From a virus, in IMG/VR virus record IMGVR_UViG_3300017917_003143, positions 2,095-66,094 of that record: a stretch of 64,000 bases of DNA; one strand, 5' to 3'. Of the stretch, positions 1 to 64,000 are shown piece by piece. Positions within the stretch are counted from its first letter, which is position 1; the number at the start of each line of letters is the position of its first letter. Both the position numbers and the translations under genes were made by a program. A model generated the notes under the pieces. That model made no database searches. It saw nothing but the letters and a program-made list of their open reading frames with translations, and had not been told where the DNA came from.

Positions 1-1
1 A

Positions 2-30
2 GGCACCCGTAAAAAGGTGCCTGTTTTTTT
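2..30 (+). terminator. rho-independent terminator (GGCACC..GGTGCC hairpin followed by T7 run)
   Basis: Inverted repeat GGCACCcgtaaaaaGGTGCC followed by TGTTTTTTT, at the 5' edge of the window. Confidence 0.7.
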
Positions 31-56
31 GACTTCTTAAATAAGTGCTGTATAAT
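29..56 (+). promoter_or_regulatory. sigma70-like promoter (TTGACT-16-TATAAT) with extended TATAATAATAGAAT motif
   Basis: TTGACT at 29-34, 16 nt spacer, TATAAT at 51-56. The same 14-mer TATAATAATAGAAT recurs in the promoter at 29790. Confidence 0.65.
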
Positions 57-62
57 AATAGA

Positions 63-1532
63 ATGAGAACCGCACGACTAATAATCACTGACGAAGTCAA
101 TGTCAAAATCGAAGGACTTGAATTAGACGCTCGACGAGCTCTGGTCAACAAATTCAAATACGACGTTCCTTATGCTCGCTATCTACCAGCAGTACGCTTG
201 GGACGCTGGGATGGCAAAGTCTCGTTTTTCCAACTGGGCGGTAGCACTTATGTGAACCTCCTACCTGAGATCATACCCATACTGGAAGAATATGACTATG
301 ATATCGAGCTGGATGATCGCAGAGAGTATTCTACTACATTTGAGTTTGAACAGATACGAGAAGACAGTTTCAAAGATATCCTGTGGCCCAAAGGACACCC
401 GCAGGCCGGCGAACCCATAATGATGCGAGACTATCAAGTAGAGATCGTCAACAACTTCCTAAGCAACCCGCAGTGCCTGCAAGAAGTAGCCACCGGTGCG
501 GGCAAGACTATCATGACAGCCGCGCTGAGCCATGCCGTGACACCTTATGGTCGTTCTATAGTGATCGTGCCCAACAAGAGCTTGGTAACACAGACAGAAC
601 GAGATTATATCAACATGGAGTTGGATGTGGGTGTGTTCTTTGGTGACCGTAAAGAGTTTGGTCGCCAACACACTATCTGCACTTGGCAGAGCCTTAATGT
701 CCTCCTCAAGAACACAAAGAATCAATCAGCAGACATCACCATTGGCGAGTTCCTTGAAGGTGTGGTATGTGTCATAGTTGACGAAGTACACATGGCCAAG
801 GCTGATGCGCTGAAGACCTTGCTCACAGGCGTCATGGCAGAAGTGCCAATTCGCTGGGGACTTACAGGAACCATCCCCAAAGAGGACTTTGAGTTCCAGG
901 CCATACATGTCAGCATCGGGCCAGTGATCAATCGTTTGGCAGCCGCAGAACTACAAGACAAAGGTGTGTTGGCACAGTGCCATGTCAACATTGTGCAGTT
1001 GGTAGACCATGTTGAGTACAACAACTACCAGAGTGAGCTAAAATATCTCTTAGAAGAGTCGGGCAGGCTTGATACCATGGCCAGCCTAATAAAGCAAGTC
1101 AACGAAACAGGCAACACCTTGGTCTTGGTAGATCGCATCACTGCTGGACAAGAGTTGGTCAAACGCCTGGGCGAACGTGCTGTGTTTGTGTCAGGTGCTA
1201 CCAAAGCAAAGGATAGACAAGATGAATATGACGAAGTGGCTGAAGCTACCGATAAAATTATTGTTGCTACCTATGGCGTGGCTGCTGTTGGTATCAATAT
1301 TCCTAGGATTTTCAATCTGGTGCTTGTGGAACCCGGAAAGAGCTTTGTCCGAGTTATACAATCGATTGGGCGAGGTATTAGGAAAGCTGAAGACAAAGAC
1401 TTCGTCCAGATCTGGGACATAACATCCACCTGTAAGTTTGCCAAACGGCATCTAACCAAACGCAAGGCCTATTACAAAGAAGCCCGATATCCTTTCACAC
1501 AAGAAAAACTGGAGTGGATGAAACTTGGGTAA
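63..1532 (+). CDS. SF2 DEAD/DEAH-box helicase (UvsW-like)
   Basis: Walker A ATGAGKT, DEVH box (VIVDEVHMAK), motif III LTGT, motif VI QSIGRGIR. ATG at 63 is the likely start within ORF 45..1532. Confidence 0.8.
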   Translation: MRTARLIITDEVNVKIEGLELDARRALVNKFKYDVPYARYLPAVRLGRWDGKVSFFQLGGSTYVNLLPEIIPILEEYDYDIELDDRREYSTTFEFEQIREDSFKDILWPKGHPQAGEPIMMRDYQVEIVNNFLSNPQCLQEVATGAGKTIMTAALSHAVTPYGRSIVIVPNKSLVTQTERDYINMELDVGVFFGDRKEFGRQHTICTWQSLNVLLKNTKNQSADITIGEFLEGVVCVIVDEVHMAKADALKTLLTGVMAEVPIRWGLTGTIPKEDFEFQAIHVSIGPVINRLAAAELQDKGVLAQCHVNIVQLVDHVEYNNYQSELKYLLEESGRLDTMASLIKQVNETGNTLVLVDRITAGQELVKRLGERAVFVSGATKAKDRQDEYDEVAEATDKIIVATYGVAAVGINIPRIFNLVLVEPGKSFVRVIQSIGRGIRKAEDKDFVQIWDITSTCKFAKRHLTKRKAYYKEARYPFTQEKLEWMKLG

Positions 1533-2130
1533 GCTATATCAGCAAGTAGGACAGCATCTATTGGGATCTTTCTCCGGTGATGCGATAGTGGAAATAGGCA
1601 GTGACCGATGGGAAGGTAGCAGTGCCTACTTTGCCGATCTTGCCAACACACATGATATGAAATTTATATCTGTGGATCTCGACGAAGGTGCCAGGCAACG
1701 ATTGCGCAAAACTATCGCACCAGAACACAGTGGGCTCACAGAGTTTGTACAAGCCGAAGGTACCCAATGGACAGCACAGTATCAGGGACCTAAAATACGA
1801 GTTCTTTATTTGGATAACTTTGACTGGGACTGGCGCACAGACAGACAGCAACAAATGATCCAGGATCAAGTACAATGGTATCAGCAACGAGGATTGACCA
1901 TGAATAACATCAATTCTCAGACAGCTCATATCACGCAAATGGTCAACTTATTGCCGCACATGTCCGATCGTTGCGTGGTCTGTGTGGATGACACCTACGA
2001 ATACAACGGAGTGTTCATCGGCAAAGGTGGTGCAGTAGTGCCCTACTTGTTAGGGCAAGGATTTAACATATTGGCAGCTCGAGATTATGGTGTGATACTA
2101 GGTCGCGGCTACCGAAATTATATTGTATAA
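1525..2130 (+). CDS. hypothetical protein, possibly class I SAM-dependent methyltransferase (TylF-like)
   Basis: TTG start overlapping the upstream stop. VEIGSDRWEGS glycine-rich motif and an acidic VCVDDTY segment resemble the MTase fold. Weak call. Confidence 0.35.
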   Translation: MGKLYQQVGQHLLGSFSGDAIVEIGSDRWEGSSAYFADLANTHDMKFISVDLDEGARQRLRKTIAPEHSGLTEFVQAEGTQWTAQYQGPKIRVLYLDNFDWDWRTDRQQQMIQDQVQWYQQRGLTMNNINSQTAHITQMVNLLPHMSDRCVVCVDDTYEYNGVFIGKGGAVVPYLLGQGFNILAARDYGVILGRGYRNYIV

Positions 2131-2639
2131 TGAATAACATGAAAATACTAACATTAGATAACACAGCTTATGATCTAGACACGCTACCCGAAGAAGTAGA
2201 TGACATGCGGTTTGCGATCTTGGATAACAGTGATCCCAGCGATCCGGACTATCATTACATTCCGTTGATCTTCCTGGAAAGTTTCAACAGTCCGGCCTTG
2301 GTATTACGAGTGGGCGAACACAAGATCAAGATGCCCATAGATTGGCAGATACTGATTGGGGAACCCGATTTAGGCGATCTTGAAATGCTACCCTTGACAT
2401 CAATCAATGATCGAGGATTCAAAGCATTCCAGTTCAATCCACTGACATCATTCCGTCCAAGTTTTCTTGACATTGAAATAGTAGATGTGTATCATGATGT
2501 GGCTTGGTATGCGCCCAAACTAAAGAATGGACAGATACTGTGTATTCCGCTGACCAATGATCCAGAACCTGAATGTGTGTATTTCGTCAAAGACATTTCA
2601 AGGAACTGTGAAGTCATAGATTACAACAAAGCATGGTAA
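2130..2639 (+). CDS. hypothetical protein
   Basis: 169 aa ORF. ATG immediately follows the stop of the upstream gene; fits the co-directional packing. Confidence 0.5.
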   Translation: MNNMKILTLDNTAYDLDTLPEEVDDMRFAILDNSDPSDPDYHYIPLIFLESFNSPALVLRVGEHKIKMPIDWQILIGEPDLGDLEMLPLTSINDRGFKAFQFNPLTSFRPSFLDIEIVDVYHDVAWYAPKLKNGQILCIPLTNDPEPECVYFVKDISRNCEVIDYNKAW

Positions 2640-3085
2640 TGGAAAAGCTATCAATACAAAATGAAATGGCACAGTTCGATCGTAAGAATCGAGAGTTCTA
2701 CGATAGCCTCACAGATGAAGAACGCAAGAAGTTTTCAAACTATCTCATGATACGTTGGGGTAGCGCAGTGCATGGTAGCCCTGAGTTACAGGAGTTTTAT
2801 CTTATCGCCACCAACGAACGATTAAACAAACATTTCTTTGCTATCAATCGACATCCCAAGTTACAATGGCTTTGTGCCACCGCAGTGAGTCCTGGCATGG
2901 GCACTCATAGACATCAATGGATCGCTCCCAAGAAAAAAGAAACAGGATCCAATGAAATTAAAAAAGCCTTGTTGGATTTTTATCCCAACATGAAAACGTC
3001 AGACATAGAATACTTGGCACAATTTGTCACCAAGAAAGACCTCAAGGAGTTGTCTCGTGAACACGGTCTCCCAGACAAAGACTGA
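2633..3085 (+). CDS. hypothetical protein
   Basis: 150 aa ORF overlapping the upstream stop by 7 nt. No recognisable motifs. Confidence 0.5.
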   Translation: MVMEKLSIQNEMAQFDRKNREFYDSLTDEERKKFSNYLMIRWGSAVHGSPELQEFYLIATNERLNKHFFAINRHPKLQWLCATAVSPGMGTHRHQWIAPKKKETGSNEIKKALLDFYPNMKTSDIEYLAQFVTKKDLKELSREHGLPDKD

Positions 3086-3755
3086 ATTTGTTTGCAGATA
3101 TTGTGAAAAAAGTTTCCAGCGAGAGAATAGTCTCGCTGTGCATCTGTGTGAGGAAAAACGGAGATATCAAGAACAAAGCGAGCGTGGTGTACAGTTGGGC
3201 CTGCAGGCCTACTTGAGATTCTATGAAATGACACAGGGCAGTGCCCGTCTCAAAACATTTGATGATTTTGCAAAGAGTCCTTATTACAAAGCATTCGTCA
3301 AGTTTGGTCGCTATTGTGTGGCCATCAATGCAGTGAACACAGCAAGATTTATTGAGTGGGTAGTAGAGAAGAATAAGAAAATTGATCATTGGTGCCGCGA
3401 CTCAATCTATACAGAATATCTCACAGAATACCTACGCCGAGAGAATGTCAATGATGCATTGGCCAGGGCCCTGGAGTATAGTCTTGACTGGTCAGAAAAA
3501 ACACAACACCCATCACAGGATATCTTGCGCTACGGCAATGACAACGCTGTGACCTATGCTATATCCACAGGGCGTATCAGTGCATGGGTTTTGTATAACT
3601 GTGAAAGCGGACAGAAATTTTTAGATGATATGGATCCAGACCAGACCAAGATCGTGTGGCCTTGGATTGAACCGGAGTTCTGGCAGAAGAAGTTCCAGGA
3701 TTACCCAGCAGATCAAGAATATGCTCGGGAAATGTTAAGCAAGGCAGGCTGGTAA
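3024..3755 (+). CDS. hypothetical protein with C2H2-like zinc-binding motif
   Basis: CRYCEKSFQRENSLAVHLC (C-x2-C-x12-H-x-C) near the N-terminus. Annotated TTG start; true start is uncertain. Confidence 0.45.
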   Translation: MSPRKTSRSCLVNTVSQTKTEFVCRYCEKSFQRENSLAVHLCEEKRRYQEQSERGVQLGLQAYLRFYEMTQGSARLKTFDDFAKSPYYKAFVKFGRYCVAINAVNTARFIEWVVEKNKKIDHWCRDSIYTEYLTEYLRRENVNDALARALEYSLDWSEKTQHPSQDILRYGNDNAVTYAISTGRISAWVLYNCESGQKFLDDMDPDQTKIVWPWIEPEFWQKKFQDYPADQEYAREMLSKAGW

Positions 3756-4324
3756 TGAGCGCAGATATTGATATCGACTTGGCTGACAGAGATCAACTGA
3801 TCCGGTTGATACAATGTGTGCCAGCCAGACAAGAAAACGAGGGACAAGTCCGGCGCCACAATTCTGGTGTATACGTCACAGACATTCCACAGGATCCAAT
3901 CAACGGATGTGCTGCCATAGACTATCGCGAAGCAGAATCTCGAGGATATTTCAAGATAGATTTATTGCATATGAGTGTGTATGATCAGATCAAAAGCCCT
4001 GAACACTACCAACGGATGTTAGATGCAGACCCACCTTGGTCAAGACTTTGGACTGATCAAGCCTGGGCCTCGCAGTTGGTACACGTGGGCAATTATGTGG
4101 ATTTGTTGTGTTCAATGAAGCCCGATTCAATACCCAGGATGGCCGCGTTTATTTCCATCATACGCCCGGGCAAAGCGCATCTTCAAAATCAGCCCTGGGC
4201 AGATGTATTTGAATCAGTGTGGGACGGTGACGACAGTCGGGGCTATACTTTCAAGAAAAGTCATGCTGTGAGCTATGCGGCCTTGGTGGCCTTGCACATG
4301 AACTTACTCAATTCTTCGGACTAA
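3755..4324 (+). CDS. DnaE (Pol III alpha, C-family polymerase) fingers-domain-like fragment
   Basis: GYFKIDLLHMSVY resembles the DnaE K-x-DFLGL motif. RGYTFKKSHAVSYAALVALHMNL resembles DnaE [24 protein letters not shown]. Only 189 aa, so fragment-sized. Confidence 0.4.
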   Translation: MSADIDIDLADRDQLIRLIQCVPARQENEGQVRRHNSGVYVTDIPQDPINGCAAIDYREAESRGYFKIDLLHMSVYDQIKSPEHYQRMLDADPPWSRLWTDQAWASQLVHVGNYVDLLCSMKPDSIPRMAAFISIIRPGKAHLQNQPWADVFESVWDGDDSRGYTFKKSHAVSYAALVALHMNLLNSSD

Positions 4325-4681
4325 TGTAATACTCTTGCGCTTGCTCTTCTTGCGAGCTATGTCGGCAAGACTGGTAGCTGGTCCGTGTAAAATTTCAAGA
4401 TCTTTGTTGATAAAAGTGCGTAGATAAGGGCGGAATATCTCCCAGTCCTGTTTCAAGAAAATGTTTATGGGTATGCTACGATTGCTTTCCCACCACCAAA
4501 CATTGGCCAGTTCAAGGAACAGCTTTTTAAGCTCAGGGTGCGGAATATTACCAAAATCATAGATCGTCGTGACTGCGTCATCGCGATTTTGCACCACGCC
4601 AATGTATTCATTGCCTGCGTAGGTGCAAAAAGTTATAAAAGGGTATCGTTCTGCTATTTTGGTGAAGATCTCTGTGCCCAT
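4304..4681 (-). CDS. hypothetical protein
   Basis: 125 aa ORF exactly filling the gap between flanking + strand genes. Lone minus-strand gene. Confidence 0.45.
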   Translation of the reverse strand: MGTEIFTKIAERYPFITFCTYAGNEYIGVVQNRDDAVTTIYDFGNIPHPELKKLFLELANVWWWESNRSIPINIFLKQDWEIFRPYLRTFINKDLEILHGPATSLADIARKKSKRKSITLVRRIE

Positions 4682-4704
4682 AAATATCTTAAGGAATTAT
4701 TATA

Positions 4705-5700
4705 ATGTATTCTACCACTGCCTATTTATATCAGCAAAAACAACAGGTATTATTGATTGATACCAGTGGTGCTTACTTTGACCGGAGGTGGCAACCTGTG
4801 TACACAAAAAACTTAAAGATACATCGTGGCGTAGACAACGTCATACTGTTTGAATTCGTAAACCAAGACGAAAAGCCCGTGAACATCACGGGTAGCACTA
4901 TCACATTTAGACTGATCAGTACCAACGGAGATATCCTGTTGTTAAGCAAAGACTTGGAAATCCTGAATGCCACCTATGGACGAGCCAAAGTAACACTGCT
5001 TGAATCAGAATTAAACAGCATAGATTCGCAGCCTGTGGGCTGGAGTTTGGAACGCAACACCGTGACCAGCGCACTCTATGAGCCTGTGTTTACAGACGCC
5101 TATTCCGGCGGACGAGGTCGAGCAGACATCGTTGATAGTGTGTACCCAGGTTTCGTGCCCAGCGAAATCATGACCATACCTTCACAAAATCCACAGATCA
5201 ATGTGCAGAATCCCAACAGAGTACACACCAGTGCTGTGTATGTAGAAGGCAGAGAGTTGGTCACTTTCCAGATGGATTTTCTCACCTTTACAGGCAACCT
5301 CAAAGCACAGGCCAGTAAAACACAGTTGGGCCCATGGTATGATGTGGGTAGCCAGATCGAGTATTCAGCCCAGAATACCAGATCCTATATCAACGTAGAA
5401 GGCTATCATGATTACTTGCGTTTTGAAATAAACCAATATGGACAGACGGCCAATGCACAAGCAGTAGTGGCCGGTGGTGAAATCATATCCTTGAATCTCA
5501 CAGGAACTGGAAATCAATGGTATGGTACCACTACTCCTGCTGTGACCATACAGGGTCTTGGCACAGGCGCCACAGCAGTGGCCACAGCCAATTCCAACGT
5601 GGTCACCAGTGTCACGCTGGTCAATGCTGGAGAAGGTTATCTAACCAATCCACAAGTGGCCATCACCAATGGTAGTATCACCAGCATCACGTTTAGATAA
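4705..5700 (+). CDS. hypothetical protein (possibly virion structural)
   Basis: 331 aa. RBS AAGGAAT upstream. CATAAATA motif at 4679-4686 upstream. Thr/Asn/Gly-rich C-terminus. Confidence 0.5.
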   Translation: MYSTTAYLYQQKQQVLLIDTSGAYFDRRWQPVYTKNLKIHRGVDNVILFEFVNQDEKPVNITGSTITFRLISTNGDILLLSKDLEILNATYGRAKVTLLESELNSIDSQPVGWSLERNTVTSALYEPVFTDAYSGGRGRADIVDSVYPGFVPSEIMTIPSQNPQINVQNPNRVHTSAVYVEGRELVTFQMDFLTFTGNLKAQASKTQLGPWYDVGSQIEYSAQNTRSYINVEGYHDYLRFEINQYGQTANAQAVVAGGEIISLNLTGTGNQWYGTTTPAVTIQGLGTGATAVATANSNVVTSVTLVNAGEGYLTNPQVAITNGSITSITFR

Positions 5701-5765
5701 CAACGAATAATCTTTTTTGTCTTAAACCAGGATAAATTATAGGTACAAAGACAAGAAAGATTTAG

Positions 5766-6497
5766 ATGAAAAAATTCAAAAGAGTAGTGGCCCTGGGCTG
5801 TAGCTGTGCGTTCGGTGCAGAGCTCGAAGATCCTGATTTCTCTTCAGATGATCCGGGCATACAGTATCTCCATAACAAAGAATATCGCCTCAATCGTGTG
5901 TATGGAAAATTAGTGGCTGATTATTTTGGGGCAGAATTCGACATGTTCGCTTGCCCGGCAGCCAGTATAGGTCACATGAGATGGCAAGCACAAAACTGGT
6001 TGGAACAAACCCCTGACGTGTCAGACAGTTTGATACTGTCTGGATTCACCGGACCCAGCAGAGAAAGTTGGTTCTTCGCAGACTATGCGACCAGCTTCCA
6101 GCGGGCCGATGCCAACTTTAACAAACATGTACACAATCTTTCAATCAATCATCATTATGTTGACGAAAGACTGGACCCACAGTGGGTGGAACTCTATAAA
6201 AAGTGGCTGATGCTCAGCCACTGTGAGGAATGGGAAAGATATAACTTCCAACAAACTGTGTTGTTCCTTGACGGTATCGCCAAGCTCCGCGACATTGATG
6301 CGTTGCATTTTTATATGTTGCCTAACCAACACACCAGCGACAGCAAAAACTTTTGGAATTCCACTGACATGCTGACTAAACTGAAAAAACTGGATCAAGA
6401 AAAATTATTGTACATGCCCGGCGAACACCCGACAGAAGCAGGGCATCGGCTGATAGCCCAATGGATAATTGAAGAACTCGAACGCAGATATGATTAA
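5766..6497 (+). CDS. SGNH/GDSL-like hydrolase family protein, paralog 1
   Basis: N-terminus VVALGCSCAFGAEL is like the GDSL block I. Paralogous to 6490..7227 and 8203..8919. Confidence 0.55.
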   Translation: MKKFKRVVALGCSCAFGAELEDPDFSSDDPGIQYLHNKEYRLNRVYGKLVADYFGAEFDMFACPAASIGHMRWQAQNWLEQTPDVSDSLILSGFTGPSRESWFFADYATSFQRADANFNKHVHNLSINHHYVDERLDPQWVELYKKWLMLSHCEEWERYNFQQTVLFLDGIAKLRDIDALHFYMLPNQHTSDSKNFWNSTDMLTKLKKLDQEKLLYMPGEHPTEAGHRLIAQWIIEELERRYD

Positions 6498-7227
6498 AAA
6501 GATTGTTGCATTTGGATGTAGTTGGACCTATGGTGATGAACTGATAGCACCCGAGTTCCGTGATCTGTCTGAAGATGAATTCCGGGATCATTATGATCAG
6601 AACAAGCCCTATAGACTGGCCAACTGTTATGCGGGCTTGGTAGCCAAGCACTATGGACTTGAGTTAGAAAACATGGCGTTTCCAGGCTCCAGTCTTGAAA
6701 GCATGCGATGGAATCTCATGTGGTACTTGAGGAATGCACAAGACAGAGACAACGTTTTGTTTTTAGTAGGCCACACAGATGCCACCAGACAGAGCTGGTT
6801 CAATCCCTTGCATGAAATATCAATGAAAGATCCTCAGTGGAATCGACACATGCATGGAACCTGGCTCACACAGCCCAACCCAGACATCGACGACAATTGG
6901 TTTAAATTACAACGATTATGGCTGGGCATGAGTTTCCACATAGACTGGGCTGAGTATAACTTCCAACAGACCATAAATCTTTTTGATCAAGCACAGAGCC
7001 GTTATGGAATACCCGTGGTACAGTTTTCAGTGTTAGAAAACAGATATGGAGTCAACGTTCCTAGCTTGATCTATTCCGGAACCAATTTCCGAGATATATT
7101 GGTACAAAAGAAAAAAGATCTAGGAGTCAATCCTTTTGCATCCGGTGGTCATCCCAACGAAAAAGGCCATCAGATCATCGCAGATCACTTGATCGAACAC
7201 ATAAAGTATGCTAAAATGTTAGCGTGA
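6490..7227 (+). CDS. SGNH/GDSL-like hydrolase family protein, paralog 2
   Basis: MIKKIVAFGCSWTYGDEL N-terminus and a GGHPNEKGH C-terminal block mirroring paralog 1 (GEHPTEAGH). ATGA start/stop overlap. Confidence 0.55.
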   Translation: MIKKIVAFGCSWTYGDELIAPEFRDLSEDEFRDHYDQNKPYRLANCYAGLVAKHYGLELENMAFPGSSLESMRWNLMWYLRNAQDRDNVLFLVGHTDATRQSWFNPLHEISMKDPQWNRHMHGTWLTQPNPDIDDNWFKLQRLWLGMSFHIDWAEYNFQQTINLFDQAQSRYGIPVVQFSVLENRYGVNVPSLIYSGTNFRDILVQKKKDLGVNPFASGGHPNEKGHQIIADHLIEHIKYAKMLA

Positions 7228-8210
7228 TAGACATACTTTCTTACTTGCCAGGCAAACGAAAACAGACCAGTTCAGGCTGGATCAGTTTCAATGCGCCTTG
7301 TTGTGTACACAATGGTGAGTCAGCAGATCGACGTCAGCGTGGTGGTATCAAAGCAACAGATCAAGGCTGGAGCTATCATTGTTTTAATTGTGGCTTTACT
7401 GCGAGCTTTGTGTTGGGGCGCACACTGAGCTTCAAAGCACGTCGTTTCATGCAGTGGATCAATGTTCCACAAGAAGAAATAGAATACATCAATCTTGAAA
7501 GCCTCAAGCACAAGAACATTCAAGGTATCATTGACGATCGTCAGCGTACTGTTAATGTACTGCAAGGCATTGACTTTGAAGAAAAAGAATTACCGCCAGC
7601 GGCTGAGCTCGTGACTCCTGAACACAACTATGAATGGCAATACATTCGTGACCGCGGCGTACCCAACGACTTTCCGATGATGACTGTAAAGCTCAACGAC
7701 AACATACACTGGACAAGGCCGCAGGTCATTGTGCCCTTTACCTACAACAACACCATAGTAGGGTACACTTGTCGTATGTTAGATGACCGTACTCCCAAGT
7801 ACATACATGACACACAGCATGGGTATGTGTTTGGAATAGATTTACAACAACCCAACTGGCAACATGTCCTGGTCATGGAAGGTGTGTTTGATGCTCTCAG
7901 TATTGGTGGATTGGCTGTGCTACATGCCGAGATCAATGATGCGCAGGTGCGATTGATACGTTCGTTAGATAAAGAAATAACAGTGGTACCCGATCAAGAC
8001 GAAGCAGGAATCAAGTTGGTAGATCGTGCCCTGGAACTGGGCTGGGCAGTGAGCATACCGCGTTGGGAACAAGGTATCAAAGATGTCAACGATGCTGTCC
8101 GGCGCTATGGGAGAACAGCCACGTTGTTGAGTATATTTGAAGCAAGGAATACCAGCCGTATCAAAATAGAAATGGCCAAGAAAAATCTATCAAGGAAGAT
8201 CAATGGCTAA
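7224..8210 (+). CDS. DNA primase (zinc-binding domain + TOPRIM)
   Basis: Cys/His zinc ribbon (CCVHNG...HCFNCG). TOPRIM motifs EGVFDALS and DQDEAG. Confidence 0.8.
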   Translation: MIDILSYLPGKRKQTSSGWISFNAPCCVHNGESADRRQRGGIKATDQGWSYHCFNCGFTASFVLGRTLSFKARRFMQWINVPQEEIEYINLESLKHKNIQGIIDDRQRTVNVLQGIDFEEKELPPAAELVTPEHNYEWQYIRDRGVPNDFPMMTVKLNDNIHWTRPQVIVPFTYNNTIVGYTCRMLDDRTPKYIHDTQHGYVFGIDLQQPNWQHVLVMEGVFDALSIGGLAVLHAEINDAQVRLIRSLDKEITVVPDQDEAGIKLVDRALELGWAVSIPRWEQGIKDVNDAVRRYGRTATLLSIFEARNTSRIKIEMAKKNLSRKING

Positions 8211-8919
8211 GTTATACGTCTTTGGAGACAGCTACAGCACACCTGGATTCTGTGTGGGCCCGCAGGACTCTTGGTGGGGATTGTTGGCCAGAGCCATTGG
8301 CCACAAGATTGAAGGTGTGGATAACTATTCCTGGCCTGGCAACAACATCGACAGCATTGGACACGTAATCGTGGCCAATCAGGATCTATTCCAGCCAGAT
8401 GATTATCTTGTCATTGGAATTCCTCCTATAGAGCGTATGACAGTGTTTGATCCCGCCGCCAGGGCCAAACAGGTAGTAAAGTTTGATCCACTGCTGAAAG
8501 AAGTAGAGCGTGTGATGGTACCTAGACATGAAAGTCTTGGACAGCTCACAGCCCATCAACTGGATCGTGCCATAGTAGATCTTTGGAATCGCAGTTGGCA
8601 AGAAGCACAAGTGTTGCGCGGCATACTGACCTTGGCGGCTTATATCGAAAAGATAACCACACGTTATATGTTTTTAAATCTGGCAGAACCTTTACAGCCG
8701 CCCACCCAGTGGTCAGTGCTGGAGAGTTTGCAACAACAAGCAAAAGCACACCCACAAATGATCATTTTTGAAGATACATATTATTCGGTCAATTTCAATG
8801 TCAACAAACCTGCTGATTTTGAAACACACGGATGGTTCGGACATCAGGGTCCGATAGGTAACAAGCATTGGTTTGACACAGTGCTATCATCTAAATTAAA
8901 ACAGTTACAATGGATTTAA
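8203..8919 (+). CDS. SGNH/GDSL-like hydrolase family protein, paralog 3
   Basis: Canonical GDSL motif at the N-terminus (YVFGDSYSTPG). C-terminal GHQGPIGNKHW block. Confidence 0.6.
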   Translation: MAKLYVFGDSYSTPGFCVGPQDSWWGLLARAIGHKIEGVDNYSWPGNNIDSIGHVIVANQDLFQPDDYLVIGIPPIERMTVFDPAARAKQVVKFDPLLKEVERVMVPRHESLGQLTAHQLDRAIVDLWNRSWQEAQVLRGILTLAAYIEKITTRYMFLNLAEPLQPPTQWSVLESLQQQAKAHPQMIIFEDTYYSVNFNVNKPADFETHGWFGHQGPIGNKHWFDTVLSSKLKQLQWI

Positions 8920-8968
8920 AAATTACGGCCACCGACCTTGGGCTCATAGATACAACGAGAGAAGATAC

Positions 8969-10378
8969 ATGAAAGATTATTCAGTAGAAGTACAGCGACT
9001 ATTTTTAGAAATCATGATGCAAGATGCACAGAGTTTTGTGCGTGTGCAAAATATCTATAATGATGAAAACTTTGATCGCAGTTTGCGTAGTGCGGCCAAG
9101 TTCATCAAAGAGCATGCAGACAAGCACAAGACCCTGCCTGATCGCAAACAAGTGTCAGCGGTGACCAATGTCAAACTTGAAGAAATTCCTGATTTAAATG
9201 ACGGACACCTTGACTGGTTTATGGAAGAGTTTGAAGGCTTTACTCGACGCCAGGAACTGGAACGTGCTATCCTTAAATCAGCAGACTTGCTGGAGAAAGG
9301 TAACTTTGATCCGGTAGAAAAACTGATCAAGGATGCTGTGCAAATTAGTTTGACCAAGGACCTGGGCACAGATTACTTTGATGATCCTAGAGCCCGACTC
9401 ATGGCACTGAAAAACAACAACGGGCAAAACTCCACAGGTTGGCCTGCGCTGGATCGACTGCTGTATGGCGGATTCAATCGCGGCGAACTACAGATCTTTG
9501 CTGGCGGTTCAGGATCAGGCAAGAGCTTGTTCATGCAGAACTTGGCAGTGAACTGGGCGCAGGCAGGACTCAACGGCTGTTACATCACACTGGAACTTTC
9601 AGAAGGTCTGTGTTCAATGCGTATAGACTCTATGATGACCAATACATCAGCCAAGGAGATTTTCAAAGACATTGACACAGTGGAAATGAAAGTCAAGATG
9701 ATGCAGAAGAAGTCAGGCGGCTTGCAGATCAAATACATGCCAGCGCAATCAACAGTGAATGACATCCGTGCATACTTAAAAGAACTACAAGTCAAGACAG
9801 GCAAGAAGGTTGACTTTTTGTGTGTTGACTACTTGGACTTGATCATGCCCGTGAGTGCCAAAGTCAGCCCTAACGACTTGTTTGTTAAAGACAAGTATGT
9901 TTCAGAAGAACTGCGTAACTTGGCCAAAGAACTCAATGTGTTGTTTGTCACAGCGTCACAGTTGAACCGTGCGGCAGTGGAAGAGATTGAGTTTGACCAC
10001 AGTCATATTTCGGGCGGTATTTCTAAGATCAACACAGCAGACAACGTGTTTGGTATCTTTACTTCGAGAGCCATGCGTGAGCGTGGACGCTATCAGATCC
10101 AGCTAATGAAGACTCGTAGTTCGTCAGGCGTTGGACAAAAAGTAGATCTTGAGTTTGACATTGAGAGCTTGCGTATCCGAGACCTTGGAGAAGATCAACA
10201 GCAAAGTTCAGGCTTTGTCAAGAAGCCTAGCATCTACGAATCAATCAAGGCCAAGAGCCAGGTAAATTCTAAAAATGACGAAGCAGTAGATGAAGACACT
10301 GGAGAAGTCGCTAAGATCCCAGCCACGGTAGACAGTTCAAAGTTAAAAGATCTACTCAAACAAGTCAGGCCCAATTAA
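8969..10378 (+). CDS. DnaB-like replicative DNA helicase
   Basis: RecA-fold Walker A GGSGSGKS, Walker B region FLCVDYLDL, DnaB-type arginine-finger region. N-terminal helical domain. Confidence 0.85.
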   Translation: MKDYSVEVQRLFLEIMMQDAQSFVRVQNIYNDENFDRSLRSAAKFIKEHADKHKTLPDRKQVSAVTNVKLEEIPDLNDGHLDWFMEEFEGFTRRQELERAILKSADLLEKGNFDPVEKLIKDAVQISLTKDLGTDYFDDPRARLMALKNNNGQNSTGWPALDRLLYGGFNRGELQIFAGGSGSGKSLFMQNLAVNWAQAGLNGCYITLELSEGLCSMRIDSMMTNTSAKEIFKDIDTVEMKVKMMQKKSGGLQIKYMPAQSTVNDIRAYLKELQVKTGKKVDFLCVDYLDLIMPVSAKVSPNDLFVKDKYVSEELRNLAKELNVLFVTASQLNRAAVEEIEFDHSHISGGISKINTADNVFGIFTSRAMRERGRYQIQLMKTRSSSGVGQKVDLEFDIESLRIRDLGEDQQQSSGFVKKPSIYESIKAKSQVNSKNDEAVDEDTGEVAKIPATVDSSKLKDLLKQVRPN

Positions 10379-11434
10379 CTCACACAGTTCAGGCAGATAG
10401 TGCTTGATGCTGATTCCTTTGAGTTGGTCTTGTCGCTTTATCTGTTTTAAAAATTCTTCAAAGTTAGCTTGATCGGCGTCGGTATGAGTGTCGCCTATGT
10501 AGGTAGCATAGTCCACTGGACTCAGTACTGTTTTGAGGTGTTGTTTGACATGCTGAGGTAAAGCACGTGGTTGTAACCATGCTGGTCGATAGATTGGGTT
10601 GTTAGCGTATTCTATTTTTTGTTCATTGAACCATGCCACACTTTCATTGTGATACAGCACATTGAGATTGCTCAAGGTATAGTTTGCTGAAACCAAGTCG
10701 GTTAATTCTCGGAAAAACTTTAGATTTGATTCGAGCAGATCCCAAGCCAGTGGATATCGCACATATTCAAACACAGATCCTGTGCCATCTATGCTGACGC
10801 AAAAATTAAGATTTTTAAATTTTGACAGTATTTTTTTGTAATCTTCAGACAGTGCTACACTACCATTTGTGACCATGCTGATAAAACATCGTTCATTGCC
10901 TAATTCAAGTAACTTTTCTAAGATCTGGAAATTTTTTCTTTCATACAGCGGCTCTCCACCCAGCAAGGTCAGGGTCACAAGGCTTGAAAAATCTATTTCT
11001 TGATAGACTTTGTCCAGATCAATAAATTGATATTTCTTTATTTCTAATTTGGGGTTTCTTTTGCGATCAAGCTGTGCCCAACTGCTACTCGATCCAGAAT
11101 TACAACTCACACAAGTGGCGTTGCAAGTATAGCTGGTCAGCAGTTTGAGCATGAGTGTTTTTTCCATGCCCTGCGCCGCATCTTGTTTAATAAATTGCAG
11201 ATCTCTATCCCAGTACCAATCCAGCGCAGAATTTTTAAGTTGACGATCACTGGTCAACCCTTGATCTTCAAGATTCCAGCATTTTTGACATTCTGCAGGG
11301 CGTTTTCCAGCTATCATTTCCGCCTGGATCTTTTTTATATCATAGTCTTTGGGTAGCAAACAGCAATGGGTATCGTGGCGATCGTCCCAATTTAATTCAC
11401 GTCCAAACCAGGGTAAAACACAAAAATTGTCCAT
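10352..11434 (-). CDS. radical SAM domain protein (possible SPASM/Cys-rich auxiliary region)
   Basis: CX3CX2C motif (CNATCVSC). Additional Cys-rich N-terminal segment (CCLLP...CQKCW). Confidence 0.7.
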   Translation of the reverse strand: MDNFCVLPWFGRELNWDDRHDTHCCLLPKDYDIKKIQAEMIAGKRPAECQKCWNLEDQGLTSDRQLKNSALDWYWDRDLQFIKQDAAQGMEKTLMLKLLTSYTCNATCVSCNSGSSSSWAQLDRKRNPKLEIKKYQFIDLDKVYQEIDFSSLVTLTLLGGEPLYERKNFQILEKLLELGNERCFISMVTNGSVALSEDYKKILSKFKNLNFCVSIDGTGSVFEYVRYPLAWDLLESNLKFFRELTDLVSANYTLSNLNVLYHNESVAWFNEQKIEYANNPIYRPAWLQPRALPQHVKQHLKTVLSPVDYATYIGDTHTDADQANFEEFLKQIKRQDQLKGISIKHYLPELCELIGPDLFE

Positions 11435-11493
11435 GATCTATTTACGGAATTACATACACCAGAGCGATAAATATATTACAAAGGTTTAGGACC

Positions 11494-11739
11494 ATGCAAA
11501 AAAAGACTCGTAGCATATTAGAAGAACTCGATGCCATGTACATCGAGCGTGATAACAGGCACGTAATAGAAAATCGTGCCTCTAATGTTATTGCCAGCGC
11601 CATACGGCTTCTTGAACAAATTGAGCAGACCTACGATGCAGAACAGGCTGAAAATTTACAGCGCAAACTGCTCAATGCCATCCGTCTGCGGGATGCTTCC
11701 AAGTTTACTCGCACCGTGAGACGTACTGATGAAAATTAA
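11494..11739 (+). CDS. hypothetical protein
   Basis: 81 aa ORF downstream of the divergent intergenic region 11435-11493. Confidence 0.4.
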   Translation: MQKKTRSILEELDAMYIERDNRHVIENRASNVIASAIRLLEQIEQTYDAEQAENLQRKLLNAIRLRDASKFTRTVRRTDEN

Positions 11740-12391
11740 AGATGTATTAAACGAAGGAGTGTTTGACGATCTCCGAGCTCTTGGGCAACAGGCACAGCGT
11801 GATCAAGCCTTGGCAGCCAAGGCTGGTCTTGGCCGTAGATTGGGCGCACTCAAAGGCTCATTGACTCCTAAATTCTATCAAGATTTTGCTGACAAAGTAG
11901 CCACAGCTCGTAAGAGCAGAGATGTTGAAACACTGGCCGATGCCTGGGTCGCTGAGTGGGACAAATACTTTCGTGCCTTGGAAAAAAACACCGGTCCAAT
12001 GAGCGACGATGCTTATAGAAACAATTTCCGTGCTTGGCTGAGCAAGACAGCCAAAGTCAATGTTAACCCTGCTGAACTCGACTCTCGTGTGACAGTGCAA
12101 AGTCTTGAAGCAGTCAAAAAATATCTCACTGATTATTTTATTCCAACCTATCAAAAAATACAGAGCAATCCTGTGTACATCATACCTGACGGTAGCACAG
12201 TGGATGTGATATCTCGAGTAGGCTCTCACAACGCTACAGAAGTTTATACCTGGAGCACACAAAGAGGTCATTGGTATGACTCATCTGGCAATGAGGTAGC
12301 TGCCTTTAGCAATCTACACAATACTTTGGTGCAGGATGCTATGGACAAGGCCTCAGGAACAACAGGAGGCGGCGGTGCGGCTACTGTCTGA
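11729..12391 (+). CDS. hypothetical protein
   Basis: 220 aa ORF. Its 3' end overlaps the next ORF by 56 nt in another frame. Confidence 0.45.
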   Translation: MKIKDVLNEGVFDDLRALGQQAQRDQALAAKAGLGRRLGALKGSLTPKFYQDFADKVATARKSRDVETLADAWVAEWDKYFRALEKNTGPMSDDAYRNNFRAWLSKTAKVNVNPAELDSRVTVQSLEAVKKYLTDYFIPTYQKIQSNPVYIIPDGSTVDVISRVGSHNATEVYTWSTQRGHWYDSSGNEVAAFSNLHNTLVQDAMDKASGTTGGGGAATV

Positions 12392-14222
12392 AGGTGGCAA
12401 CGTCTTCAAAGATGCAGACGGAAACCCACTTACCCAACGAATCAATCAAAGCGATGTGGCTGCTACGATCATGTGGATCGAACAGCTCACTGGCATAGAG
12501 TTTCCCAGAGAACGCTGGCTTGGATCAACTGGCAAAGCCATCACTTCAGGAGACATGGACTTGGCAGTAGATGCCAGCCAGATAAACAAAGATCAATTGG
12601 CAGCCAAGCTCACACAGTGGGCACAGAGTCATGGTCAAGATCCCAAGCAATGGGTAAAGAAAGCAGGAGAAGTACATCTCCGTACTCCCATTGGAGGAGA
12701 TCCAAAACGTGGATTTGTGCAAACAGACTTCATGTTCTTGCCCAATCTTGATTGGGGCACTTTCTTTTACAATCAAGGTGAAGGATCAGCATACAAAGGA
12801 CTTGTACGTGCTGTGCTGATGAGTAGCATAGCCAAGACTCAGGGTCTCAAAGTTGGCATCAATGGTATGTTTGACAGAGAAACAAACAAGTTGCTGAGCC
12901 AGGATCCTGATCAAGTAGCACGTACCATATTAAACAAAAAAGCCACCCGCCGAGACCTGTCCACAGTAGAGACCATCTATGCGGCTCTGGCTCGCGATCC
13001 CCAACGTGATATCAAATTAAAAGATTTCCGTGAATATCTTGCCAAAGAAGGCTTGCCAGATCCTGACGCACCAGTGGCAGAAAATGACGTACACTTCTTG
13101 GCTCGACTGAGGGATCGCATCGTCAATCAAGGCATGGTCATGATCATGGAAGGTGTGCGAATCGAGCACCCTGAAGACATGGTGTTTGACATGGGCAGTC
13201 GAGGTATCGTCAGTGCTATAGATGGTATTGTTGCCACAGCACAACAGCCCAACACTGCCACAGTGAAATGGGATGGTCGACCTGCAATCATATTTGGTCG
13301 TAAGCCCAATGGCGATTTTGTGCTTACAGACAAAGCAGGCTTCTTGGCCAAGGGTTATGATGGTCTTGCTACCAGTCCACAACAGATTGAAAAGATCATG
13401 AGCCAACGTGGCGGCGAACGCGGCGAACTCGTGGCCTTGTATCAAAAGCTATTTCCATTGTTGAGAGCCGCAGTACCACAAAACTTCCGAGGGTACATAC
13501 AAGGTGACTTGCTGTACAGCGATACACCACCCGTGAACAATGGTGCCTATGTGTTCCAACCCAACACAGTGACCTATTCTGTTCCAACAAATTCTGAGTT
13601 AGGTAAAAAAGTTGGAGCCAGCCAAGTTGGTGTGGTCATACACACTGCGTTGGAAGCACCTGGAGCCACACCCGAGCCTATCAGGGCCGCTGCCTTGCAG
13701 TCGGTTCCAGGATTGTTGATTTTAGACCCCAGTCTCAAAGAGCCTAGAAATATCAAGCTCAACGCCAATACTGTAAAAGATCTAAAAAACATCGCTGCCA
13801 CACAAGGCGCCGCTATAGATCAGCTGTTTAATCCACAAGAGCTACGAGCACGGAAAATAACCAATCTTCCACAGCTGATGAAAACTTATATCAACAGCCG
13901 TGTGAGAGAAGGCAGCTTTGACAATCTCGTAGGCGGGTTCGGACCTTGGGTACAGGCCAAAGAGCCAACCAAAGCACCGCGCATATTTGAGTGGGCCACT
14001 GAAAACAAACAAGCAGTGGCCGCTGTGTTCCAAGCGTTTTTAGACATAAGCAGTCTCAAAAACGAACTGGTACGCCAGCTGGATTCGCAAGCTCATGACG
14101 TACAGGCCGCAGTCAACAACGAACCTGGACATGAGGGTTATGTAGGGCAAGGTATGAAATTTGTGGACCGCATGCGATTCAGCCAAGCTAATTTTGCCCG
14201 CAATAACCCAGATTTGGCCTGA
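12336..14222 (+). CDS. large hypothetical protein with nucleotidyltransferase (ligase-like) KxDG motif
   Basis: TVKWDGRPAIIFGRK resembles ligase motif I KxDG. C-terminal EGYVGQ...K resembles motifs IV/V. Start codon is uncertain. Confidence 0.4.
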   Translation: MLWTRPQEQQEAAVRLLSEGGNVFKDADGNPLTQRINQSDVAATIMWIEQLTGIEFPRERWLGSTGKAITSGDMDLAVDASQINKDQLAAKLTQWAQSHGQDPKQWVKKAGEVHLRTPIGGDPKRGFVQTDFMFLPNLDWGTFFYNQGEGSAYKGLVRAVLMSSIAKTQGLKVGINGMFDRETNKLLSQDPDQVARTILNKKATRRDLSTVETIYAALARDPQRDIKLKDFREYLAKEGLPDPDAPVAENDVHFLARLRDRIVNQGMVMIMEGVRIEHPEDMVFDMGSRGIVSAIDGIVATAQQPNTATVKWDGRPAIIFGRKPNGDFVLTDKAGFLAKGYDGLATSPQQIEKIMSQRGGERGELVALYQKLFPLLRAAVPQNFRGYIQGDLLYSDTPPVNNGAYVFQPNTVTYSVPTNSELGKKVGASQVGVVIHTALEAPGATPEPIRAAALQSVPGLLILDPSLKEPRNIKLNANTVKDLKNIAATQGAAIDQLFNPQELRARKITNLPQLMKTYINSRVREGSFDNLVGGFGPWVQAKEPTKAPRIFEWATENKQAVAAVFQAFLDISSLKNELVRQLDSQAHDVQAAVNNEPGHEGYVGQGMKFVDRMRFSQANFARNNPDLA

Positions 14223-14294
14223 TACTGACCGATTTCTCCGTTTTGATATAAATAAGTGTAGGGCAAAAGGCCCACAAATATAAGGAGATTTATC

Positions 14295-14705
14295 ATGGCA
14301 GGTTTTACACGTACAAGCGGTGACTTTCAACCAGTAGTAGTAATGGATCAAGGCGTTAACGCCACATCACCAGGTGCAGGTTGGAACACAGGTATCAACA
14401 CAGTAGTTAGCGGCGCAACCGTTAACGTAGCTGGTCCTAAGTTAGACTTTGGTACAGTTACATTCACAGGTAACGCAACAGTTAGCGGTGCTTCTTTGGC
14501 AATCGCTATCCAAACAATCCAGCAACAAGCTACTATCGCTATCTATGAATTCAACACAAACAGCTCTAACACAGCTACATTGTCGTTGGCTACATACCCA
14601 ACTGGCGCATGGAGCTATACTAACGGTGGTGACCTTGACGCAGCCTTGACAGCCGCTCTTGGTTATGCTGTTACTACAGCCGCTACAGCAACATTCACAA
14701 ACTAA
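14295..14705 (+). CDS. small Thr/Asn/Ala-rich protein, probably abundant virion-associated
   Basis: Strong RBS AAGGAGA 7 nt before ATG. TATAAATA at 14248-14255 upstream. Own rho-independent terminator directly downstream. Confidence 0.6.
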   Translation: MAGFTRTSGDFQPVVVMDQGVNATSPGAGWNTGINTVVSGATVNVAGPKLDFGTVTFTGNATVSGASLAIAIQTIQQQATIAIYEFNTNSSNTATLSLATYPTGAWSYTNGGDLDAALTAALGYAVTTAATATFTN

Positions 14706-14724
14706 TCCTTTAGTCAGTGAAAAA

Positions 14725-14757
14725 CAAAACCCTAGTTCTTTAACTAGGGTTTTTTTA
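14725..14757 (+). terminator. rho-independent terminator
   Basis: AAAACCCTAGTT-cttt-AACTAGGGTTTT hairpin followed by a T run. Confidence 0.85.
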
Positions 14758-14773
14758 CGGCTTAAATATCAGC

Positions 14774-15013
14774 ATGAGCGGAGAATACGTTTTTGAAAGT
14801 CCTGACGGTGGACACACTGTGTATCGTCGGCACGTGGGCAAACAGGATCGAGAACTGGTTTCTCAAGATCAATTCACACAAGATAAATTAGCGACAATAA
14901 AAGAAGACAAACTCTGGGGCAATATCAGACGTGCCGCCAAGATAGATCCTGCGCTTAAAGAAATGTTGGATCAGGTCAGAGTATATTACGAATTAAAACA
15001 TGAGAAAGATTAA
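14774..15013 (+). CDS. hypothetical protein
   Basis: 79 aa ORF immediately after the terminator. Confidence 0.4.
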   Translation: MSGEYVFESPDGGHTVYRRHVGKQDRELVSQDQFTQDKLATIKEDKLWGNIRRAAKIDPALKEMLDQVRVYYELKHEKD

Positions 15014-15449
15014 ATGCTACTGCCTGTTCGACATCACATCCACGGGAGTTACCGGACATCAAAGGCAATCAACATATCCTTTTACTACTAAAAAAGGGCA
15101 TGTCATCGTTGATCAACTGCACTTGACAAATGCCCGCAATCAACAAAGAAATTGGGATACTGTGCTACAGCTCATTGGATTGCGTACACAGGTATTTGAA
15201 ATAACTGATCCAGTGATCATCAAAAACGAAAACATTTTTTCCAACGCCAAGTCTGATGATCGGGTCTGGGCATTTACTTTTGAAATTGAACCGCAAGCAC
15301 AATGGTCAGTTGACAACGATGAATTCTGGATACTCAAACACGACAGCGAACGCACTCCAATGATAGTGGGTTTACAAGAAACCGCACTGTTAGAGCCCTG
15401 GATAACAGCCCTGGGCGCCGACGCCAACATCATTTATCATGCCCAATAA
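15000..15449 (+). CDS. hypothetical protein
   Basis: 149 aa ORF overlapping the upstream gene by 14 nt. Confidence 0.45.
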   Translation: MRKIKCYCLFDITSTGVTGHQRQSTYPFTTKKGHVIVDQLHLTNARNQQRNWDTVLQLIGLRTQVFEITDPVIIKNENIFSNAKSDDRVWAFTFEIEPQAQWSVDNDEFWILKHDSERTPMIVGLQETALLEPWITALGADANIIYHAQ

Positions 15450-15481
15450 AATAAATAAACAATCAACAAGGAAAGCTCCTA

Positions 15482-15742
15482 ATGGAAACAACGGACATCG
15501 AAAAGAAAAGTCTAGAAACTCACGTGGAACTGTGCGCCCAGAGGTACAAGTATCTGGAGGAAAAGCTGGAAACAGTGGAACAAACCGTGATCAATCTAAA
15601 CGCAGTGGTCCGAGAAGTCCACGATATGGTGCAAAGCATGAGCCAACGCAACACCGATCGCCTGATCAACTGGGGAGTGGGAATCATAGTGTTCCTGACA
15701 GGAATAGTGGGCTGGTTGCTCACACACTACGTCCTAAAATAA
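15482..15742 (+). CDS. small coiled-coil membrane protein
   Basis: RBS AGGAAAG. C-terminal TM helix GVGIIVFLTGIVGWLL. The competing long ORF 15439.. is low complexity here. Confidence 0.5.
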   Translation: METTDIEKKSLETHVELCAQRYKYLEEKLETVEQTVINLNAVVREVHDMVQSMSQRNTDRLINWGVGIIVFLTGIVGWLLTHYVLK

Positions 15743-15762
15743 GCGAACGCCAAGCTCAGCTC

Positions 15763-16221
15763 ATGCTGGAGCGGATCACCAAAGATCACTTATTAAATAA
15801 CCCTAACGCTATAATACGCATCGATAGCGCCATACGTGCCTTTGGCAAATACACTATCATTAGAAACAGCAAGTCTTTTCAAGTATATCGCAGTGCCACA
15901 TTGGCAGTAGAACCCAGTTCCAGCAAGGTAGCTATCAGCTGGTGTGTAGCAGACAAATACGGCAAGCATTCTTTGGCACACGATTTAATAACATACGATG
16001 CAGAAGTAGAACGCAGACAAGATGAAATAATGTATTACCGCAATACTTTAAACTGCGACCAGGATACTGTGCTTAAATCCGTGGTTGCAGACCGGTTGGC
16101 CGAAAGCATGGCACGACTAAAATACGCTCAAGAACAGTTGGATAAATGTGTAAATCTGGCTAAATACTGGCAACTAAAAGGATTCAAAGATGAAACTGCA
16201 AGAATTGGAATCAAGAACTAA
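15763..16221 (+). CDS. hypothetical protein
   Basis: First ATG after the stop of 15482..15742 within ORF 15439..16221. The upstream part of that ORF is low-complexity read-through. Confidence 0.45.
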   Translation: MLERITKDHLLNNPNAIIRIDSAIRAFGKYTIIRNSKSFQVYRSATLAVEPSSSKVAISWCVADKYGKHSLAHDLITYDAEVERRQDEIMYYRNTLNCDQDTVLKSVVADRLAESMARLKYAQEQLDKCVNLAKYWQLKGFKDETARIGIKN

Positions 16222-17188
16222 AATACAACAAAGCCTCAAGGTTTTTGAAAGTCATTTTGGACAAACTTTGGCCATCGATGCCATAACCGCACGTCAGGCA
16301 CAAGAGATGCTGAAAAAGGTGCGAGGACTTATACGTGAGCATCGTGCAACGCCCGAGTTTCATCGTAGCGAACAAAACCCCAGCTATCTAAAATTGGTTG
16401 TCATGGAACGTGCTCTCGAAGCTCGTGTTAAAGAATCTCAACCAGGCGCCGCTCCTGGCATGGCCATGGCACAACAAGATCCACGCCAACAGGCAGCCGA
16501 TGCACAGGCTTCAGCAGCCGCTACCAAGCGTATCGCTACCGGTACTGGACAAATGGGCAAAGCTGGTGTAGTAGGCAAGGCCATTGATTCCGCTATCCAA
16601 GGCAAGACATTGACACCCGCTGAAAAAGCAGTGATCGGTAAAACATTGTCCACAGTACAACAAGCCGCTGCCAAAGACACACGTCTACAGCAGATGTTGA
16701 AAACAGCCACTGCCATGGAAAGCAAAAAAGCACGTCGCTTGCGTGAAGCCAGTGAGCTACAACAAGCACAAGTGGTCTTGGCCGCACAAGACATGGTAGA
16801 CCAGATCCAGAAAATGATCGAGCAAGTGTCAGCCATGCAGTTCAAAGATCTTCCAGCCTTGGTGGATTCAATCCGCAATGACGTTGGCATGGATCAAGCA
16901 CAACAGTTTAACAATGATGTCACAGCCGCACTACAAGGTCTTATCCAGGGCCTCCAGGGTTCCAAAACCCAGCTGGAAACCGCACAAGGTGTGCTTACAG
17001 GTCAAGCCCCAGTGGTGCCCGGACAAGATGCTGGCGCCGCAGGAGCCGCTCCCCTTCCAGGAAGCACTCTACCCGGTGCTGGTCAGGGTGAAGTAGATGT
17101 TGATGCTGATCTCAGCCTTGACGCTAATCTTCCACCTGAGGATGACGAAGAGCTTCCAGCCAAGGCACTAGGTCGCGAGCGTAGATAA
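16190..17188 (+). CDS. Ala/Gln-rich coiled-coil protein (scaffold-like)
   Basis: 332 aa with long A/Q/K-rich predicted helices and an acidic C-terminus. Composition typical of scaffolding/internal proteins. Confidence 0.45.
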   Translation: MKLQELESRTKIQQSLKVFESHFGQTLAIDAITARQAQEMLKKVRGLIREHRATPEFHRSEQNPSYLKLVVMERALEARVKESQPGAAPGMAMAQQDPRQQAADAQASAAATKRIATGTGQMGKAGVVGKAIDSAIQGKTLTPAEKAVIGKTLSTVQQAAAKDTRLQQMLKTATAMESKKARRLREASELQQAQVVLAAQDMVDQIQKMIEQVSAMQFKDLPALVDSIRNDVGMDQAQQFNNDVTAALQGLIQGLQGSKTQLETAQGVLTGQAPVVPGQDAGAAGAAPLPGSTLPGAGQGEVDVDADLSLDANLPPEDDEELPAKALGRERR

Positions 17189-17189
17189 T

Positions 17190-17519
17190 ATGTTGATCCG
17201 AGAGTTCCAGGATCCGGACGCACTGAAACTGGCCGCCATAGGCCAGTTTTTGCTCAAGCGAGCACAAGACACAGATGCTATCAAACCCATGGACGTAACT
17301 GCGTTCATTGAGTTGGCTCGCCAGAATCAGATCAATTTGACTCCCGAGAGACTCAACCAACTGTCACAACGAGAGCCGCTCAATGGCGTGATTGATAGCA
17401 TACAAAATGACCAGATCATCTGGAAAGGTTCGCGTGTGCCCAGCGATCCTACAATGAGAGTGGACCAAGCTCGTAAAAAAGTCGACCAAATGGCCAAGCG
17501 AGCCATTGATCTCAAGTAA
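17190..17519 (+). CDS. hypothetical protein
   Basis: 109 aa ORF. ATG 2 nt after the upstream stop. Confidence 0.45.
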   Translation: MLIREFQDPDALKLAAIGQFLLKRAQDTDAIKPMDVTAFIELARQNQINLTPERLNQLSQREPLNGVIDSIQNDQIIWKGSRVPSDPTMRVDQARKKVDQMAKRAIDLK

Positions 17520-17531
17520 ATACCAAAACGG

Positions 17532-17560
17532 TTGACAAAGTCAACAAAAACAATTATAAT
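17532..17560 (+). promoter_or_regulatory. consensus sigma70 promoter TTGACA-17-TATAAT with palindrome GTTGACAAAGTCAAC over the -35
   Basis: Perfect -35 and -10 hexamers with a 17 nt spacer. 15-bp perfect inverted repeat overlaps the -35. RBS AGGAGA precedes iscU. Confidence 0.75.
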
Positions 17561-17578
17561 AGATCATAGGAGATCGGT

Positions 17579-17959
17579 ATGGCTTATTCTGACAAAGTTA
17601 TTGACCACTACGAAAACCCTCGCAACGTAGGGAGTTTTGATAAATCTGATGACAGCGTGGGCACCGGTATGGTGGGAGCACCTGCTTGCGGTGATGTCAT
17701 GAAATTACAAATAAAGGTAAACAACCATGGTATCATTGAGGACGCGAAATTCAAAACCTACGGTTGCGGTAGTGCCATCGCATCGTCCTCTCTTGTTACC
17801 GAGTGGGTTAAAGGCAAAACGCTGGACGAAGCCTCAACTATTAAAAATTCAGCGATTGCTGAAGAACTCGCCTTGCCACCAGTCAAAATACATTGTAGCA
17901 TCCTTGCTGAAGATGCGATCAAAGCGGCCATAGAGGATTATCGTAAAAAACATGGTTGA
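17579..17959 (+). CDS. iscU: Fe-S cluster assembly scaffold IscU
   Basis: GAPACGDVMKLQIKV, YGCGSAIASSSL and LPPVKIHCSILAEDAIKAA signature blocks. 126 aa. Confidence 0.9.
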   Translation: MAYSDKVIDHYENPRNVGSFDKSDDSVGTGMVGAPACGDVMKLQIKVNNHGIIEDAKFKTYGCGSAIASSSLVTEWVKGKTLDEASTIKNSAIAEELALPPVKIHCSILAEDAIKAAIEDYRKKHG

Positions 17960-18866
17960 TTGGACCAATTGCGAGGATTGGTTTCAAGAATGCCAACTCG
18001 ACCCTGACAAACACGAGCTTTGGTTGGGTGACAATCCGCCAAATGCGAAAAAAGGAAAACGTGTGTTCTGGGTCAGCCACGAGACTCGCGGCATGGCCAA
18101 CAAAGACAGATGCAAAGATCAGGACTTGATAATTTTTGATTCTGGTGTCGATGACAGTGGCATAGTGAATCCTTACATGTTACACTGGCATCTTTCTGCT
18201 GATGCCAACGCTGTTTACAAATTCACAGACCGCATAAAATATCAAGACTCCGGGTTGGTGTTTGATGCTTTGCTGGGTACCAGAAGACCGCACCGAGACT
18301 TTGTCTGGCAATGGTTTGAAAATGATACTGAGTTAAAAACCGCAGGATACATCACATATCATCGGGTGGCTGGAAACAAACAGGATTTCCATGTGGACCA
18401 GGATGTAGATCTGTCAGCGTTCAAGCGCAGTTCATCGACTGTAGAATATCAAGGAGAGTCTGTGGGTTACTGTTCTATGATACCCACAGAAATTTACAGC
18501 AAGACTTATGTCAGTCTTGTGGCAGAAACATATAAACCAGTCAATGATTGGTCATTTTTTACTGAAAAGATCAGCAAGCCCATGTTGGCGAGACGACCTT
18601 TTGTAGTGATATCCAATAGACATTATCTACGCAGACTGAGATCCATGGGTTTCAAAACCTTTGATAGCATCATTGACGAAAGTTATGATGAGCTACAAGA
18701 TGACACAGCACGATGGTCTGCGGCAATGACACAATTAAAAAAGATAGTCGAGATGCCCAGAGATCATTTGTTAGAACTATCCTCTGATATATTAGATCAC
18801 AATCGGCAGTTGATGAATCAACCTTGGATGAGGATTTTTAAAAATAAATTAAAGGAGTTGCGATGA
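17952..18866 (+). CDS. hypothetical protein, paralog of 50916..52007 (glycosyltransferase-like?)
   Basis: Shares the C-terminal block RPFVVISNRHYLRRLRSMGFKTFDSIIDESYDE with the other paralog's FILFAPPGSLQYLKDYGFKTFDHCWDESYDHE. Confidence 0.55.
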   Translation: MVDWTNCEDWFQECQLDPDKHELWLGDNPPNAKKGKRVFWVSHETRGMANKDRCKDQDLIIFDSGVDDSGIVNPYMLHWHLSADANAVYKFTDRIKYQDSGLVFDALLGTRRPHRDFVWQWFENDTELKTAGYITYHRVAGNKQDFHVDQDVDLSAFKRSSSTVEYQGESVGYCSMIPTEIYSKTYVSLVAETYKPVNDWSFFTEKISKPMLARRPFVVISNRHYLRRLRSMGFKTFDSIIDESYDELQDDTARWSAAMTQLKKIVEMPRDHLLELSSDILDHNRQLMNQPWMRIFKNKLKELR

Positions 18867-19192
18867 TCAATATAACTGAACAAGCGGCTTGCAAAGTCAA
18901 AGAAAATCTATCACGTAGAGGACACGGCGTGGGCATCAAGATAGGAGTCAAAACCACTGGATGCTCAGGCCTGGCCTATACGTTAGAGTATGTAGATGTC
19001 GAGCAAGGAAAAGAGCACTGCATGGCACACTATGATGTCAATGGTGTGCGCATCTATGTAGATCCCAAACATCGCCCTTATCTTGAAGGCATGACCATGG
19101 ATTGGATACGCCAAGGCCTCAACGAAGGTTTTGATTTTATTAACCCCAATGAAAAAGACCGCTGTGGATGCGGGGAAAGTTTCCGTGTATAA
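18863..19192 (+). CDS. iscA: Fe-S cluster insertion protein IscA/ErpA (HesB family)
   Basis: KIGVKTTGCSGLAY and C-terminal CGCGESF cysteine motifs. 109 aa. Confidence 0.85.
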   Translation: MINITEQAACKVKENLSRRGHGVGIKIGVKTTGCSGLAYTLEYVDVEQGKEHCMAHYDVNGVRIYVDPKHRPYLEGMTMDWIRQGLNEGFDFINPNEKDRCGCGESFRV

Positions 19193-19898
19193 CCCAAAAT
19201 TTGATTACCAACCCTTGAGCCGTACCAGCGAAGATGGACGACGATTGTATCTTACTCCCGACGGAAAAAAGCTACCCAGTGTTACGACTATTTTAGACAA
19301 GACCAAGCCCGAAGAAAAGAAAGCCGCGCTCAATGCCTGGAGAAACCGTGTGGGTCATGCACAAGCACAGGCCATAACCACTGAAGCGGCTAATCGTGGC
19401 ACCCGTATGCACACTTATCTTGAGCACTATGTCAAAACAGGTGAACTCAAAGAACGCGGGTCCAACCCATATTCTTGGGCCAGCCATGTCATGGCAGAAA
19501 CAGTGATCAGCCAGGGATTGAAAAACGTCACGGAATTCTGGGGTGTGGAGATACCCTTGTACTTTCCTAAATTATACGCAGGAACCACTGACGGTGCGGG
19601 CATACATTTAAATGACGAAAGTATCCTGGACTACAAGCAGACCAACAAACCCAAGCGCGAAGAGTGGATCGAAGACTATAAACTACAGCTCGTGGCCTAT
19701 GCCCTGGCACACAACGAAGTCTACGGTACAAAAATACGCAAAGGTGTGGTGCTGATGTGCGTCAAGCCCGAAGTTGATGCCATGGGAAATCCTATTACAG
19801 ACCCACAATATCAAGAATTTGTGTTAAAAGAAGCAGATTTTGACTACTGGGAACAGCAGTGGTGGAAGCGTCTTGAGCTGTATTACTTGACCAGCTAA
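19185..19898 (+). CDS. PD-(D/E)XK nuclease (RecB/Cas4-like fold)
   Basis: GTTDGAGIH, ILDYK and QLVAY (QxxxY) motif order typical of RecB-family nucleases. GTG start assumed. Confidence 0.5.
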   Translation: MYNPKFDYQPLSRTSEDGRRLYLTPDGKKLPSVTTILDKTKPEEKKAALNAWRNRVGHAQAQAITTEAANRGTRMHTYLEHYVKTGELKERGSNPYSWASHVMAETVISQGLKNVTEFWGVEIPLYFPKLYAGTTDGAGIHLNDESILDYKQTNKPKREEWIEDYKLQLVAYALAHNEVYGTKIRKGVVLMCVKPEVDAMGNPITDPQYQEFVLKEADFDYWEQQWWKRLELYYLTS

Positions 19899-19918
19899 AT
19901 ATAGCATCGGAGACAAGA

Positions 19919-21544
19919 ATGGCAATAGTACAGATATCACGCATCACCCAGCGCAAAGGACTCAGCGAAAACTTACCGCAATTAGCAGGCGCAGAGTTTG
20001 GGTGGGTCATAGACGAACGCAGATTGTTCATCGGTAATGGTACCTTACAAGAAGGTGCTCCTGCCATTGGCAACACTGAAATTTTAACAGAATATTCTGA
20101 TATCTTTGCCATCGCTGGGCTTTATACCTACAAGGGCGAAGCTGGCGGATACACAGTACAAACAGGCCCTACATCTGGCGATCCAGTCAGACGCACACTA
20201 CAAAGTGTACTGGACGAAATGGCGTCAGTTAAGGATTTTGGTGCCACGGGCGACGGTGAAACTGACGACACAGATGCTATCAATCGTGCCTTGTTCCAGA
20301 TGTTCTGTAGAGAAGCCAATCCACAGGTACGTCGTAGCTTGTTTTTCCCGGCCGGTGTGTACCGCGTCACAGACAGCATCAAGATTCCTCCCTATTGCAA
20401 AATTTATGGCGAAGGTCAGGACAGCTCTGTGATCTTCCTCAATGCGGCCACAGATTCTACCTTTGGTCCTTATGTGGCTCGTACAGCAGATAGCTTACAG
20501 CAGACAGGTGTCAACATTGGTAACAATGGTGCGGCACGTCCACAGAATATTGAAATCTATGACATGGGTTTCCAGAGCGATGAACAGATCGACTTATTCT
20601 TGGTCGAAGACGCAGAACAAGTCACATTCTATGACTGCGGATTTATTGGACCCTTTAGCCAGACGTACATCACTAACAACCCTGGCCTGGTCACCACAGC
20701 TGACATAGCTTGTGTTCGTTTTGACAGCACTGTGAGTTTAATAACTAACAACGTAGTGTTTGATAGCTGTCATTTTTCAGGCATGAGTTATGCCTTTGAT
20801 GCCGACGAACAGATACAAGGTATTACCGTACAGAATTCAAAATTTGATACATTGTATCAAGGTATCCTGTTGGGAACCAACACACCTATCAATGGTGGTC
20901 CAGTGGGTTTCCGTGTGATGCATAATCTCTTTGACAGCATCAGTCAAGAAGGTATCATCATAGGTGCTGTGGAAAACAACATGACTGGTTACAACATGTT
21001 CTTGGATGTGGCCACAGATTTCCAAGGCGGTAACTTTACACCCACTGCTCCTATCATTGACATACAGAACGATAACAATGTGTCCATAGGCGACATGTTT
21101 GAACGTGACGAAACATTCAACGCTATCGAGCCTCGCATCAAGATCAACAACAAAAAAGTCTTTGCGCTTGACAAAGGCGAACGCTATAAATTTGGTACCT
21201 ACACACAAAACGCTGGTGCCCAAGTTTATTTAGATCTTACCAACACTCCGGCAACAGTGATAACTATAAACACATCACAAGCACAGGCCTTTACCATGCA
21301 GTACAGATTTAGAGATGATTTAAACTTAACTACCAGAGTTGGAACATTACAGGTAGTCGCACAAGATGGCGACGACTCATCGGGTACATTAACTTACACC
21401 GATGACTACAGTGAAAACAATCCAACTGACCTGGTCCTCAGCGTGGTACAGAGCGGCTCGAACATGAATATCCAATATGTCTTGCCAACAGCCAGTGGTG
21501 CCTCCGGCGGTACTTTAAAATACTCAATCAGCTATCTGGGATAA
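19919..21544 (+). CDS. tailspike/depolymerase with pectate-lyase-like beta-helix
   Basis: VKDFGATGDGETDDTDAINRAL is the hallmark N-terminal motif of the pectate lyase superfamily fold used by phage tailspikes. Confidence 0.65.
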   Translation: MAIVQISRITQRKGLSENLPQLAGAEFGWVIDERRLFIGNGTLQEGAPAIGNTEILTEYSDIFAIAGLYTYKGEAGGYTVQTGPTSGDPVRRTLQSVLDEMASVKDFGATGDGETDDTDAINRALFQMFCREANPQVRRSLFFPAGVYRVTDSIKIPPYCKIYGEGQDSSVIFLNAATDSTFGPYVARTADSLQQTGVNIGNNGAARPQNIEIYDMGFQSDEQIDLFLVEDAEQVTFYDCGFIGPFSQTYITNNPGLVTTADIACVRFDSTVSLITNNVVFDSCHFSGMSYAFDADEQIQGITVQNSKFDTLYQGILLGTNTPINGGPVGFRVMHNLFDSISQEGIIIGAVENNMTGYNMFLDVATDFQGGNFTPTAPIIDIQNDNNVSIGDMFERDETFNAIEPRIKINNKKVFALDKGERYKFGTYTQNAGAQVYLDLTNTPATVITINTSQAQAFTMQYRFRDDLNLTTRVGTLQVVAQDGDDSSGTLTYTDDYSENNPTDLVLSVVQSGSNMNIQYVLPTASGASGGTLKYSISYLG

Positions 21545-21546
21545 CT

Positions 21547-21978
21547 GTGTGGCCTGACCGGTATGATGACCGGTTATCCCAGTGGTATCAGTTACGACAG
21601 GATAACCAAAACAACGATTTAGAAACAGCACTGTTGGCTGTCAATGATTGGTGGCAACGTGCTCCTGTGGTCAATCACTATCTCCATTGGGATGATTTGG
21701 AAACTTGGCCCGATCCCTGGGATCTTTTGGCTGATAATCACTATTGCAATCTTGCAAAAGCTCTGGGCATAGTGTATACTTTACACATGATTGGCCGAAG
21801 TGACATAACCACCATGGCAATAGCCGACAATGGCGATTCCGTGGACAATTTAGTCCTGGTCAATGAGGGAAAATATATACTGAATTGGGCTCCTGGCGAA
21901 CTGTTAAATATCACATCCAAACAAGTAAGCATCAAGAGAAGCGTAGATTCACAAGCGGTAACGAAAAAAATTAACTGA
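21547..21978 (+). CDS. hypothetical protein
   Basis: 143 aa Trp-rich ORF directly after the tailspike gene. Confidence 0.45.
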   Translation: MWPDRYDDRLSQWYQLRQDNQNNDLETALLAVNDWWQRAPVVNHYLHWDDLETWPDPWDLLADNHYCNLAKALGIVYTLHMIGRSDITTMAIADNGDSVDNLVLVNEGKYILNWAPGELLNITSKQVSIKRSVDSQAVTKKIN

Positions 21979-21985
21979 GGTAGCG

Positions 21986-24301
21986 ATGACACAGATACAA
22001 ATCACAAAAAGAGACGGACGCCGAGAGCCGCTGGATTTAGAAAAATTACACAAAGTAGTATTTTGGGCCACAGAAGGAATTACTGGGGTTTCAGCAAGTC
22101 AAGTAGAAATAAAATCACACATACAGTTTTACAACGGAATACAAACAGCCGATATCCAAGAAACACTGATCAAGTCAGCGGCTGATCTTATCACAGAAGA
22201 AACACCTAACTATCAATACGTTGCAGGGCGATTGATTTGTTATCATCTGCGTAAACAAGTTTATGGACAATTCCAGCCATGGCACATCCTTGACTTGGTC
22301 AAGAAAAACGTTGCCGCTGGGTTCTATGATTCAGAATTGCTAAAAGCATACAGCGACGACGAGTGGGAACGTATCAACAGTTTCATTCGCCACGATCGCG
22401 ATGAACAATTGACTTATGCGGCCATGGAACAGTTCCGTGGCAAGTATCTTGTACAGAACCGTGTGACAAAAGAAATCTATGAAACACCTCAGATGGCCTA
22501 TGCTTTGATCGCGGCCACGCTGTTCCAGCACTATCCACGAGACAGTCGCATGATGTGGGTGCGTGATTACTATGATGCTATCAGTCAACATCAAGTGAGT
22601 TTGCCTACTCCTGTCATGGCCGGTGTGCGTACACCCATGCGACAGTTTTCGAGCTGTGTGTTGATCGAGACCGGCGATAGTCTTGATAGTATCAACGCAA
22701 CGTCAAGCTCTATCGTAAAGTATGTGAGTCAAAAGGCTGGCATTGGTATCGGTGGCGGACGTATCCGCGCCTTGGGATCACCTATCCGTAACGGTGATGC
22801 GTACCATACCGGTGTTATTCCTTTTTACAAAATGTTTCAGGCGGCTACCCGCTCGTGTAGCCAAGGTGGTGTGCGCAATGGAGCCGCTACTCTTTATTAC
22901 CCTATCTGGCATTACGAAGTCGAAGATCTTTTAGTTCTCAAGAACAACAAAGGCACTGAAGACAATCGTGTGCGTCACATGGACTATGGTGTACAATTCA
23001 ATAAAGTCATGTATGAGCGACTGCTTGGCGGTGGCGACATTACCTTGTTCTCGCCACACGACGTGCCAGAGATGTACGAAGCTTTCTTCACTGATGTAGA
23101 TCGTTTCCGTGAACTGTATGAAACAGCCGAACGAAATACCAAACTCCGTAAGAAGAAGGTCAAGGCCATCGACCTGTTCACCGCATTCATGCAAGAGCGC
23201 AAAGATACCGGTCGTGTGTATCTACAAAACGTTGATCACGCCAACACTCATGGTAGTTTCAAACCGGACTTGGCGCCTGTTAAAATGAGCAACCTCTGCT
23301 GTGAAATCACACTACCTACCAAGCCTCTAGATGACATCCATGATGTCGATGGAGAAATCGCACTCTGCACGTTGAGTGCTATCAACTGGGGTGTGTTCCG
23401 TGATCCTGAGGACATGGAAAAAGCCTGTACCTTGGCAGTGCGTGGACTTGATGCGCTGTTGAGTTATCAAAACTATCCTATTATTGCGGCACAGTTGGCC
23501 ACTGAAGCACGTCGCCCATTGGGTGTTGGCATCATCAACTTTGCTTACTGGTTGGCCAAGAACGACTTGAGTTACAGTGATCCAGCCGCATTACCAGTGG
23601 TAGATCGTTGGGCACAGTACTGGTCATATTACTTGATCAAAGCATCAGCAGACCTTGCACGTGAATTTGGTGCATGCCCCAAGAGCAACGAAACCAAGTA
23701 CGGTGATGGCATCTTGCCTGTGGATACCTACAAGCGTGAAGTTGACGAACTCGTGCCTCATCAAGATGCAGTGGATTGGGCCGGTCTAAGAGAGCAGTTG
23801 AAACAGACTGGTATCCGTAACTCCACACTCATGGCCCTGATGCCAGCTGAGACATCAGCGCAGATTTCAAACTCTACCAATGGTGTTGAACCTCCACGTA
23901 GCTATGTGTCAATCAAACAAAGCAAGGATGGTGTTCTCAAGCAAGTAGTTCCTGAATACCGTAGATTAAAAAACAAATATGAATTGCTATGGGATCAAAA
24001 GAGTCCTGAAGGTTATCTCAAGATCATGGCCATTCTGCAGAAGTATATTGATCAGGGTATATCCGTAAATACCTCATATAACCCACAGTTCTTTGAGGAT
24101 GAGAAGATACCAATGAGCGAGATGCTGAAGCACATGATCATGTTCTACAAGTACGGTGGCAAACAACTCTATTATTTTAATACCTACGATGGTTCGGGCG
24201 AGATAGATGTTGATCGCATGAACAACAAAGAAATAATTATTGAATCAGTAGATACCAGTTTAGCCGCAGATGATGCCGACTGCGACAGTTGCAAAATATA
24301 A
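21986..24301 (+). CDS. nrdA: ribonucleotide reductase class Ia alpha subunit
   Basis: 771 aa. N-terminal ATP-cone (VIKRDGRREPLDLEK). Catalytic NLCCEI and C-terminal Cys pair. Confidence 0.95.
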   Translation: MTQIQITKRDGRREPLDLEKLHKVVFWATEGITGVSASQVEIKSHIQFYNGIQTADIQETLIKSAADLITEETPNYQYVAGRLICYHLRKQVYGQFQPWHILDLVKKNVAAGFYDSELLKAYSDDEWERINSFIRHDRDEQLTYAAMEQFRGKYLVQNRVTKEIYETPQMAYALIAATLFQHYPRDSRMMWVRDYYDAISQHQVSLPTPVMAGVRTPMRQFSSCVLIETGDSLDSINATSSSIVKYVSQKAGIGIGGGRIRALGSPIRNGDAYHTGVIPFYKMFQAATRSCSQGGVRNGAATLYYPIWHYEVEDLLVLKNNKGTEDNRVRHMDYGVQFNKVMYERLLGGGDITLFSPHDVPEMYEAFFTDVDRFRELYETAERNTKLRKKKVKAIDLFTAFMQERKDTGRVYLQNVDHANTHGSFKPDLAPVKMSNLCCEITLPTKPLDDIHDVDGEIALCTLSAINWGVFRDPEDMEKACTLAVRGLDALLSYQNYPIIAAQLATEARRPLGVGIINFAYWLAKNDLSYSDPAALPVVDRWAQYWSYYLIKASADLAREFGACPKSNETKYGDGILPVDTYKREVDELVPHQDAVDWAGLREQLKQTGIRNSTLMALMPAETSAQISNSTNGVEPPRSYVSIKQSKDGVLKQVVPEYRRLKNKYELLWDQKSPEGYLKIMAILQKYIDQGISVNTSYNPQFFEDEKIPMSEMLKHMIMFYKYGGKQLYYFNTYDGSGEIDVDRMNNKEIIIESVDTSLAADDADCDSCKI

Positions 24302-25437
24302 CCGAGAAAAACATGAGCGTATTAAATTTAAACAAGCGTGATCACACCACCAGCTTGGCTTTCCTTGATCCACAAGGTAGCCTGGGCATGCAGAGATACG
24401 ATACACTCAAGTATCGTCAATTTGACAAACTCACCGACAAGCAGTTGGGATTCTTTTGGCGTCCAGAAGAAGTTGATGTACTCCGTGATGCCAAGGACTT
24501 CAAAGATCTCACACCCTTTGAACAGCATATTTTTACAGCCAACCTCAAGCGCCAGATCCTATTGGATTCTGTGCAAGGTCGCTCGCCAAACCTGGCTTTC
24601 TTGCCTATCGTCACACTGCCTGAACTTGAAACTTGGATAGAAACTTGGGCTTTCTCAGAGACCATCCACTCACGTTCATACACTCACATCATCCGTAACG
24701 TGTATTCAGATCCTGGGCGTGTGTTTGAAGAGATGCTCGAAATCGATGACATCATCGCCTGCGGCAACGACATTTCTAAATACTATGACGACTTGATTCG
24801 GTACAGCCAGTGGTATCTGTTGCTGGGTGCTGGCGAGCATGAATGTAATGGCACCAAGTTTGAAGTATCCGAATACGAGCTCAAGAAGAAACTATGGCTG
24901 TGCCTTAACTCTGTCAACGTGTTGGAAGGTATTCGTTTCTATGTGAGCTTTGCTTGCTCATGGGCCTTTGCTGAACTCAAGAAGATGGAAGGCAATGCCA
25001 AGATCATCAAATTGATCGCACGTGACGAAAATGTGCATCTCGGATTCACACAAAGCCTGCTAAAGATTCTACCACAAGACGACCCAGATTTTGCCAAGAT
25101 CCGCAAAGAGACCGAAGCCGAAGTCGTTGCTATGTTTGAGGACGCAGTCAAACAAGAAGAAGCCTGGGCCGATTACTTGTTCAAAGATGGATCTATGATT
25201 GGTCTCAACAAACAATTACTCTGTGACTATGTAGAATGGATTGCCCACAAGCGCATGACTGCACTTGGACTACCAAATCATTATCGTGGTGGTTCTAACC
25301 CATTGCCCTGGACACAAAAATGGATTGCAGGCGGCGATGTTCAAGTGGCCCCACAGGAAACTGAGATAACTAGTTATGTTATCGGCGGCACTAAACAAGA
25401 CGTCGACTCTAATACATTTACAGGAATGAGTTTATAA
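24289..25437 (+). CDS. nrdB: ribonucleotide reductase class Ia beta subunit
   Basis: 382 aa with di-iron ligand helices. Tyrosyl radical region. Adjacent to nrdA. Confidence 0.9.
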   Translation: MQNITEKNMSVLNLNKRDHTTSLAFLDPQGSLGMQRYDTLKYRQFDKLTDKQLGFFWRPEEVDVLRDAKDFKDLTPFEQHIFTANLKRQILLDSVQGRSPNLAFLPIVTLPELETWIETWAFSETIHSRSYTHIIRNVYSDPGRVFEEMLEIDDIIACGNDISKYYDDLIRYSQWYLLLGAGEHECNGTKFEVSEYELKKKLWLCLNSVNVLEGIRFYVSFACSWAFAELKKMEGNAKIIKLIARDENVHLGFTQSLLKILPQDDPDFAKIRKETEAEVVAMFEDAVKQEEAWADYLFKDGSMIGLNKQLLCDYVEWIAHKRMTALGLPNHYRGGSNPLPWTQKWIAGGDVQVAPQETEITSYVIGGTKQDVDSNTFTGMSL

Positions 25438-26649
25438 ATGAAAAAACGGAACTACACACAAGAGGATGTAAAGAAGTTACAAGGTAGTTTAAAGATTGAA
25501 TACACACTGGCAAAACGAGGCGCAACAAAATTGCGTGAATTGCTAGCCACAGAACCATTTGTTCCTACACTAGGAGCATACAATGGACAGCAGGCAGTAC
25601 AACATGCCAAAGCTGGACTTAAAGCAATCTATCTATCAGGTTGGCAAGTGGCCGCTGCCGCAAATACCAGTGGTCGTGTTTATCCAGACCAATCACTATA
25701 CCCAGTTGACTCAGTGCCTAGTGTTGTTAAAGAAATCAACAACGCACTTCGCCGTGCTGATCAAATCCAAACACTAGAAGGAGTCGGTACAACAGACTAC
25801 TACTTGCCTATCATCGCAGACTGTGAAGCAGGCTTTGGTGGAGCACTAAACGCATACGAACTAACACTGAGCTGTATCGAAGCAGGTGCGGCCGCTGTTC
25901 ACTTTGAAGATCAATTGAGTTCAGAAAAGAAATGCGGACACCTGGGTGGTAAAGTATTGATTCCAACCAAACAGGCTATTCGTAACTTAAATGCCGCACG
26001 ACTGGCCGCTGATGTTGCAGAAGTAGACACAGTTATTCTTGCTCGCACAGACGCAGAGTCAGGCACATTGATTACCAGTGACATTGATCCTGTGGATCAA
26101 CCATTTGTTGACTACACAAAAGAACGTACTGAAGAAGGCTTCTATCACTTTAAGAATGGTCTAGGTGCTTGTATTGCTCGTGGTCTTGCTTATGCTGAAT
26201 ACGCAGACTTGTTATGGTTTGAAACATCAACTCCTGACCTGGCACAAGCTCAAGCATTCGCTGATGCTATCCATGAAAAGTTTCCAAATCAACAGTTGGC
26301 CTACAACTGCTCACCTAGCTTCAACTGGCGCAAGTATTTGACAGAAGAACAATGTGAGAGCTTCCAAGCAGAGATTGGTCGGATGGGCTATGCTTATCAG
26401 TTCATTACACTTGCTGGCTTCCACTGCAACAACTTGGCTACTTTTGAAATGGCAGAAGCCTATCAAAAGACAGGCATGCGTGGCTATTCAGAAATGCAAC
26501 AACGTGAGTTCGCCGCACAAGAGCGTGGCTTTACCACAGTTAAGCATCAGCGTGAAGCAGGCGTTCCATACTTTGATGCTATCGCTACAGCAGTTGGCGC
26601 AACATCAACAACAGCATTGGCACACTCAACAGAAGCGGATCAGTTTTAA
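25438..26649 (+). CDS. aceA: isocitrate lyase
   Basis: ICL signature KKCGHLGGK within a 403 aa ICL/PEP-mutase-fold protein. N-terminus typical of ICL. Confidence 0.8.
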
Positions 26650-26658
26650 GGAAAATAT

Positions 26659-26928
26659 ATGTTAACCGTTTATTCAAAAAAACATTGCCCATTTTGTGAT
26701 CAAGCCAAGGCCCTGTTAAAAAATAAAAACATTGCTTTTGAAGAAGTTAAAATCGATGAAGATAACACAGCACGTGAGTTTATCATGGAGCAAGGGCACC
26801 GTACAGTTCCACAGATCTATCACAACGGCAAATTATTTGTAGAAGGTGGTTTCCAAGGTTTAAGTAAGCTGAGCACAGACGAAATACGCACTCGTTTGGG
26901 CCTTACTGAAAATCTAGGAACCTTATGA
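26659..26928 (+). CDS. glutaredoxin/NrdH-like redoxin
   Basis: CPFC active site at the N-terminus. 89 aa. Located with nrdAB. Confidence 0.85.
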   Translation: MLTVYSKKHCPFCDQAKALLKNKNIAFEEVKIDEDNTAREFIMEQGHRTVPQIYHNGKLFVEGGFQGLSKLSTDEIRTRLGLTENLGTL

Positions 26929-27233
26929 ATCATTTTTTACAACTCAACGAAATTTACACTTTCAAAATGGTCAGCGGTGAGGAAATCACCGCTAAAGTAT
27001 TCAATAAAACTTCGGACTCAATAGAAGTTACCCAACCCATCAGCATGGTACTGGGTCCACAAGGGCTACAAATGATGCCCAGTTTGTTCTCTGCAAATCA
27101 GGACAAAAATGTCCATATAAATACTGCTACAATAGCCATGGCCGCGGAAACACGAGAAGATGTAAGAGCCAAATATTTAGAGGCCACTACAGGAATCGTG
27201 ACTCCTCCAGCCAAGCAAATTATAACAGGATAA
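26925..27233 (+). CDS. hypothetical protein
   Basis: 102 aa ORF with ATGA overlap with the redoxin gene. Confidence 0.45.
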   Translation: MNHFLQLNEIYTFKMVSGEEITAKVFNKTSDSIEVTQPISMVLGPQGLQMMPSLFSANQDKNVHINTATIAMAAETREDVRAKYLEATTGIVTPPAKQIITG

Positions 27234-27237
27234 ATTT

Positions 27238-27522
27238 ATGCCACCAGCAGTACGAATCGGAGATCCAAACATAGCAGGAGGACTCGCAGTCTTTCCTGGT
27301 GCGATGAGTGTTCTTATCAATGGCCGTCCGGCCTGTACTACAGGCACCATCGTCACGCCACACCCACCTTGCCCAAAAAGCAAAATACACTGTGTGGCCG
27401 CGACTACCATTGGTAGTTTGTCAGTCCTGGCCGAAGGAAAACCCATTAACTATGTTGGTAGTCCAGACACTTGTTTTCACCCTAGAGCCTTTGGCAGCCT
27501 TGATGTCATAGTAGGAAGCTGA
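27238..27522 (+). CDS. PAAR-repeat spike-tip protein (gp5.4-like)
   Basis: RIGDP...INGRPACTTGT...HPPC...C blocks match PAAR-domain conical tip proteins. 94 aa. Confidence 0.75.
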   Translation: MPPAVRIGDPNIAGGLAVFPGAMSVLINGRPACTTGTIVTPHPPCPKSKIHCVAATTIGSLSVLAEGKPINYVGSPDTCFHPRAFGSLDVIVGS

Positions 27523-27524
27523 CC

Positions 27525-29711
27525 ATGGCCTGCGCTGGTGCCTTAACCTCCATAGTCATGACCGCGGCCGGGGCATTTATTGCCAACGGAGGCCTCAGTG
27601 AAGTATTTGGATCAGCACCTATTAGTTCGGCCGCAGGTGCAGTAGGTGCCGAAACAGTGGTATCAGCAGGCGGTAGCACCATGTCTACTGCGGCCAGTAC
27701 TGTTTCTGGTGCAGTGGCCACGACCAACACCAGCTGGTTCGGAGAACTCTCTAACACACTGACATCAATGAAAGATTCATTGATTGAATTTACTGCACCC
27801 ATGCGCGAAGCCTGGAGCAATATCGCCAATGCCCCAGTGGCAGCAGGTAATGAAGTATTTTTAAGCACCGTGGGCACATACGGTCCAAAGACAGCTCAAT
27901 TTTTATCAAGCATCACACAAAATGCGTTCCAGACAGCTATCCAGCAAGGTATAACCTGGGCTGGTCAAACCTTGGGCGGTACTGGTCAACTGGTCGCTGG
28001 AATAGTCACAGGTGATCCTAACAAACTTGGGAGCATATTTTCTGCGGCGCAAAGTTATGTTGGCACAGCCAATTCCTTTGTCAACGCGGCCAAGAATGCA
28101 GAAACCTATCTCAACAAAACATTTACTAGCCTTGACAACACTATCACAGCTGGTGTTACCGGAGTATCAAACTGGGTGCAAGGCCTAGGTGATGACATTG
28201 GCAAGTTGGGAGATACTGTCAGTTGGGAGAATCTTAAAAATCTTGGAAGTCCGGGACAACTCATGGCCAACCTTGAAAGCACTGGCAATTTGGGTCCCAT
28301 GTACGAAAAATTAGGCAACATTCCAATAGATCAAAAAACTGCCCAGGAGTTGGGGTATAGATTTGTTACATCAGCCTACGGCTTGGCCACCGGAGCTAAA
28401 AGTACCATCAGGCTGTCAGACTTGGGCATAGATCTCAACACCATAGCTCGACAAGGTGCTAACTTACCGCCATCGTTGCAAAAAGATATCTATGCTACTC
28501 TGGGAACATTAAACTCCACAGAAGTTTCTCAAGTCAAATCACTTTTGAACAATCGTCAGTCATCGGTGATTACTGGACAAGACTTGTTGAACCCACAAAA
28601 ACTTTTTAACAAGAGCTATACTACCTTGACCACACCCATAAGAACAGCCAGTGTGGGATTCCGTGCCATCTACGAAAATGAAACAGGATCTGTAAACCCC
28701 GAGCTGGAGTTTCTTGGTGAAGATCTCAAAGGAATCGTTCCTGATGATATAGCAGTGGCTAACGGTGCGCTGAGTCGCAGTTTCTTGCAGATCAAAGGCA
28801 TACAAAATACCAGCACTGACAGATTGGCTGTTGTTGTTTCTGAAATGGAAAATCTCAAGGATCTTCCTGAATTACAAGATCAAACTGAGTATGTCACGCA
28901 AGGTGTAATTGATTTCTGGCAAGACTATTACGGCAGCGACTACGACATTCCTTTACAGACAGGCAACAACAATACCTTGGTCATTTCTGATGTGATAGGA
29001 TTCGCTGGCGGTTACAACAGTGGCAAACCTATCAATGACAATCTTCCTCTGTACGATGACTTAGTAGCCCAAGGCGCTTTCAACGAGTTCACACAAAGCC
29101 AAGGAATATACGAAACCATACAGACTTTCTGTACAGGCGTATGGACAGCAGAAGATCTCATGGTTCCAGGAGATTGGTACACTACGATTCCGCCAGGATA
29201 CGCTGCCGCTGGTGTATATGGACCTTTTCCTACTCAGGAAGAAGCATTTGAAGATGCTTGGCTCAACGGTATCATACCATACACTGCATTGGCCAACGTG
29301 GATATCTACAATAACTATCAGAAAGCCAAGACAGTGTATAACAATGAAATCACTTGGCAAGATCAGCTCGGTCGCGAATACCTCAACAGACAACGTATAG
29401 ATCTTGATGTCACTGCCATACCACCCAACAACAACACTGCTATCAGTTTCGCAGAAGGTCTTGCATCATATGGCACAGAAACAGAATTTGGCGGACCTGC
29501 CATGTGGTTGGAACGTGTGGCTAACACAGACAGTCTTGGTGGGCAAAGCATAATCGCGGCCATGCGTGAAGGGCGTAACCTCAAGCGATTGAGTGATGCG
29601 AACTTACAGCAAGATGCTCCTATCAGTACCGAAGGCATACAATATCCAGGATCCTTGGTACCAAATCAATACAGCGAGCAAGAAGCCAACGATTTGGTCA
29701 TACGCACATAA
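27525..29711 (+). CDS. large virion structural protein (baseplate/tail-associated)
   Basis: 728 aa. Ala/Gly/Ser/Thr-rich N-terminus. Immediately follows PAAR and is followed by a terminator. Confidence 0.5.
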   Translation: MACAGALTSIVMTAAGAFIANGGLSEVFGSAPISSAAGAVGAETVVSAGGSTMSTAASTVSGAVATTNTSWFGELSNTLTSMKDSLIEFTAPMREAWSNIANAPVAAGNEVFLSTVGTYGPKTAQFLSSITQNAFQTAIQQGITWAGQTLGGTGQLVAGIVTGDPNKLGSIFSAAQSYVGTANSFVNAAKNAETYLNKTFTSLDNTITAGVTGVSNWVQGLGDDIGKLGDTVSWENLKNLGSPGQLMANLESTGNLGPMYEKLGNIPIDQKTAQELGYRFVTSAYGLATGAKSTIRLSDLGIDLNTIARQGANLPPSLQKDIYATLGTLNSTEVSQVKSLLNNRQSSVITGQDLLNPQKLFNKSYTTLTTPIRTASVGFRAIYENETGSVNPELEFLGEDLKGIVPDDIAVANGALSRSFLQIKGIQNTSTDRLAVVVSEMENLKDLPELQDQTEYVTQGVIDFWQDYYGSDYDIPLQTGNNNTLVISDVIGFAGGYNSGKPINDNLPLYDDLVAQGAFNEFTQSQGIYETIQTFCTGVWTAEDLMVPGDWYTTIPPGYAAAGVYGPFPTQEEAFEDAWLNGIIPYTALANVDIYNNYQKAKTVYNNEITWQDQLGREYLNRQRIDLDVTAIPPNNNTAISFAEGLASYGTETEFGGPAMWLERVANTDSLGGQSIIAAMREGRNLKRLSDANLQQDAPISTEGIQYPGSLVPNQYSEQEANDLVIRT

Positions 29712-29733
29712 GTTAGTGCTCACTGACCTTGCT

Positions 29734-29761
29734 AAAACCCTGCTATCAACAGGGTTTTTTT
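29734..29761 (+). terminator. rho-independent terminator
   Basis: AAAACCCTG-ctatcaa-CAGGGTTTT plus T run. Stem sequence related to the 14725 terminator. Confidence 0.85.
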
Positions 29762-29766
29762 GTGGT

Positions 29767-29795
29767 TGACCAGAAATAGCCATTTCGTTATAATA
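29767..29795 (+). promoter_or_regulatory. sigma70-like promoter TTGACC-17-TATAAT with extended TATAATAATAGAAT
   Basis: -35 TTGACC at 29767-29772 and -10 TATAAT at 29790-29795. Same 14-mer as the promoter at 51-64. Confidence 0.7.
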
Positions 29796-29826
29796 ATAGA
29801 ATACAGTAGCAAAACAGGAGCCAGAC

Positions 29827-30075
29827 ATGCGTGAAAAACGAATCATTGCAGGACTAAACAACAGCCAACGAATCCGTGTCATCGTCAATGGTGTGGGCTT
29901 CTATACCACTGTCAAAGGCATGACTGAAATGTGCTTCACCGATCAGCGTGTAGCGGTATGGACTGCTCTCGAACGCATCGCACGTGAAGGCATCCGAGGT
30001 TTCGCAAGTCATATGTCTGTGTATGACAACAACATGAAAAAAACTAACATTGATTTCCAGGTAGACTTGGTTTAA
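29827..30075 (+). CDS. hypothetical protein
   Basis: 82 aa. RBS AGGAG upstream. First gene after the promoter. Confidence 0.45.
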   Translation: MREKRIIAGLNNSQRIRVIVNGVGFYTTVKGMTEMCFTDQRVAVWTALERIAREGIRGFASHMSVYDNNMKKTNIDFQVDLV

Positions 30076-30091
30076 ATAAAAAGGTACAGGC

Positions 30092-31474
30092 ATGACACAG
30101 GCTCGCAATTGGCAAAGTGAAGAATACAACGGACTCAAAGTGGCAGTAGATTGGATACAAGATCTCGAAGGCTCAGACTCTAGGCTACACAAAGAAGCAG
30201 TGATCGAAAAGGCTCTTGTGGCCGCCCGCTTGGGCTCAGCAGGTGCTCAGTGTTTTTTATACAACTGTTACCTGGCCTACAATCCTTATTTCGTCTATGG
30301 TGTTAAGAAGGTTCCTGAAACCTCAGGACTCACAGGCAAGGAAAATCCTTGGACCGAGTTCTGGGCTCTAACAGAAGCTCTGCGTACCCGTAGCATCACT
30401 GGCGGTAAAGCAAAGGACAAGATAGAAGATCTGGCCAACCGTTTCGACTCTGAGGAGTGGAACGGTCTGGCCCGACGTGTGCTAATCAAAGACCTGCGCT
30501 GTGGCATTTCAGAAAAAACCCTCAACAAAGTGCTGGGTAACAGTGAATGGAAGATTCCTGTGTTTACCTGCCAACTGGCGCAGGATTCGGGTGATCACCC
30601 GGCCAAGATGCGAGGCAAGAAGCGCATTGAGTGTAAGCTCGACGGTGTGCGTGTGCTGGCTGTAGTCAGCGGCACCACGGTGAATCTTTACAGTCGCAAT
30701 GGCAAACCCTTTGACAACTTTCCGCAGATCGCAGAAGCCATCGTTGATAGTCGCAAATACTTCCAGCATGGATTGGCGTCAGCAGGACGGTTCGTTCTTG
30801 ATGGCGAAATCGTAGGTGAATCGTTCCAGAAGCTCATGAGAGAAGCGCATCGTAAAAGCGATGCTCGGACCGAAGGCATGGTGTACCATATCTTTGACAT
30901 TATTCCTTTGGAAGATTTCGAACGTGGGTACTGGAACGCACAGCAACACAAACGCCTTGCGCTACTTGATCAGGCAACTGATCGATTGAAAGAAGAAACC
31001 AACTGCTTGCGTATCATGCCAGGCATGGAAGTGGATCTTGACACAGCTGAAGGTCATGACATCATGCGGCGATTCGCTGAAGATGCTGTGGCGGCAGGGT
31101 ATGAAGGTATCATGATCAAGGATGTTGGCGCACCCTATGAATGTAAGCGTAGCAGTTTTTGGATGAAGTGGAAGCCTACTATTACTGTGGATTTGAATAT
31201 TGTTGGTCTCGAAGAAGGCACCGGTCGAAACCAAGGACGTTTAGGTGCTCTGATTTGTGAAGGAGTTGACAATGGACGTGACATTCGGGTTAATGTTGGT
31301 AGCGGTCTTACTGATAGCAATCGTGATGAGTATTGGAACGCCCGCGATGACCTTGTTGGTCGAGTGGTTGAGGTCGAAGCTGACGCGGTAACCCAAAATC
31401 AGGATGGAACCTACAGTCTCCGCTTCCCTAGGTTCATCCGTTTCCGTGGTTGGGAAGCAGGAGAAAAAATATGA
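30092..31474 (+). CDS. ATP-dependent DNA ligase
   Basis: Motif I ECKLDGVR (KxDG), motif IV DGEIV, motif V region. 460 aa. Confidence 0.9.
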   Translation: MTQARNWQSEEYNGLKVAVDWIQDLEGSDSRLHKEAVIEKALVAARLGSAGAQCFLYNCYLAYNPYFVYGVKKVPETSGLTGKENPWTEFWALTEALRTRSITGGKAKDKIEDLANRFDSEEWNGLARRVLIKDLRCGISEKTLNKVLGNSEWKIPVFTCQLAQDSGDHPAKMRGKKRIECKLDGVRVLAVVSGTTVNLYSRNGKPFDNFPQIAEAIVDSRKYFQHGLASAGRFVLDGEIVGESFQKLMREAHRKSDARTEGMVYHIFDIIPLEDFERGYWNAQQHKRLALLDQATDRLKEETNCLRIMPGMEVDLDTAEGHDIMRRFAEDAVAAGYEGIMIKDVGAPYECKRSSFWMKWKPTITVDLNIVGLEEGTGRNQGRLGALICEGVDNGRDIRVNVGSGLTDSNRDEYWNARDDLVGRVVEVEADAVTQNQDGTYSLRFPRFIRFRGWEAGEKI

Positions 31475-31647
31475 TCAGAATGCTGGGTGTTTGGGTTTTA
31501 GTCAGCGTGGTAATCGGTATCCTTATTGTGGCTTTTAGAGAAGCTACTAAAAAGGAAAGATGGGAGTTGACAAAAACTGTGGTCTTTGCTACAATGTGTG
31601 GACTCATTGCCTCAATCCTGTTGGGGTTTATTGTAATACTCTTTTAA
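31471..31647 (+). CDS. small two-TM membrane protein
   Basis: ATGA overlap with the ligase stop. Two hydrophobic helices. 58 aa. Confidence 0.4.
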   Translation: MIRMLGVWVLVSVVIGILIVAFREATKKERWELTKTVVFATMCGLIASILLGFIVILF

Positions 31648-31655
31648 GGAATCTC

Positions 31656-32453
31656 ATGAAACGATCTTTTGCTACTCTTAGCCTCGTTGCCGCCGCAGTT
31701 CTTGCCACCGGTTGTACTCGCATTGAAACCGGTGAGGTTGGTGTGCGTGTTGGGTTTGATAAACAGGTCAAACCAGGTGAACTGCTACCTGGTTCCTTCA
31801 ACCAAGTCATTATCGGTGATGTTCTTACATTCCCTGTCAAGGACGTCAACGTCAAGTTGGACGATATGACTCCTGTTGCTAAAGACAACTCGACTATGAA
31901 GGACCTTGATGCTGTGGTCATTTACAACATCAACCAAGCACAGGTCGCCGAACTGTATAGCCAGAAGAGTCAAGCCTTCCACGCCAAACACAATGGTGAT
32001 ATCTACTTGATGTACAACTACATTGTGCAAACTGCTCGCAACGCTATCTACAAAGAAGCTCGCAAGTATGAAGCTCTGGACATGGCAGACAATCGACAGT
32101 CTATGGAACAGGCTATCAAAGAGCAGATCCAAAAGAGTCTTGCCGAAGAAAAACTCGATGGCAGTTTGGTTGTAAGCCAGGTCTTGATCCGCAACATCGT
32201 ACCTGCTGATAGTGTGGTTGAAAGCGCCAACGCTCTTGTTCGTGCTAAGAACGAATACAAGCAAAAGGAAGTTGAAGTGGCCACTGCCAAGAAAGAAGCA
32301 GAGCGTATGGCCGCCCTGGCTAACAACTCTGCCAGTTCTATCGCGTTCATGAACGCACAGGCCGCACTGAATATCAGTGAAGGTATCAAGAATGGCAAGG
32401 TACAGACCATTGTTGTTCCCAGCAACATGACTGGCTTGATGATTGGCAAGTAA
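31656..32453 (+). CDS. lipoprotein, possibly SPFH/band-7-like
   Basis: Lipobox LATGC after the signal peptide. RBS AAGGA. Ala/Glu-rich C-terminal helices. Confidence 0.5.
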   Translation: MKRSFATLSLVAAAVLATGCTRIETGEVGVRVGFDKQVKPGELLPGSFNQVIIGDVLTFPVKDVNVKLDDMTPVAKDNSTMKDLDAVVIYNINQAQVAELYSQKSQAFHAKHNGDIYLMYNYIVQTARNAIYKEARKYEALDMADNRQSMEQAIKEQIQKSLAEEKLDGSLVVSQVLIRNIVPADSVVESANALVRAKNEYKQKEVEVATAKKEAERMAALANNSASSIAFMNAQAALNISEGIKNGKVQTIVVPSNMTGLMIGK

Positions 32454-32640
32454 TATGTTGTGGACTTTGATACTATTTGCCCATGTTGGTATGATGAGTG
32501 ACAAGGACTCTATGGCATTGACCAATGTCACGGGTTTTAGGACTCAGCAGGAGTGCCGGACTGCTGGCGAAGAAGCCAAGAAAATGGCCGGTGGTACTAC
32601 CAAGGTAATCAAGTTCACCTGCGTTGAAGTGCAACGATGA
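32443..32640 (+). CDS. hypothetical small protein
   Basis: 65 aa ORF bridging neighbours with overlaps. Confidence 0.35.
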   Translation: MASNMLWTLILFAHVGMMSDKDSMALTNVTGFRTQQECRTAGEEAKKMAGGTTKVIKFTCVEVQR

Positions 32641-33113
32641 AACTGTTTGAGAGACACGGCGGTTACTGGTTATTCTGGTGGAGCGCCGTGTATCTCACAG
32701 TGGGATTGTACTGTGCGCTCTATTATAAAGACATACCAGCGGCCGCTGTACAACTACCTTGGTTGTTTGTGATCGCTGGACCTTTGCTTATTCCGCCACT
32801 GGGTAGATGGCTTAACATGTCAGTAGATTGGGATCGTAAAATGTTTGACTGGTTTAAAAAGAAACAATCCAATGTAGTGCCGTTTCCTACTGAGAAGCGA
32901 ACAGAGCAACCACCTGCTCCTCCGCCAGAGCCAGAAAAAGAAAAGCCAACCACAGTTTATTACCGTATTGGAATGGCCAGTGACAATCGTGTCAGTGTAC
33001 AAGTAGGCTATGGTGAGATTACCATGAATGCTCAAGGCGTACAGAACATGATTGATCAACTTGAGTTATTCAAAAGTCAAATCCAAAACAACGAATCTCG
33101 GGGGGACGTCTGA
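32637..33113 (+). CDS. membrane protein with Pro-rich linker
   Basis: Two N-terminal TM helices. PPAPPPEPEKEKP linker. Confidence 0.45.
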   Translation: MKLFERHGGYWLFWWSAVYLTVGLYCALYYKDIPAAAVQLPWLFVIAGPLLIPPLGRWLNMSVDWDRKMFDWFKKKQSNVVPFPTEKRTEQPPAPPPEPEKEKPTTVYYRIGMASDNRVSVQVGYGEITMNAQGVQNMIDQLELFKSQIQNNESRGDV

Positions 33114-33409
33114 TGATTGATTTTGGCATACGACTTCGCAATCCTTTTCCTTGTCGACCGTTTAGGAATATCTGGGCTGGTGCTCGCCAACTTTCAACCT
33201 ACAAGTTTGTTGAACTACAGTTCAGTCGTTACATGTTCAACTGGTTTGAGTTAGCCGTGGACCTCAACTGGCGGCAAACAGATCATGCAGGACCTTGGAT
33301 CACGCTTAACATATTTGGATGGACCATGGATCTGCGTTTGGTAGACAGTCGGCACTGGAATGATGAAACCAATGATTGGGAAACATATGAAAGCTCTACA
33401 GGACCCTAA
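33113..33409 (+). CDS. hypothetical protein
   Basis: 98 aa Trp-rich ORF with ATGA overlap. Confidence 0.4.
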   Translation: MIDFGIRLRNPFPCRPFRNIWAGARQLSTYKFVELQFSRYMFNWFELAVDLNWRQTDHAGPWITLNIFGWTMDLRLVDSRHWNDETNDWETYESSTGP

Positions 33410-33887
33410 TCTAAACTTAGATCAGAAACGATTTCTCAATGAGATCCAAGGCGTCCGCTATGTTGTTATAAACACACAACATGGCGGTTTTGGTTTAAGT
33501 CAACTGGGAATAGAACGCTACCTTGAGATTAAAGGATTAAAGTTTTGGCCGGAAGAGAATGAAAGATTTGGTAGGCTTGTTGGCCCTAGATACTGGCTGG
33601 TGCCTGAAGATCAAAGGCTTGACGATCCCGACGCTACAGAGTGGCATTCCATGACGTTGGCAGAAAGACAACAGCATAATCAACTTTACGGCCAACAGGT
33701 ATTTTGCGATCGTGATTTAGATCGCGATGATCCAGTGTTAGTACAAGTGGTACAGGAGTTGGGTGAAGAAGCCAATACTAGATACAGCAATCTCAAAGTG
33801 GTAGAAATACCTGCTGATGTAGAGTGGCAGATTGAAGAATACGATGGCCTGGAGTGGGTTGCCGAAAAGCATCGTACTTGGGACTGA
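33386..33887 (+). CDS. hypothetical protein
   Basis: ATG with a GGGAAACAT upstream within ORF 33360..33887. Confidence 0.45.
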
Positions 33888-33890
33888 TTT

Positions 33891-34178
33891 GTGTTACAAT
33901 ACAACATGGAACAAAATAAACTACATCGGATCTATGTGACCATTACCACACAGGACCAGTGGTATGCTGTCATGCGAGAGTGCCGCAGTTGGTTTGGAAA
34001 GAATTGGCGCACACAAGGTCGGGTCAAACGCAAATTATCTGAAAACAGTCGGTATGGTCGATCTGCGCCAGCGATTCCGGTGTGGTTTGAAGTACCTGAT
34101 CTAAAGATCGCCACATGGCTGTCAGTGAAATTGAGCCTGCAGGTGGCAGGGGAGGACAAGCATAAAGCCGGTAAATAA
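33891..34178 (+). CDS. hypothetical protein
   Basis: 95 aa basic ORF. Confidence 0.4.
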   Translation: MLQYNMEQNKLHRIYVTITTQDQWYAVMRECRSWFGKNWRTQGRVKRKLSENSRYGRSAPAIPVWFEVPDLKIATWLSVKLSLQVAGEDKHKAGK

Positions 34179-34182
34179 CTCT

Positions 34183-35598
34183 ATGCTCTTGACATATCTT
34201 ATGCTGGGCGTGGCCTTGTGCTTGAGTGCCATCGCTGCCTTTTACTCCATCGTAGGCCTCATGGCTATTTTCGCCGCGGCCGCTATACCCATCGCGATCA
34301 TGGGATCCATATTGGAGATAGCCAAGCTCACGGTCACAGTATGGCTACACGAATACTGGACACAGGTCAAGCGTAGCATGAAACTTTACTTGGTGCCGGC
34401 AGTGGCTGTGTTGATGTTGATTACCTCGATGGGTATTTTTGGTTTCCTATCAAAGGCACACTTAGATCAAGCTGTACCCACAGGCGATGTAGCCGCCAAG
34501 GTAGCACTGATAGATGAAAAGATCAAAACAGAACGAGACAACATAGAAGCCGCTCGCAAGGCCTTGCGACAGATGGATGATGCTGTGGATCAGACCATGG
34601 CACGAAGCAACGATGAAAAAGGTGCCGACAAGGCTGCCAACCTACGTCGTAGTCAGGCACGTGAGAGAACAAATCTACAAAATGACATAGCCCGAGCACA
34701 AGGCGTAATCGCCAAGCTCAATGAAGAAAGAGCACCCATAGCCTCCGAACTGCGTAAGGTCGAAGCTGAAGTAGGACCAGTTAAATATATCGCGGCCTTG
34801 ATCTATGGCGACAATCCTGACACTAACTTACTGGAAAAAGCAGTGCGTTGGGTGATAATCATTTTAGTTTTCGTGTTTGATCCCCTGGCTGTGATGATGT
34901 TGTTGGCTGCCACAGAATCAATAAAATGGGAAAAAGAGCGATCAGCACAACCTCGAAAGGAGGATGAAGATGCCGGCAAATTGGATGATAATGCTGAACC
35001 TGATGCCAAGGATTTGGTTGGATTGGTACCAGCACCTGATGATGACATCAAACCCGTGGCTAATGATCTGGATATCCCCAAAGAACAATGGGGCGGACAA
35101 GACCTGATCCAACGTATAACCACACAACAGCAATCACCTGAACCTGGCCCAGAAGATGATTCTGAAACAGACCCAGAAAAAATAGCTCGCAGGACTTGGA
35201 AAGAACTCAATCCTGACGATACTATACATCGTCAAGAACTATTGTTTGAGCAAGGAAAAATTTCTCAATTACCCTGGAAAGAGTTAATGATCGCTCAAGC
35301 AGATGATGTTGAACACTTTAATAACATTGACTTCGGTACTAAATTTCCTGAGAACCCAGCCAAGGGCGATGCATATATAAGAGTAGATTACCTTCCAACA
35401 AAATTATTCAAATGGAATGGGGTCAAGTGGATAGAAGTAGATAAAAACATAACAGACACCTTTGCCTACAATGACAACTACATAGATCATCTCATAGCCA
35501 AGATCGGATCTGGCGAATACGATCCAGATCTCTTAAATCCCAGTGAACGCGATCAGATTGAACAGCGTTTGCGTAGCAACAACAACCTCAACGGGTAA
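34183..35598 (+). CDS. membrane-anchored coiled-coil protein with acidic C-terminal domain
   Basis: TM helices at the N-terminus and at ~220. Long coiled-coil segment. 471 aa. Confidence 0.5.
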   Translation: MLLTYLMLGVALCLSAIAAFYSIVGLMAIFAAAAIPIAIMGSILEIAKLTVTVWLHEYWTQVKRSMKLYLVPAVAVLMLITSMGIFGFLSKAHLDQAVPTGDVAAKVALIDEKIKTERDNIEAARKALRQMDDAVDQTMARSNDEKGADKAANLRRSQARERTNLQNDIARAQGVIAKLNEERAPIASELRKVEAEVGPVKYIAALIYGDNPDTNLLEKAVRWVIIILVFVFDPLAVMMLLAATESIKWEKERSAQPRKEDEDAGKLDDNAEPDAKDLVGLVPAPDDDIKPVANDLDIPKEQWGGQDLIQRITTQQQSPEPGPEDDSETDPEKIARRTWKELNPDDTIHRQELLFEQGKISQLPWKELMIAQADDVEHFNNIDFGTKFPENPAKGDAYIRVDYLPTKLFKWNGVKWIEVDKNITDTFAYNDNYIDHLIAKIGSGEYDPDLLNPSERDQIEQRLRSNNNLNG

Positions 35599-35601
35599 AC
35601 A

Positions 35602-36801
35602 ATGAATGAATCGTCTCAATATGAAAATTGCAGTTTTTGTAACAAACACAAAGACGAAGTAAAGAAACTGATAGTTGGCAATGGTGTAGCTATATGCAAT
35701 GAATGTGTCGACCTTTGCCAGAGTTTATTGGATGAAGACATCAAGGAAAGACCCAAGGATCTCACTGACATAGATCCACAAGAACTTAAATCCTATCTTG
35801 ATCAATATGTGATAGGTCAGGATCGCGCAAAGATGGTACTGAGCGTGGCCATCTCCAATCATTACAAGCGAATCCAACATCGCGATTCTGATGTAGAAAT
35901 TGACAAAGCCAACATCCTCATGCTTGGACCCACTGGGTCGGGCAAAACCTTGTTGGCCAAAACTGTGGCACGGTATCTCGACGTGCCGTTTGCCATAGCA
36001 GATGCCACATCTGTGACCGAAGCCGGATATGTAGGCGATGATGTAGAAAGCCTGATCCAGCGCCTGCTTACTGCCGCTGGTGGCGATGTAGAAAAATGCC
36101 AACGTGGTATCATATTTGTCGACGAGATCGACAAGATCGCTCGCAAGAGTGAGTCAGCATCAATCACAAGAGATGTTTCGGGAGAAGGTGTACAACAGGC
36201 CTTGCTTAAAATGGTCGAGGGCACTGTTTGTCGCATACCAGCCGCAGGTGGCCGCAAGCATCCAGGCGGTGAAATGCTTGAAGTTGATACCCGTAACATA
36301 CTGTTTATCGCAGGCGGTGCGTTTGTTGGTCTAGACCAGATAGTTAAAAAACGCATGTACGGTACCAGCATGGGCTTTGGTGCCACAGTGAGCCAACCCA
36401 AAGAAATCAGTCTTGAGCACGTGGTACCCGACGACCTTGTGAAGTTTGGATTGATTCCTGAATTCGTGGGTCGATTCCCTAGCTGGGTCAATCTGGATGA
36501 ACTCACCACAGAAGATCTTATCCATGTGCTCACAGATACTAAAAACTCATTGGTCAAGCAATATCAGCACCTTTTTGCCGCAGACAAAGTCGACCTTGAT
36601 TTTGAGCATGAAGCTCTAGAAACTATCGCGAAGAGATCAGCAGATTTTGGAACCGGTGCCCGTGCTCTGCACAGCGAACTTGAGCGTGTGTTGATGCCAC
36701 ACATGTTCAATATCAAACGCTACCGAGACCGTGGAATAAACCGCGTAGTTATTAACAAAGAACAAATAAATAATCCTACACCCGTTTACAAGGAGGAATA
36801 G
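35602..36801 (+). CDS. clpX: ATP-dependent protease ATPase subunit ClpX
   Basis: N-terminal C4 zinc-binding domain (CSFCNK...CNEC). Walker A GPTGSGKTLLAKT, Walker B IFVDEIDKI, sensor and IGF-loop region. Confidence 0.95.
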   Translation: MNESSQYENCSFCNKHKDEVKKLIVGNGVAICNECVDLCQSLLDEDIKERPKDLTDIDPQELKSYLDQYVIGQDRAKMVLSVAISNHYKRIQHRDSDVEIDKANILMLGPTGSGKTLLAKTVARYLDVPFAIADATSVTEAGYVGDDVESLIQRLLTAAGGDVEKCQRGIIFVDEIDKIARKSESASITRDVSGEGVQQALLKMVEGTVCRIPAAGGRKHPGGEMLEVDTRNILFIAGGAFVGLDQIVKKRMYGTSMGFGATVSQPKEISLEHVVPDDLVKFGLIPEFVGRFPSWVNLDELTTEDLIHVLTDTKNSLVKQYQHLFAADKVDLDFEHEALETIAKRSADFGTGARALHSELERVLMPHMFNIKRYRDRGINRVVINKEQINNPTPVYKEE

Positions 36802-36802
36802 T

Positions 36803-37015
36803 TTGGGAAAAAGTGTAGAAGTCCGCGATGGTAATGTAGAAAAAGCTCTACGAAAATTCAAGAAAAAGATACAGAATTCTGGCCTGTTGTTTGAGTTAAA
36901 AGAACGTGAACAGTATGTCAAGCCCACTACAAGACGCAAGCTCAAAGCATCAGCGGCCAAAAAACGCTGGCAAAAATATCTACGTAGCCAACAGCTTCCA
37001 CCCAAACTGTTTTAA
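36803..37015 (+). CDS. rpsU: 30S ribosomal protein S21
   Basis: VEVRDGNVEKALRKFKKK...YVKPTTRRKLKASAAKKR aligns along the full length with bacterial S21. TTG start after AAGGAGG RBS. Confidence 0.9.
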   Translation: MGKSVEVRDGNVEKALRKFKKKIQNSGLLFELKEREQYVKPTTRRKLKASAAKKRWQKYLRSQQLPPKLF

Positions 37016-37233
37016 TGTACATTGTCTTTGATGTCAGATTCCAGCACGAATTAGACACAGTCAAACAGCAGATAGCCGCCTGGGCTGAACGATATCAAAT
37101 ACAGTACACACAAAAAACCATAAAGTATCAGCACCGCCTTGGGCTCAATCGCGACAAAGAATTCACTCTTTTTTCCATGACTTGGGAAGGCATGCCCTAC
37201 AAAATAGTCAATATCGGCAACGAAGGATATTGA
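37015..37233 (+). CDS. hypothetical protein
   Basis: 72 aa ORF with TAATG overlap with rpsU. Confidence 0.4.
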   Translation: MYIVFDVRFQHELDTVKQQIAAWAERYQIQYTQKTIKYQHRLGLNRDKEFTLFSMTWEGMPYKIVNIGNEGY

Positions 37234-37260
37234 CAATCCCAAGAAAATCTGTTATAAATA
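37230..37260 (+). promoter_or_regulatory. sigma70-like promoter TTGACA-17-TATAAATA upstream of hsp20
   Basis: TTGACA at 37230-37235, 17 nt spacer, TATAAATA at 37253-37260. Followed by a conserved ~50 nt leader shared with the gene at 62250. Confidence 0.65.
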
Positions 37261-37321
37261 TACATGTAGGTGCCGATGGTCGGGCCTACATAGTCAAACT
37301 TGCTTAACAAAGGAGAAAATT

Positions 37322-37762
37322 ATGACTAAACTTACATCTCTAGATCTCACACCTTTCTACCGCCAAGCTATTGGCATTGACAGCCTATTCGATAGACTCA
37401 TGCACAATATCGATGTGGCCAGCTCACAGGCCAATAACTATCCTCCCTACAATATCATTAAAACTGGTGAGGACGCCTATCAAATCCAGATAGCAATCGC
37501 AGGATTTGCCGAAGGTGAAGTGGAGATCAATTTCCACGAAGGACAGCTCGTGATCACTGGTGAAAAGAACACAGATGACAGCGACACACAATATCTACAT
37601 CGAGGTATCAGTGCCCGCAAATTCATCCGTACTTTCCAACTCAGCGATTATGTAGAGGTCAAAGAAGCCGCTATGAAAGATGGTATTTTGACAGTGAGCC
37701 TGCAACGCATTGTGCCCGAAGAAATGAAGCCAAAGCGTATTGCAATCTCCTACGCAAAATAA
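37322..37762 (+). CDS. ibpA: small heat shock protein Hsp20 (IbpA-like)
   Basis: Near full-length match to IbpA architecture: LTPFYRQAIG...YPPYNI...IAIAGFAE...alpha-crystallin domain...KPKRIAI. Confidence 0.95.
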   Translation: MTKLTSLDLTPFYRQAIGIDSLFDRLMHNIDVASSQANNYPPYNIIKTGEDAYQIQIAIAGFAEGEVEINFHEGQLVITGEKNTDDSDTQYLHRGISARKFIRTFQLSDYVEVKEAAMKDGILTVSLQRIVPEEMKPKRIAISYAK

Positions 37763-37823
37763 TATAATAGCGTAAATACAGTGGAGGGCATGTTGCTCTC
37801 CACTCACTTACCAAGGGAAAAAG

Positions 37824-38138
37824 ATGTCAGATACTGCAACCCAGACAAAAACTACAATAAAACCCAGAGAGGATCTCAAAGAGCCTCCGATGTTCAAGGT
37901 GATCTATCTTAACGATAATCAAACTGCCATGGAATTTGTTATAGGAAGTCTGATTGAGCATTTTGATTACAGTCCTGTGACTGCTGAAAAACTCACGATA
38001 GATATCCACGAAGAAGGCTCAGCAGTGGTAGCTGTATTGCCATATGAACTGGCCGAACAAAAAGGCATCGAAGTCACTGTGACAGCCCGCAGTGCAGGCT
38101 ATCCTTTACAAGTCAAGCTCGAGCCTGAATCAGCTTAA
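37824..38138 (+). CDS. clpS: ClpS adaptor protein (N-end rule)
   Basis: PPMFKVIYLNDNQTAMEFVI matches the ClpS core (YKVILLNDDYTPMEFV). 104 aa. Confidence 0.8.
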   Translation: MSDTATQTKTTIKPREDLKEPPMFKVIYLNDNQTAMEFVIGSLIEHFDYSPVTAEKLTIDIHEEGSAVVAVLPYELAEQKGIEVTVTARSAGYPLQVKLEPESA

Positions 38139-38929
38139 ATAACGATCTCTATTCTTTTGGGGTAATACACACTTTTTGACCAAGGTGTGTTTCCTCGGCC
38201 TCGACAGTTGTTGACGTATCTTACACTGCCGCCCAAGTCCGTGTCAACATCACCGTGATAGTGTCCAAAGCACCAAGCCGCGACTTTGTTTTCAGTGTCC
38301 CCGGCCAGTGATCTTAATATGTAGGCATTGCCTGTGGTATTCATGCGATAGGTATCACTGAGCTCAAGATCGTGATTGACCAGTTCTAACATGGGCACAG
38401 TATGTGTGACCAACACTATCTTTTTCACGTCACGATAGGTCTGTAATCGCTGTACAGATTTGGCCAAGTAAGAAAAATCTTGTAGTGCCATGGCTTCAAT
38501 GGCATCGGCTATCTGCCGTGTGGTTTGATATCTATCTTGGAACCAGAGTTTGGTTTGATCGTAATCAATATGGGCATCAAGATCATAGGTCCACCATCCG
38601 TTGGTCCCTAAGAAAGCCACACCGTCTATGATGCATACATTGTCCTGTAGATAGGTAACATTGGGTATGTTTTCCAATTCTTCGGCCAGGCTCTTGTAAC
38701 TTTCACCAAGATCGTCTAAACTATAACGATGTTCATCATTGCCATCGATAAAAAATACGGCTCGATAGCACTCACCCAAGTGGCGCAAAGTATCTACCAA
38801 TATAGTCCGGTCTCTGCTGACATCTCCAGCTACCACACACATAGGGCTGGTGGCCATGCCAGTCCAGTCTATGGGCTCGTCCCATGTTTCGACATGTAAG
38901 TCTGAAATTAAATCAAATGCAAGTTTCAT
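38135..38929 (-). CDS. calcineurin-like metallophosphoesterase
   Basis: GDVSRDR, GNDEHR and GHYHGD metal-binding motifs in canonical order. Confidence 0.7.
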   Translation of the reverse strand: MKLAFDLISDLHVETWDEPIDWTGMATSPMCVVAGDVSRDRTILVDTLRHLGECYRAVFFIDGNDEHRYSLDDLGESYKSLAEELENIPNVTYLQDNVCIIDGVAFLGTNGWWTYDLDAHIDYDQTKLWFQDRYQTTRQIADAIEAMALQDFSYLAKSVQRLQTYRDVKKIVLVTHTVPMLELVNHDLELSDTYRMNTTGNAYILRSLAGDTENKVAAWCFGHYHGDVDTDLGGSVRYVNNCRGRGNTPWSKSVYYPKRIEIVI

Positions 38930-38953
38930 GATACATATTTAAAAGGAAATTAT

Positions 38954-39328
38954 ATGCACATAATATTTGGCAGCCAGTCTGCACAAGAAGCCTCGGAAAA
39001 ATACACAGTATTGCCCCTGGATCAGATACAGATAGAACCCAACGGTCCTGTTATTGATACCTACTGTATCATTGAAAAAGAACAGGTCACCTTGGAAGAA
39101 ATTGGGCAGATGGAAAATTTTTCTAAACTGCATGTCAAGCTCATGGAAAATTATCGCAAAAAGAATTGGAACTTTTGTGAACAAGCCTTGGAACACTTGC
39201 ATGGTCGTTGGGGTGGCACAGTAAACACATTCTACGATGAAATTTCTCGCAGAGTAGCTAAGTACAAAGAACAGGACCCAGGTCCGGATTGGAACGGCGT
39301 TTATGAAAAATACAATCGCGGCAATTAG
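38954..39328 (+). CDS. hypothetical protein
   Basis: 124 aa. RBS AAGGAAAT. Confidence 0.45.
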   Translation: MHIIFGSQSAQEASEKYTVLPLDQIQIEPNGPVIDTYCIIEKEQVTLEEIGQMENFSKLHVKLMENYRKKNWNFCEQALEHLHGRWGGTVNTFYDEISRRVAKYKEQDPGPDWNGVYEKYNRGN

Positions 39329-39695
39329 TGTCGCACTTGCACTATCGGCCTGCGCATTATTTCCCAGTTATTTTGACACCAACGAGCAAGCTCGTATCAC
39401 TGATATCATCCTGCTGAGCCAGGATGATTCTGTTTGTAGCCAACCAAACATAGCCACCATCGCACAAGATATAGATCATTCTGCACAGTGGTTGAAAATA
39501 TACAGTGCATCGATCCCACGCAACAATGCACTCACAGACATGACACGCAATCTTGCGGCAGTGACACAGGATTTCAAAAACAGTTACAAACGAGATAAAC
39601 CACCCAGTCAGTTTTATTGTAAATCCAAGATAAAAATAATAAATGAGGCCACGACTCGCATGCTCGAAGTCAGTGGAAGGAGACCCAGATCATGA
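39303..39695 (+). CDS. lipoprotein
   Basis: Signal peptide with lipobox LALSAC. First gene of the curli-like block. Confidence 0.5.
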   Translation: MKNTIAAISVALALSACALFPSYFDTNEQARITDIILLSQDDSVCSQPNIATIAQDIDHSAQWLKIYSASIPRNNALTDMTRNLAAVTQDFKNSYKRDKPPSQFYCKSKIKIINEATTRMLEVSGRRPRS

Positions 39696-39934
39696 GCTTA
39701 ATAGATGTAGTTAATAATTTTTGCAACAGCGAAGGCGAGCTTGGCAATCGTGTTCGCATGGCAGTGAGTTATCGAGATGCCTTGGCACGAGGAGATATCG
39801 ATGATGCTGAGTACCAAGAATTATTGGTTGATTTACAAAGATTAGAGAACATACAACTCAAGGCCGCCGAACTTGATGCGCAAATCGCGTTCAATGAATG
39901 CATTGAATTGCTGAAAAATCTTCCAATTAGATAG
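39692..39934 (+). CDS. hypothetical small protein
   Basis: 80 aa acidic helical ORF with ATGA overlap. Confidence 0.4.
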   Translation: MSLIDVVNNFCNSEGELGNRVRMAVSYRDALARGDIDDAEYQELLVDLQRLENIQLKAAELDAQIAFNECIELLKNLPIR

Positions 39935-40017
39935 TCTTTTCTTGTTCTAGATTAAAAGCCCGGATAACATTTGTCTGTCTCCGATTAAATAATGTAGTCG
40001 AAGTCTAGGAGCAGACT

Positions 40018-40464
40018 ATGAACAAATGGCTGGTCGCCATAATAACAAATCTGATAATGACCAGCATCGCAGTAAGTGGTGAGCTGGTACATCAATTCAA
40101 TAGCCCGTCCTTTAGTGGTCAAGGCTACAGTTCTCACGTCTTGACAATAGAACAATTAGAAGCCACGAGAAAAAAGGCCATAGCCGATGCACAACGAGCG
40201 GCACAAGACAAAGCCGAACGCGATGCAAAAAATACCAACTTGGCCAAGTTCTTGGTCAACGTTGAAAGTCGTATCTACGCACAGCTTTCCAAACAGTTAG
40301 CAGATGCTATGTTTACCGAAAGTGGTGCGTCATCGGGTGCCATGGATTTCCAAGGTACCAATATCAGTTGGGTCAAGACAGGTACAGATGTCACGCTGAC
40401 CATTATGGAATCCAACGGTAATCGCACAGAGATTACAGTACCTATAGCGAGCTTCAGTTTCTGA
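40018..40464 (+). CDS. csgF: curli assembly protein CsgF-like
   Basis: Signal peptide. Mature N-terminus HQFNSPSFSGQG matches the CsgF QFRNPNFGG motif. Adjacent to csgG. RBS AGGAG. Confidence 0.7.
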   Translation: MNKWLVAIITNLIMTSIAVSGELVHQFNSPSFSGQGYSSHVLTIEQLEATRKKAIADAQRAAQDKAERDAKNTNLAKFLVNVESRIYAQLSKQLADAMFTESGASSGAMDFQGTNISWVKTGTDVTLTIMESNGNRTEITVPIASFSF

Positions 40465-41591
40465 TGAAAAAACTACTCATGATCATGCTCGCTACCGCTC
40501 TCTCAGGTTGTGCCAGTTTTCAAATGGATCTGCTCAAAGAAGAACCAGTGGCCGTGGCGCCAAGGCAAGATCTCATTGCCAAGCTACCTGACCTAGATGG
40601 TCCTCCTATAACCATCGCTGTATACGGATTCCGCGACCTTACAGGACAAAACAAAGCCAACGATAAACTGGCCTTGTTTTCCAAGGCTGTCACCCAAGGC
40701 GCAGAAACATTCCTAATCAAGAGCTTACAGGACAGTAAAAATTGGTTCCGTGTTGTAGAGCGTGTGGGTTTAGATAATCTCATCAAAGAACGACAGCTCA
40801 TACGCAACCAGCGTGAAGTTTATGAAGGAAAAGAAGCCAGGCCTCTCAAGCCACTCACTGTGGCCGGTGTGATGATCGAAGGCGGTATCATCGGGTATGA
40901 TTCAAACATACGCTCAGGTGGTAACGGTGCTCGTTGGTTGGGCATAGGAGCTAGCCAGCAATACAGAGTAGATGAAGTCATAATCAGTTTGAGATTGGTC
41001 AGTATCAACTCGGGCGAAGTTCTAATGTCAACCGCTGTGAGCAAGACCATATATTCCACTGCCCATAATGTGGGAGTGTTCAAGTTCTTTGATCAAGGTA
41101 CCAGGAGCCTTGAGTTAGAGAATGGTGCGGCCTTGAATGAGCCCACCACTTATGCTGTGAGAGTGGCCATTGAGCAAGGTGTTTATGAAATGATCATGGC
41201 CGGAGAGAAGAAGGGACTATGGAGATTCCGTACTGAAAAGCCCGCAGTTTCGATAGCCCCTCCTGCTGTCATTGAGGAGAAAAAAGATGATGTCAAACCT
41301 GTTGCAACAGTTGTTGCGCCCGAAGGCACAGAAAAAACAAGAACGGTCGAAGTTGCACCCGCCGCGGTCGCATCAACTAATGTACGAGTACCTAAAACAC
41401 AAACACGACGAGCTACCGTCGTTGAGTGGAGCAACATTAGAAAAAGCCAAGACATCCAAAGCGAAAAAATAACAAATCTTCGCCCAGGAGTCGAGGTCGA
41501 AATTCTAACAGAAGAAAAAAACTTTTATAACGTCCGGGCGGACGGGAAAGAGGGGTGGGTAGCAAAGCGGTTTATTAAGGCACACCAATAA
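40464..41591 (+). CDS. csgG: curli secretion channel lipoprotein CsgG-like with C-terminal SH3b-like domain
   Basis: Lipobox LSGC. VMIEGGIIGYDSNIRSGGNGARWLGIGASQQYRVDEVIISLRLVSINSGEVL closely matches the E. coli CsgG core. Extra C-terminal SH3-like domain. Confidence 0.95.
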   Translation: MKKLLMIMLATALSGCASFQMDLLKEEPVAVAPRQDLIAKLPDLDGPPITIAVYGFRDLTGQNKANDKLALFSKAVTQGAETFLIKSLQDSKNWFRVVERVGLDNLIKERQLIRNQREVYEGKEARPLKPLTVAGVMIEGGIIGYDSNIRSGGNGARWLGIGASQQYRVDEVIISLRLVSINSGEVLMSTAVSKTIYSTAHNVGVFKFFDQGTRSLELENGAALNEPTTYAVRVAIEQGVYEMIMAGEKKGLWRFRTEKPAVSIAPPAVIEEKKDDVKPVATVVAPEGTEKTRTVEVAPAAVASTNVRVPKTQTRRATVVEWSNIRKSQDIQSEKITNLRPGVEVEILTEEKNFYNVRADGKEGWVAKRFIKAHQ

Positions 41592-41617
41592 AAATTATAA
41601 AGTGCCAGAGGAAAAAA

Positions 41618-42256
41618 ATGAAAATGAAATCAAGTATGACAGGCGCTAGTAAGTTGTCGAGTAAATTACTTACCAACTTCATGTTCATAGCCATGATCAG
41701 CAGTACCACCATGGCGGTGGCCAACGAAGTTTACATAGAGCAGGTAGGAGATAATTCTACCATTGCCATCACACAGGATGGTAGCAGTAATCGTATAGGC
41801 ACAGCATTGAATCCAGCTTATATCGGTTCAGGATCCAACACAGTGACCATAGATCAGATCGGCGGAAGCAACGAATTAGACATGATCGTCAATGGATCAG
41901 CCACAAATGTCACAGTCAGTGTGACAGGTAGCAACAACATACAAACCATTGATTGTGGAACCACTGTGTCTGCTGGATGTAGTGGCAGCTCTATCACGCA
42001 GAACATCACAGGCGATAACAACACGCTGGTCGCCAATCTTGGTGGTGGTGCTAATCATACCAGCACTATGAATGTCACTGGTGATTACAACTCTGTGACA
42101 CATACCAGCACCAATACAGGAACAACATCAGCAAATATCACTGTGAGTGGAAATACCAACACTATAGGAGTCACACAAAGTGGCACGACGGCTAAGAGCG
42201 TTACTGTTAATAGCACTGGCAATCTTAACAATATTACTATCAATCAGACCAACTGA
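41618..42256 (+). CDS. curlin-repeat (CsgA/CsgB-like) secreted amyloid subunit candidate
   Basis: Signal peptide. About 6 imperfect ~20-aa repeats of the form Q-x-G-x-x-N-x...-V/I-x-Q-x-G. Confidence 0.6.
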   Translation: MKMKSSMTGASKLSSKLLTNFMFIAMISSTTMAVANEVYIEQVGDNSTIAITQDGSSNRIGTALNPAYIGSGSNTVTIDQIGGSNELDMIVNGSATNVTVSVTGSNNIQTIDCGTTVSAGCSGSSITQNITGDNNTLVANLGGGANHTSTMNVTGDYNSVTHTSTNTGTTSANITVSGNTNTIGVTQSGTTAKSVTVNSTGNLNNITINQTN

Positions 42257-43280
42257 GGCAGCAGTAGGGCGAGTTTCTGAACAAACTGGCCCTACTGAAA
42301 TAGTTAGAAATCAAAAATCATTGCCCAGCCGGGTTAATACCGCTGTTGAAAGCAATGACACCATAATTACTGCTCGGGCAAGGGCACAGTTGACCTTTGA
42401 CGACAATACCACAGTTAAAATAACTGAACAGAGTAAATTGGTCATTGATGATTTTGTGTATGATCCTCGAAAAGGATCAGGCAAGTTAGCACTCAAAATG
42501 GCGCTGGGCACTGCTAGATATGCATCAGGACAGATAGCCAAAAACAATCCACAACAGGTAGCAGTGAAAACACCCACAGCAAGTATCGCAGTTCGTGGTA
42601 CAGACTTTTCCATGACTGTGGATGAGTTAGGTCGTAGTCTTGTGATGTTGTTGCCTAGCTGTGACAACCGAGGCTGTGTCACGGGTGCTATAGAAGTATC
42701 TAACGAAGCAGGTACTGTGTTATTGGAACAAGCATATCAAGCTACCTTGGTCCGGAGTATATCAACACCACCTACTGCTCCTGTGATCGTTTCTATAGAT
42801 CAAGCCAATATCAATAACTTGTTGATTGTTGCTCCACCGCCACAAATCAAACAAGAAGAAATACAACAGGAAACCAAAACAGCTCTGGACATAAATTTCC
42901 TAAACAAAGACTTCTTAAAATACAATGCTTTAGATGAAGACGAGCTTAAAAAATTCAGCGCATTAGACCAAAATTTTCTTGACGGAGAGTTCCTGGTCAA
43001 TATGTTAGACATCAGCAACGCACAGCTGGCCATGAGCCAAGAACAGTTTGCCATGCAGAATCAGATGTTGCCAGGGTACAATGCAGCCACTGAATTAAAA
43101 TATTACATCGATGCTGATGATGACAGCAAGTTAGTGTTAGATAGATCTGTAGGGCACATCGCTAGAGTCATTGTGAATAGAGAACACAATATGATTCTCA
43201 ATATCACACAAGATGGTGTGGCCATCACACAACCGGTAAACCGTAGCGGTTCTACCACAATTACCATCGTACAAAAATAA
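42180..43280 (+). CDS. FecR-domain secreted protein
   Basis: GTG start gives a textbook signal peptide (RRLRALLLIALAILTILLS...TEA-AVG) overlapping the previous gene's 3' end. FecR-like block ASIAVRGTDFSMTV. Confidence 0.45.
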   Translation: MARRLRALLLIALAILTILLSIRPTEAAVGRVSEQTGPTEIVRNQKSLPSRVNTAVESNDTIITARARAQLTFDDNTTVKITEQSKLVIDDFVYDPRKGSGKLALKMALGTARYASGQIAKNNPQQVAVKTPTASIAVRGTDFSMTVDELGRSLVMLLPSCDNRGCVTGAIEVSNEAGTVLLEQAYQATLVRSISTPPTAPVIVSIDQANINNLLIVAPPPQIKQEEIQQETKTALDINFLNKDFLKYNALDEDELKKFSALDQNFLDGEFLVNMLDISNAQLAMSQEQFAMQNQMLPGYNAATELKYYIDADDDSKLVLDRSVGHIARVIVNREHNMILNITQDGVAITQPVNRSGSTTITIVQK

Positions 43281-43361
43281 AAGCTCATAGAATTTAATCA
43301 ATTTTTGCTGTAAATATTTCTAGCACTCTGATAATCAGAATAACAAAACGGGAGCTAGACA

Positions 43362-45356
43362 ATGAGATTTAAACAACTGCTGATGGCCGCGGCCATCGTT
43401 ATGACTTCGTCGGTGTCTGTGGCGCAAAACGCTATACTGATCAACGAATATGTCAAAGCCGGTGTAAACCAAACAACCGGCACCTTGGGTTCAGGTGGCA
43501 ATACCAATCCAGGCATACAGTATGATAGCACAGGCACAGGCACATTCAATGCCGCTTACGACTACCTAACACCTGGATCACCATTTGAAGGATTCACGGT
43601 CAAACTAGATGGCACATCCTATCGCAACAACAACGCAGGCAACCTTGCGCAGATTACAGGCACCTGGACAGGTACACCCACTGCCTCTAGTGCTGTATGG
43701 GACGGTGCTGTGAGTGGAGTGTTTGGATTGAGACATACCTATACTCTAAACTCTGGACAACAGTGGTTAGGCATACAGACTCGTATCACCGTGAACAATC
43801 CAGTGGCCAATATGTATTTTGCTCGTTACATAGATCCTGATGCACGAGCCGCTGCCGGTGACAGCAGTTCTACAGACAATGTGCGTGGTTACTCTGGTAT
43901 TCCTGGAACTAATGTGATATTCTCTGAAGCTTTGAGTTCGCGTTATGCACTAGGATTGTATACCAGCCAGGCCACAGGAACCAACACTGGGCCCAGCAAC
44001 ACCTGGAGCACTGATCCTCAAACTTATTACACAGGAGGAAGTTACACTGTAGGCCAAGGTGACCATACCATTGGTATCGCTTTTTACAGTGCTGGCTTGT
44101 CAGCCGGTGACATAGTGACTTACAACTATGCTTATATCTTTGGTCCTAACGCATTTGGTGCAGCCACAGTGGCCACTACCTCTTATGATCCCAGTGCCAC
44201 ATTTGCTGTGACTGATGTAGGTTCGGCTACTTCTGCCGCAACCACTCCAAGTGCGCCCACAGTGACTGGTACATCTACAGCAACTATAACAGTGAGCGAT
44301 ACCACTTCAGTGAACACAGCGTTGCCCGTGATCACAGGAGCAGTAGCACACCATGTCGCATCAGAAGCCACTGGAGTACAGACTATCGCTCGTGAAACCA
44401 CTACAACAACTACCACTCCTATGCGTCGTGACGTGGTGACCAAAGTACGCACCACAACTACCTACAGTGACAGTACCACAACAACCAGTGACAGTGCTCC
44501 AAGCACAGCCACTACATACAGCAACAGCGTGTCTTCCAGTGTGGCTAACGACAGTTTCTCTGGACGTGTTGATCAGATGAGTGTGTTGAGTGACTTGAAC
44601 TCTGCTATCAATCGTGGTTTGAACATGAACGCATTCCGCGGTGATGGCATACGAGGAGAAACAGGTACGCTATACATCAATGGTGCTGGTAGCAAGACTT
44701 CAGCGGCCAATGGATATCGTGCCACAGGTGACATCTATGGCATAGGCGCCGCTGTTGATGTGGATCGCGACTGGCGTGTGGGCTTGCAGTACAATCGAGC
44801 GCACACTCGTTTGGATGGTACAGACAGTAACACCAAACAGAACAAAGACCATGTTGGCTTGTTCAGCGTTTACAACATCGAAGGTGCTGTGTTAGAAACC
44901 AACATCGGACATGCTCGCAACACTATCTCAAACAATCGACGCATATCTGGCATAGACTTCTCCAACAGTCACAGTACCAACGGTGCAGACACATGGATCA
45001 GTAATCGTTTGTATTCACCTAGCATAGAAGGATTCCGTCCTTTTGTTGGTTACACCACTGGTCGTAGTACAGTCAATGGCTATAACGAAAACGGTAGCAT
45101 ACAGAGTGCTCGCAGTGTGGCCAAGGTCGCAAATAACTATGACTATGGTGAGTTGGGTGTGCGTTATGATGCCCAGATCAATGATTTTGTGTTGAGCGGA
45201 CAAGTGTCAACTACCACAGACAACTTCAAAACAGCTGGAGTGCGTGTGGCCTACAACGTGACCAAAGACGGACAGATCGCTGTGTCAGGCACACGTCAAG
45301 CCTACAACGATCAGACTACCAATACTGTCACAGTAATGGGTGTGGTTAGATTTTAA
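43362..45356 (+). CDS. Thr-rich secreted/outer-membrane protein (beta-barrel C-terminus)
   Basis: Signal peptide. Poly-Thr linkers. C-terminal alternating-hydrophobic strands ending in aromatic ...VMGVVRF, typical of OMP/autotransporter barrels. Confidence 0.5.
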   Translation: MRFKQLLMAAAIVMTSSVSVAQNAILINEYVKAGVNQTTGTLGSGGNTNPGIQYDSTGTGTFNAAYDYLTPGSPFEGFTVKLDGTSYRNNNAGNLAQITGTWTGTPTASSAVWDGAVSGVFGLRHTYTLNSGQQWLGIQTRITVNNPVANMYFARYIDPDARAAAGDSSSTDNVRGYSGIPGTNVIFSEALSSRYALGLYTSQATGTNTGPSNTWSTDPQTYYTGGSYTVGQGDHTIGIAFYSAGLSAGDIVTYNYAYIFGPNAFGAATVATTSYDPSATFAVTDVGSATSAATTPSAPTVTGTSTATITVSDTTSVNTALPVITGAVAHHVASEATGVQTIARETTTTTTTPMRRDVVTKVRTTTTYSDSTTTTSDSAPSTATTYSNSVSSSVANDSFSGRVDQMSVLSDLNSAINRGLNMNAFRGDGIRGETGTLYINGAGSKTSAANGYRATGDIYGIGAAVDVDRDWRVGLQYNRAHTRLDGTDSNTKQNKDHVGLFSVYNIEGAVLETNIGHARNTISNNRRISGIDFSNSHSTNGADTWISNRLYSPSIEGFRPFVGYTTGRSTVNGYNENGSIQSARSVAKVANNYDYGELGVRYDAQINDFVLSGQVSTTTDNFKTAGVRVAYNVTKDGQIAVSGTRQAYNDQTTNTVTVMGVVRF

Positions 45357-45358
45357 TT

Positions 45359-45529
45359 GTTAACGGCCCCAGTTGATTTTCAACCAAAGTCTTTCGTGTA
45401 CATAGTGGACTATAGTCATCACAATGTTGATGGCTATGGCTCCCTGTATACCGGTGAATGCGGCTGTGACTGCTGTTGCTGTGATACGCCATGAGGCAGC
45501 TCTTACGATTGTTCTCTTGTGTGTTTCCA
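45359..45529 (-). CDS. small membrane protein (DUF2061-like), not in ORF track
   Basis: 57 aa METHKRTIVRAASWRITATAVT...HYVHERLW. GGAG RBS 6 nt upstream on the minus strand. Found by reverse-complementing the sequence by hand. Confidence 0.35.
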
Positions 45530-45545
45530 TTTTTACTCCATTAAA

Positions 45546-45575
45546 AAAGCCCCTTACGGGGCTTTGATTATTTCT
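45546..45575. terminator. bidirectional rho-independent terminator
   Basis: AAAGCCCC-ttac-GGGGCTTT hairpin flanked by T runs on both strands. Sits between convergent genes. Confidence 0.65.
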
Positions 45576-46239
45576 TTCTTATTTCTGTTCGATAATACTG
45601 TTTGGCAGTAAGAATCACAGCACCAACGAATGGCAGTATCTTTTCTACAAAATCATGTAGCGGATCATTCCATTTGTCAATAAAAGGTTCGTGTACTATC
45701 ATATTGCCAGCTACGTAATATAAAACAAACGCACCAATATAAATCGTGCTGGGATATTTATCAAGCAGGCGTGAAACCATGGTGCTACCAAACAAGATGA
45801 TAGGTACGCTGACCAGCAAGCCGATAATGATTAGTGTCCAGTTACCACCTGCGGCTCCTGCAATGGCCAAAGCATTGTCTAGACCCATTACAGCATCTGC
45901 CATCACGATAGTGCCCATAGCACCCCAGAAGGTTGCGGCGGCTCGAACATTACTGTGATCGTTATTGTTTTGGGTAAGTTTCCAAGCAATATAGATCAAC
46001 ATGAGTCCACCGACTAGTCTTAGTCCAGGAATCATTAGCAAATAGGTCAGTGCGGCAACACAGGCAAAGCGCACAGCTACAGCACCAAAGGTACCCCAAA
46101 GCATGGCACGTTTGCGTAGGTGTTCTGGTAGTTGCTTAGACGCCATTGCTATGACGAGTGCGTTTTCACCGCCTAAGACAACGTCTATTAAGATAATGGC
46201 CACAAGAGCCCACAAGAATTGAAGCGAGAGTAATTCCAT
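45568..46239 (-). CDS. TerC-family integral membrane protein
   Basis: 223 aa with ~7 TM helices. Conserved TerC blocks (GENALVIAMA; DNALAIAGA). Confidence 0.75.
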   Translation of the reverse strand: MELLSLQFLWALVAIILIDVVLGGENALVIAMASKQLPEHLRKRAMLWGTFGAVAVRFACVAALTYLLMIPGLRLVGGLMLIYIAWKLTQNNNDHSNVRAAATFWGAMGTIVMADAVMGLDNALAIAGAAGGNWTLIIIGLLVSVPIILFGSTMVSRLLDKYPSTIYIGAFVLYYVAGNMIVHEPFIDKWNDPLHDFVEKILPFVGAVILTAKQYYRTEIRKK

Positions 46240-46365
46240 TTTAGTTCCTTTTAAAATTAAAATGGTCTCGTCTCTTTGTTTGTATACCGGGCTGGGCCGT
46301 GTTGACGATATACAAAGCCCGTTATAGGCTGACTACTCCCCGTCAAATATTTAGTTAAATATCTG

Positions 46366-48432
46366 ATGCTGAAAAAATCCACCATTAAAAAACTGTTAGT
46401 TAGCCCTTGGACTGCGCTGATCACATTGGCGCTGATTATTGGATTGAGAGTAGCCGATCCTACTTTTGTAGAAAGTGTAAGACTGCGCTATTTTGATACC
46501 TTGATCACTGCCCAAGAACCCACGACCAATGATATCTACACTGTAAACATCGATGAGGATACTATTGCCAAGTACGGACAGTGGCCGTTTGATCGTCGTG
46601 TGTATGCTAACCTTATTGAAGACTTGTACAAAAGAAATGCTGGTCTAGTCATATTTAATGTTATGATGCCTGAGCGCGATCGGTCAGGCGGCGATGGATC
46701 CTTGGCAGCCACACTCAACGAACTAGATGTCATACTGCCTAACTTGCCTGCAGATCGTATGAAAAATACACCAAGACAGCCGGGCACTGCTGTGATAGGA
46801 GCAGAATTCTCTGATCAGATAGTACAATATCCTGGCATCATAGCCAACATTGACATGCTGGAAAAACGAGCCCGAGGTGTAGGCATAGTGGCTACCTTGC
46901 CTGAAGTGGACGGTGTCAACCGTAGGATGCCTTTGGTCGTGGCAGTGGACGGCAGAGTATATCCCAGCCTGGCCATGGAAGTGTTACGAGTTTCAGCCGG
47001 CGATAGTACCACACAGATCAAGCTCAATGAACTGGGTGTGGAAAAGATGCGCATACCTGCATTTGGCCCCATCGCCACCGACAGCCTGGGACGTATATGG
47101 ATTGACTGGAGCCAGCGCAGTCACAGTGTGTCGGCTGCAAACTTGCCCAAAGATTTTGGTGGTGCTGATGTCATAGTGGGCGTGGCCGCAGGTGGATTAG
47201 GTAATCCTGTGCCCACTCCTCGTGGTGCTGTGTGGCCACATGAAGTACAGGCCGCTGTGATAGCCACAATGTTCAACGGTGTCACGATTGAACGACCTGA
47301 CTATGCTGATGGTGTTGAAATCATATTCATAGCGGTCATAGGATTGATTATTATTGGAATGTCGAGGTGGACTTATGCAGGTATTCTTATATCTATTATT
47401 GGGATCATTGCCCCTATTGTTGCCAGTAGCCTGGCTTACAGTGAATGGCGAATCCTGGCGGACGCGACAGCAAGCACGGTTGGTCTTGTTCTCGTGGCTC
47501 TGCATACTTACGGGGTTAAGTTTGTAAGCGAGTTCTTGCAAAAGCAACAGATCAAAAAACAATTTGGAACTTATCTAAGCCCAGATCTTGTAGCACAACT
47601 GCAACGCAACCCTGATCTACTGGTATTAGGTGGAGACAGTCGTGAGTTAAGTATCATGTTCACAGATGTGCGTGGCTTTACAAGTATCAGCGAACACTAT
47701 GGTAAAGACGTTCAAGGACTTACAAAGATCATGAACCGCTATATGACAGCCATGACTAAAAAGATCTTGGAAAACAAAGGTACATTAGACAAGTACATCG
47801 GTGATGCACAGATGGCATTCTGGAACGCACCCTTGGACAACACACAGCATGCCAAGGATGCTGTAAAAACAGCTTTAGAAATGTTAGGGAGTTTGGATGA
47901 GTTCAATAGAGAAGTTCAAGCAGAAGGCGTACCACCTTTTGGTATGGGCCTTGGGATCAATACTGACACCGTTGTGGTGGGTAACATGGGAAGTGATCAG
48001 CGTTTTGACTATACTTGTCTTGGTGATGGCGTCAATTTGGCTAGCCGACTGGAGGGCCAGAGTAAACCGTACGGTGTCAAAATCGTGGTGGGGGCAAAAA
48101 CTGCTGAATATGTAGCAGACGAATACCTTGTGCTGGAGCTGGATTGTATCGCTGTCAAAGGCAAAAAAGAAGGTGTCAACATCTATACTGTGTTAGGGCG
48201 TATTGATGAGTTAAACATAGCCACCGCTGACATACAGATGCACGAGTCTATGTTGGCGCTGTATCGTCAGCAGAAGTTTGATCAAGCTGCCAAGGCCTGC
48301 AACAACTTGATGGGCCGCTTTGGGGGTGCCATGGATCACTATTATGAAATGTGGATAGAGCGTTGTGGGGAAATGAAGTCTGCTGGCTTGCCCTTAGATT
48401 GGGACGGTATCTATCGAGCAACCAGCAAGTGA
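46366..48432 (+). CDS. CHASE2 sensor domain + class III adenylyl/guanylyl cyclase
   Basis: N-terminal TM with periplasmic CHASE2-like domain. Multi-TM segment. Cyclase catalytic domain (IMFTDVRGFTSISE; KYIGDAQMAFWNAP; metal-binding Asp). Confidence 0.8.
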   Translation: MLKKSTIKKLLVSPWTALITLALIIGLRVADPTFVESVRLRYFDTLITAQEPTTNDIYTVNIDEDTIAKYGQWPFDRRVYANLIEDLYKRNAGLVIFNVMMPERDRSGGDGSLAATLNELDVILPNLPADRMKNTPRQPGTAVIGAEFSDQIVQYPGIIANIDMLEKRARGVGIVATLPEVDGVNRRMPLVVAVDGRVYPSLAMEVLRVSAGDSTTQIKLNELGVEKMRIPAFGPIATDSLGRIWIDWSQRSHSVSAANLPKDFGGADVIVGVAAGGLGNPVPTPRGAVWPHEVQAAVIATMFNGVTIERPDYADGVEIIFIAVIGLIIIGMSRWTYAGILISIIGIIAPIVASSLAYSEWRILADATASTVGLVLVALHTYGVKFVSEFLQKQQIKKQFGTYLSPDLVAQLQRNPDLLVLGGDSRELSIMFTDVRGFTSISEHYGKDVQGLTKIMNRYMTAMTKKILENKGTLDKYIGDAQMAFWNAPLDNTQHAKDAVKTALEMLGSLDEFNREVQAEGVPPFGMGLGINTDTVVVGNMGSDQRFDYTCLGDGVNLASRLEGQSKPYGVKIVVGAKTAEYVADEYLVLELDCIAVKGKKEGVNIYTVLGRIDELNIATADIQMHESMLALYRQQKFDQAAKACNNLMGRFGGAMDHYYEMWIERCGEMKSAGLPLDWDGIYRATSK

Positions 48433-48783
48433 TTAGCCTTCGCCGGCAGAGGCAGTTTTTTTGTCGTCTTCGTCGGCTTTGAGGGCTTCACGGAATTTGG
48501 CATCAGCTTCGCGCTCGGTTTTTTGTTGTTCGATAACACGTTCACCTTCGATGATTTTACCACGAAGATGTAACACAACATCAACCTTTTGATTTAAACG
48601 AATTAAATCATTGTCCAGCATACGGATACGATCGATCAAGGCGATCAGCACAGTATTGGCTTCTTTTAATATGGGTTTAACTTCTTTGGTTGCCCAAGTC
48701 CACACATAGTAAATCATATAACCCATGCCGCCCGCGGCCACGATAGGGAATCCGTATTTGTTAATCAGTGCTACTAAATCCAT
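48433..48783 (-). CDS. holin-like single-TM protein, paralog A
   Basis: N-terminal MDLVALINKYGFPIVAAGGMGY TM segment then coiled coil. Paralogous to 49492..49770. Confidence 0.5.
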   Translation of the reverse strand: MDLVALINKYGFPIVAAGGMGYMIYYVWTWATKEVKPILKEANTVLIALIDRIRMLDNDLIRLNQKVDVVLHLRGKIIEGERVIEQQKTEREADAKFREALKADEDDKKTASAGEG

Positions 48784-48924
48784 TTATTTCTCCTGTTTCC
48801 AAAAACCCCAAGGGTCGTGTATTTTCTTTTGTTCTGGTTTGGGCTCATGACAATACCATATAGCTACTGATATCAAGGTCAGGCATTCTATCAGATAAAA
48901 AACCATAAAAGCTTCAAATAACAT

Positions 48925-49071
48925 TATATTGCAAGCCCTATTAAAGTGCCCACAAATATTCCAACAACAAACGCCTTAAACATATCGATGTCGTACCACA
49001 GTGGTTGATTTTTTAGATATGCTTTGGTATGCGCTGGCAAACTGTCATACCATGTGTCCCATTTACTCATG
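48925..49071 (-). CDS. small C-terminal-TM protein, not in ORF track
   Basis: 48 aa MSKWDTWYDSLPAHTKAYLKNQPLWYDIDMFKAFVVGIFVGTLIGLAI. AAGGAAAT RBS on the minus strand. Confidence 0.35.
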
Positions 49072-49347
49072 TTATTTCCTTTTTAAGATATCAAAAGTAT
49101 CTTGCGGTGTAGGTGCATTTATAAAATGCACAGTGTCGTCTTCTTCGTTGACTATGCCCATTACAGCAGGCCCATAACCACGTACAAATTTTTCCAGCGC
49201 ATCGACTTTGACCAATTGTACCTTTCCGTTGACATTGGTTAGCTTGAAAAGATCACCAGCCTGCCAGCCCAGTTTGTCAATGTTCAACTCTTCGTCCAGG
49301 ATGATGCGATTTTCTGATAAATCCCACGTATAGTCCACGTAGAGCAT
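49072..49347 (-). CDS. hypothetical protein
   Basis: 91 aa ORF in the minus-strand block. Confidence 0.4.
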   Translation of the reverse strand: MLYVDYTWDLSENRIILDEELNIDKLGWQAGDLFKLTNVNGKVQLVKVDALEKFVRGYGPAVMGIVNEEDDTVHFINAPTPQDTFDILKRK

Positions 49348-49491
49348 TTTTCTTCCTTTTTCGTTGTTACAAAATCAACTAATTTCTTGATATTCTTTTC
49401 TTGGTCGTGGTAATCTATGCACATCTGTGTCCACTCGTTCCTGTTGCAAAAAACGTGTGTGCGTTCTTGCGGGGTCCAGGTACGGGGATCT

Positions 49492-49770
49492 TTAGTCACG
49501 TCGGGCATCATTTTTGCCGTCCGCTCTAGCAATACGATTGGTGTCGGGTTTTAAACCCAATGCGTTGCTCACAACGGTATCAATACGGATAACGTCGTGG
49601 TTCATTGTTTTTACACGATTGTCTAGAGCAGTGATTATGCCCGAAAGTCCTTGCACACTGCTCATGACTCCAGCGAGTATGAATTTCAGTGTGAGGAAAA
49701 TGAAGTAACCACCAGCGCATGCCGCCGCGATCGGGAAACCGACTTCGGCCACGAGTTTGAAAAAGTCCAT
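49492..49770 (-). CDS. holin-like single-TM protein, paralog B
   Basis: MDFFKLVAEVGFPIAAACAGGYFIFL TM segment. The following VKTMNHDVIRID block parallels paralog A's IRMLDNDLIRLN. Confidence 0.5.
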   Translation of the reverse strand: MDFFKLVAEVGFPIAAACAGGYFIFLTLKFILAGVMSSVQGLSGIITALDNRVKTMNHDVIRIDTVVSNALGLKPDTNRIARADGKNDARRD

Positions 49771-49851
49771 CTTAGCTCCTTTGATCCTCTTGCGGGATTC
49801 TTTGGAGTATTTACCAAAATCTTGGTGTATTATCTATCAGGCGAAAAAAAA

Positions 49852-49880
49852 TTTGACATCAATGGAAAAATCGGCTAAAA
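49852..49880 (+). promoter_or_regulatory. strong sigma70-like promoter TTGACA-17-TAAAAT
   Basis: Perfect -35 hexamer, 17 nt spacer, TAAAAT -10. 137 nt upstream of the lysin gene in a 246 nt intergenic region. Confidence 0.75.
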
Positions 49881-50016
49881 TATAGCTTGTGTCTGTTTCT
49901 TTTGGAGCGGTTTGATTAAATATAGCTCTTTTGGAAATGTGCGCAGTTATCCGTGGGTGTGTATCTATTACATATTACTACGGTAAAAAAATAAACCTGT
50001 AAACAAGGAGGAAGTT

Positions 50017-50622
50017 ATGACAGAGACAATATCAAAGTCAGGAACGCACCAAGTTGACATGGTCAAACTTTTTGTAAGTCTGCCCCGTGTGATCGGTTTG
50101 TTGATCGTAGCATCGATCCTGATCACAGTCACAAATTTGCGTCTGGATGCTCTTGCGTCCGATATCGAAAGCCAGGCCCAGCGCCAGGGTTTCGTCAGTG
50201 TTAGCGACCGCACTCGTCAGTTAGAGTGCTTGGCTCGTAACATCTATTGGGAGTCCGCCAACCAGCCTTTTGAAGGCAAAGTAGGTGTGGCCCAAGTAAC
50301 CATGAACCGTGTGGATGATGGACGTTTTGGAAAAGACGTCTGCGGTGTGGTATATCAGAAAAACATCATCTATGAAAAGGTAGTGTGCCAATTCTCTTGG
50401 TACTGCGAACCTACTCACAAAGTACGACCCGTACACCCTGCACTGTGGGATGAAAGCATGGAAGTGGCCAAGAAGGTTCTATTAGAAGGATTCCGTCTGC
50501 CCAGCTTGAAAGAAGCTCTTTATTTCCATGCTGACTATGTAAGCCCGGGTTGGCCCAACATGATACGAGTTGCCCATTTCGGCAATCATATTTTCTACAA
50601 GAAAAAGGAATCCAAACAATGA
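50017..50622 (+). CDS. cell wall hydrolase, SleB/CwlJ family, with N-terminal membrane anchor
   Basis: NIYWESANQPFEGKVGVAQVTMNRV...FSWYC hydrolase core. N-terminal TM helix. RBS AAGGAGG. Confidence 0.8.
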   Translation: MTETISKSGTHQVDMVKLFVSLPRVIGLLIVASILITVTNLRLDALASDIESQAQRQGFVSVSDRTRQLECLARNIYWESANQPFEGKVGVAQVTMNRVDDGRFGKDVCGVVYQKNIIYEKVVCQFSWYCEPTHKVRPVHPALWDESMEVAKKVLLEGFRLPSLKEALYFHADYVSPGWPNMIRVAHFGNHIFYKKKESKQ

Positions 50623-50942
50623 GTAAGTTCTTTAACTTTTTCAGCAACCTACGTGCTAACTTTAGTCAGTGGTTGAGCGAGAGCTTGCACACAGTATCAG
50701 CAGAAACTCTGGGCTGGTTGGCAGTGATCTTGATACACGGTGCCACGGTGCCTACATTATTGGCCATACTCACCGGACTCAGTGATCGCACTCCATCAGT
50801 TGATATCATCTTGTTGATGTGGGGCGGCCTGGTGCTGTTGTTTGGTCGTGCAGTGGTGCTCAAAGATTCATTGAACATCATCACCATTGGCGCAGGCTTT
50901 ATCGTACAAGCTGTGTTAATGGCCTTGATTTTGTTCAAGTAA
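50619..50942 (+). CDS. holin-like 3-TM membrane protein
   Basis: ATGA overlap with the lysin stop. 107 aa with three hydrophobic helices. Confidence 0.45.
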   Translation: MSKFFNFFSNLRANFSQWLSESLHTVSAETLGWLAVILIHGATVPTLLAILTGLSDRTPSVDIILLMWGGLVLLFGRAVVLKDSLNIITIGAGFIVQAVLMALILFK

Positions 50943-52007
50943 AGCCCGATCCATATTGGTGCGTAATTCCAGGAGCAGGTCATCCTGGAATTCTTTACTG
51001 AAAAATCTTTTCCTATTGTGTTCGATCACAGGCAAGGCTTGCTGATAGAGATCTTGGAATTTGTCCTGAGACATGTTGGCAAGCTGATCGATCAATTCCA
51101 ACAACAACGACATGCGTTTGGTTGAATCAGTTTCATGATCGTAGCTCTCATCCCAGCAGTGATCAAACGTTTTGAAACCGTAGTCCTTTAGATACTGCAA
51201 ACTGCCCGGTGGCGCAAACAAAATAAAAGGCTGGCTCATGACCATGGGCTTGAATACCTTTTCGGTAAGATAGATTTTGTCAGTGTCAAACAGCGTTTCG
51301 GCTACCAAGTGTACCGCGGAATCCACAGCATCTGGAATGTCAATCTTGGCACTGTATGTTGGGTCCACTTGTGTGCCGTCCCAGTTGTGCCGTATCATGT
51401 TCTGATATTGGCGACAGTGCGCCAGCAATTCTTTTCTATAGATACGTGTTCCGTCCTGGGCACGACTGTATAATAGGAATCTGTGTTGGCAATTGGATTT
51501 GTCAATGGGTGCTAAATCTTGATAATGTTCCCAATGCCGGAACCAGTCACGGGCAGTCAGTCCGTGCCACCAATAGTAACAGTCAACAAATCCATGCTCG
51601 TTTAAGATCCTGATGTCTTGGCTGTTTAACTCACTGTGGCAGATGATGGGCCGATCTTCCATGACTAAACGCATGAACTCAAAAACATCACAGTCATTGG
51701 CATGTTTTTTAAGATTGAATTCTATGGCCTTTCTTTGGTTTTCTCCTTGGATCAGTAGATTTTTTTGGTCACACAGAGTTTTTCTATAAGTATCCATATA
51801 ATTAAGATCCAATGGTTCCTGATCATGCATGACGATCCTTTTGAAGCTGATAAAGTCTTTGTTAAAGTCGGATTGAGTGACTGCAAATGGTTCTAAATTA
51901 TGGAGATCTTTTGCCCCATGTGGGCGGAATATCATCACAAGGTTATTGGTTTTTTCGTGTCCGTATTCATGGACGAAAAAATCGTAAAAGTTATCAACGG
52001 AGAACAT
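50916..52007 (-). CDS. hypothetical protein, paralog of 17952..18866 (glycosyltransferase-like?)
   Basis: Shares the GFKTFD...DESYD C-terminal block and several upstream blocks with 17952..18866. Confidence 0.55.
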   Translation of the reverse strand: MFSVDNFYDFFVHEYGHEKTNNLVMIFRPHGAKDLHNLEPFAVTQSDFNKDFISFKRIVMHDQEPLDLNYMDTYRKTLCDQKNLLIQGENQRKAIEFNLKKHANDCDVFEFMRLVMEDRPIICHSELNSQDIRILNEHGFVDCYYWWHGLTARDWFRHWEHYQDLAPIDKSNCQHRFLLYSRAQDGTRIYRKELLAHCRQYQNMIRHNWDGTQVDPTYSAKIDIPDAVDSAVHLVAETLFDTDKIYLTEKVFKPMVMSQPFILFAPPGSLQYLKDYGFKTFDHCWDESYDHETDSTKRMSLLLELIDQLANMSQDKFQDLYQQALPVIEHNRKRFFSKEFQDDLLLELRTNMDRALLEQNQGH

Positions 52008-52009
52008 AA

Positions 52010-53245
52010 ATGAATATCGGTTTTATTGGCTTAGGTAAATTAGGTTTAGACTGCGCAGAAGTCTTTGCAGAACGCTACTCAGTCTATGGTTATGATATAT
52101 ATCCACGCTACAGCGACACAGTCAAAGTTTGCACCAATGTGGAAGAAGTCATTGACCACAGTGACTGGTTGTTCATTGCTGTACCTACTCCACATGCCGA
52201 AGGCTATGATGGGTCAGTACCGAGCTCACACATGGAACCCCGGGATTTTGGCCATGAAGCTGTCAAGCAAGCCATTGAGTATGTGAATGCCTATGCCAAG
52301 GAACCCAAGCGTGTTGTATTGATCTCTACTGTGCTACCAGGCACCACCCGACGCCACTTTGCTACTCTGTTGGACAAGCGTCACCAGTTCTTATACAACC
52401 CGTATTTGATTGCCATGGGTTCTGTGAAGTGGGACATGGCCAATCCTGAGATGGTAATGATTGGTACAGAAACAGGTGATCCTAGTGAAATGCGTGATCT
52501 CATTGATTTGTACCGACCATTGATGAAAAACAACCCACGCTATGTCACAGGTACCTGGGACGAATGCGAAGCCATCAAGATTTTCTACAACACATTCATC
52601 TCAGCCAAGGTTGGTTTGGTAAACATGATCCAAGACTTTGCCTTAAAAATTGGCAACATCAACGTAGACGTTGTGACAGATGCCTTGGCACAATCCACCA
52701 TGCGTATCATGGGACCCAAGTACATGACAGCAGGCATGGGTGATGCAGGTGCTTGCCACCCACGTGATAACATCGCCCTGCGTTGGTTGGCCGAAGAATA
52801 CGACATTGGATATGACTTGTTTGATACCATCATGCATGCTCGTGAAGTGCAGGCCAAGAACCTTGCGCTGTTCTTGGTAGATCAAGCTAAAACAAACAAT
52901 CTGCCTATCGTGATACACGGCAAAGCATACAAGCCAGATGTTCCCTACTGTATTGGAAGCTATTCTACGCTGATTGGATACTACATCAATGAAGCAGGTT
53001 TCACAGTGAAATACCTGGATCCCTTGGCCGATGACAGCACTGACGTGATCGAAGCTGTCAAAGGTGCTTGTGTATTGCTCATGGCACACAATCGACAGAT
53101 CACATACGGTTACACCGGAGATGTGCGTGATGACACTTTTTATGCACCCATAGAAGCAGGATCTATCATCGTAGATCCATGGCGCAAACTCAATGACATA
53201 GCAGGATACAAAATTATCCATTATGGTAATACAAGAAAAAACTAA
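52010..53245 (+). CDS. nucleotide-sugar dehydrogenase (UDP-glucose/GDP-mannose dehydrogenase family)
   Basis: N-terminal Rossmann IGFIGLGKLGL. VVLISTVLPGTT block. Catalytic Cys region GMGDAGACHPRD resembles GGxCFxKD. Confidence 0.65.
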   Translation: MNIGFIGLGKLGLDCAEVFAERYSVYGYDIYPRYSDTVKVCTNVEEVIDHSDWLFIAVPTPHAEGYDGSVPSSHMEPRDFGHEAVKQAIEYVNAYAKEPKRVVLISTVLPGTTRRHFATLLDKRHQFLYNPYLIAMGSVKWDMANPEMVMIGTETGDPSEMRDLIDLYRPLMKNNPRYVTGTWDECEAIKIFYNTFISAKVGLVNMIQDFALKIGNINVDVVTDALAQSTMRIMGPKYMTAGMGDAGACHPRDNIALRWLAEEYDIGYDLFDTIMHAREVQAKNLALFLVDQAKTNNLPIVIHGKAYKPDVPYCIGSYSTLIGYYINEAGFTVKYLDPLADDSTDVIEAVKGACVLLMAHNRQITYGYTGDVRDDTFYAPIEAGSIIVDPWRKLNDIAGYKIIHYGNTRKN

Positions 53246-53759
53246 ATCCTGGGGTAAATCCTGGGTAGAACCCTGGTGGGTCAGTCATCGTGATTTACCC
53301 TATGTCAATGAGCCATTCAATGATCCAGAAAGCCTGGACCTGTGGCGCAGTCTAGGGTACACACAGACCAGATTCACTGGCGATATGTATGACATGCGTA
53401 ATCCTGAGCCTTCTTGGATAGCACCGTTTCGTTTTGTTTTTCCTTGGTTGCATTTTTCATGGTCAGTGTATCGCATGGGTCCCGGTACTGTGTTGCCCAA
53501 CCACAGTGATACCTATGCTCGATTCAAAGAAATATACAACATCACTGACAGTGACAAGATATATCGTGCCATAGTCATGCTGGAAGATTGGCAGAGTGGT
53601 CACTATTTAGAGATAGATGGCACACCAGTGACCAAGTGGATCGCAGGAGACATTTATATCTGGCAGAATGATGTCCAGCATCTTGCGGCCAACATGGGCA
53701 TGACCGATCGTTATACATTACAAATCACAGGAGTCCCCATTGAAGATCCATTCCTATAA
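53223..53759 (+). CDS. hypothetical protein (cupin-like?)
   Basis: 178 aa. HSDTYARF and GDIYIWQNDVQH segments suggest a cupin/double-stranded beta-helix fold. Weak call. Confidence 0.35.
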   Translation: MVIQEKTKSWGKSWVEPWWVSHRDLPYVNEPFNDPESLDLWRSLGYTQTRFTGDMYDMRNPEPSWIAPFRFVFPWLHFSWSVYRMGPGTVLPNHSDTYARFKEIYNITDSDKIYRAIVMLEDWQSGHYLEIDGTPVTKWIAGDIYIWQNDVQHLAANMGMTDRYTLQITGVPIEDPFL

Positions 53760-54660
53760 CGAGTGGGATCCACTGCGCAGTATCGTAGTGGGTAGCGCAA
53801 AACATGCCAACTGGCCCTCTACAGATCCTGTGTTTTCAAAAGAAAGCGAAAAGACTCTGTGGAAAGAAACTCCTGTGCCCTCAGGGCCTGTGCCACAGTG
53901 GATCGTAGACGAAGCTGAAGCTGAACTAGACGATCTTGCTAAAAAACTACAGCAGTTGGGTGTGGAGGTGCATCGTCCTCAGGAAATAGATTTTGTAGCT
54001 CTGGACGGCATGTATAACTATTGCCCCAGAGATCGATTGTTAGTAGCTGGTACTGCCATAGTTGACCCTGCCATGATGTATCCCTGCAGAGACATGGAGT
54101 TGGCTGCCTACTACGACATAGTCGATAGCTGTGAAAGATACTTGCACATGCCCAGGAACGAAGGCATGGTGTTGGATGCGGCCAATGTCTGTAGACTTGG
54201 GGATACTTGGTTGTACTTGGAATCAGCATCGGGCAACCGTGCAGCCTATGAATGGCTGTGCGACCAGTTTCCAGAGATCACTATAGAGCTCTGCAATTTT
54301 TATGCGGGCGTACACATAGATTCAACCATTGTGCCCTTGAGAGAAGGCTTGGTCTTGGTCAATGCGGCCCGTGTAACGCCCGACACATTGCCCAGTGCGT
54401 TCAAAAACTGGGAAGTGCTGTATGTAGATCACGTGACAGAACAGGGCTTTTATCAGTACCCTTACGCTTCAAAATGGATTGCGTTAAATATGTTAGTGGT
54501 TGATCCTAACACAGTGATCATGGATCAGGATCAAAAGCTATTGATACGTGAGATTGAAAAATACGGAATCACAGTGATACCACACAAATTAAGCCATAGT
54601 CGCACCCTGGGTGGAGGATTCCACTGTGTGACTTTGGATCTATGGAGAGAACATGCTTGA
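53740..54660 (+). CDS. amidinotransferase-superfamily enzyme (GATM/StrB1-like), paralog 1
   Basis: C-terminal catalytic block GGGFHCVTLDLWRE matches the GGxFHC.T.D..R nucleophile motif. TTG start after AGGAG. Confidence 0.6.
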   Translation: MKIHSYNEWDPLRSIVVGSAKHANWPSTDPVFSKESEKTLWKETPVPSGPVPQWIVDEAEAELDDLAKKLQQLGVEVHRPQEIDFVALDGMYNYCPRDRLLVAGTAIVDPAMMYPCRDMELAAYYDIVDSCERYLHMPRNEGMVLDAANVCRLGDTWLYLESASGNRAAYEWLCDQFPEITIELCNFYAGVHIDSTIVPLREGLVLVNAARVTPDTLPSAFKNWEVLYVDHVTEQGFYQYPYASKWIALNMLVVDPNTVIMDQDQKLLIREIEKYGITVIPHKLSHSRTLGGGFHCVTLDLWREHA

Positions 54661-55948
54661 CGCAAATTTAGTAGCACAGATGGTAGAACAAGAGATACGT
54701 TCTGCTGTCAACCAACAGGTCAAAGAAGCAGTGAGCCAAACTGCCTGGATCCAAGATCTTGAGGAACAGATCGTACAATTCGTACAGGACCGTATCACTG
54801 CTCGTTTCAGCAACATTGGCACCATACCAGATCTCGTGACCACAGTAGAAAAAAGTGTGGGCAAGATGTTTGAACAAGGATTCGTTCCGGATCTTGAAAG
54901 TTATGTTGATTCAGTGAAAATACAACAGACCGTGGATCAAGCAGTGGAACAATTTGTTTCCAATACTATAGACTCCTTGACCTTGGATCCGCAATGGGTC
55001 AAGAAAATTGAAACTTTAGTCGAACAAAAAATAGCAGAGCGTCTGGTACATCGCATCAGAGATCTTGATGTCAGTGATGAGATGCAAAAAGTATTGCTCA
55101 CACACAAGGAAATAATCCTTGACGAGCTGAAGAAAGATTTTAACTCAACTGGTATCGCAGATCAATCTACAGATTTACAGCTCACAGTCATGGACGGTGT
55201 AGTGGTAGTCGAGCATGAAACAGTCACACATGATCTCACAGTAGAACGCAACAGCGTACTCAAAGGCGATGTGCTGATACAAGGCAGCCTGGGCGTACAA
55301 GGAAAAATCAACACAGACAACGAAACCTGGCACGAACTCAGTGAACAAGTTGGTCGAGTCACATATGATCGTATCAAAAACGACTTTGCCAAAGAACTGA
55401 TCGATACCGTGGTAGAATCTACCAAGGAAGGTATCGATGTTGCCAACATCACCGTGGATGGAGAACCTTTCGTGACTGGTGAGCGCCTGAGCCACGGTAT
55501 AACAAAAAGCAATCTGAAAGAAGTAGGCACCTTGGAATCGTTGGCTGTCAAAGGAACAGCCAACCTGCATGATACCATGCATGTGGTCAAGAATAGGGTG
55601 GGTATCAATACCGAAGACCCAGATTCAGCCCTGGCTATCTGGGACGAAGAAGTCAATGTCAGCGCAGGCAAGCTCAGCAAGAATGTTGGCTTTGTTGGCA
55701 CAGGAAGGAAACAAAATCTTGTGTTAGGAACCAATAGACAGAACCATATCGAGATCGATGCAGAAGGACTGACTACTATACAACGATTACGTATAGGCCG
55801 CAACAACATCTCCTGGTCCACAGAAGTGCCCAACTACAGTGGAACCAAAGGCGACATAGTGTTCAATCTCAATGTCGCGCCCGACGCACCTTTTGCCTGG
55901 GCCTGTCTTGGTGCATTCCGTTGGCAAGCGTTAAAGGCAGCTCGATGA
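54653..55948 (+). CDS. hypothetical protein (possible fibrous structural protein)
   Basis: 431 aa. Coiled N-terminal half and beta-rich Gly/Thr/Asn C-terminal half. Confidence 0.45.
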   Translation: MLDANLVAQMVEQEIRSAVNQQVKEAVSQTAWIQDLEEQIVQFVQDRITARFSNIGTIPDLVTTVEKSVGKMFEQGFVPDLESYVDSVKIQQTVDQAVEQFVSNTIDSLTLDPQWVKKIETLVEQKIAERLVHRIRDLDVSDEMQKVLLTHKEIILDELKKDFNSTGIADQSTDLQLTVMDGVVVVEHETVTHDLTVERNSVLKGDVLIQGSLGVQGKINTDNETWHELSEQVGRVTYDRIKNDFAKELIDTVVESTKEGIDVANITVDGEPFVTGERLSHGITKSNLKEVGTLESLAVKGTANLHDTMHVVKNRVGINTEDPDSALAIWDEEVNVSAGKLSKNVGFVGTGRKQNLVLGTNRQNHIEIDAEGLTTIQRLRIGRNNISWSTEVPNYSGTKGDIVFNLNVAPDAPFAWACLGAFRWQALKAAR

Positions 55949-56499
55949 GAACCTGTTGGATCATAGCAGACGATTTTGCCAGTCCACACATTGAGCCTGA
56001 ACAAATAAAAAAAATAGCACCTGTGTGGGGTTCCTGGCGTACCTGGCGTGCCTGGCACACAGATAATGTGCTGTGTGACGATTTACCCAAGGCAAAAGAA
56101 CTAGTACAACGTGCTTTCCATTCTGTCTGTAATTTTTATACAGCCAACAAGAACTTTGCCGAACTAGGCAGACTCAATAAAATCAATCTCTATGAAGGAG
56201 AATTTCCTGGAGAACTAGATCATCGTGAACAAATCATAGCCATGCACCTTGTTGCTGAGAACAACGATTTGGTGTTGTTGTTGGGATTTGATTTGACCGA
56301 TAAAAAATTTGATGACAAGTTTGAAAGTCACAAACATCTAAACTACATCAATGCTTTTAGAGCTACTCTCAATACCTATCCAGAAACCCAATGGGTACTG
56401 ATCGATCATCCAGGAGAGGTGTCCAAAAAAATAACGCCGCCAAATCTAACAAAAGATAGTTTTGACAGCGTTATACAGTTGTTGACTGCTAATTCTTAA
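55945..56499 (+). CDS. hypothetical protein
   Basis: ATGA overlap with the upstream stop. Contains a WRTWRAWHT segment encoded by three tandem 9-bp repeats. Confidence 0.45.
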   Translation: MRTCWIIADDFASPHIEPEQIKKIAPVWGSWRTWRAWHTDNVLCDDLPKAKELVQRAFHSVCNFYTANKNFAELGRLNKINLYEGEFPGELDHREQIIAMHLVAENNDLVLLLGFDLTDKKFDDKFESHKHLNYINAFRATLNTYPETQWVLIDHPGEVSKKITPPNLTKDSFDSVIQLLTANS

Positions 56500-56801
56500 G
56501 GTACTATAGTAAAGTTTTGATTGATATATGATGTTGGGTTACTAGCGAACCAAGCATTCCAATCAGATATAAAAGTTTGAGCCGCAGTTGCATCTTGCCA
56601 AAGTCTGGTAGCTGTAAAAAGTCCAGATGTTGGAGTAGGAACCGTTGTTCCTGGATTAGATGGAGACCAATCTGGAATATTTGTGATTATTCCAGCATCT
56701 TTATATGGCTTCAAAAGAGTCAGAATTTTCTGGGCCGCGGCATCTCTGCTTGGACCAGTTGCTGAGTAATCGTATACGACTTGTGTGGTTGCTGTTGCCA
56801 T
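56496..56801 (-). CDS. hypothetical small protein
   Basis: 101 aa. Minus-strand AAGGAAG RBS. Minus-strand TATAAATA motif 21 nt upstream of the start. Confidence 0.5.
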   Translation of the reverse strand: MATATTQVVYDYSATGPSRDAAAQKILTLLKPYKDAGIITNIPDWSPSNPGTTVPTPTSGLFTATRLWQDATAAQTFISDWNAWFASNPTSYINQNFTIVP

Positions 56802-56886
56802 TTTGTTTCTTCCTTTATGAATATTTATACCAAAACTACCAGTTTTGATACTTGACTGTTAATGTTATTTATAGTAAAATTATCCA

Positions 56887-57915
56887 ATGAATACTACAAA
56901 ACGCATCGGTTTTTGCTGTAAATGGATTGATGATCCTAGCGAAACAGCTGGCCGCAAACTCACTACAGAAAGTCGTGATCTAAACGGGCGTTCAACTACC
57001 ATGCGTTGGTTGCGTGAGCACCCTGAGGAAGCTGAACAACGCCAGTGGGACATCATGAATCACAATGCTCGAGCCGCGCTGAACATGGTCGAGCGTGTGG
57101 GCAATCTACCTGAGCATCTGCGCCTGGTACGCTTGGGCAGTGAAATGCTACAGGGCTACACCGAGCCCAACTGGATCGACTGGTGGCAACAAGCAGACAT
57201 CCAACGTCATCTAGAACAGATTTTCGCTCCTGTGGGTGCTCGTGCTAGAGAACTGGGTGTGCGACTCAGCTTCCATCCTGGGCAGTTTTGTGTGTTGGCA
57301 TCTGCAGATGATGGTATCGTAGAGCGCAGTATTCTTGAGTTTGAATATCATGCAGACATGGCTCGTTGGATGGGCTACGGCAAAGAATGGCACGATCATG
57401 GATTCCATATCAATGTTCACCTAAGTGGCAAGGGCGGTCCTGAAAAGTTCCTGCGAACCCTTGGCAAACTTTCTCCTGAGGCCCGCAACCTCATAACTAT
57501 CGAAAACGACGAGATATCAAATGGTTTGGACATTACTCTTCTTGTGGCTGATCGTGTGGCTCTTGTGCTGGACGTTCATCACCATTGGGTCAACACCGGC
57601 GAGTACATCTCGCCAACGGACGCTCGTGTTCAGCGTGTGGTTGAGTCTTGGCGTGACACTCGCCCTGTTATGCATTACAGTGTTAGTCGCGAAGATATTC
57701 TTGTTGATCATGATCCCGGACTTCGCCCAGATCTTAGTGGACTTCTTGCACGAGGTTATAAAAAACAGCAGTTACGGGCACACTCCGACTTCTACTGGAA
57801 TCACGCTGTAAACGAGTGGGCGGCAGACTTTACACAAATTGCCGACATTGAATGCGAAGCCAAGGGTAAAAATCTAGCTCGTGACGGATTTGTGAAATTT
57901 GTAAACCTAGCATGA
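56887..57915 (+). CDS. uvdE: UV damage endonuclease UvdE
   Basis: Collinear UvdE blocks VRLSFHPGQFCVLAS, INVHLSGKGG, ITIENDE and VLDVHHHW. Confidence 0.8.
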   Translation: MNTTKRIGFCCKWIDDPSETAGRKLTTESRDLNGRSTTMRWLREHPEEAEQRQWDIMNHNARAALNMVERVGNLPEHLRLVRLGSEMLQGYTEPNWIDWWQQADIQRHLEQIFAPVGARARELGVRLSFHPGQFCVLASADDGIVERSILEFEYHADMARWMGYGKEWHDHGFHINVHLSGKGGPEKFLRTLGKLSPEARNLITIENDEISNGLDITLLVADRVALVLDVHHHWVNTGEYISPTDARVQRVVESWRDTRPVMHYSVSREDILVDHDPGLRPDLSGLLARGYKKQQLRAHSDFYWNHAVNEWAADFTQIADIECEAKGKNLARDGFVKFVNLA

Positions 57916-58208
57916 TTAGTAAAGAAAATTTTCAAGCCACTTGGTCCTACATCGTGAGAGATCACGAATCGTGGCCTTTAAGGTTCTGGCTGGAAGTATT
58001 AGCGTGGGCTATGAGTATTGGTGCCGCTGTCTTGTTTGCGCTGACTGTACCAAATATTCCGTTTATCTTGTATCTGACCATCACTGTCAGCGGATGTGCC
58101 ATATATGCCTGGGCCGCTTGGACCCGAGGCAGTGTTGGCATGTTGGCCAATTATGTGTTGTTGACGATAATTGACTCAGTGGGACTGGCCCGGGTTATTT
58201 TTTCTTAG
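57912..58208 (+). CDS. small 3-TM membrane protein
   Basis: 98 aa with three hydrophobic helices. ATGA overlap with uvdE. Confidence 0.45.
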   Translation: MISKENFQATWSYIVRDHESWPLRFWLEVLAWAMSIGAAVLFALTVPNIPFILYLTITVSGCAIYAWAAWTRGSVGMLANYVLLTIIDSVGLARVIFS

Positions 58209-58416
58209 TTCTGGCAGTCTTGGCTCGTACAGCAGGCTTCTTCTCACCAGCAGGTTTTTTGGCGGCTGGTTTTTTCTTGGGTTCGGCTGCTGGCTCTATA
58301 TACTGTGTGGTCATTGGTACTGTGCCCACTGTGGACTGTGGTGCTTCGACCTTGTAAGGTGCTTCGGGTGTAGTTTTAGGTTTCGAAACAAAAAACTTTT
58401 TAAGAAATGTCAACAT
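58195..58416 (-). CDS. lysine/alanine/proline-rich basic protein (histone H1-like repeats)
   Basis: C-terminus PAAEPKKKPAAKKPAGEKKPAVRAKTARTKKK. Strong minus-strand RBS AGGAGA. Confidence 0.55.
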   Translation of the reverse strand: MLTFLKKFFVSKPKTTPEAPYKVEAPQSTVGTVPMTTQYIEPAAEPKKKPAAKKPAGEKKPAVRAKTARTKKK

Positions 58417-58507
58417 TTTTATCTCCTGTGTTGGTCAACTATTTAACGCCAATCCTTAAAAATACATTATAATGGACACCTAAAAACCACTCACTAAATA
58501 CTTTCCA

Positions 58508-58777
58508 ATGAACGACACACTTTTTAAGCTCTATATAATTGATGAGTTTCTGAAAAAAACACAGGAACATAGAAAAATTTTAATCCAGGAGTTAATCGAC
58601 GGGGCTTGCGACCCAGTGATCAAAAAGCGTCGATTCAGGATGTTAAGAAACTTGTCTGAGTACGAGTCATCAGTTATAAAAAAGATTGCTGATTTTGAAA
58701 CAGATGATATTCGAGACCTGCTTTGTCCTGATATTTTCGATTTTGAAATTGAGTTTTTACTAGATCGATCAGCATGA
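58508..58777 (+). CDS. hypothetical protein
   Basis: 89 aa acidic ORF. Confidence 0.4.
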   Translation: MNDTLFKLYIIDEFLKKTQEHRKILIQELIDGACDPVIKKRRFRMLRNLSEYESSVIKKIADFETDDIRDLLCPDIFDFEIEFLLDRSA

Positions 58778-59922
58778 ATAAAATATCTCAGGCTAATTTA
58801 TTCTTTACTCCGACATTATTGAGTTGGTATGGTCGCGACACCGAGTATGAAGCTGACATTCTGAGATTCAAAGGATTCGATCAGTACAATTATCTAGTAG
58901 AAATAAATCGCATGTTTTCAAACGGTCCAAAAGGACAGCCGTTGGATCGTACCGGAAACATACATCTTCCACTCAAATACGATACACGCCGCCCTTGGAA
59001 ATTTATCAACACCCCTATGAGTTTAGAAGACGCTTTGTCTGCCCGAGTGTCTGATCTTTTGTCTCGTGGCGTCAAAGTCAATTTGTTATGGAGCGGAGGG
59101 ATCGACTCGACCACCATGGTCAATGCTTTTTTATCCAATGCCCAAGACCACAGTCAGTTACGGGTTCTATACTCACCTTACTCGAGTTACGAGCATAGAG
59201 AATACCTAACAGATTTTCTGCCCAAGTTTCCAGCGGTTGAACTAGTAGACATCAGCGGGGATGTTTATCTCAATCAGCAGTTTGACGGAATTTTTGTCAC
59301 CGGAGACACCGGAGACGAAACCCACGCCAGCATGGATGAAAGCTTCTTGGCAGAATTTGGTTATGATGTGCTGTCACAACCCTGGCGAGACTTTTTCTTC
59401 AAAAGAACACAGGATGAAAAGTTCATTGAATTCTGCGACACATATTTTAGCTGGGCAGGTCGCCCCATCGACACTGTGCTCGAAGCAAGATGGTGGTTCT
59501 ATATCAACTCTAAGATGTATTGTATGCTGGCAACAAAGTTGTCTTTCTTTACCGATTATAAAAATTTCTCGCCCGACATGGTGCACGGTTTTTTTGATTG
59601 TGATGAATTTGAAAATTACATATCTCACAATGTGGACCGTATCATGACCACACCAGATTATGCGTCGTGGAAGCAAGACCTTAAAGATTACTGTAGGAAT
59701 TTTGACGGATTCGATCAATGGGCCAAAGAAACCATAAAGAACGGAAGTTCCCAGTTGCACGCCTACATTTATAAAAAGACCGTGCTCAACGATCAGCGAT
59801 TTATTTTCATCCTCAACGATGGAACACGGGTACACACACCAAGTTTGCCACTGTTGAGCCGCAAAGAATTTAATAATCGTTACGGAAATAGTCTGGACTA
59901 TTTGTTAAATGACCCAATTTAA
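58774..59922 (+). CDS. PP-loop ATP pyrophosphatase (asparagine synthase-like / QueC-like)
   Basis: SGGIDSTT PP-loop motif in LLWSGGIDSTTMVNAF. 382 aa. Confidence 0.6.
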   Translation: MNKISQANLFFTPTLLSWYGRDTEYEADILRFKGFDQYNYLVEINRMFSNGPKGQPLDRTGNIHLPLKYDTRRPWKFINTPMSLEDALSARVSDLLSRGVKVNLLWSGGIDSTTMVNAFLSNAQDHSQLRVLYSPYSSYEHREYLTDFLPKFPAVELVDISGDVYLNQQFDGIFVTGDTGDETHASMDESFLAEFGYDVLSQPWRDFFFKRTQDEKFIEFCDTYFSWAGRPIDTVLEARWWFYINSKMYCMLATKLSFFTDYKNFSPDMVHGFFDCDEFENYISHNVDRIMTTPDYASWKQDLKDYCRNFDGFDQWAKETIKNGSSQLHAYIYKKTVLNDQRFIFILNDGTRVHTPSLPLLSRKEFNNRYGNSLDYLLNDPI

Positions 59923-60913
59923 ATTCAATGCCCCTTGGGACACTCTCAAACATACCTGGGTCGGTTGCACTTACGGTCCGGAGTTTTTCCAGCCCATACG
60001 CAATTCCAAGATACGAGAGTCTTTGCAAAAAATCGTACAAGAAACAGAAGAAGATTATCAAACATTGATTTCTACCCTGACCACATTTGGCATCAAGGTA
60101 TCACGTCCTGTGATCGACTCCAATCTTACGATCATGGACTATATCAACGATCAAGGAAAATTAAATTTCCAAGATTCAAAAAGTTTTACTCTGATACCCA
60201 GACCTCCCATGCAACCTCGAGACAGCATGTTGGTAATCGGTGATCAAGCGATATCCACTCTTGAAGAGTCTTCGTGGTTTTACCCTGACTTGGAAAAATC
60301 GCCCTTGCCGTTTGATGCACCCTTGGTCACAGTGGTCGGAAAACATGTCATAGTTGATTGCAGGGATCATCCGTGGTTGGCAGAATATATACAGCAAAGG
60401 TTTCCAGATCGCAAGGTGATTCCTGTTTATATCGGCGGGCATAACGATGCTGTGTTTTGTCCAGTCAAACCAGGAGTCATTATCAGTACCTATCATCACG
60501 ACAACTACACTGACACTTTTCCTGGCTGGGAAGTCAAGTATATTGAAAACCAGAGTTGGAATGCCATACCTGGATGGAGAAAGTTTAAACATTCCAATGT
60601 TGACAAATGGTGGGTGCCTGACGCAGACAACAATCCTGAATTTGCGAATTTTGTAGACACCTGGTTGAGTCAATGGGTGGGCTATGTCAAAGAAACTGTG
60701 TTTGATGTCAATATGTTGCAAATCAACGAACACACTGTGCTGGTCAACAATTATAATCAGGAGATGTTTGATTTTTTTAAAACACATGGCATTGAAGCCA
60801 TAGTGACGCCCTTCCGTCATAGATTTTTTTGGGATGGTGGGATACATTGTATCACTGGAGACATATACCGAGAAGGAGAAGCCGATGTGGCATTCATTAA
60901 CGCCCAAGGGTAA
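59909..60913 (+). CDS. amidinotransferase-superfamily enzyme (GATM/StrB1-like), paralog 2
   Basis: C-terminal DGGIHCITGDIYRE catalytic Cys block. Overall collinear with 53740..54660. Confidence 0.6.
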   Translation: MTQFKFNAPWDTLKHTWVGCTYGPEFFQPIRNSKIRESLQKIVQETEEDYQTLISTLTTFGIKVSRPVIDSNLTIMDYINDQGKLNFQDSKSFTLIPRPPMQPRDSMLVIGDQAISTLEESSWFYPDLEKSPLPFDAPLVTVVGKHVIVDCRDHPWLAEYIQQRFPDRKVIPVYIGGHNDAVFCPVKPGVIISTYHHDNYTDTFPGWEVKYIENQSWNAIPGWRKFKHSNVDKWWVPDADNNPEFANFVDTWLSQWVGYVKETVFDVNMLQINEHTVLVNNYNQEMFDFFKTHGIEAIVTPFRHRFFWDGGIHCITGDIYREGEADVAFINAQG

Positions 60914-61409
60914 GATACCTTATGTGCCTAAATGGAATCTGTGGTGCAAAATATCCCCAGTGATCACAGTGGGTGATGATGTCCTTGATGCTGATCGATT
61001 GGGAGAGTTTGGATCAGACCTACACGGATTTGAAGAGTTCAAGATATCAATACTGTATGACAACCAGGTTCTGTATTCAGGAACGTTTGATCAACACCAG
61101 CCCATAGTTGTTGATGTAGATTTATTAGACGATAAAGAAAATACAGATCATGTACTGTGCATCGGACTTGAGGGCAAGACTGACGATCACAGTTGTTTTC
61201 ATCAGGGCAAAAGCGTTTCATTGGCCGCGAAAATCAACCTAAGCATAGAACAGATGCCCTTGGATCTCCATGTCATGGCAACAGGTATAAAAACCATCGC
61301 AGGCGAAAACGGCGTACAGAATTTTTCTATTAGCACACCTATCTATCGTTGGCTACTGAAAAATCATGAGCATATAACGGCTGATTTATATTCGATATAT
61401 AAAGAATGA
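60885..61409 (+). CDS. hypothetical protein
   Basis: ATG preceded by GAAGGAGAAG within ORF 60834..61409. 174 aa. Confidence 0.45.
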   Translation: MWHSLTPKGKIPYVPKWNLWCKISPVITVGDDVLDADRLGEFGSDLHGFEEFKISILYDNQVLYSGTFDQHQPIVVDVDLLDDKENTDHVLCIGLEGKTDDHSCFHQGKSVSLAAKINLSIEQMPLDLHVMATGIKTIAGENGVQNFSISTPIYRWLLKNHEHITADLYSIYKE

Positions 61410-62116
61410 CCCTATTTTTATACATCCTGGTGATGACACATATCACCATAGCCTGTGTTACCCTTTATTTGCATCGTAGCCAAGCTCATCGTGGCGTCAC
61501 GTTTGACCCACGTGTGAGTCATTTCATGCGTTTTTGGCTGTGGTTGACCACAGGCATGGTTACCAAACAATGGGTAGCCACACATCGCAAACATCATAGA
61601 TTCACCGACGCAGAAGGCGATCCGCACAGTCCTAGAAACGAAGGCATCTGGCAAATCTTGCTGGGCGGTGCCTTTTACTATGCCTGGGCCGCAAAAGATC
61701 GGGCCATGGTCGAACAATACGGAGCAGGAACACCCGATGATTGGATGGAACGCAACATATACACTCCATTCAATTGGTTGGGTGTGACACTAATGTTCTT
61801 TATCAACTGCATGATCTGGGGATGGGCTTGGGGGTGGTTGCCTTGGCTATGGCAGATGATCTGGATTCCGCTATGGGCCGCAGGAGTCATAAACGGGCTT
61901 GGACACTGGTGGGGCTACCGCAACACACAGACCCGAGACTATTCAACCAATATAGTACCTTGGGCGTTTTTTATCGGCGGCGAAGAACTGCACAACAATC
62001 ACCATGCTGATCCTGCCAGTCCCAAACTCAGCCAAAAGCGTTGGGAATGGGATCTGGGTTGGACCTATATCCGTATTTTAGAACGCTGTAAATTGGCTAC
62101 ATTACGGACAAACTAA
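61406..62116 (+). CDS. membrane fatty-acid desaturase (delta-9/stearoyl-CoA desaturase-like)
   Basis: Three His boxes HRSQAH, HRKHHRFTDAEGDPHSP and HNNHH with SCD-like spacing. Multiple TM helices. Confidence 0.7.
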   Translation: MTLFLYILVMTHITIACVTLYLHRSQAHRGVTFDPRVSHFMRFWLWLTTGMVTKQWVATHRKHHRFTDAEGDPHSPRNEGIWQILLGGAFYYAWAAKDRAMVEQYGAGTPDDWMERNIYTPFNWLGVTLMFFINCMIWGWAWGWLPWLWQMIWIPLWAAGVINGLGHWWGYRNTQTRDYSTNIVPWAFFIGGEELHNNHHADPASPKLSQKRWEWDLGWTYIRILERCKLATLRTN

Positions 62117-62249
62117 TTTGCTCAAAATCGTCAAATAGACGTAGATTTTTGTTGCGTTGCAACATAAATATCATATATAATAATGCAACACCAAGACGCT
62201 GGATGGTCCGGGTCTTGTACCGTAAACTCGCTTAACTAAGGAGAAAAAC

Positions 62250-62525
62250 ATGTTTACATTTGATTCAACAATCGACGCAGTACAAACAGGCAAGAAGCAG
62301 TTCGTAAAGACTTTCGTAACAGACGAAAAGATCGCTGATGCTTTAAACCAATTCATTGACAACCAAACTGAGTACACCAAAAAAGCTGTCAAAGCCACAG
62401 TGGACGCAGGTACCACAGTTGCTCAAGAGTCTATCAAGCACATCCAAGAAGCCGCTAAATTTGATTATACCAAATTTGGTGAAGGCATCATGAAGGCCTA
62501 CACAGCGCAAACCAAAACCAAGTAA
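62250..62525 (+). CDS. phasin-like small helical protein
   Basis: 91 aa Lys/Thr-rich helical protein. Leader shares a ~50 nt conserved motif with the hsp20 leader. Strong RBS AAGGAGA. Confidence 0.4.
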   Translation: MFTFDSTIDAVQTGKKQFVKTFVTDEKIADALNQFIDNQTEYTKKAVKATVDAGTTVAQESIKHIQEAAKFDYTKFGEGIMKAYTAQTKTK

Positions 62526-62560
62526 TTTGGGCAAAAAACGGTAAAGCTCGCGCTAGACCA

Positions 62561-62605
62561 GAAAATCCTACTTGTGTAATAATACACACATAGTAGGATT
62601 TTTTA
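62561..62605 (+). terminator. rho-independent terminator
   Basis: AAAATCCTACT-[TGTGTAataatACACA]-TAGTAGGATTTT nested hairpin followed by a T run. Confidence 0.75.
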
Positions 62606-62628
62606 TGACCAATCTTTTAGGAGAAGCT

Positions 62629-62751
62629 ATGAAGCACTTGGTTATCGCATTATTCGTGGCCTGTTTGACAGGTTGTGGTACGATTGGAGGCATGGTTTCC
62701 GGTGCCGGTTCCGATCTTTCTAAAGCCGGGGAATGGATCAAATCTAAATGA
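62629..62751 (+). CDS. entericidin-like small lipoprotein, not in ORF track
   Basis: 40 aa MKHLVIALFVACLTGCGTIGGMVSGAGSDLSKAGEWIKSK. Lipobox LTGC. RBS TAGGAGAAG. Overlaps the next gene as ATGA. Confidence 0.5.
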   Translation: MKHLVIALFVACLTGCGTIGGMVSGAGSDLSKAGEWIKSK

Positions 62752-63428
62752 AAAAGACAGCACTTTATCTTGCCGTGATCACGACTCTTGGCCTCACTGC
62801 CTGTAGCTCAACCAAGGTCGCAGACGTAGGATCGGGCACCGCAGTCCCTCCTGGCACACAACAAGCCATCTCTGAACAACGTGCGGCTTCTGATTTCAAG
62901 CGCGAAGGTGTGCGTGTGATTTATAGTTTCACTGGCAATCTTGAAGCCGTAGAAGCCGTAGGCTATGCTCCAGTCTGGGGCAACAGCCAGAATGCTGTGC
63001 AACAGGCCTATGAAACTGCCTATGTATTGGCCAAGGATCGCATGAGTTCTTTCTTGCATCCAGAGACTATCACTTCTAAGCGTTTTGTAGATACCATCGC
63101 AAAGAACTTGGAAAAGGCACGTGACAACAAGACCAACAAGTTTGCTACCAACAAGAACAATGACTTCTCTTTTGAAACCGCGGACACTGAAGCCGCTCGA
63201 GAGGGCGAAGTCAATCGCGAAGAAAACACTGCGGTACGCAACGATGCTGTCAATATCGCATCTAACATCCGTACCACAGTGAGCATCCAACGTTCAGGTA
63301 TCCTGGGCGGTGTAGTGCTCAAAGAAGGTCGTGTTATCAACGACGGTAAGAATGTACAGGTGATTGTGCGTTGGGATCGCAAAGACAACAGTCAGCGTCG
63401 TGTGATCCTTAAAGAAATGATGCAGTGA
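62748..63428 (+). CDS. lipoprotein
   Basis: Signal peptide with lipobox LGLTACSS. 226 aa. Confidence 0.5.
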   Translation: MKKTALYLAVITTLGLTACSSTKVADVGSGTAVPPGTQQAISEQRAASDFKREGVRVIYSFTGNLEAVEAVGYAPVWGNSQNAVQQAYETAYVLAKDRMSSFLHPETITSKRFVDTIAKNLEKARDNKTNKFATNKNNDFSFETADTEAAREGEVNREENTAVRNDAVNIASNIRTTVSIQRSGILGGVVLKEGRVINDGKNVQVIVRWDRKDNSQRRVILKEMMQ

Positions 63429-64000
63429 TGCGGCACCTAGCACTGGCACTGGCTGTGTTGCTTTCGGCCAGTGTGTCAGCGCAGACTGCTGACACTACTG
63501 CTATCTTAAAGCCGAACCCTGTGAGTGTGGTGATCACAGTGGTGCCTTGGTTGCTCAAGGACAGTGAACGCTACTACTTTGTCACTGCCAAGGGCTATGG
63601 CCGGACCACTGAAGAAGCCAGGACCGAAGCCCTTAGGGCCGCTGTGGATCAGGCAGTGGGATCTGTGGTTAACTCAGAACGTGAAGTAGAAAATCAAAGA
63701 CTCCGGCGCAGTGAAGTGGTACAGTATGCCGCGGGCTTTGTAGACCGTTATGAAGTCCGGCGCATCGAACAAGAAAATGGTTTCGTGGCCATGACGGTAG
63801 ATGTGTATGTCAAGCGTAGCCGCCTCACTGACCGGTTGTTGGGAGATCATCGTACTCCAGGCAAGATAGATGGTGAGCGGTTACAAGCGCAAACTGAAAC
63901 TCTCAATCATAGCAGACAACAAGGAGATCGGCTGTTGGGCATGGTCCTGGCTGATTTTCCCCGGCGAGCGTTTGACATCGAGCAAGGCCCCAGCAGAGTT
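63428..64000 (+). CDS. secreted protein (partial, runs off window)
   Basis: ATGA overlap. N-terminal signal peptide LALALAVLLSASVSAQTA. ORF continues beyond the window end. Confidence 0.4.
   Translation, partial: MRHLALALAVLLSASVSAQTADTTAILKPNPVSVVITVVPWLLKDSERYYFVTAKGYGRTTEEARTEALRAAVDQAVGSVVNSEREVENQRLRRSEVVQYAAGFVDRYEVRRIEQENGFVAMTVDVYVKRSRLTDRLLGDHRTPGKIDGERLQAQTETLNHSRQQGDRLLGMVLADFPRRAFDIEQGPSRV

Follow-up and report, generated by a model that had tools for sequence, protein, structure and literature searches.

A stretch of 64,000 nucleotides from an uncultured virus (the window) encodes a homologue of the curli secretion channel CsgG together with a CsgF homologue and a curlin-repeat protein, which raises the question of whether a virus truly carries a type VIII secretion module, where this module comes from and what it could do in an infected cell. 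The module genes are real and are carried by an uncultured phage of ~340 kb. With a probability of roughly 0.6, they represent the jumbo-phage version of a described viral curli (type VIII secretion) module, that is, a captured alphaproteobacterial-type operon of the order csgF-csgG-curlin-fecR-CHASE2 cyclase.

Gene content of the module

An earlier note, made from the sequence alone, had proposed that a phage carries, at positions 39303-45356 and with all genes in one orientation, a curli (type VIII) secretion module together with a candidate for its substrate. We confirmed the five genes of 40018-45356, each where the note had placed it (Table 1): those for CsgF, CsgG with its SH3b domain, the curlin-repeat protein and the secreted FecR-domain protein by Pfam (including the CsgF, CsgG and curlin-repeat searches that it had suggested as a check), and that for an outer-membrane protein of 664 aa by its family and an AlphaFold model. 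All five translations carry an export signal (signal peptide or lipobox). The boundaries of the block had to be redrawn, as they took in two lineage-specific upstream ORFs and missed a cyclase and two small membrane proteins: what is conserved begins at 40018 and extends to 48432 (cyclase) and 49770 (membrane-protein pair). As also noted earlier, no match to CsgB, CsgC, CsgD or CsgE was found among the ORFs scanned between 38.9 and 50.9 kb, and no CsgB-like nucleator was found in the window. Every module gene is under purifying selection (dN/dS 0.003-0.24, comparable to clpX and hsp20), and the order CsgF-CsgG-curlin-FecR-(X)-cyclase is maintained across 78 viral contigs of IMG/VR, some of them as long as 344 kb, which also share the upstream clpX-S21-hsp20-clpS synteny.

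Table 1. Features of the module and its immediate neighbours, in window coordinates.
Positions	Strand	Feature	Support or remark
39303..39695	+	130-aa predicted lipoprotein, lipobox LSAC	lineage-specific neighbour outside the conserved module
39692..39934	+	80-aa protein	lineage-specific neighbour, in only 2 of 78 viral loci
40018..40464	+	CsgF homologue with signal peptide	Pfam CsgF, E 4e-15
40464..41591	+	CsgG outer-membrane lipoprotein channel, lipobox LSGC	Pfam CsgG, E 1.3e-53
41618..42256	+	curlin-repeat protein with signal peptide, candidate secreted fibre subunit	Curlin_rpt, 27 bits (curated cut-off 20.7)
42180..43280	+	secreted FecR-domain protein, GTG start	Pfam FecR, E 7.7e-12
43362..45356	+	664-aa protein, a classical (type Va) autotransporter	
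45546..45565	.	GC-rich hairpin between convergent autotransporter and TerC genes	AAAGCCCC-TTAC-GGGGCTTT, then T-rich tail
45568..46239	-	TerC-family inner-membrane protein	Pfam TerC, E 3.1e-44
46366..48432	+	membrane receptor adenylate cyclase: periplasmic CHASE2, transmembrane segments, class III cyclase domain	Pfam CHASE2, E 1.4e-36; Guanylate_cyc, E 4.1e-20
48433..48783	-	p116, 116-aa single-pass membrane and coiled-coil protein	phrog_18771, E 7.7e-31
49492..49770	-	92-aa p116 paralogue	translation

The CsgF match covers the full profile (positions 3-132 of 132), and the gene is present in 77 of the 78 viral loci with its N-terminal motif conserved (dN/dS 0.07-0.14). The mature protein begins with this conserved segment, ELVHQFNSPSFSG, which is expected to insert into the CsgG barrel. 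CsgG consists of a core (residues 1-257), a Pro/Ala/Val/Thr/Lys-rich linker of ~65 aa and, at the C-terminus, the SH3b-like domain that had been recognised before (Pfam SH3_3, residues 324-372, E 2.8e-10). The core matches the solved E. coli CsgG (PDB 3x2r, E 3.4e-48), to which it is 41% identical, lipobox included. To call its motifs near-identical was an overstatement, since the constriction loop reads KANDKLALFS vs KPYPASNFS in E. coli, one residue longer, with Tyr changed to Asn, Asn to Leu and Phe retained. The loop is conserved within the viral family and, because its constriction residues are unlike those of E. coli, substrate specificity could differ. Extensions longer than 60 aa occur in 30 of 90 aligned, mostly viral, CsgG copies; in the window copy and its close relatives the extension contains the SH3 domain.

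The curlin-repeat protein comprises ~13 strand-turn units with a period of ~11 aa, which begin directly after the signal peptide, without a segment like N22, the N-terminal targeting segment of E. coli CsgA. Its first repeat, NEVYIEQVGDNSTIAITQDGSSN, follows the known CsgA repeat pattern. The earlier count of ~6 curlin-like Q-x-G-x-x-N repeats needs correction: only two exact copies of the motif are present, and ~10 relaxed G-x-x-[NST] turns lie ~11 residues apart. In the family alignment the Q, G and N columns are invariant at the repeat period, as is a Cys113/Cys121 pair, and PF07012 is found in most of the 120 homologues listed. The NCBIfam CsgA model matches weakly (1.5e-5; 24.9 bits vs an equivalog cut-off of 160). 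The AlphaFold model (pLDDT 82.8) is a stack of 14 short strands, for which Foldseek gave no significant match to solved CsgA (E 0.4), and no sequence match was found in the PDB. The gene is present in 73 of the 78 loci (dN/dS 0.18-0.24).

The FecR-domain gene overlaps the curlin gene by 77 nt at its start, and its signal-peptide region aligns with those of homologues. Neither an anti-sigma domain nor a transmembrane segment was found in the protein (translation, Pfam), which is encoded in 70 of the 78 loci (dN/dS 0.07). The cyclase, whose best PDB matches are bacterial adenylate cyclases, has intact motifs of the adenylate type (Lys/Asp specificity, Asn/Arg catalytic residues). It is a conserved member of the module, present in 55 of the 78 loci, the remainder being mostly cut by contig ends.

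The 664-aa protein had been described as a Thr-rich outer-membrane protein; its place in the outer membrane stands, and modelling identifies it more precisely as a classical autotransporter with a carbohydrate-binding-like passenger fold. It has no Pfam match of its own, 10 of 34 aligned family members match the Pfam Autotransporter beta-domain, and its AlphaFold model matches autotransporter barrels. A signal peptide is followed by a beta-supersandwich passenger (~24-261), a Thr/Ser-rich beta-hairpin stalk (~300-402), a linker helix (405-420) and a beta-barrel (436-663) terminating in Phe. Unlike the type Va autotransporters NalP, EstA, Hbp and AIDA-I, the passenger is neither a beta-helix nor a protease; it takes the form of a mutarotase-like beta-supersandwich, carried by a hairpin stalk rich in Thr. 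The gene, moreover, is encoded by a phage within a curli module, where some loci have it between csgF and csgG. The hairpin downstream is likely a bidirectional terminator, judging from its sequence. TerC is a variable accessory gene inserted in the module (also in loci L004-L006, missing from L007-L009).

Relatives in phages and bacteria

The note had taken the block for a new type of host-surface remodelling system, and had suggested looking for it in related phages. Homologous blocks exist not only in the 78 IMG/VR loci but also in Pelagibacter phage HTVC008M and Methylophilales phage Melnitz, in the order CsgF-CsgG-curlin-FecR-(second curlin)-adenylate cyclase; GenBank annotates CsgF, CsgG and curlin-repeat proteins in both, in window order, and FecR in Melnitz. 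Since the viral module has been analysed in three papers (PMC7029224, 2020; PMC9004378, 2022; PMC9599517, 2022), the window holds a variant and not a new type of system.

The module of the window shares its genes and their order with those of pelagimyophages (HTVC008M type), HTVC023P-type podophages and Melnitz: one or more small membrane proteins, then CsgF, CsgG, the curlin-repeat and FecR-domain proteins, an extra secreted protein and adenylate cyclase, with no CsgB/C/D/E-type genes apart from the curlin proteins. CsgG is 46-48% and FecR ~40% identical between them and the window. The carrier differs (a ~343-kb contig with jumbo-phage-type replication genes and 45% G+C vs a 140-kb T4-like pelagiphage), as do the 118-aa CsgG extension ending in SH3b and the autotransporter and TerC genes, which replace a second curlin-repeat gene. 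In the window, the p116 pair follows the module and is encoded on the opposite strand, beside a cell-wall hydrolase, whereas in the known modules it lies upstream of csgF. Compared with the published module, the window variant thus has three additions: a cell-wall-binding domain, an autotransporter and a membrane protein.

On bacterial chromosomes, Henriciella and Caulobacteraceae MAGs (L095, L091, L092) carry csgF-csgG-curlin-fecR-CHASE2 cyclase between ordinary metabolic genes, the five core genes being ordered as in the window (CsgG 43-46% identical, cyclase 42-44%). Their CsgG constriction loop has the length of the phage copies, one residue more than in E. coli. They differ from the window in having longer or duplicated curlin proteins and no p116 genes, SH3b, autotransporter or TerC. 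As the same order is found on two alphaproteobacterial chromosomes, both FecR and the cyclase appear to be ancestral components of operons of this kind. E. coli/Salmonella curli (csgBAC, csgDEFG) share the CsgG core and the full-length CsgF Pfam match, but the module of the window lacks their CsgB, CsgC, CsgD and CsgE and has the FecR/CHASE2-cyclase pair in place of CsgD-type control. Beyond the literature searched, the module proves widespread in jumbo-phage contigs as long as 344 kb, a C-terminal extension is present on about one in three aligned CsgG copies, the 664-aa protein is a classical autotransporter with a carbohydrate-binding-like passenger fold, and the operon is found on alphaproteobacterial chromosomes.

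Candidate role and alternatives

For the captured operon, the most likely candidate role is to display curli-type fibres at the surface of the infected cell, with a link to cAMP signalling. In an infected cell, CsgG would travel as a lipoprotein through the Sec and Lol pathways to the outer membrane of the host; there, an oligomeric channel would form and the conserved N-terminus of CsgF would enter its barrel. The curlin-repeat protein would be exported unfolded and polymerise into beta-solenoid fibres at the cell surface. In the window lineage, periplasmic SH3b domains may anchor the channel to peptidoglycan, as their domain family suggests, and the autotransporter would present its carbohydrate-binding-like domain on the Thr-rich stalk. 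The FecR-domain protein and the CHASE2 cyclase may interact, again judging by domain families, as a periplasmic sensing pair making cAMP. The net effect would be a cell surface remodelled by the phage, leading to stickiness, aggregation or receptor masking. Aggregation, superinfection exclusion and a pore have already been discussed as roles (PMC7029224, PMC9004378, PMC9599517); pelagiphage versions are reported to be transcribed in the ocean (PMC9599517), and clumping was absent in Melnitz-infected cultures (PMC9004378).

Precedents exist for the sensing pair. S. meliloti CyaD1 (SMc02176), with the CHASE2 and class III cyclase architecture of the window protein, adjoins the FecR-domain gene SMc02177 (PMC5498481), and a Burkholderia biofilm operon pairs a LysM-FecR protein with a CHASE2 histidine kinase (PMC5192318), the latter output differing from the window cyclase. 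As in the window, a secreted FecR-domain protein is encoded beside a membrane receptor with periplasmic CHASE2, and the output of both pairs is tied to surface or biofilm phenotypes; unlike in the window, type VIII secretion genes are not reported there.

Among the other readings, an unlikely one is that CsgG/CsgF act only as a gated pore in the outer membrane, similar to a secretin or pinholin, and help to time or execute lysis, with curlin incidental. This hypothesis, published for Melnitz (PMC9004378), fits the failure to find a CsgE gate among the ORFs of 38.9-50.9 kb and the lysis-like cluster that adjoins the module, with the same layout in locus L008: the p116 pair, small transmembrane ORFs (48784-49070), the cell-wall hydrolase (Hydrolase_2, 50017-50622) and a multi-transmembrane ORF (50550-50942). 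Against it, the curlin-repeat gene is widely retained under purifying selection, bacterial chromosomes carry the operon without lysis genes or p116, and the p116 homologue of Melnitz and HTVC008M adjoins csgF and not an annotated lysis gene. Moreover, an outer-membrane pore cannot depolarise the inner membrane.

Slightly less probable still is a role centred on signalling, in which cAMP from the cyclase reprograms host or phage gene expression and the secretion parts and FecR mainly generate or relay an envelope signal, not a functional surface fibre. Both phages and bacteria conserve FecR and the cyclase along with the module, these two have the lowest dN/dS vs L009 among the secretion-module genes (~0.07), and the cyclase motifs are intact; in S. 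meliloti, CHASE2 cyclases drive cAMP-dependent regulons and become constitutive when CHASE2 is deleted (PMC5498481). However, the cyclase is missing from some published podophage modules (PMC9599517), searches of the window turned up no cAMP receptor protein, and channel, cap and repeat protein, needless for a cyclase alone, are under selection.

We regard as improbable that the CsgG pore, ungated as no CsgE homologue was found in the region scanned, admits cofactors, siderophores or other solutes to the host periplasm during infection, as PMC7029224 and PMC9599517 suggest. Conserved CsgF, the curlin protein and the autotransporter would be left unexplained, and where partners of FecR-domain proteins are documented in other bacteria, these are CHASE2 sensors rather than TonB receptors. 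The FecR-type domain is classically associated with iron-citrate signalling, but the window protein has neither the anti-sigma nor the transmembrane part that true FecR regulators possess.

Viral carrier and small membrane proteins

The window is viral because an identical CsgG is found on a 343,632-bp metagenome contig and its replicative helicase, of the DnaB type, shares 53% identity with its counterpart in jumbo phage PA5oct (47% with that of Atu_ph07). The alternative, that the window derives from a bacterial chromosome or from chimeric assembly and that its module is an ordinary curli operon of bacteria, is very improbable: cellular-type genes (clpX, rpsU, hsp20, clpS, isocitrate lyase, ribonucleotide reductase, UDP-glucose dehydrogenase), the chromosomal operons and the failure to identify capsid, portal or terminase inside the 64-kb window would fit this, but the helicase, PHROG matches (phage helicases, DNA ligase, endonuclease, virion structural families), the co-orientation of almost all genes, the lack of tRNA and Rfam RNA in the window, the module and synteny shared by 78 viral contigs and the phage-specific p116 pair, missing from bacterial loci, argue against it. 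The note had counted clpX, rpsU and hsp20 among unmistakable phage genes; they do not serve as phage hallmarks, and the viral origin rests on the other evidence given here.

The predicted lipoprotein upstream of csgF has homologues in only 3 of the 78 loci (dN/dS 0.09-0.15) and no family in Pfam, PHROG or NCBIfam; for the 80-aa protein, the Pfam search gave only a sub-threshold SHOCT match. By contrast with these lineage-specific neighbours, p116 is a phage-specific companion of the module, present in 54 of the 78 loci and directly 5' of csgF in Melnitz and HTVC008M; a second p116-like ORF (24-31% identity) occurs in 28. p116 is probably the 'HK' of the 2022 paper. It matches 349 clusters at 50% identity, and no kinase fusion was found among the 150 of these listed (53-209 aa). 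Compared with its L009 counterpart, p116 shows 100% amino-acid identity, yet 59% of synonymous sites differ (pS 0.59).

Evidence for a viral origin, and extent of the module

There is strong evidence that the window is viral. Its DnaB-type helicase (8969-10378) shares 53% identity with that of Pseudomonas phage PA5oct (287 kb) and 47% with that of Agrobacterium phage Atu_ph07, PHROG matches comprise phage helicases, ribonucleotide reductase, DNA ligase, an endonuclease and virion structural families, and almost all genes lie on one strand. Scanning IMG/VR for related CsgG yielded 78 viral loci, on contigs that reach 344 kb; related contigs measure 236-344 kb. A JGI contig of 343,632 bp encodes an identical CsgG, and one of 335,011 bp a CsgG with 78% identity. 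The 64-kb window showed no capsid or terminase genes, and scans of the window detected no tRNA or Rfam RNA genes. The phage rather than chromosomal origin assumed by the earlier note is supported by the PA5oct-like helicase, the PHROG families and the viral loci. Upstream of the module, the clpX, ribosomal protein S21, hsp20 and clpS genes (35602-38138) are syntenic in many large viral contigs, among them the comparison loci L004, L007, L008, L023, L033 and L035; in other lineages, IMPDH, Hsp70, heme oxygenase and ferredoxin-dependent bilin reductase are found at this position.

We mapped the window proteins by Blast onto 86 fetched loci. The conserved unit that emerged runs CsgF-CsgG-curlin-FecR-(variable gene)-CHASE2 adenylate cyclase. 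The ORFs of the window and their Pfam matches agree with the five-gene block that had been reported from sequence alone (csgF, csgG, a curlin-repeat gene, fecR and the gene for a 664-aa Thr-rich protein, the only one without a Pfam match of its own), but the boundaries of the block had to be redrawn. The earlier note missed the conserved cyclase, found in 55 of the 78 viral loci (the remainder mostly being cut by contig ends), and the pair formed by p116, a 116-aa membrane/coiled-coil protein, and its paralogue; p116-type proteins accompany the module in 54/78 loci. It also included the two ORFs at 39303-39934, which are lineage-specific neighbours, as no more than 2-3 of the 78 loci have them. 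All five reported proteins, and the 130-aa ORF at 39303, carry a cleavable signal peptide or a lipobox in their translations. When computed against the two closest relatives, dN/dS was 0.07-0.14 for csgF and csgG, 0.18-0.24 for curlin, 0.07 for fecR, 0.07-0.16 for the cyclase and 0.003-0.07 for p116, within the range of clpX and hsp20. In a promoter scan, shuffled sequences yielded promoter-like sites at least as often as the window did.

Features of the window, with the matches obtained in Pfam and PHROGs searches
Feature	Position	Strand	Match or remark
Radical SAM protein	10352-11434	-	cellular-type or uncharacterised
DUF6267 protein	12336-14222		phrog_455; cellular-type or uncharacterised
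SPFH/Band 7 protein	31560-32453		cellular-type or uncharacterised
CsgF	40018-40464		PF10614, E 4e-15, model positions 3-132 of 132
CsgG	40464-41591		PF03783, E 1.3e-53; SH3_3 at residues 324-372, E 2.8e-10
Curlin-repeat protein	41618-42256		PF07012, 27 bits (curated cut-off 20.7)
FecR-domain protein	42180-43280		PF04773, E 7.7e-12
664-aa protein	43362-45356		no Pfam match of own sequence
TerC	45568-46239	-	downstream of, and convergent with, the 664-aa protein gene
Adenylate cyclase	46366-48432		CHASE2 PF05226, E 1.4e-36; cyclase domain PF00211, E 4.1e-20
p116	48433-48783	-	116 aa; single-pass membrane protein; phrog_18771
Small TM ORFs (two)	48784-48924, 48924-49070		lysis-like cluster
p116 paralogue	49492-49770	-	92 aa
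Hydrolase_2 cell-wall hydrolase	50017-50622		E 2e-22; N-terminal hydrophobic segment
Multi-TM ORF	50550-50942		130 aa; overlaps Hydrolase_2 gene
UDP-glucose dehydrogenase	52010-53245		cellular-type or uncharacterised

Secretion channel, candidate subunit and autotransporter

Judged by their sequences, CsgG and CsgF are predicted components of a curli, or type VIII, secretion system. An HMM search upheld the CsgF assignment, the match covering the whole model, and the mature N-terminus ELVHQFNSPSFSG, conserved across the viral loci, corresponds to the CsgG-binding segment; a PDB sequence search gave no match for CsgF. CsgG carries the lipobox LSGC and matches the solved E. coli CsgG over residues 1-257 (E 3.4e-48; 41% identity). 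The family assignment and the additional C-terminal SH3b-like domain proposed for CsgG both held, but not the near-identity of its core motifs to those of E. coli: the pore-constriction loop reads KANDKLALFS in the window vs KPYPASNFS in E. coli, and in the viral family it is conserved as KP[NS]DKLA[LV]FS, with one more residue than in E. coli. Following the orientation of the published E. coli structure, we take the C-terminus of CsgG, which bears the SH3b domain, to be periplasmic; SH3b would there anchor the channel to the peptidoglycan. Capped by CsgF, the CsgG channel may export the curlin-repeat protein, which would then assemble on the surface of the infected cell.

The curlin-repeat protein is a plausible candidate for the fibre subunit. 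Its match to PF07012 exceeds the cut-off, in line with the repeats first noticed in the sequence, and most of the 120 homologues listed carry this domain. In an alignment of 33 curlin sequences, invariant Q, G and N columns recur every ~11 residues, and the first unit, NEVYIEQVGDNSTIAITQDGSSN, fits the CsgA repeat pattern. The AlphaFold model (pLDDT 82.8, pTM 0.76) consists of 14 short strands in a run with an ~11-aa strand-turn period. The match to the NCBIfam CsgA model was weak (1.5e-5; 24.9 bits, where the cut-off is 160), and Foldseek did not equate the predicted structure with solved CsgA, giving no significant match (best hits: SufBD beta-helix, E 0.25; CsgA fibril 8enq, E 0.4), so we do not regard the protein as an E. 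coli CsgA orthologue. Structure comparison would place the model in the general beta-solenoid class only, and a PDB sequence search found no meaningful match. An invariant Cys113/Cys121 pair (DCGTTVSAGCSGS), present in 33/33 aligned homologues, breaks the repeat register; E. coli CsgA is not known to contain any cysteine.

The window holds a single curlin-repeat gene, and related phages have a second one. The nucleator CsgB was detected by NCBIfam/Pfam models only below threshold (E 0.016), on the single curlin-repeat protein, and CsgE, CsgC and CsgD gave no Pfam match among the scanned ORFs of 38.9-50.9 kb, as the earlier note had observed for all four. Alphaproteobacterial and viral versions of the type VIII system are likewise reported to lack CsgE, CsgC and CsgD (PMC9599517).

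The 664-aa protein had been described as a Thr-rich outer-membrane protein; it is indeed Thr/Ser-rich with an outer-membrane barrel, and is more exactly a classical (type Va) autotransporter, with a signal peptide, a passenger, a linker helix inside a 12-stranded barrel and a terminal aromatic residue. Ten of 34 aligned family members match the Autotransporter beta-domain (best E 8e-14). The AlphaFold model (pLDDT 79.7) comprises an N-terminal beta-sandwich (~24-261), a helix (405-420) and a barrel (436-663), with long beta-hairpins spanning the Thr/Ser-rich stretch (44% Thr+Ser). Homologues occur in 22/78 viral loci, 10 of them after FecR and 8 between csgF and csgG. The autotransporter gene is missing from L009, the closest IMG/VR relative, in which the cyclase comes straight after FecR; it and TerC thus behave as an insertion cassette. 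The two genes are convergent, with a strong hairpin (45546-45565) between them. The autotransporter could provide a second surface-displayed element, possibly glycan-binding. Compared with L009, the region 43281-46365 also reveals mosaicism: the cyclase is 94% identical and CsgG only 82%, the ~3 kb autotransporter and TerC segment is absent from L009, and another viral locus, L008, has a metallophosphoesterase and a glycosyltransferase at the same position.

FecR-domain protein, cyclase and bacterial counterparts

The fecR start is most likely the GTG at 42180, because the signal-peptide region thereby added aligns with homologues. Over 77 nt (42180-42256), this signal-peptide coding region shares its DNA, in a different frame, with the 3' end of the curlin gene, and a comparable overlap of 59 nt (11855-11913) is called in L004. 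The protein had been predicted to be secreted and to carry a FecR domain, and it proves to consist of a cleavable signal peptide and the PF04773 domain, and nothing else. It lacks the cytoplasmic anti-sigma domain and single TM helix of FecR-type anti-sigma/iron-citrate regulators, and the module encodes neither a sigma factor nor a TonB receptor; by its predicted architecture, it has the domain of this regulator family but falls outside the family. Its C-terminus (...LNITQDG...TTITIVQK) is similar to that of the curlin-repeat protein (...ITINQTN). The idea that this curlin-like strand caps or nucleates fibres found no support and was dropped: profile-profile comparison picked the same segment, but with E 0.039 and a probability of 1.3%, and a custom curlin-unit HMM scored 6.0 for 66 FecR-like proteins vs 6.5 for shuffled sequences.

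The enzyme of the module is predicted to be a class III CHASE2 receptor adenylate cyclase. Its catalytic domain is nearest to bacterial class III adenylate cyclases, and alignment to solved cyclases identified the motifs FTDVRGFT, DKYIGD and FDYTCLGDGVNLASR, the metal-binding Asp, the Lys/Asp adenine specificity and the Asn/Arg motifs all being retained. Similar pairs are known with no link to curli: in S. meliloti, CyaD1 adjoins the FecR-domain protein SMc02177 and deletion of CHASE2 renders the cyclase constitutive (PMC5498481), and in a Burkholderia biofilm operon the gene for a secreted FecR-domain protein adjoins a CHASE2 sensor (PMC5192318). Together, the FecR-domain protein and the cyclase might act as a periplasmic sensing pair that signals through cAMP.

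A scan with the FecR-family alignment against one genome per bacterial species detected 10 loci, all 10 from MAGs. Six (L087-L090, L093 and L094) are short low-G+C contigs labelled Flavobacteriaceae, Pelagibacter, Rhodobacteraceae, Legionellales, Pirellulales and Parvibaculum. Five of these carry p116, and the sixth (Parvibaculum), a fragment with the FecR and cyclase genes only, probably belongs to the same class; given their length, low G+C and p116 content, we discarded all six as bacterial operons and read them as probably phage DNA mis-binned into MAGs. The other four (L091, L092, L095 and L096) are two loci each from Henriciella (one of them on a contig of 396,755 bp) and Caulobacteraceae, with a G+C of 52-57% and without p116. 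Three have the order csgF-csgG-curlin(-curlin)-fecR-CHASE2 cyclase, and L096 is truncated upstream of the curlin gene. Ordinary bacterial genes flank these loci (FAA hydrolase, FAD oxidase, 2OG oxygenase and TonB-dependent receptor in Henriciella; TetR, amidohydrolase, acyl-CoA dehydrogenase, DsbA and B12-binding protein in Caulobacteraceae). In L092, a metallophosphoesterase gene lies just upstream of csgF; the window's own (38135-38929) is unrelated.

From these Henriciella and Caulobacteraceae loci, FecR and the cyclase belong to at least some bacterial curli operons, which qualifies the published statement placing both outside bacterial type VIII secretion operons (PMC9599517). The alphaproteobacterial chromosomal operons also offer a tractable bacterial system for the role of FecR and the cyclase in curli secretion. 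Tentatively, and with odds that we put clearly against it as a whole, the FecR-domain protein and CHASE2 cyclase could be ancestral, working parts of an alphaproteobacterial class of curli systems, where they would check subunit export in the periplasm and link it to cAMP. On this view, the whole unit passed to jumbo phages, which added a CsgG tethered to peptidoglycan, an autotransporter resembling a lectin and small membrane proteins confined to phages, the resulting virus-run programme rendering infected cells sticky or shielded from other phages.

Published viral modules and alternative readings

The feature is real and was rightly spotted, yet it does not represent the new type of system that the earlier note had seen in it. 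In GenBank, Pelagibacter phage HTVC008M and four genomes of the Methylophilales phage Melnitz are annotated with CsgF, CsgG, curlin-repeat proteins and then an adenylate cyclase, in the order of the window; the protein between curlin and cyclase bears the FecR label in Melnitz alone, being annotated as hypothetical in HTVC008M. Among 50,697 deposited phage genome records, CsgG matches were confined to these genomes and one unannotated 1.5-kb Salmonella record. At the nucleotide level, window positions 1-25000 had no match among deposited phages and the module region a single 220-bp match, in FecR. A 'curli operon' was described in pelagimyophages in 2020, and 'sibling capture' was proposed (PMC7029224). 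Two studies followed in 2022: one built a model of the CsgG/CsgF complex of Melnitz, suggested a part in timing lysis and found infected cultures not to clump (PMC9004378), and the other reported a module of HK, CsgF, CsgG, CsgA/B, FecR, a second CsgA/B and cyclase in podo- and myophages, abundant and transcribed in the ocean, of alphaproteobacterial origin and amounting to ~0.1% of assembled viral proteins (PMC9599517). The latter mentions no autotransporter, SH3, TerC or jumbo phages, and a literature search for curli in jumbo phages returned nothing relevant.

Homologous blocks, whose existence in related phages had been raised as a check, are present in Melnitz, HTVC008M and the 78 viral loci, and the window shares the published gene order with them. 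It differs from the published module in the downstream position of the p116 pair and in having the autotransporter and TerC in place of the second curlin. We therefore regard the block as a variant form of the viral curli module already published, in a probable jumbo-phage lineage with CsgG-SH3b, autotransporter and TerC, and the module extends beyond phages of streamlined SAR11/OM43 hosts to a large clade of uncultured, probably jumbo phages. These additions leave the basic published picture unchanged; they provide one lead, the alphaproteobacterial operon with FecR and cyclase, and one correction, namely that the small companion gene does not encode a histidine kinase.

This companion is probably p116: in Melnitz and HTVC008M, a p116 homologue sits immediately upstream of csgF, and this position suggests that it is the gene labelled 'HK' in PMC9599517. 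The label is unsupported by sequence, as p116 has no HisKA/HATPase_c and no Pfam or NCBIfam family, its PHROGs match is a family of unknown function, and none of its best 150 homologues (53-209 aa) is fused to a kinase. The same Pfam, NCBIfam and PHROGs results gave no grounds for calling it a known holin. Between the window and L009, p116 has 100% protein identity despite differences at 59% of synonymous sites (pS 0.59; dN/dS 0.003), a constraint that is extreme for a protein without known function. Beside the module, a lysis-like cluster spans 48784-50942, with the same layout in L008.

The proposal that the module helps time lysis gains a little from this neighbourhood, where the p116 pair, the small TM ORFs and the Hydrolase_2 hydrolase adjoin it, but it explains neither the conserved subunit gene nor the bacterial operons. 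The lineage-specific SH3b on the channel and the carbohydrate-binding-like autotransporter point to the envelope and cell surface, not to lysis or to uptake. Reading the channel as a route of uptake, or the module as serving signalling only through its FecR-cyclase pair, leaves conserved parts over in either case. A complete phage-run curli-type secretion system is the best-supported reading and the one we prefer. It builds on what the analysis shows of the genes (their identities, export signals, order, conservation, selection and folds), and the steps of assembly, secretion, fibre formation and tethering, like the sensing partnership and any ecological effect, are inferred from these.

Outside the module, the window also encodes a phage-borne isocitrate lyase (25438-26649; Pfam ICL, E 2.7e-100), a glyoxylate-shunt enzyme and an unusual auxiliary metabolic gene.

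Follow-up and report, generated by a model that had tools for sequence, protein, structure and literature searches.

The locus centres on a gene for a 688-residue membrane protein that joins a CHASE2 sensor to a class III cyclase domain. It lies divergently to a gene of the TerC family and among genes for curli-type (T8SS) secretion. All coordinates refer to the window, i.e., the whole 64,000-nucleotide stretch of viral DNA that was analysed, and counts out of 53 refer to related viral loci with enough flanking sequence. The features are as follows.

38954..39328, + strand: 124-aa protein; its last 65 residues form a standalone paralog of the cyclase tail (blastp 2e-10)
40018..40464, + strand: CsgF-like T8SS component, 148 aa (Pfam CsgF 4e-15; 53/53 loci)
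40464..41591, + strand: CsgG-like outer-membrane lipoprotein channel, 375 aa (Pfam CsgG 1.3e-53; 53/53 loci)
41618..42256, + strand: curlin-repeat (CsgA/B-like) secreted protein, 212 aa (Pfam Curlin_rpt 4.3e-06; 53/53 loci)
42180..43280, + strand: FecR-domain envelope protein, 366 aa (Pfam FecR 7.7e-12; PHROG 37870 2.5e-98)
43281..46355, no strand: strain-specific insert of 3,075 bp between FecR and cyclase (blastn against L083-L086)
43362..45356, + strand: 664-aa secreted protein, OMP-like (open reading frame)
45360..45530, - strand: DUF2061-like small membrane protein, 56 aa, second gene of the TerC cassette (Pfam DUF2061 9.7e-4, below cut-off)
45546..45565, no strand: GC-rich hairpin flanked by A- and T-runs, terminator-like in both directions, between TerC and the DUF2061-like gene
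45568..46239, - strand: TerC/YjbE-family membrane protein, 223 aa, ~6 hydrophobic segments, first gene of the cassette (Pfam, NCBIfam)
46240..46353, - strand: structured 5' leader of TerC, a candidate compact three-way-junction Mn2+ riboswitch of the yybP-ykoY type
46366..48432, + strand: predicted CHASE2-sensor class III adenylyl cyclase, 688 aa (Pfam, PHROG, PDB alignments, homolog conservation, AlphaFold2)
within it, ~aa 15-35: predicted TM1 (hydropathy and AlphaFold2)
within it, aa 20-328 (nt 46423-47349): periplasmic CHASE2 domain (Pfam)
within it, aa 314-400 (nt 47305-47565): predicted TM2-4 (hydropathy and AlphaFold2)
within it, aa 427-608 (nt 47644-48189): catalytic domain (Pfam)
within it, aa 620-688 (nt 48223-48429): predicted three-helix C-terminal tail
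48433..48783, - strand: hol116, small membrane/coiled-coil protein, 116 aa, module component (PHROG 18771 7.7e-31; 53/53 loci)
49492..49770, - strand: hol92, small membrane/coiled-coil protein, 92 aa (PHROG 18771 8.5e-34)
50017..50622: SleB-type cell-wall hydrolase (Pfam)

Architecture of the CHASE2-cyclase protein

The original prediction of a 688-aa open reading frame combining CHASE2 with a class III cyclase was confirmed at its exact coordinates, with both domains above the Pfam cut-offs. CHASE2 (PF05226) scores 126.9 bits (cut-off 26.3) over profile positions 2-257 of 257, and Guanylate_cyc (PF00211) scores 72.6 bits (cut-off 21.9) at aa 427-608. PHROG 35576 covers the protein over its full length (6.5e-240). 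An AlphaFold2 model of the monomer has a mean pLDDT of 79, with values of 84-97 in the CHASE2 part and low confidence in the active-site loops of the cyclase domain. Foldseek searches with this model gave matches confined to the cyclase domain (TM-score ~0.65 relative to the target), and the best sequence matches of that domain in the PDB by phmmer were Cya2, CyaC and CyaB (E 6.7e-37 to 1e-29). Hydropathy peaks at aa 9-35, 314-332 and 338-356, together with modelled helices at aa 15-48, 314-334, 336-361 and 368-400, predict a topology in which one transmembrane helix is followed by the periplasmic CHASE2 domain, three further transmembrane helices, the cyclase domain and the three-helix tail. 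Among homologs of 38-69% identity, the CHASE2 domain displays ~60% mean conservation and many invariant residues, which indicates that this periplasmic domain is under strong purifying selection.

The two motifs that had been singled out beforehand, FTDVRGFT and GDAQMAFWNAP, are present and contain the two metal-binding aspartates. D434, D480, N557 and R561 align with their counterparts in CyaC and Cya2 (the metal Asp pair and the transition-state Asn/Arg), and D434, D480, K476, R561 and K598 are invariant or nearly so among 82 homologs. Position 550 is occupied by Thr in 63 of these, by Asp in 18 and by Ser in one, and position 557 by Asn in ~64 and by Ser in 18; 18 of the 82, Melnitz included, carry Asp and Ser in place of Thr550 and Asn557. 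A substrate-specifying Lys combined with Thr or Asp marks the adenylyl type of cyclase, and Glu combined with Cys or Gly the guanylyl type. We take K476 and T550 to be these specificity positions, going by the CyaC and Cya2 structures: K476 aligns with a Lys in CyaC and with a Glu in the guanylyl cyclase Cya2, and T550 aligns with a Thr in CyaC. Given Lys476 and Thr550, the predicted product is thus cAMP and not cGMP, which retains one half of the earlier proposal that either nucleotide might be made. With its catalytic residues intact, the protein is predicted to be an active adenylyl cyclase of the class IIIb type; a bicarbonate response is typical of class IIIb enzymes.

The cyclase closes a phage curli secretion module

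Upstream of the cyclase, where structural genes had been expected, lie curli/T8SS genes, preceded by genes for ClpX, S21, Hsp20 and ClpS as well as by replication and nucleotide-metabolism genes. The CsgF, CsgG and curlin-repeat genes are adjacent and co-directional (40018-42256). The CsgG-like protein bears the lipobox LSGC and a C-terminal SH3 domain (Pfam SH3_3 2.8e-10), the curlin-repeat protein matches NCBIfam CsgA at 1.5e-05, under the model cut-off, and the FecR-domain protein starts with a signal or anchor sequence. The module comprises, in order, a pair of small bitopic membrane proteins, then CsgF, CsgG, the curlin-repeat protein and FecR, and after a slot of variable content the cyclase. 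Each of these components co-occurs with the cyclase in 53/53 related viral loci, and the linkage has been kept across at least three rearrangements (three different gene arrangements). At one locus (L074) the cyclase is present and the 10 kb upstream hold no curli genes. A functional link of the cyclase to the curli-like system just upstream, as originally suggested, is thus supported by the co-occurrence of all components.

The phage curli secretion module that the cyclase terminates is known from the literature. Wittmers et al. 2022 (mSystems) reported from pelagiphages a viral gene cluster in which T8SS/curli genes accompany FecR and an adenylate cyclase, together with its expression in metatranscriptomes (PMC9599517); the earliest mentions of CsgGF are those of Zaragoza-Solas et al. 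2020 (PMC7029224) and Buchholz et al. 2022 (PMC9004378). Phage homologs of the cyclase occur at at least 588 IMG/VR loci, and those of Melnitz and HTVC008M sit in syntenic modules. Co-occurrence among related phages is partly inherited. The replication genes of the window resemble those of jumbo myophages (PA5oct 53%, Atu_ph07 47%) and relatives of its locus sit on contigs of up to 378 kb, a lineage resembling jumbo phages.

The two small open reading frames predicted downstream of the cyclase exist (48433..48783 and 49492..49770, - strand), but their reading as a holin block did not hold. hol92 and hol116 are paralogs, both in PHROG 18771, that match no holin family in Pfam, NCBIfam or PHROGs and are tied to the module in 53/53 loci; adjacency to an endolysin is not conserved, with SleB found close by in L050 and the window's closest relatives only. 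hol92 is the most conserved module protein, with up to 91% identity where the cyclase is 58% identical. Among cultured phages, the small-protein block is confined to six cyclase-bearing records, and hol92 to Melnitz and HTVC008M, in which the block lies directly upstream of CsgF. Judging by position, hol92 and hol116 would be the proteins published as 'HK', and hol116 in particular probably corresponds to an 'HK' gene in Wittmers et al.; searches of Pfam, NCBIfam and PHROGs returned no kinase match for either and did not reproduce that label.

A variable slot occupied by a mobile TerC cassette

In blastn comparisons with L083-L086, homology stops at 43280 and restarts at 46356, so that the insert has clean edges, the FecR stop codon on one side and a point 10 nt before the cyclase start on the other. 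Across 66 loci, the slot between FecR and cyclase measures from -4 to 5,607 bp. In the window it contains the OMP-like gene and a TerC/DUF2061 cassette with its own leader. The 664-aa OMP-like protein, with signal peptide, Thr-rich linker and the final residues ...VRF, found no match in Pfam, NCBIfam, PHROG or PDB; we infer from its sequence that it is beta-barrel outer-membrane-like, and in L013, L047, L054 and L082 its homologs are located in the same slot or module.

The divergent TerC gene was found exactly where it had been predicted (45568..46239, - strand) and matches PF03741 with 151.3 bits (cut-off 27.8) and TIGR03717 (YjbE) with 210.4 bits (cut-off 134.8). A conserved 59-aa ortholog of its DUF2061-like partner comes after TerC in L168 and L169. 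The anticipated bidirectional terminator is likewise present as the hairpin at 45546-45565, just past the TerC stop codon; its stem of 8 bp (-14 kcal/mol, z = -3.05) is followed by six U when read on the - strand and by a T-rich stretch when read on the + strand. What was not borne out is the proposal that TerC and cyclase form a divergent unit. The closest relatives (cyclase 94% identical) lack TerC, and their FecR gene directly precedes the cyclase with a spacer of 17 nt. TerC adjoins the cyclase in only 2 of 80 viral loci examined and is absent from 78. The cassette (45382-46341) has 81.6% nucleotide identity to L167-169, and TerC relatives of 75-96% identity occur in other phage-like contexts, such as beside rIIB and tRNA arrays; the most similar ones (96%) adjoin AhpC, CMD and rIIB, with no cyclase beside them. 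TerC is unrelated mobile cargo inserted beside the cyclase and is separate from the module.

The NCBIfam model matched by TerC is named 'R_switched_YjbE', implying a yybP-ykoY leader, and the yybP-ykoY (Mn2+) riboswitch controls TerC-family exporters including E. coli alx and V. parahaemolyticus terC (PMC12153347, PMC13594968, PMC13274385). When seven distinct phage copies of the leader were aligned, 94% of pair cells were canonical, with 11 compensatory pairs, and covariation was 0.46 as against 0.21 in shuffles (0/500). Helices Pa, Pb and Pc are 97-100% paired and account for 10 compensatory pairs, the blocks are invariant, and the P1 helix is weak (76% of cells paired). The blocks of the E. 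coli alx leader recur here in the same order: GGGGAGUAR, then UCGUCAnnACG-hairpin-CCGGU, then GAGACC. By way of the alx comparison and PMC12153347, the hallmarks of yybP-ykoY, a pair of helical legs meeting at a junction and the conserved loops L1 (GGGGAGUAG ... GAGACC) and L3, can tentatively be mapped onto it. An Rfam search of the leader gave no match, and the alx leader used as positive control went likewise unmatched. We regard the TerC leader as a yybP-ykoY-like candidate Mn2+ riboswitch.

FecR coupling and the C-terminal tail in bacterial relatives

The best bacterial homologs of the cyclase are alphaproteobacterial and align at 30-38% identity over the full length, including the C-terminal tail, which 72 of the 80 bacterial cyclases examined possess. 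Of these 80, 29 have a FecR gene next to them, often directly upstream, and FecR, the conserved neighbour upstream of the phage cyclase, overlaps or abuts it (ATGA) in at least seven phage loci. CsgG, CsgF, curlin and hol92/116 were found near none of the 80 bacterial homologs, and the coupling to a T8SS is therefore without cellular precedent. Bacterial relatives share with the phage module only the adjacent FecR gene and the C-terminal tail domain. The tail also stands alone, with homologs in 17 loci; the 124-aa paralog in the window found no match in Pfam or PDB.

In S. meliloti, cyaD1 and the FecR gene smc02177 have consecutive locus tags, and SMc02177 is dispensable for signal perception and itself a target of cAMP-Clr (PMC5498481); FecR may therefore be an output and not a co-sensor. 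Burkholderia has an operon of FecR and a CHASE2 kinase (PMC5192318).

Discussion

How might the cyclase serve the module? The account that we consider probable, on the joint weight of these observations, is that it acts as the receptor adenylyl cyclase of a phage-borne envelope module, with TerC as unrelated cargo. We envision that, during infection, CHASE2 in the inner membrane picks up a signal from the periplasm or the envelope, probably delivered by the FecR-domain protein and the secretion apparatus or jointly with them. S. meliloti offers a precedent: activation of its CHASE2 cyclases CyaD1, CyaD2 and CyaK runs through NsrA, a protein of the outer membrane (PMC13001267). The signal would then travel through the transmembrane bundle and the signalling helix to a dimeric cyclase domain, and cAMP would rise. 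Because no phage cAMP receptor was found among the ~50 open reading frames of the window, cAMP would act on host cAMP receptors. The cassette of TerC/YjbE, DUF2061-like gene and Mn2+-riboswitch-like leader, together with the OMP-like gene, has been inserted into the hypervariable slot between FecR and cyclase.

It is conceivable, if unlikely, that the whole module constitutes a phage-built signalling pathway across the host envelope, through which the CHASE2 cyclase is informed of an event outside the cell or in its envelope. The reporters would be the CsgGF pore, the curlin-repeat or OMP-like proteins at the surface, the periplasmic FecR-domain protein and the pair of small membrane proteins, and the event could be fibre assembly, contact with a sibling cell or attack by a second phage. 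The hypervariable slot might then supply interchangeable surface 'antennae', and the standalone tail copy might be a soluble regulator of the cyclase. Through a cAMP pulse, such a pathway would change how the infection proceeds, for instance in lysis timing, in superinfection exclusion or in host metabolism. Alternatively, and in our view rather unlikely, the module might be a lysis-timing device with a holin/antiholin-like pair and envelope or superinfection sensing, reminiscent of T4 lysis inhibition, in which the CsgGF pore and the cyclase sense and either cAMP or direct protein contacts set the lysis clock. That the CsgGF pore might control when lysis occurs is a speculation of Buchholz et al. 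(PMC9004378), and hol92 and hol116 (92 and 116 aa), which always accompany the module and in the window stand 246 nt from the SleB-type hydrolase, each have an N-terminal hydrophobic segment followed by a coiled coil. However, hol116 has no segment over the standard hydropathy threshold, no T4-type late promoter motif lies near either gene, and both the missing holin-family matches and the poorly conserved endolysin adjacency speak against such a clock; a role of the cyclase module in lysis timing is speculation.

The cyclase might also be a largely constitutive generator of cAMP that promotes host takeover via CRP, for instance by derepressing catabolic or transport genes, with CHASE2 mainly an anchor and the curli linkage historical. 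The intact catalytic residues, the apparent lack of a phage cAMP receptor and the wealth of auxiliary metabolic genes in the window (e.g., isocitrate lyase, RNR) would agree with this, but the strong purifying selection on CHASE2, the linkage maintained through rearrangements and the FecR-cyclase coupling conserved from bacteria to phages make it decidedly unlikely. A functional pairing of TerC with the cyclase as a metal- or envelope-stress-sensing unit is very unlikely: although the same divergent layout recurs in L069, L074 and L172/173, the junction sequence is common to the window and L172, and TerC proteins metalate exported proteins at the Sec translocon (PMC10550928) while the slot is full of exported proteins, the distribution of TerC argues otherwise, and TerC brings its own leader, so that the intergenic region is not a shared control region. 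That the product is a nucleotide other than cAMP, be it cCMP or cUMP of a Pycsar-like system or a decoy against cyclic-nucleotide immune signalling, we hold to be highly improbable. PADLOC PycC models do match the cyclase domain (best PDLC00734, 8.8e-24, 82 bits), yet this match extends over only 136 of 374 profile positions and any class III cyclase domain should give one like it, the best relatives of solved structure make purine nucleotides, and the Lys/Thr specificity pair is of the ATP type; PADLOC matched the cyclase domain only, with no PycTM- or PycTIR-type effector adjacent. Finally, the 3-kb segment could be host DNA misjoined to phage DNA, the explanation that the original prediction had named as its refutation. 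The tetranucleotide profile of the insert falls at the 96.7th percentile of 3-kb windows, but GC, GC3 and codon adaptation of cyclase and TerC lie within ~1.3 SD of 44 phage genes, the cyclase keeps the same synteny in >50 independent viral contigs and two cultured phage genera, the TerC cassette recurs in other phage contexts and the insert boundaries are clean. No compositional anomaly was found, and a misassembly is excluded for practical purposes and its probability negligible.

Comparison with known systems

The phage curli/FecR/cyclase module as such was already known, and its published description (PMC9599517) is silent on CHASE2, on the tail domain and on the specificity residues. Like the window, the pelagiphage module of Wittmers et al. 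2022 comprises 'HK', CsgF, CsgG, a CsgA/B-like protein, FecR, an optional second CsgA/B-like protein and the cyclase, and the cyclases of Melnitz and HTVC008M share 40% and 37% full-length identity with that of the window. In contrast to the pelagiphages, the window has jumbo-myophage-like replication genes, its small proteins lie convergently downstream of the cyclase instead of upstream, and its slot holds the OMP-like gene and the TerC cassette.

Among bacteria, CyaD1, CyaD2 and CyaK of S. meliloti share the architecture of CHASE2 plus class III cyclase, cyaD1 likewise has a FecR-domain gene beside it (PMC5498481), and an envelope signal enters through an outer-membrane protein (PMC13001267). 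Their output is the CRP-like Clr, whereas no such regulator was found in the window, and bacterial CHASE2-cyclase loci, unlike the window, are devoid of T8SS or curlin genes (0/80). The Burkholderia 'BiofilmReg' operon similarly places the gene of a periplasmic LysM/FecR protein directly upstream of a CHASE2 receptor (PMC5192318), but its output is a histidine kinase with a response regulator, where the window has a cyclase.

At the level of the enzyme, Spirulina CyaC (1WC0/1WC1) has the same metal Asp, Asn/Arg and Lys...Thr pair, whereas Cya2, a guanylyl cyclase, has Glu at the Lys position. P. aeruginosa CyaB (3R5G), Synechocystis Cya2 (2W01) and CyaC are the best fold matches, with sensor modules that differ from that of the window. 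Pycsar PycC shares the class III cyclase fold and yields partial PADLOC matches, but the window differs in its purine-type specificity residues, its CHASE2 receptor architecture and the absence of an effector gene. The TerC leader of the window, although shorter (~100 nt) than that of alx and missing one of its hairpins, has in common with the alx leader the ordered blocks and the three-way-junction layout before a TerC/YjbE gene.

A CHASE2 receptor predicted to synthesize cAMP

The window encodes a 688-aa protein (46366..48432, +) and a 223-aa protein (45568..46239, −), both, by the ORF listing, exactly where the original prediction had placed them. A domain search bears out the architecture proposed for the former: CHASE2 (aa 20-328, 126.9 bits against a cut-off of 26.3) and Guanylate_cyc (aa 427-608, 72.6 bits against 21.9) both exceed their Pfam cut-offs, and PHROG 35576 matches the full length (6.5e-240). 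Hydropathy and an AlphaFold2 model (mean pLDDT 79; periplasmic domain 84-97) give the canonical topology of a CHASE2 receptor, with TM1, a periplasmic domain and three TM helices, followed in the model by a long helix, the cyclase domain and a confident three-helix C-terminal tail.

Which cyclic nucleotide might this enzyme produce? Among solved structures, Synechocystis Cya2, Spirulina CyaC and P. aeruginosa CyaB (E 1e-30 to 7e-37) stand nearest to its catalytic domain, in Foldseek as well. In the alignment, K476 takes the place of the CyaC substrate lysine (a glutamate in the guanylyl cyclase Cya2) and T550 that of the CyaC threonine, while D434 and D480 align as metal-binding aspartates and N557 and R561 as the transition-state pair; we take these six positions to have the roles known for them from published structures of CyaC and Cya2. 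D434, D480, K476 and R561 are invariant in the 82 phage homologs, of which 63 have Thr/Asn at positions 550/557 and 18, including the cultured Methylophilales phage Melnitz, have Asp/Ser, the two positions covarying. Judged by these residues, the protein is probably an active, ATP-specific adenylyl cyclase of the class IIIb type. Of the two products originally proposed, cAMP is thereby retained as a prediction (K476 and T550 are ATP-type) and cGMP, for which a Cya2-like glutamate is missing, is dropped. The Asp/Ser cyclases (Melnitz, L024, L038, L047, L054 and others) have the canonical Lys...Asp specificity pair, but serine at the transition-state asparagine position. PycC models from PADLOC match the cyclase domain partially (82 bits, 136/374 positions); membership in Pycsar is ruled out because the residues are of the purine type and an effector gene is absent.

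The tail comprises about 65 residues (consensus H..ML..YR...W..A....G....Y....ERI.....PP..DWDGV..AT.K) and is shared by 72 of the 80 homologs from bacteria. A profile built from 19 sequences found nothing significant in PDB or Pfam, and by these comparisons the tail is an undescribed domain. A standalone copy lies elsewhere in the window, next to the gene for a divergent metallophosphoesterase:

38954..39328 (+): 124-aa protein, C-terminal 65 residues a paralog of the tail (blastp 2e-10)
38135..38929 (−): 264-aa metallophosphoesterase, adjoining the tail paralog

Standalone tail copies occur in 17 related loci, and the metallophosphoesterase adjoins the paralog in 17/53 loci. The phosphoesterase matches PHROG 1649 ('metallo-phosphoesterase') and its five MPE motifs are recognisable by eye; it has no sequence match in Pfam or PDB, and the source names of its relatives are generic. 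Its AF2 model (pLDDT 91) is nearest in fold to M. tuberculosis PptH (TM 0.69-0.73), with further matches to MPPED2 (0.54) and the cNMP phosphodiesterase Rv0805 (0.37). Its reading as a cAMP phosphodiesterase was rejected, support being weak, with PptH nearest and Rv0805 distant; that it might turn over cAMP is conceivable but unsupported.

The cyclase is a component of a phage curli module

Among cultured phages, full-length homologs of the cyclase were found by tblastn only in Melnitz (40%) and Pelagibacter phage HTVC008M (37%), and a megablast search with window 42000-50700 as query matched none. In both phages the cyclase ends a co-directional block ordered as two small proteins, CsgF, CsgG, a curlin-repeat protein, FecR, a curlin-like or hypothetical gene and the cyclase. 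The window contains:

40018..40464 (+): CsgF, co-directional
40464..41591 (+): CsgG with a C-terminal SH3 domain (SH3_3, 2.8e-10)
41618..42256 (+): curlin repeat protein
42180..43280 (+): FecR
48433..48783 (−): hol116, a small protein of 116 aa
49492..49770 (−): hol92, a small protein of 92 aa

A linker of about 70 residues precedes the bacterial SH3 domain of the phage CsgG; to our knowledge, classical CsgG has no SH3 domain.

A scan of IMG/VR yielded at least 588 related loci, and across the 80 fetched for context the linkage of cyclase and module is almost universal. CsgF, CsgG, curlin, FecR, hol92 and hol116 are all present in 53/53 loci whose sequence reaches at least 6 kb upstream and at least 3 kb downstream, which upholds the predicted tie to the curli-like system just upstream. 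Such constancy might simply reflect frozen synteny. The module genes, however, are arranged in at least three ways, and this speaks for linkage kept by selection rather than by frozen synteny alone. The only clear exception is L074 (1-10000), which carries the cyclase and an adjacent TerC gene but lacks CsgF, CsgG, FecR and curlin within 10 kb upstream.

The two small proteins had been read as a holin block. They are paralogs, both matched by PHROG 18771, and share an N-terminal GFPI..A..G.GY segment and a helix (L/I)D.R(I/V)..(M/L).(N/H)D.IR(L/I). No model in Pfam, NCBIfam, PHROG or PADLOC supports "holin" or "kinase" for either, and their position beside a SleB-type hydrolase (50017..50622) is limited to the closest relatives of the window and L050. 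Their counterparts in Melnitz and HTVC008M lie directly 5' of CsgF and so correspond, by position, to the published "HK"; among cultured phages, hol92 is confined to the six records that have the cyclase. Hol92 and hol116 are best described as conserved module components.

The T4 late-promoter motif TATAAATA does not occur near the module, and a sigma-70 promoter scan found sites no commoner than in shuffled sequence. In L172, a locus bearing TerC and the cyclase, a GerE/LuxR-type (Sigma70_r4-like) regulator (14631-15305) is divergent from the adjoining CsgF, an arrangement reminiscent of CsgD in classical curli operons.

A variable slot between FecR and the cyclase

The original prediction paired the cyclase with a divergent TerC gene. 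In the closest relatives, whose cyclase is 94% identical and whose flanks carry the same genes over more than 10 kb in either direction, TerC is missing and FecR and cyclase lie 17 nt apart. Homology to the window (blastn) stops at 43280, the FecR stop codon, and restarts at 46356:

43281-46355: insert of 3,075 bp (blastn gap) with a 664-aa OMP-like gene, a DUF2061-like gene and TerC
43362..45356 (+): 664-aa secreted protein with a Thr-rich linker and C-terminus ...VRF

A C-terminal ...VRF is typical of outer-membrane beta-barrels; the 664-aa protein itself has no family and no PDB match. Homologs of it occur in the module of L013, L047, L054 and L082, in the last between CsgF and CsgG. In 66 loci the FecR–cyclase junction measures anything between a 4-nt overlap and 5,607 bp (about 5.6 kb), and because both its size and its content vary we regard it as a hypervariable cargo slot. 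Usually it holds extra co-directional curlin-repeat genes; contents across L001-L086 and L172 are extra curlin-repeat genes, OMP-like genes or TerC, and in L172 a discoidin-domain (F5_F8_type_C) protein. It is likely that the conserved genes on either side act as arms for recombination. A second break relative to the closest relatives (blastn gap 50941-52009) coincides with a 363-aa gene at 50916-52007 (−) where these have a 397- or 419-aa gene, a swap that marks another variable slot.

TerC itself is a confident family member (Pfam TerC 151.3 bits; YjbE subfamily TIGR03717, NCBIfam, 210.4 bits against a cut-off of 134.8), and the predicted hairpin after its stop codon (45546-45565) does exist and looks like a terminator whichever way it is read. 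Its many relatives at 75-96% identity are only in part placed beside a cyclase: in L172, L173, L069 and L074 TerC sits in the slot, divergent from the CHASE2 cyclase, whereas the closest matches (L167-169) adjoin rIIB, AhpC and CMD genes and those of L170 and L171 lie among AhpC, Bax1-I and CMD genes. DNA of L167-169 is 81.6% identical to window 45382-46341, a span that delimits a mobile unit of the TerC upstream region, TerC, hairpin and DUF2061-like gene. TerC is thus an insertion rather than a partner of the cyclase, and a specific TerC–cyclase coupling is not real, a warning against inferring function from a divergent gene pair. Conceivably, the segment could instead have been host DNA joined by misassembly. 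This is excluded: for TerC and the cyclase, GC, GC3 and codon adaptation lie within about 1.3 SD of 44 other window genes, viral synteny is preserved and the blastn boundaries are defined.

The TerC cassette carries a structured leader RNA

Nearly all of the 126-nt TerC–cyclase spacer is TerC 5' leader:

46240-46353 (−): TerC leader, a conserved structured RNA
Other copies: L167 7885-8000; L172 7875-8000; L069 9345-9458 (−); L203 ~5131-5235; L227; L282

Seven distinct phage copies share the invariant blocks GGGGAGUAG, UCGUCAACACG, CCGGU and (G)AGACC, between which lie three covarying helices. Pair cells are 94% canonical with compensatory changes at 11 pairs, and the covariation score of 0.46 compares with 0.21 in shuffles (0/500 reach 0.46) and at most 0.10 in slid controls. 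The E. coli alx leader (L174 13280-13600), whose status as a yybP-ykoY Mn2+ riboswitch is established and which has a three-way junction (PMC12153347, PMC13594968), has these blocks in the same order. Rfam gave no match over the whole window at gathering thresholds and, for the leader at permissive thresholds, spurious matches only, from the terminator hairpin; these negatives are uninformative on yybP-ykoY because the alx leader, run as a control, went unmatched as well. On the strength of the shared blocks and covariation, the leader is probably a compact three-way-junction variant of the yybP-ykoY type carried by a mobile phage cassette. In a pattern scan of viral contigs, 3/119 matches lay 5' of a TerC gene, the others being chance or other genes.

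On the minus strand, the sequence 5' of the TerC leader already falls within the start of the cyclase gene. An inverted repeat, CAGATATTTAACTAAATATTTG (46344-46365), abuts the cyclase start codon, and AAATA is invariant 7-9 nt 5' of the leader GGGG in 7/7 TerC leaders; this region may be a promoter or operator element.

Lineage and other genes of the window

The DnaB-like helicase of the window is nearest to those of jumbo myophages (PA5oct 53%, Atu_ph07 47%), and homologous cyclases occur on contigs of up to 378 kb, which together point to the module also in a jumbo-phage-like lineage. We found no earlier report of this in the literature searched; by sequence affinity, the module now extends beyond SAR11 and OM43 phages. 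Just upstream of it, 35602-38138 holds a proteostasis/translation cluster of ClpX (399 aa), bS21, Hsp20 and ClpS, with bS21 (36803-37015) assigned through a PF01165 match on the same-position 70-aa protein of L084. The window also carries isocitrate lyase (25438-26649, +; Pfam ICL 336.8 bits), in our view an unusual auxiliary metabolic gene, and:

10352-11434 (−): radical SAM
31560-32453: SPFH/Band 7
52010-53245: UDP-glucose dehydrogenase
56887-57915: UvdE
61406-62116: fatty-acid desaturase

Origin of the receptor cassette and comparison with known systems

A scan of bacteria with one genome per species returned at least 599 cyclase relatives. The best 80, mainly Alphaproteobacteria such as Bradyrhizobium and Mesorhizobium, are 30-38% identical over the full length including the tail. 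Searched with phage-protein profiles, 29/80 of these loci have a FecR-domain gene near the cyclase, often directly 5' or overlapping, and 0/80 have CsgG, CsgF, curlin, hol92 or hol116. FecR and the CHASE2 cyclase thus form an old bacterial cassette, and its joining to a T8SS appears, from these neighbourhoods, to be phage-specific.

How might the module signal? We envision a scenario whereby an envelope-derived signal, tied to FecR and the secretion apparatus, would modulate the activity of the CHASE2 cyclase. The resulting cAMP would act on receptors of the host, since a scan of about 50 window ORFs found no cNMP-binding protein or phage cAMP receptor. In S. meliloti, CyaD1 (SMc02176) adjoins the FecR-domain gene smc02177 (PMC5498481). 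CHASE2 cyclases there respond to a plant protein signal via the outer-membrane protein NsrA (PMC13001267), with output via the CRP-like regulator Clr (PMC5498481, PMC13001267). SMc02177 is dispensable for perception and itself cAMP-induced (PMC5498481), which counsels caution on FecR as a co-sensor. In a related pairing, Burkholderia combines a FecR/LysM protein and a histidine kinase of the CHASE2 type.

The phage module was published by Wittmers et al. with metatranscriptome expression (PMC9599517), whereas earlier papers noted CsgGF alone. Their paper falls outside those containing both terms, CHASE2 and FecR, and hence the word CHASE2 does not occur in it. Receptor cyclases are abundant in phages, with at least 588 viral loci and metagenomic proteins in the thousands, and are expressed in the ocean according to PMC9599517. 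Our analysis adds a phage-borne leader–TerC cassette that is probably Mn2+-responsive, judging by its leader. The cyclase system is interesting and abundant, yet no new class. The published "iron regulator plus AC" annotation is recast as a receptor module whose enzyme is a CHASE2 receptor, with the FecR/CHASE2-cyclase pair an ancestral bacterial cassette of which one example, that of S. meliloti, has been studied.

Follow-up and report, generated by a model that had tools for sequence, protein, structure and literature searches.

A close described parallel to the locus reported here is found in the Synechococcus phage S-SCSM2R, a T4-like cyanophage in which an oxygenase and amidinotransferase gene pair (corresponding to genes C and D below) sits in a neighborhood that also encodes five glycosyltransferases together with a radical SAM enzyme and a short aminotransferase of the DegT family, and in which an amidinotransferase gene of a second type (corresponding to M) adjoins KdsA, KdsB and a GT24. 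The amidinotransferase and oxygenase genes of this phage were read by its authors, without experiments, as "antibiotic synthesis genes", and the product of one of them, ORF266, has been found in the virion proteome (PMC12801897). Campylobacter phage CP220 carries an amidinotransferase beside two nucleotide-sugar-transferase-like genes. A marine contig (L098) groups counterparts of genes B, C, and D below with short DegT and FolE genes, in the order B-C-shortDegT-FolE-D. Phages Bellamy and HTVC008M encode nucleotide-sugar dehydrogenases orthologous to B below; adjoining these are PP-loop synthetases of NadE type, a carbamoyltransferase, and GT25/GT4 glycosyltransferases.

The locus described here comes from an uncultured freshwater jumbo phage with a contig of approximately 343 kb, from which a stretch of 64 kb (the window, meaning the whole of the DNA analysed) was taken. 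A first-pass annotation had proposed that six genes lying in a 10-kb part of this window (A, B, C, D, L, and M; Table 1) form a single modification pathway. All six ORFs appear with identical coordinates in a mechanical ORF list, and most of the earlier family assignments stand; the region also contains unrelated genes such as that for the endonuclease UvdE. The six genes do not, however, form one conserved unit. The region comprises two co-located modules, a core of A, B, C, and D and an optional accessory module, K-L-M-N, to which L and M belong. The core is kept, in unchanged order, in about 74–82 of 83 related loci, whereas the K-L-M-N set was found in only four other loci (on three contigs), all of which were retrieved via other queries.

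Table 1. Features of the two modules and of the locus carrying the paralog of A.
Feature	Coordinates	Strand	Length	Assignment or remark
A	50916..52007	(-)	363 aa	predicted sequence-orphan GT-B glycosyltransferase, GT10-fucosyltransferase-like
B	52010..53245	(+)	411 aa	predicted divergent NDP-sugar 6-dehydrogenase, UDP-glucose/GDP-mannose dehydrogenase family
C	53223..53759	(+)	178 aa	small 2OG/Fe(II)-oxygenase-like protein (double-stranded beta-helix/cupin)
D	53740..54660	(+)	306 aa	TTG start; predicted StrB1-type L-arginine-dependent amidinotransferase
E	54653..55948	(+)	431 aa	overlaps stop codon of D
F	55921..56499	(+)	~184-192 aa	after D (or E)
UvdE endonuclease	56887..57915
K	58508..58777	(+)	89 aa	always upstream of L
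L	58774..59922	(+)	382 aa	predicted AsnB-synthetase-domain-type PP-loop ATP pyrophosphatase, without glutaminase domain
M	59909..60913	(+)	334 aa	divergent second amidinotransferase-clade enzyme, coupled to L
N	60834..61409	(+)	~175-191 aa	after M
A paralog (C-terminal nucleotide-binding half)	17952..18866	(+)		between IscU and IscA
IscU	17579..17959			NifU_N 2.6e-54
IscA	18863..19192			Fe-S_biosyn 7.6e-16

A is transcribed divergently from B, with a gap of 2 bp between the two start codons, and start and stop codons overlap at B/C (23 nt), C/D (20 nt), D/E (8 nt), K/L (4 nt), and L/M (14 nt). These overlaps, and the recurrence of the A(-)/B/C/D order in related viral contigs, argue that the arrangement is not due to chance; synteny among closely related genomes is taken as weak evidence for shared function. 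F comes after E, or directly after D where E is absent, in about 35 related loci, and is a possible fifth core member; it has 267 homologs, none of them annotated. Membership of E is uncertain, as the gene occurs in 31–32 of the related loci, about one third, and gave no significant family or phage match in Pfam, PHROG, NCBIfam, and further searches. K accompanies L, M, and N in L003/L010, L084, and L085, and N stands behind M in every locus bearing L-M. No family match was obtained for K, nor for N in Pfam, PHROG, and NCBIfam searches. In L085 B is missing while A, C, D, and F are still there, such that sugar oxidation is not obligatory for the C-D pair. The wider surroundings are a mosaic of metabolic genes, including isocitrate lyase, a fatty-acid desaturase, and a cyclase, with MetK in relatives.

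The earlier assignment of B as a UDP-sugar dehydrogenase is upheld by the N-terminal and central Pfam domains, both above their cut-offs (UDPG_MGDP_dh_N, 3.2e-14; UDPG_MGDP_dh, 7e-15), and by matches to phrog_9148 ("UDP-glucose dehydrogenase", 2.8e-85) and to UDP-glucose dehydrogenases in the PDB (5e-16). UDPG_MGDP_dh_C reaches 17.6 bits (cut-off, 30), and TIGR03026 scores 141.5 bits, under the curated NCBIfam cut-off of 189.8. The motifs GLGKLG (at residue 7), EAIK (Lys190), and GACHPRD (Cys249) align with those of UDP-glucose dehydrogenase, GACHPRD lying opposite GGSCFPKD. Sequence identity between B and its phage orthologs is 56% for Bellamy and 46% for HTVC008M.

A had been described as glycosyltransferase-like, in agreement with its predicted GT-B fold, in which the second of two Rossmann-like domains, the C-terminal one, carries the nucleotide-sugar site. 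Structural modeling indicates that A is a GT-B glycosyltransferase whose nucleotide-binding half is GT10-like, and its named viral structural neighbors are GT10 fucosyltransferases. By sequence A matches no curated glycosyltransferase family (Pfam and others), and none of 32 A-family members matches the Pfam GT10 model (Glyco_transf_10). The GT10 motif is FxxxFENSxxxxYxTEK; in A the segment YLTEK occupies residues 246–250, with T248, E249, and K250 invariant. The A model is further matched by a phage protein of 788 aa in BFVD that bears the name "UDP-glucose/GDP-mannose dehydrogenase, N-terminal", and this connects A with B in the manner of a Rosetta stone. The reported paralog of A between iscU and iscA is likewise present (blastp, 36% identity over 113 aa, E 4e-14), and has no family match of its own.

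C had been called a cupin; it is more exactly described as 2OG/Fe(II)-oxygenase-like, with a predicted double-stranded beta-helix/cupin fold. All of 23 C orthologs retain H94, D96, H153, and R163, matching an HxD/E...H triad with a basic residue about 10 positions downstream, and in an alignment with the 2OG dioxygenase AtsK the distal His and the Arg both find their counterparts. Twelve of the 23 orthologs match Pfam Asp_Arg_Hydrox (best 2.7e-5), while C itself scores E 0.04–0.055 against curated family models. C is always paired with D.

The GGxFHC-type C-termini noted previously are present in both D (...LGGGFHCVTLDLWREHA) and M (...WDGGIHCITGDIYREGE), and the two proteins are indeed paralogs, though remote ones (blastp, 20% identity over 311 aa, E 6e-10). 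D matches inosamine-phosphate amidinotransferase (PDB 1bwd) over residues 5–303 at E 1.1e-63, followed by HsvA (3e-31) and by SxtG and AGAT (about 1e-27), and its catalytic residues D98, D146, H192, D194, and C296 are conserved. Judging from these alignments, D is a genuine StrB1-type amidinotransferase. Its orthologs share the start MKIHSYNEWD, as read in D from the TTG codon. IMG/VR holds 285 relatives of D, of which 80 were kept (65–91% identical, contigs up to 364 kb). M is matched by HsvA (5.9e-7) and StrB1 (2.2e-5), mainly in its C-terminal part, and retains all catalytic residues (D105, D136, H178, D180, and C314), with the Asp of DAAN replaced by Asn or Gly in some M-type orthologs. 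Its 663 homologs (cluster representatives at E<=1e-3) are all without annotation. The first-pass annotation had allowed that the two proteins might prove to be deiminase-type hydrolases, a candidate that finds no support here, as the PDB matches of both are amidinotransferases with no deiminase among them. The closest cellular relatives of D are 34–43% identical and lack B, C, and A beside them. In bacteria the relatives of D adjoin SbnA/SbnB (diaminopropionate synthesis) in about 20 of 74 loci and a protein of ~1400 aa, NRPS-like by eye, in 38 loci. From likeness to StrB1 alone one cannot therefore deduce that D acts on a sugar or cyclitol, and a sugar acceptor is not assured.

L carries the PP-loop motif previously recognized (SGGIDS, residues 107–112), and its model fits the AsnB synthetase-domain fold with the SGGxDS PP-loop present. 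The suggestion that L is QueC-like is not borne out, since homology to QueC does not extend beyond the PP-loop and the protein is of AsnB type instead. The N-terminal Ntn glutaminase domain of AsnB was not found in L, and no similarity to PDB entries was detectable by sequence. Beta-lactam synthetase and carbapenam synthetase are among its closest structural counterparts, and on the strength of its modeled fold L is a predicted carboxylate-adenylating amide synthetase of the AsnB-synthetase type.

In the proposed pathway B would oxidize an NDP-hexose at C6 to a uronic acid, as suggested by its family membership and by the retained Cys249 and Lys190, and C, acting as a 2OG/Fe(II) oxygenase, may hydroxylate or oxidize the sugar or a partner. 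D would transfer an amidino group from L-arginine via Cys296 to a primary amine, yielding a guanidino group, a mechanism proposed because StrB1 and AGAT are its homologs. The finished sugar would then be attached by A to an acceptor glycan or macromolecule. Where the accessory module is present, L may adenylate a carboxylate, either the uronate from B or a guanidino acid from M, and condense it with an amine or ammonia, with M carrying out a second amidino-group reaction. The locus had been read as one for an amidino/guanidino- or amide-decorated sugar; the enzyme families of B, D, M, and A stand, and sugar tailoring is a reasonable idea, the product itself being something we infer. That the core and accessory modules together make and transfer a tailored sugar is quite possible and the best of the readings considered, and is put forward tentatively; the overlaps and constant order of the core genes, the return of such gene groupings in distant phage lineages, and the BFVD protein connecting A with B count in its favor. 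Candidate targets are a host envelope glycan, virion proteins, and DNA, with a host or virion glycan somewhat favored. A more specific version, in which A places a uronic-acid-derived residue bearing a guanidino (N-amidino) group, with an amide-linked guanidino group in addition in phages that carry K-L-M-N, on virion proteins or on the phage's own DNA, is unlikely. If true, such a guanidino-uronate-type sugar would be of a type not known from any virus, and could serve as a shield against host defenses. Against the tailored-sugar reading, no sugar aminotransferase that might supply the amine for D turned up in the window, nor at distances of up to 10 kb from D in the related loci.

The genes may also belong to no single pathway, each being an auxiliary metabolic gene in its own right within a variable island. 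In that case D and M, perhaps together with C and L, would synthesize or transform free arginine-derived guanidino compounds, such as derivatives of polyamines or guanidino amino acids, or would redirect the nitrogen and arginine/ornithine metabolism of the host, with A and B working separately on sugars. The amino-acid-derived contexts of the bacterial D relatives, the small-molecule enzymes HsvA, SxtG, and AGAT as next-best PDB matches, the persistence of C-D where B is absent, the optional nature of L-M, and the metabolic mosaic of the neighborhood are all consistent with this. Both amidinotransferase types are nevertheless found inside glycosyltransferase or sugar-nucleotide clusters in three unrelated phage lineages, and the translational overlap of the core and the fusion of an A-like domain to a UGDH domain speak against independence, which is regarded as rather doubtful.

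Hypermodification of the phage DNA, with A a DNA glycosyltransferase for a uronic or N-decorated sugar or with decoration of a 7-deazaguanine-type base, appears decidedly improbable, despite several suggestive associations. Bacillus phage SP-15, whose DNA carries glucuronate, encodes a UGDH homolog. UvdE lies downstream of the core in 75 of 83 loci, and there is a report (bioRxiv 10.1101/2023.12.21.572611) of phage DNA glycosyltransferases that add uronic sugar acids. A sister lineage has B-C-shortDegT-(D) in a conserved module with GTP cyclohydrolase I and a 492-aa protein bearing a TGT-like DSGGFQ motif. The 492-aa protein, however, was negative in Pfam, PHROG, and PDB-profile searches, and neither a preQ0 pathway or DpdA system nor any DpdA/TGT-like, FolE, or short-DegT gene occurs in the 64-kb window of the ~343 kb contig or at distances of up to 10 kb from D in 80 related loci. 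Nor were QueC/D/E, a pyrimidine hydroxymethylase, or a DNA methyltransferase seen in the window, whose single radical SAM protein has only a weak QueE-like PHROG match, and L is AsnB-like rather than QueC-like. Still less expected is action of K-L-M-N on a peptide or protein, L forming an amide or lactam on K or another protein and M altering arginine, ornithine, or lysine side chains, a reading judged very improbable. The small conserved ORF K does always lie before L, and L lacks a glutaminase domain and resembles structurally two synthetases that form intramolecular amides; lasso-peptide cyclases and beta-lactam synthetase are AsnB-like amide/lactam-forming enzymes. The fold superfamily of M (pentein) also includes enzymes that modify peptidyl-arginine. 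K, however, is conserved over its full length with no recognizable leader/core organization, no protease or RRE-type partner was found, M matches small-molecule amidinotransferases and not peptidyl-arginine deiminases, and the M-type gene of S-SCSM2R adjoins Kdo synthesis genes.

Among known systems, A resembles GT10 alpha-1,3/4-fucosyltransferases and the T4 DNA glucosyltransferases in its GT-B fold, yet has no sequence match to curated glycosyltransferases. L differs from asparagine synthetase B, beta-lactam synthetase, and TsnB9 in its missing N-terminal glutaminase domain and in that an amidinotransferase-like gene always comes after it. D resembles StrB1 of streptomycin biosynthesis in its full-length alignment, its catalytic Cys, His, and Asp residues, and its GGGFHC.TLD C-terminus, but is phage-encoded, shorter (306 vs. 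348 aa), and not surrounded by inosamine pathway genes, its nearest bacterial relatives having diaminopropionate-synthesis neighbors and not aminocyclitol genes. The clusters of Bellamy and HTVC008M lack an amidinotransferase, and their PP-loop proteins, being NadE-type, are not orthologous to L; as here, an orthologous dehydrogenase has glycosyltransferases and an amide-forming, ATP-dependent PP-loop enzyme as its neighbors, such that the pairing of uronate-forming and amide-forming enzymes recurs, lending independent support to the earlier idea of sugar oxidation combined with ATP-dependent amidation. S-SCSM2R differs in its T4-like cyanophage backbone, in having no A-type transferase, and in a UGDH located far from its C-D pair. 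Its ORF308-309 and ORF266-267 nonetheless provide an orthologous C-D pair (33 and 34% identity), with C matching the "2OG-Fe(II) oxygenase" ORF308, likewise upstream of an amidinotransferase, and an M-type protein (ORF266, "glycine amidinotransferase", 30%). Duplicated amidinotransferases, considered unusual for a virus in the first-pass annotation, are thus only partly so, as this cultured phage also has one of each type in a single genome, there embedded among sugar enzymes.

The first-pass annotation had read six genes as a single pathway for an amidino/guanidino- or amide-decorated sugar, or for a QueC-like base modification. These are a glycosyltransferase gene (A), a sugar-nucleotide dehydrogenase gene (B), an oxygenase-like gene (C), two amidinotransferase-type genes (D and M) and a PP-loop enzyme gene (L). 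All of these open reading frames and the motifs cited for them are present, at the positions tabulated below. Overlaps of 4-23 nt join B to C, C to D, D to E, K to L and L to M, a spacing that suggests co-transcribed blocks. Because the starts of A and B are so close, each promoter must sit within the coding sequence of the other gene; a promoter scan found promoter-like sites to be no more frequent than in shuffled sequence. There are 285 relatives of D in IMG/VR, the best 80 of which are 65-91% identical and reside on contigs as long as 364 kb. Within 83 loci examined, D is accompanied by C (82 loci), B (79), a UvdE-type UV-damage endonuclease gene (75) and A (74), and E and F each occur with D in about a third. 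Among contigs recovered through D just one carries L together with K and N, and true orthologs of M are found in approximately 10 loci. Every occurrence of L (L003/L010, L084 and L085) has K upstream and M and N downstream, the core of L085 lacking B. These co-occurrence counts resolve the proposed pathway into a core that is conserved (A to D, perhaps with F) and an optional K-L-M-N module, so that the linkage of A through D stands while the single six-gene unit does not. No functional tie between UvdE and the core is evident.

Positions of the genes of the locus, of other features of the window and of features in related loci
Feature	Location	Strand	Remarks
A, predicted GT-B glycosyltransferase	window 50916-52007	-	
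A/B start codons	window 52007-52010	A -, B +	divergent, 2 bp between; arrangement kept in related loci
B, NDP-sugar dehydrogenase family	window 52010-53245	+	
C, 2OG/Fe(II)-oxygenase-like	window 53223-53759		
D, StrB1-type amidinotransferase (putative)	window 53740-54660		
E	window 54653-55948		no known family
F	window 55921-56499		no known family
UvdE-type UV-damage endonuclease	window 56887-57915		Pfam 3e-30; after core in 75/83 related loci
73-aa ORF	window 58195-58416	-	C-terminus very rich in lysine and alanine (..KKKPAAKKPAGEKKPAVRAKTARTKKK)
K	window 58508-58777		
L, AsnB-type PP-loop enzyme	window 58774-59922		
M, second amidinotransferase-type	window 59909-60913		
N	window 60834-61409		
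Radical SAM protein	window 10352-11434	-	
IscU, IscA	window 17579-19192		A paralog (glycosyltransferase-like) between them
Auxiliary genes	window 25438-26649, 40464-43280, 45568-48432, 61406-62116		isocitrate lyase; CsgG-like secretion/lipoprotein component with SH3 domain, then FecR-like protein; TerC-like membrane protein; CHASE2-nucleotide cyclase; fatty-acid desaturase
Half-length DegT-like genes	L098:6650-7255; L001:9296-9883		39% identical to each other
492-aa protein, TGT-like DSGGFQ motif	L098:778-2256; loci L168-L247		heads module with x156, x360, often GTP cyclohydrolase I; at least 80 aquatic viral contigs

The best PDB match of protein D is StrB1 (1bwd), aligned over the full length (E = 1.1e-63), with weaker matches to HsvA, SxtG and glycine amidinotransferase. 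The catalytic residues Cys296, His192 and Asp146 are kept along with the guanidinium-binding Asp98 and Asp194, and D is to all appearances a bona fide amidinotransferase. M matches HsvA in the PDB search (5.9e-7), retains all five of these active-site residues and, judged by its sequence (20% identity to D, E = 6e-10), is a distant paralog of D, bearing out the earlier call of two paralogous members of the amidinotransferase superfamily. A deiminase or hydrolase identity, which the first-pass annotation had set out as part of a refutation of its pathway, is unsupported for either protein, as their PDB matches are to amidinotransferases only. Representatives of the M family are without exception named 'hypothetical'. 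Among phages, amidinotransferase annotations exist for Campylobacter phages and one cyanophage, and to our knowledge they were never assigned a function.

B belongs, as first proposed, to the UDP-glucose/GDP-mannose dehydrogenase family, with the Rossmann motif, Lys190 and Cys249 in place; it does not reach the curated NCBIfam cut-off and is thus a divergent member. The HxD...H...R pattern of C (H94, D96, H153 and R163) is invariant across 23 orthologs, 12 of which match the Asp_Arg_Hydrox 2OG-oxygenase family, and the 2OG dioxygenase AtsK aligns with the distal His and Arg. Searches of A by sequence (Pfam, NCBIfam, PHROGs and PDB profiles, plus scans of 32 members of its family) matched no known family. 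Structure prediction alone gave an answer: the confident model (pLDDT 89), whose named neighbours among predicted viral structures are GT10/fucosyltransferase proteins, identifies A as a predicted GT-B glycosyltransferase. L possesses the PP-loop SGGIDS and lacks a glutaminase domain. Family and phage searches yielded no informative homolog of E, F, K or N.

The window comes from a jumbo-phage-like genome. Its genes include those for a DnaB-type helicase and a Toprim primase, both subunits of ribonucleotide reductase, an ATP-dependent ligase, ClpX and isocitrate lyase, as well as a CsgG-like protein and IscU/IscA. A 343,632-bp JGI contig carries protein A with exactly the same sequence, and no close cultured relative turned up when the 10-kb region was compared by megablast with 50,697 phage records. 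None of these genes is mentioned in the 'Moraphage' paper (PMC12619734). The phage may provide Fe-S cluster assembly of its own to radical SAM enzymes. The 73-aa reading frame, which overlaps the end of a membrane-protein gene (57912-58208), may encode a small basic nucleic-acid-binding protein or may be spurious. In relatives, the neighbourhood (L085:6406-7503; L084:12902-14977) also holds genes for an S-adenosylmethionine synthetase and a GNAT acetyltransferase, and for a bifunctional cytidylyltransferase/mannose-6-phosphate-isomerase-type cupin protein, which likewise hint at sugar-nucleotide chemistry in the island.

An alternative reading would assign the locus to DNA hypermodification, of a base or a deazapurine. 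It draws on the gene order of a marine contig (L098), where the 492-aa DSGGFQ protein is followed by three unknown genes, B, C, a short DegT-like gene, GTP cyclohydrolase I and D. The 492-aa gene is common to 80 IMG/VR loci, mostly with the neighbours x156 and x360, and its family has homologs (34%) in the Pseudomonas jumbo phage PA5oct; FolE is present in 22 of the 80, and B and C are inserted in just 6-9. This module may represent an undescribed DpdA-like DNA-modification system. Assignment of the 492-aa protein as a TGT failed in Pfam, PHROG and PDB-profile searches; tblastn supplied the sole TGT link, a weak hit on a 'TGT domain-containing protein'. By hhalign, x360, the 360-aa gene before B in the sister lineage, is not a homolog of A. 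Genes of this type (492-aa, FolE, short DegT-like) are found neither in the window nor near D in its own lineage, and the module is a lead for the sister lineage rather than evidence for this window. The deazapurine option lacks support: L is linked to QueC by a 40-residue PP-loop match and nothing else, and such a role for L was rejected on its fold, which is not QueC-like, and on the absence of partner genes from the window and from the vicinity of D. A half-length (195-207 aa) DegT/DnrJ/EryC1-type aminotransferase-like family lies near C and D in marine phages.

Among cellular proteins the nearest relatives of D are 34-43% identical and occur without A, B or C. SbnA/SbnB-like proteins, 40-47% identical to annotated ones, adjoin these relatives in about 20 of 74 bacterial loci, and a ~1400-aa protein, NRPS-like by eye, does so in 38. 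SbnA and SbnB synthesise diaminopropionate, and with such neighbours the StrB1 similarity of D is no predictor of a sugar or cyclitol acceptor. The bacterial loci (L093-L167) suggest a widespread, apparently undescribed route to a guanidinylated diaminopropionate-type building block; the hosts of their StrB1-like genes include cyanobacteria, Halieaceae, Hyphomicrobiaceae, Streptomyces and many others. The top 'bacterial' matches to D from genome collections, with 62-69% identity, lie on contigs of phages that were binned into MAGs and share the A/B/C/D/UvdE synteny. These contigs (L088, L089, L090, L091 and L092, the Haliscomenobacter sp. EUL_031 MAG among them) reflect either mis-binning of phage DNA or, as a weak hint, Bacteroidota hosts.

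Enzyme families, conserved catalytic residues and gene linkage are direct observations; the sugar chemistry first envisaged is plausible, its product standing as a proposal. B would form an NDP-uronic acid, and C would hydroxylate or oxidize the sugar or its partner. D would take up an amidino group from L-arginine as a Cys296 intermediate and then guanidinylate an amine, and A would transfer the finished product. Where present, L would adenylate a carboxylate, perhaps the uronate or else a guanidino acid that M supplies, and form an amide. Neither the window nor the surroundings of D in this lineage contain a sugar aminotransferase. The GT10-like neighbours of A and the many envelope-related genes nearby (CsgG-like, FecR-like, SPFH, TerC and cell-wall hydrolase) make a host-surface or virion glycan slightly more likely than DNA as the target.

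The enzyme set is real, conserved and so far uncharacterised. A putative StrB1-type amidinotransferase is tightly paired with a small 2OG-oxygenase-like protein, and in most cases the two are accompanied by a dehydrogenase predicted to form a uronate and by an orphan GT-B transferase. Hundreds of contigs from an abundant freshwater jumbo-phage lineage, as yet uncultured, carry the pair, which recurs in unrelated marine phages. A guanidino- or amide-decorated sugar, were it the product, would be new viral glycobiology and could provide a new masking of virions, host surfaces or DNA, and the genes involved (A-D, optionally K-N) are few and well enough defined for direct testing by heterologous expression.

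Phage islands combining sugar-nucleotide and glycosyltransferase genes are already known. The T4-like Synechococcus phage S-SCSM2R has orthologs of C and D as a pair (33% and 34% identity), set among five glycosyltransferases, a short DegT-family aminotransferase and a radical SAM enzyme; it also has an M-type enzyme (30% identity), which adjoins KdsA, KdsB, a GT24 and 2OG oxygenases. The M-type protein was found in the virion proteome, and the authors labelled the genes 'antibiotic synthesis genes' without experiments (PMC12801897). The neighbours of the amidinotransferase in Campylobacter phage CP220 are radical SAM enzymes and two nucleotide-sugar-transferase-like genes. B has orthologs in Synechococcus phage Bellamy (56%) and Pelagibacter phage HTVC008M (46%) that directly adjoin a NadE-type PP-loop synthetase (Pfam NAD_synthase, 3e-47 and 1e-50), with GT25/GT4 transferases and a carbamoyltransferase also alongside, lending independent support to the earlier pairing of sugar oxidation with ATP-dependent amide formation. 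A and B are themselves linked by BFVD entry A0A6J5TB28, a 788-aa uncultured-phage protein named as UGDH that the A model also matches and in which an A-like glycosyltransferase seems to be naturally fused to a B-like dehydrogenase. Taken together, the contexts in S-SCSM2R, CP220 and Bellamy/HTVC008M and this apparent fusion make sugar tailoring the best-supported reading, and the enzyme set is best filed among phage sugar-tailoring islands.
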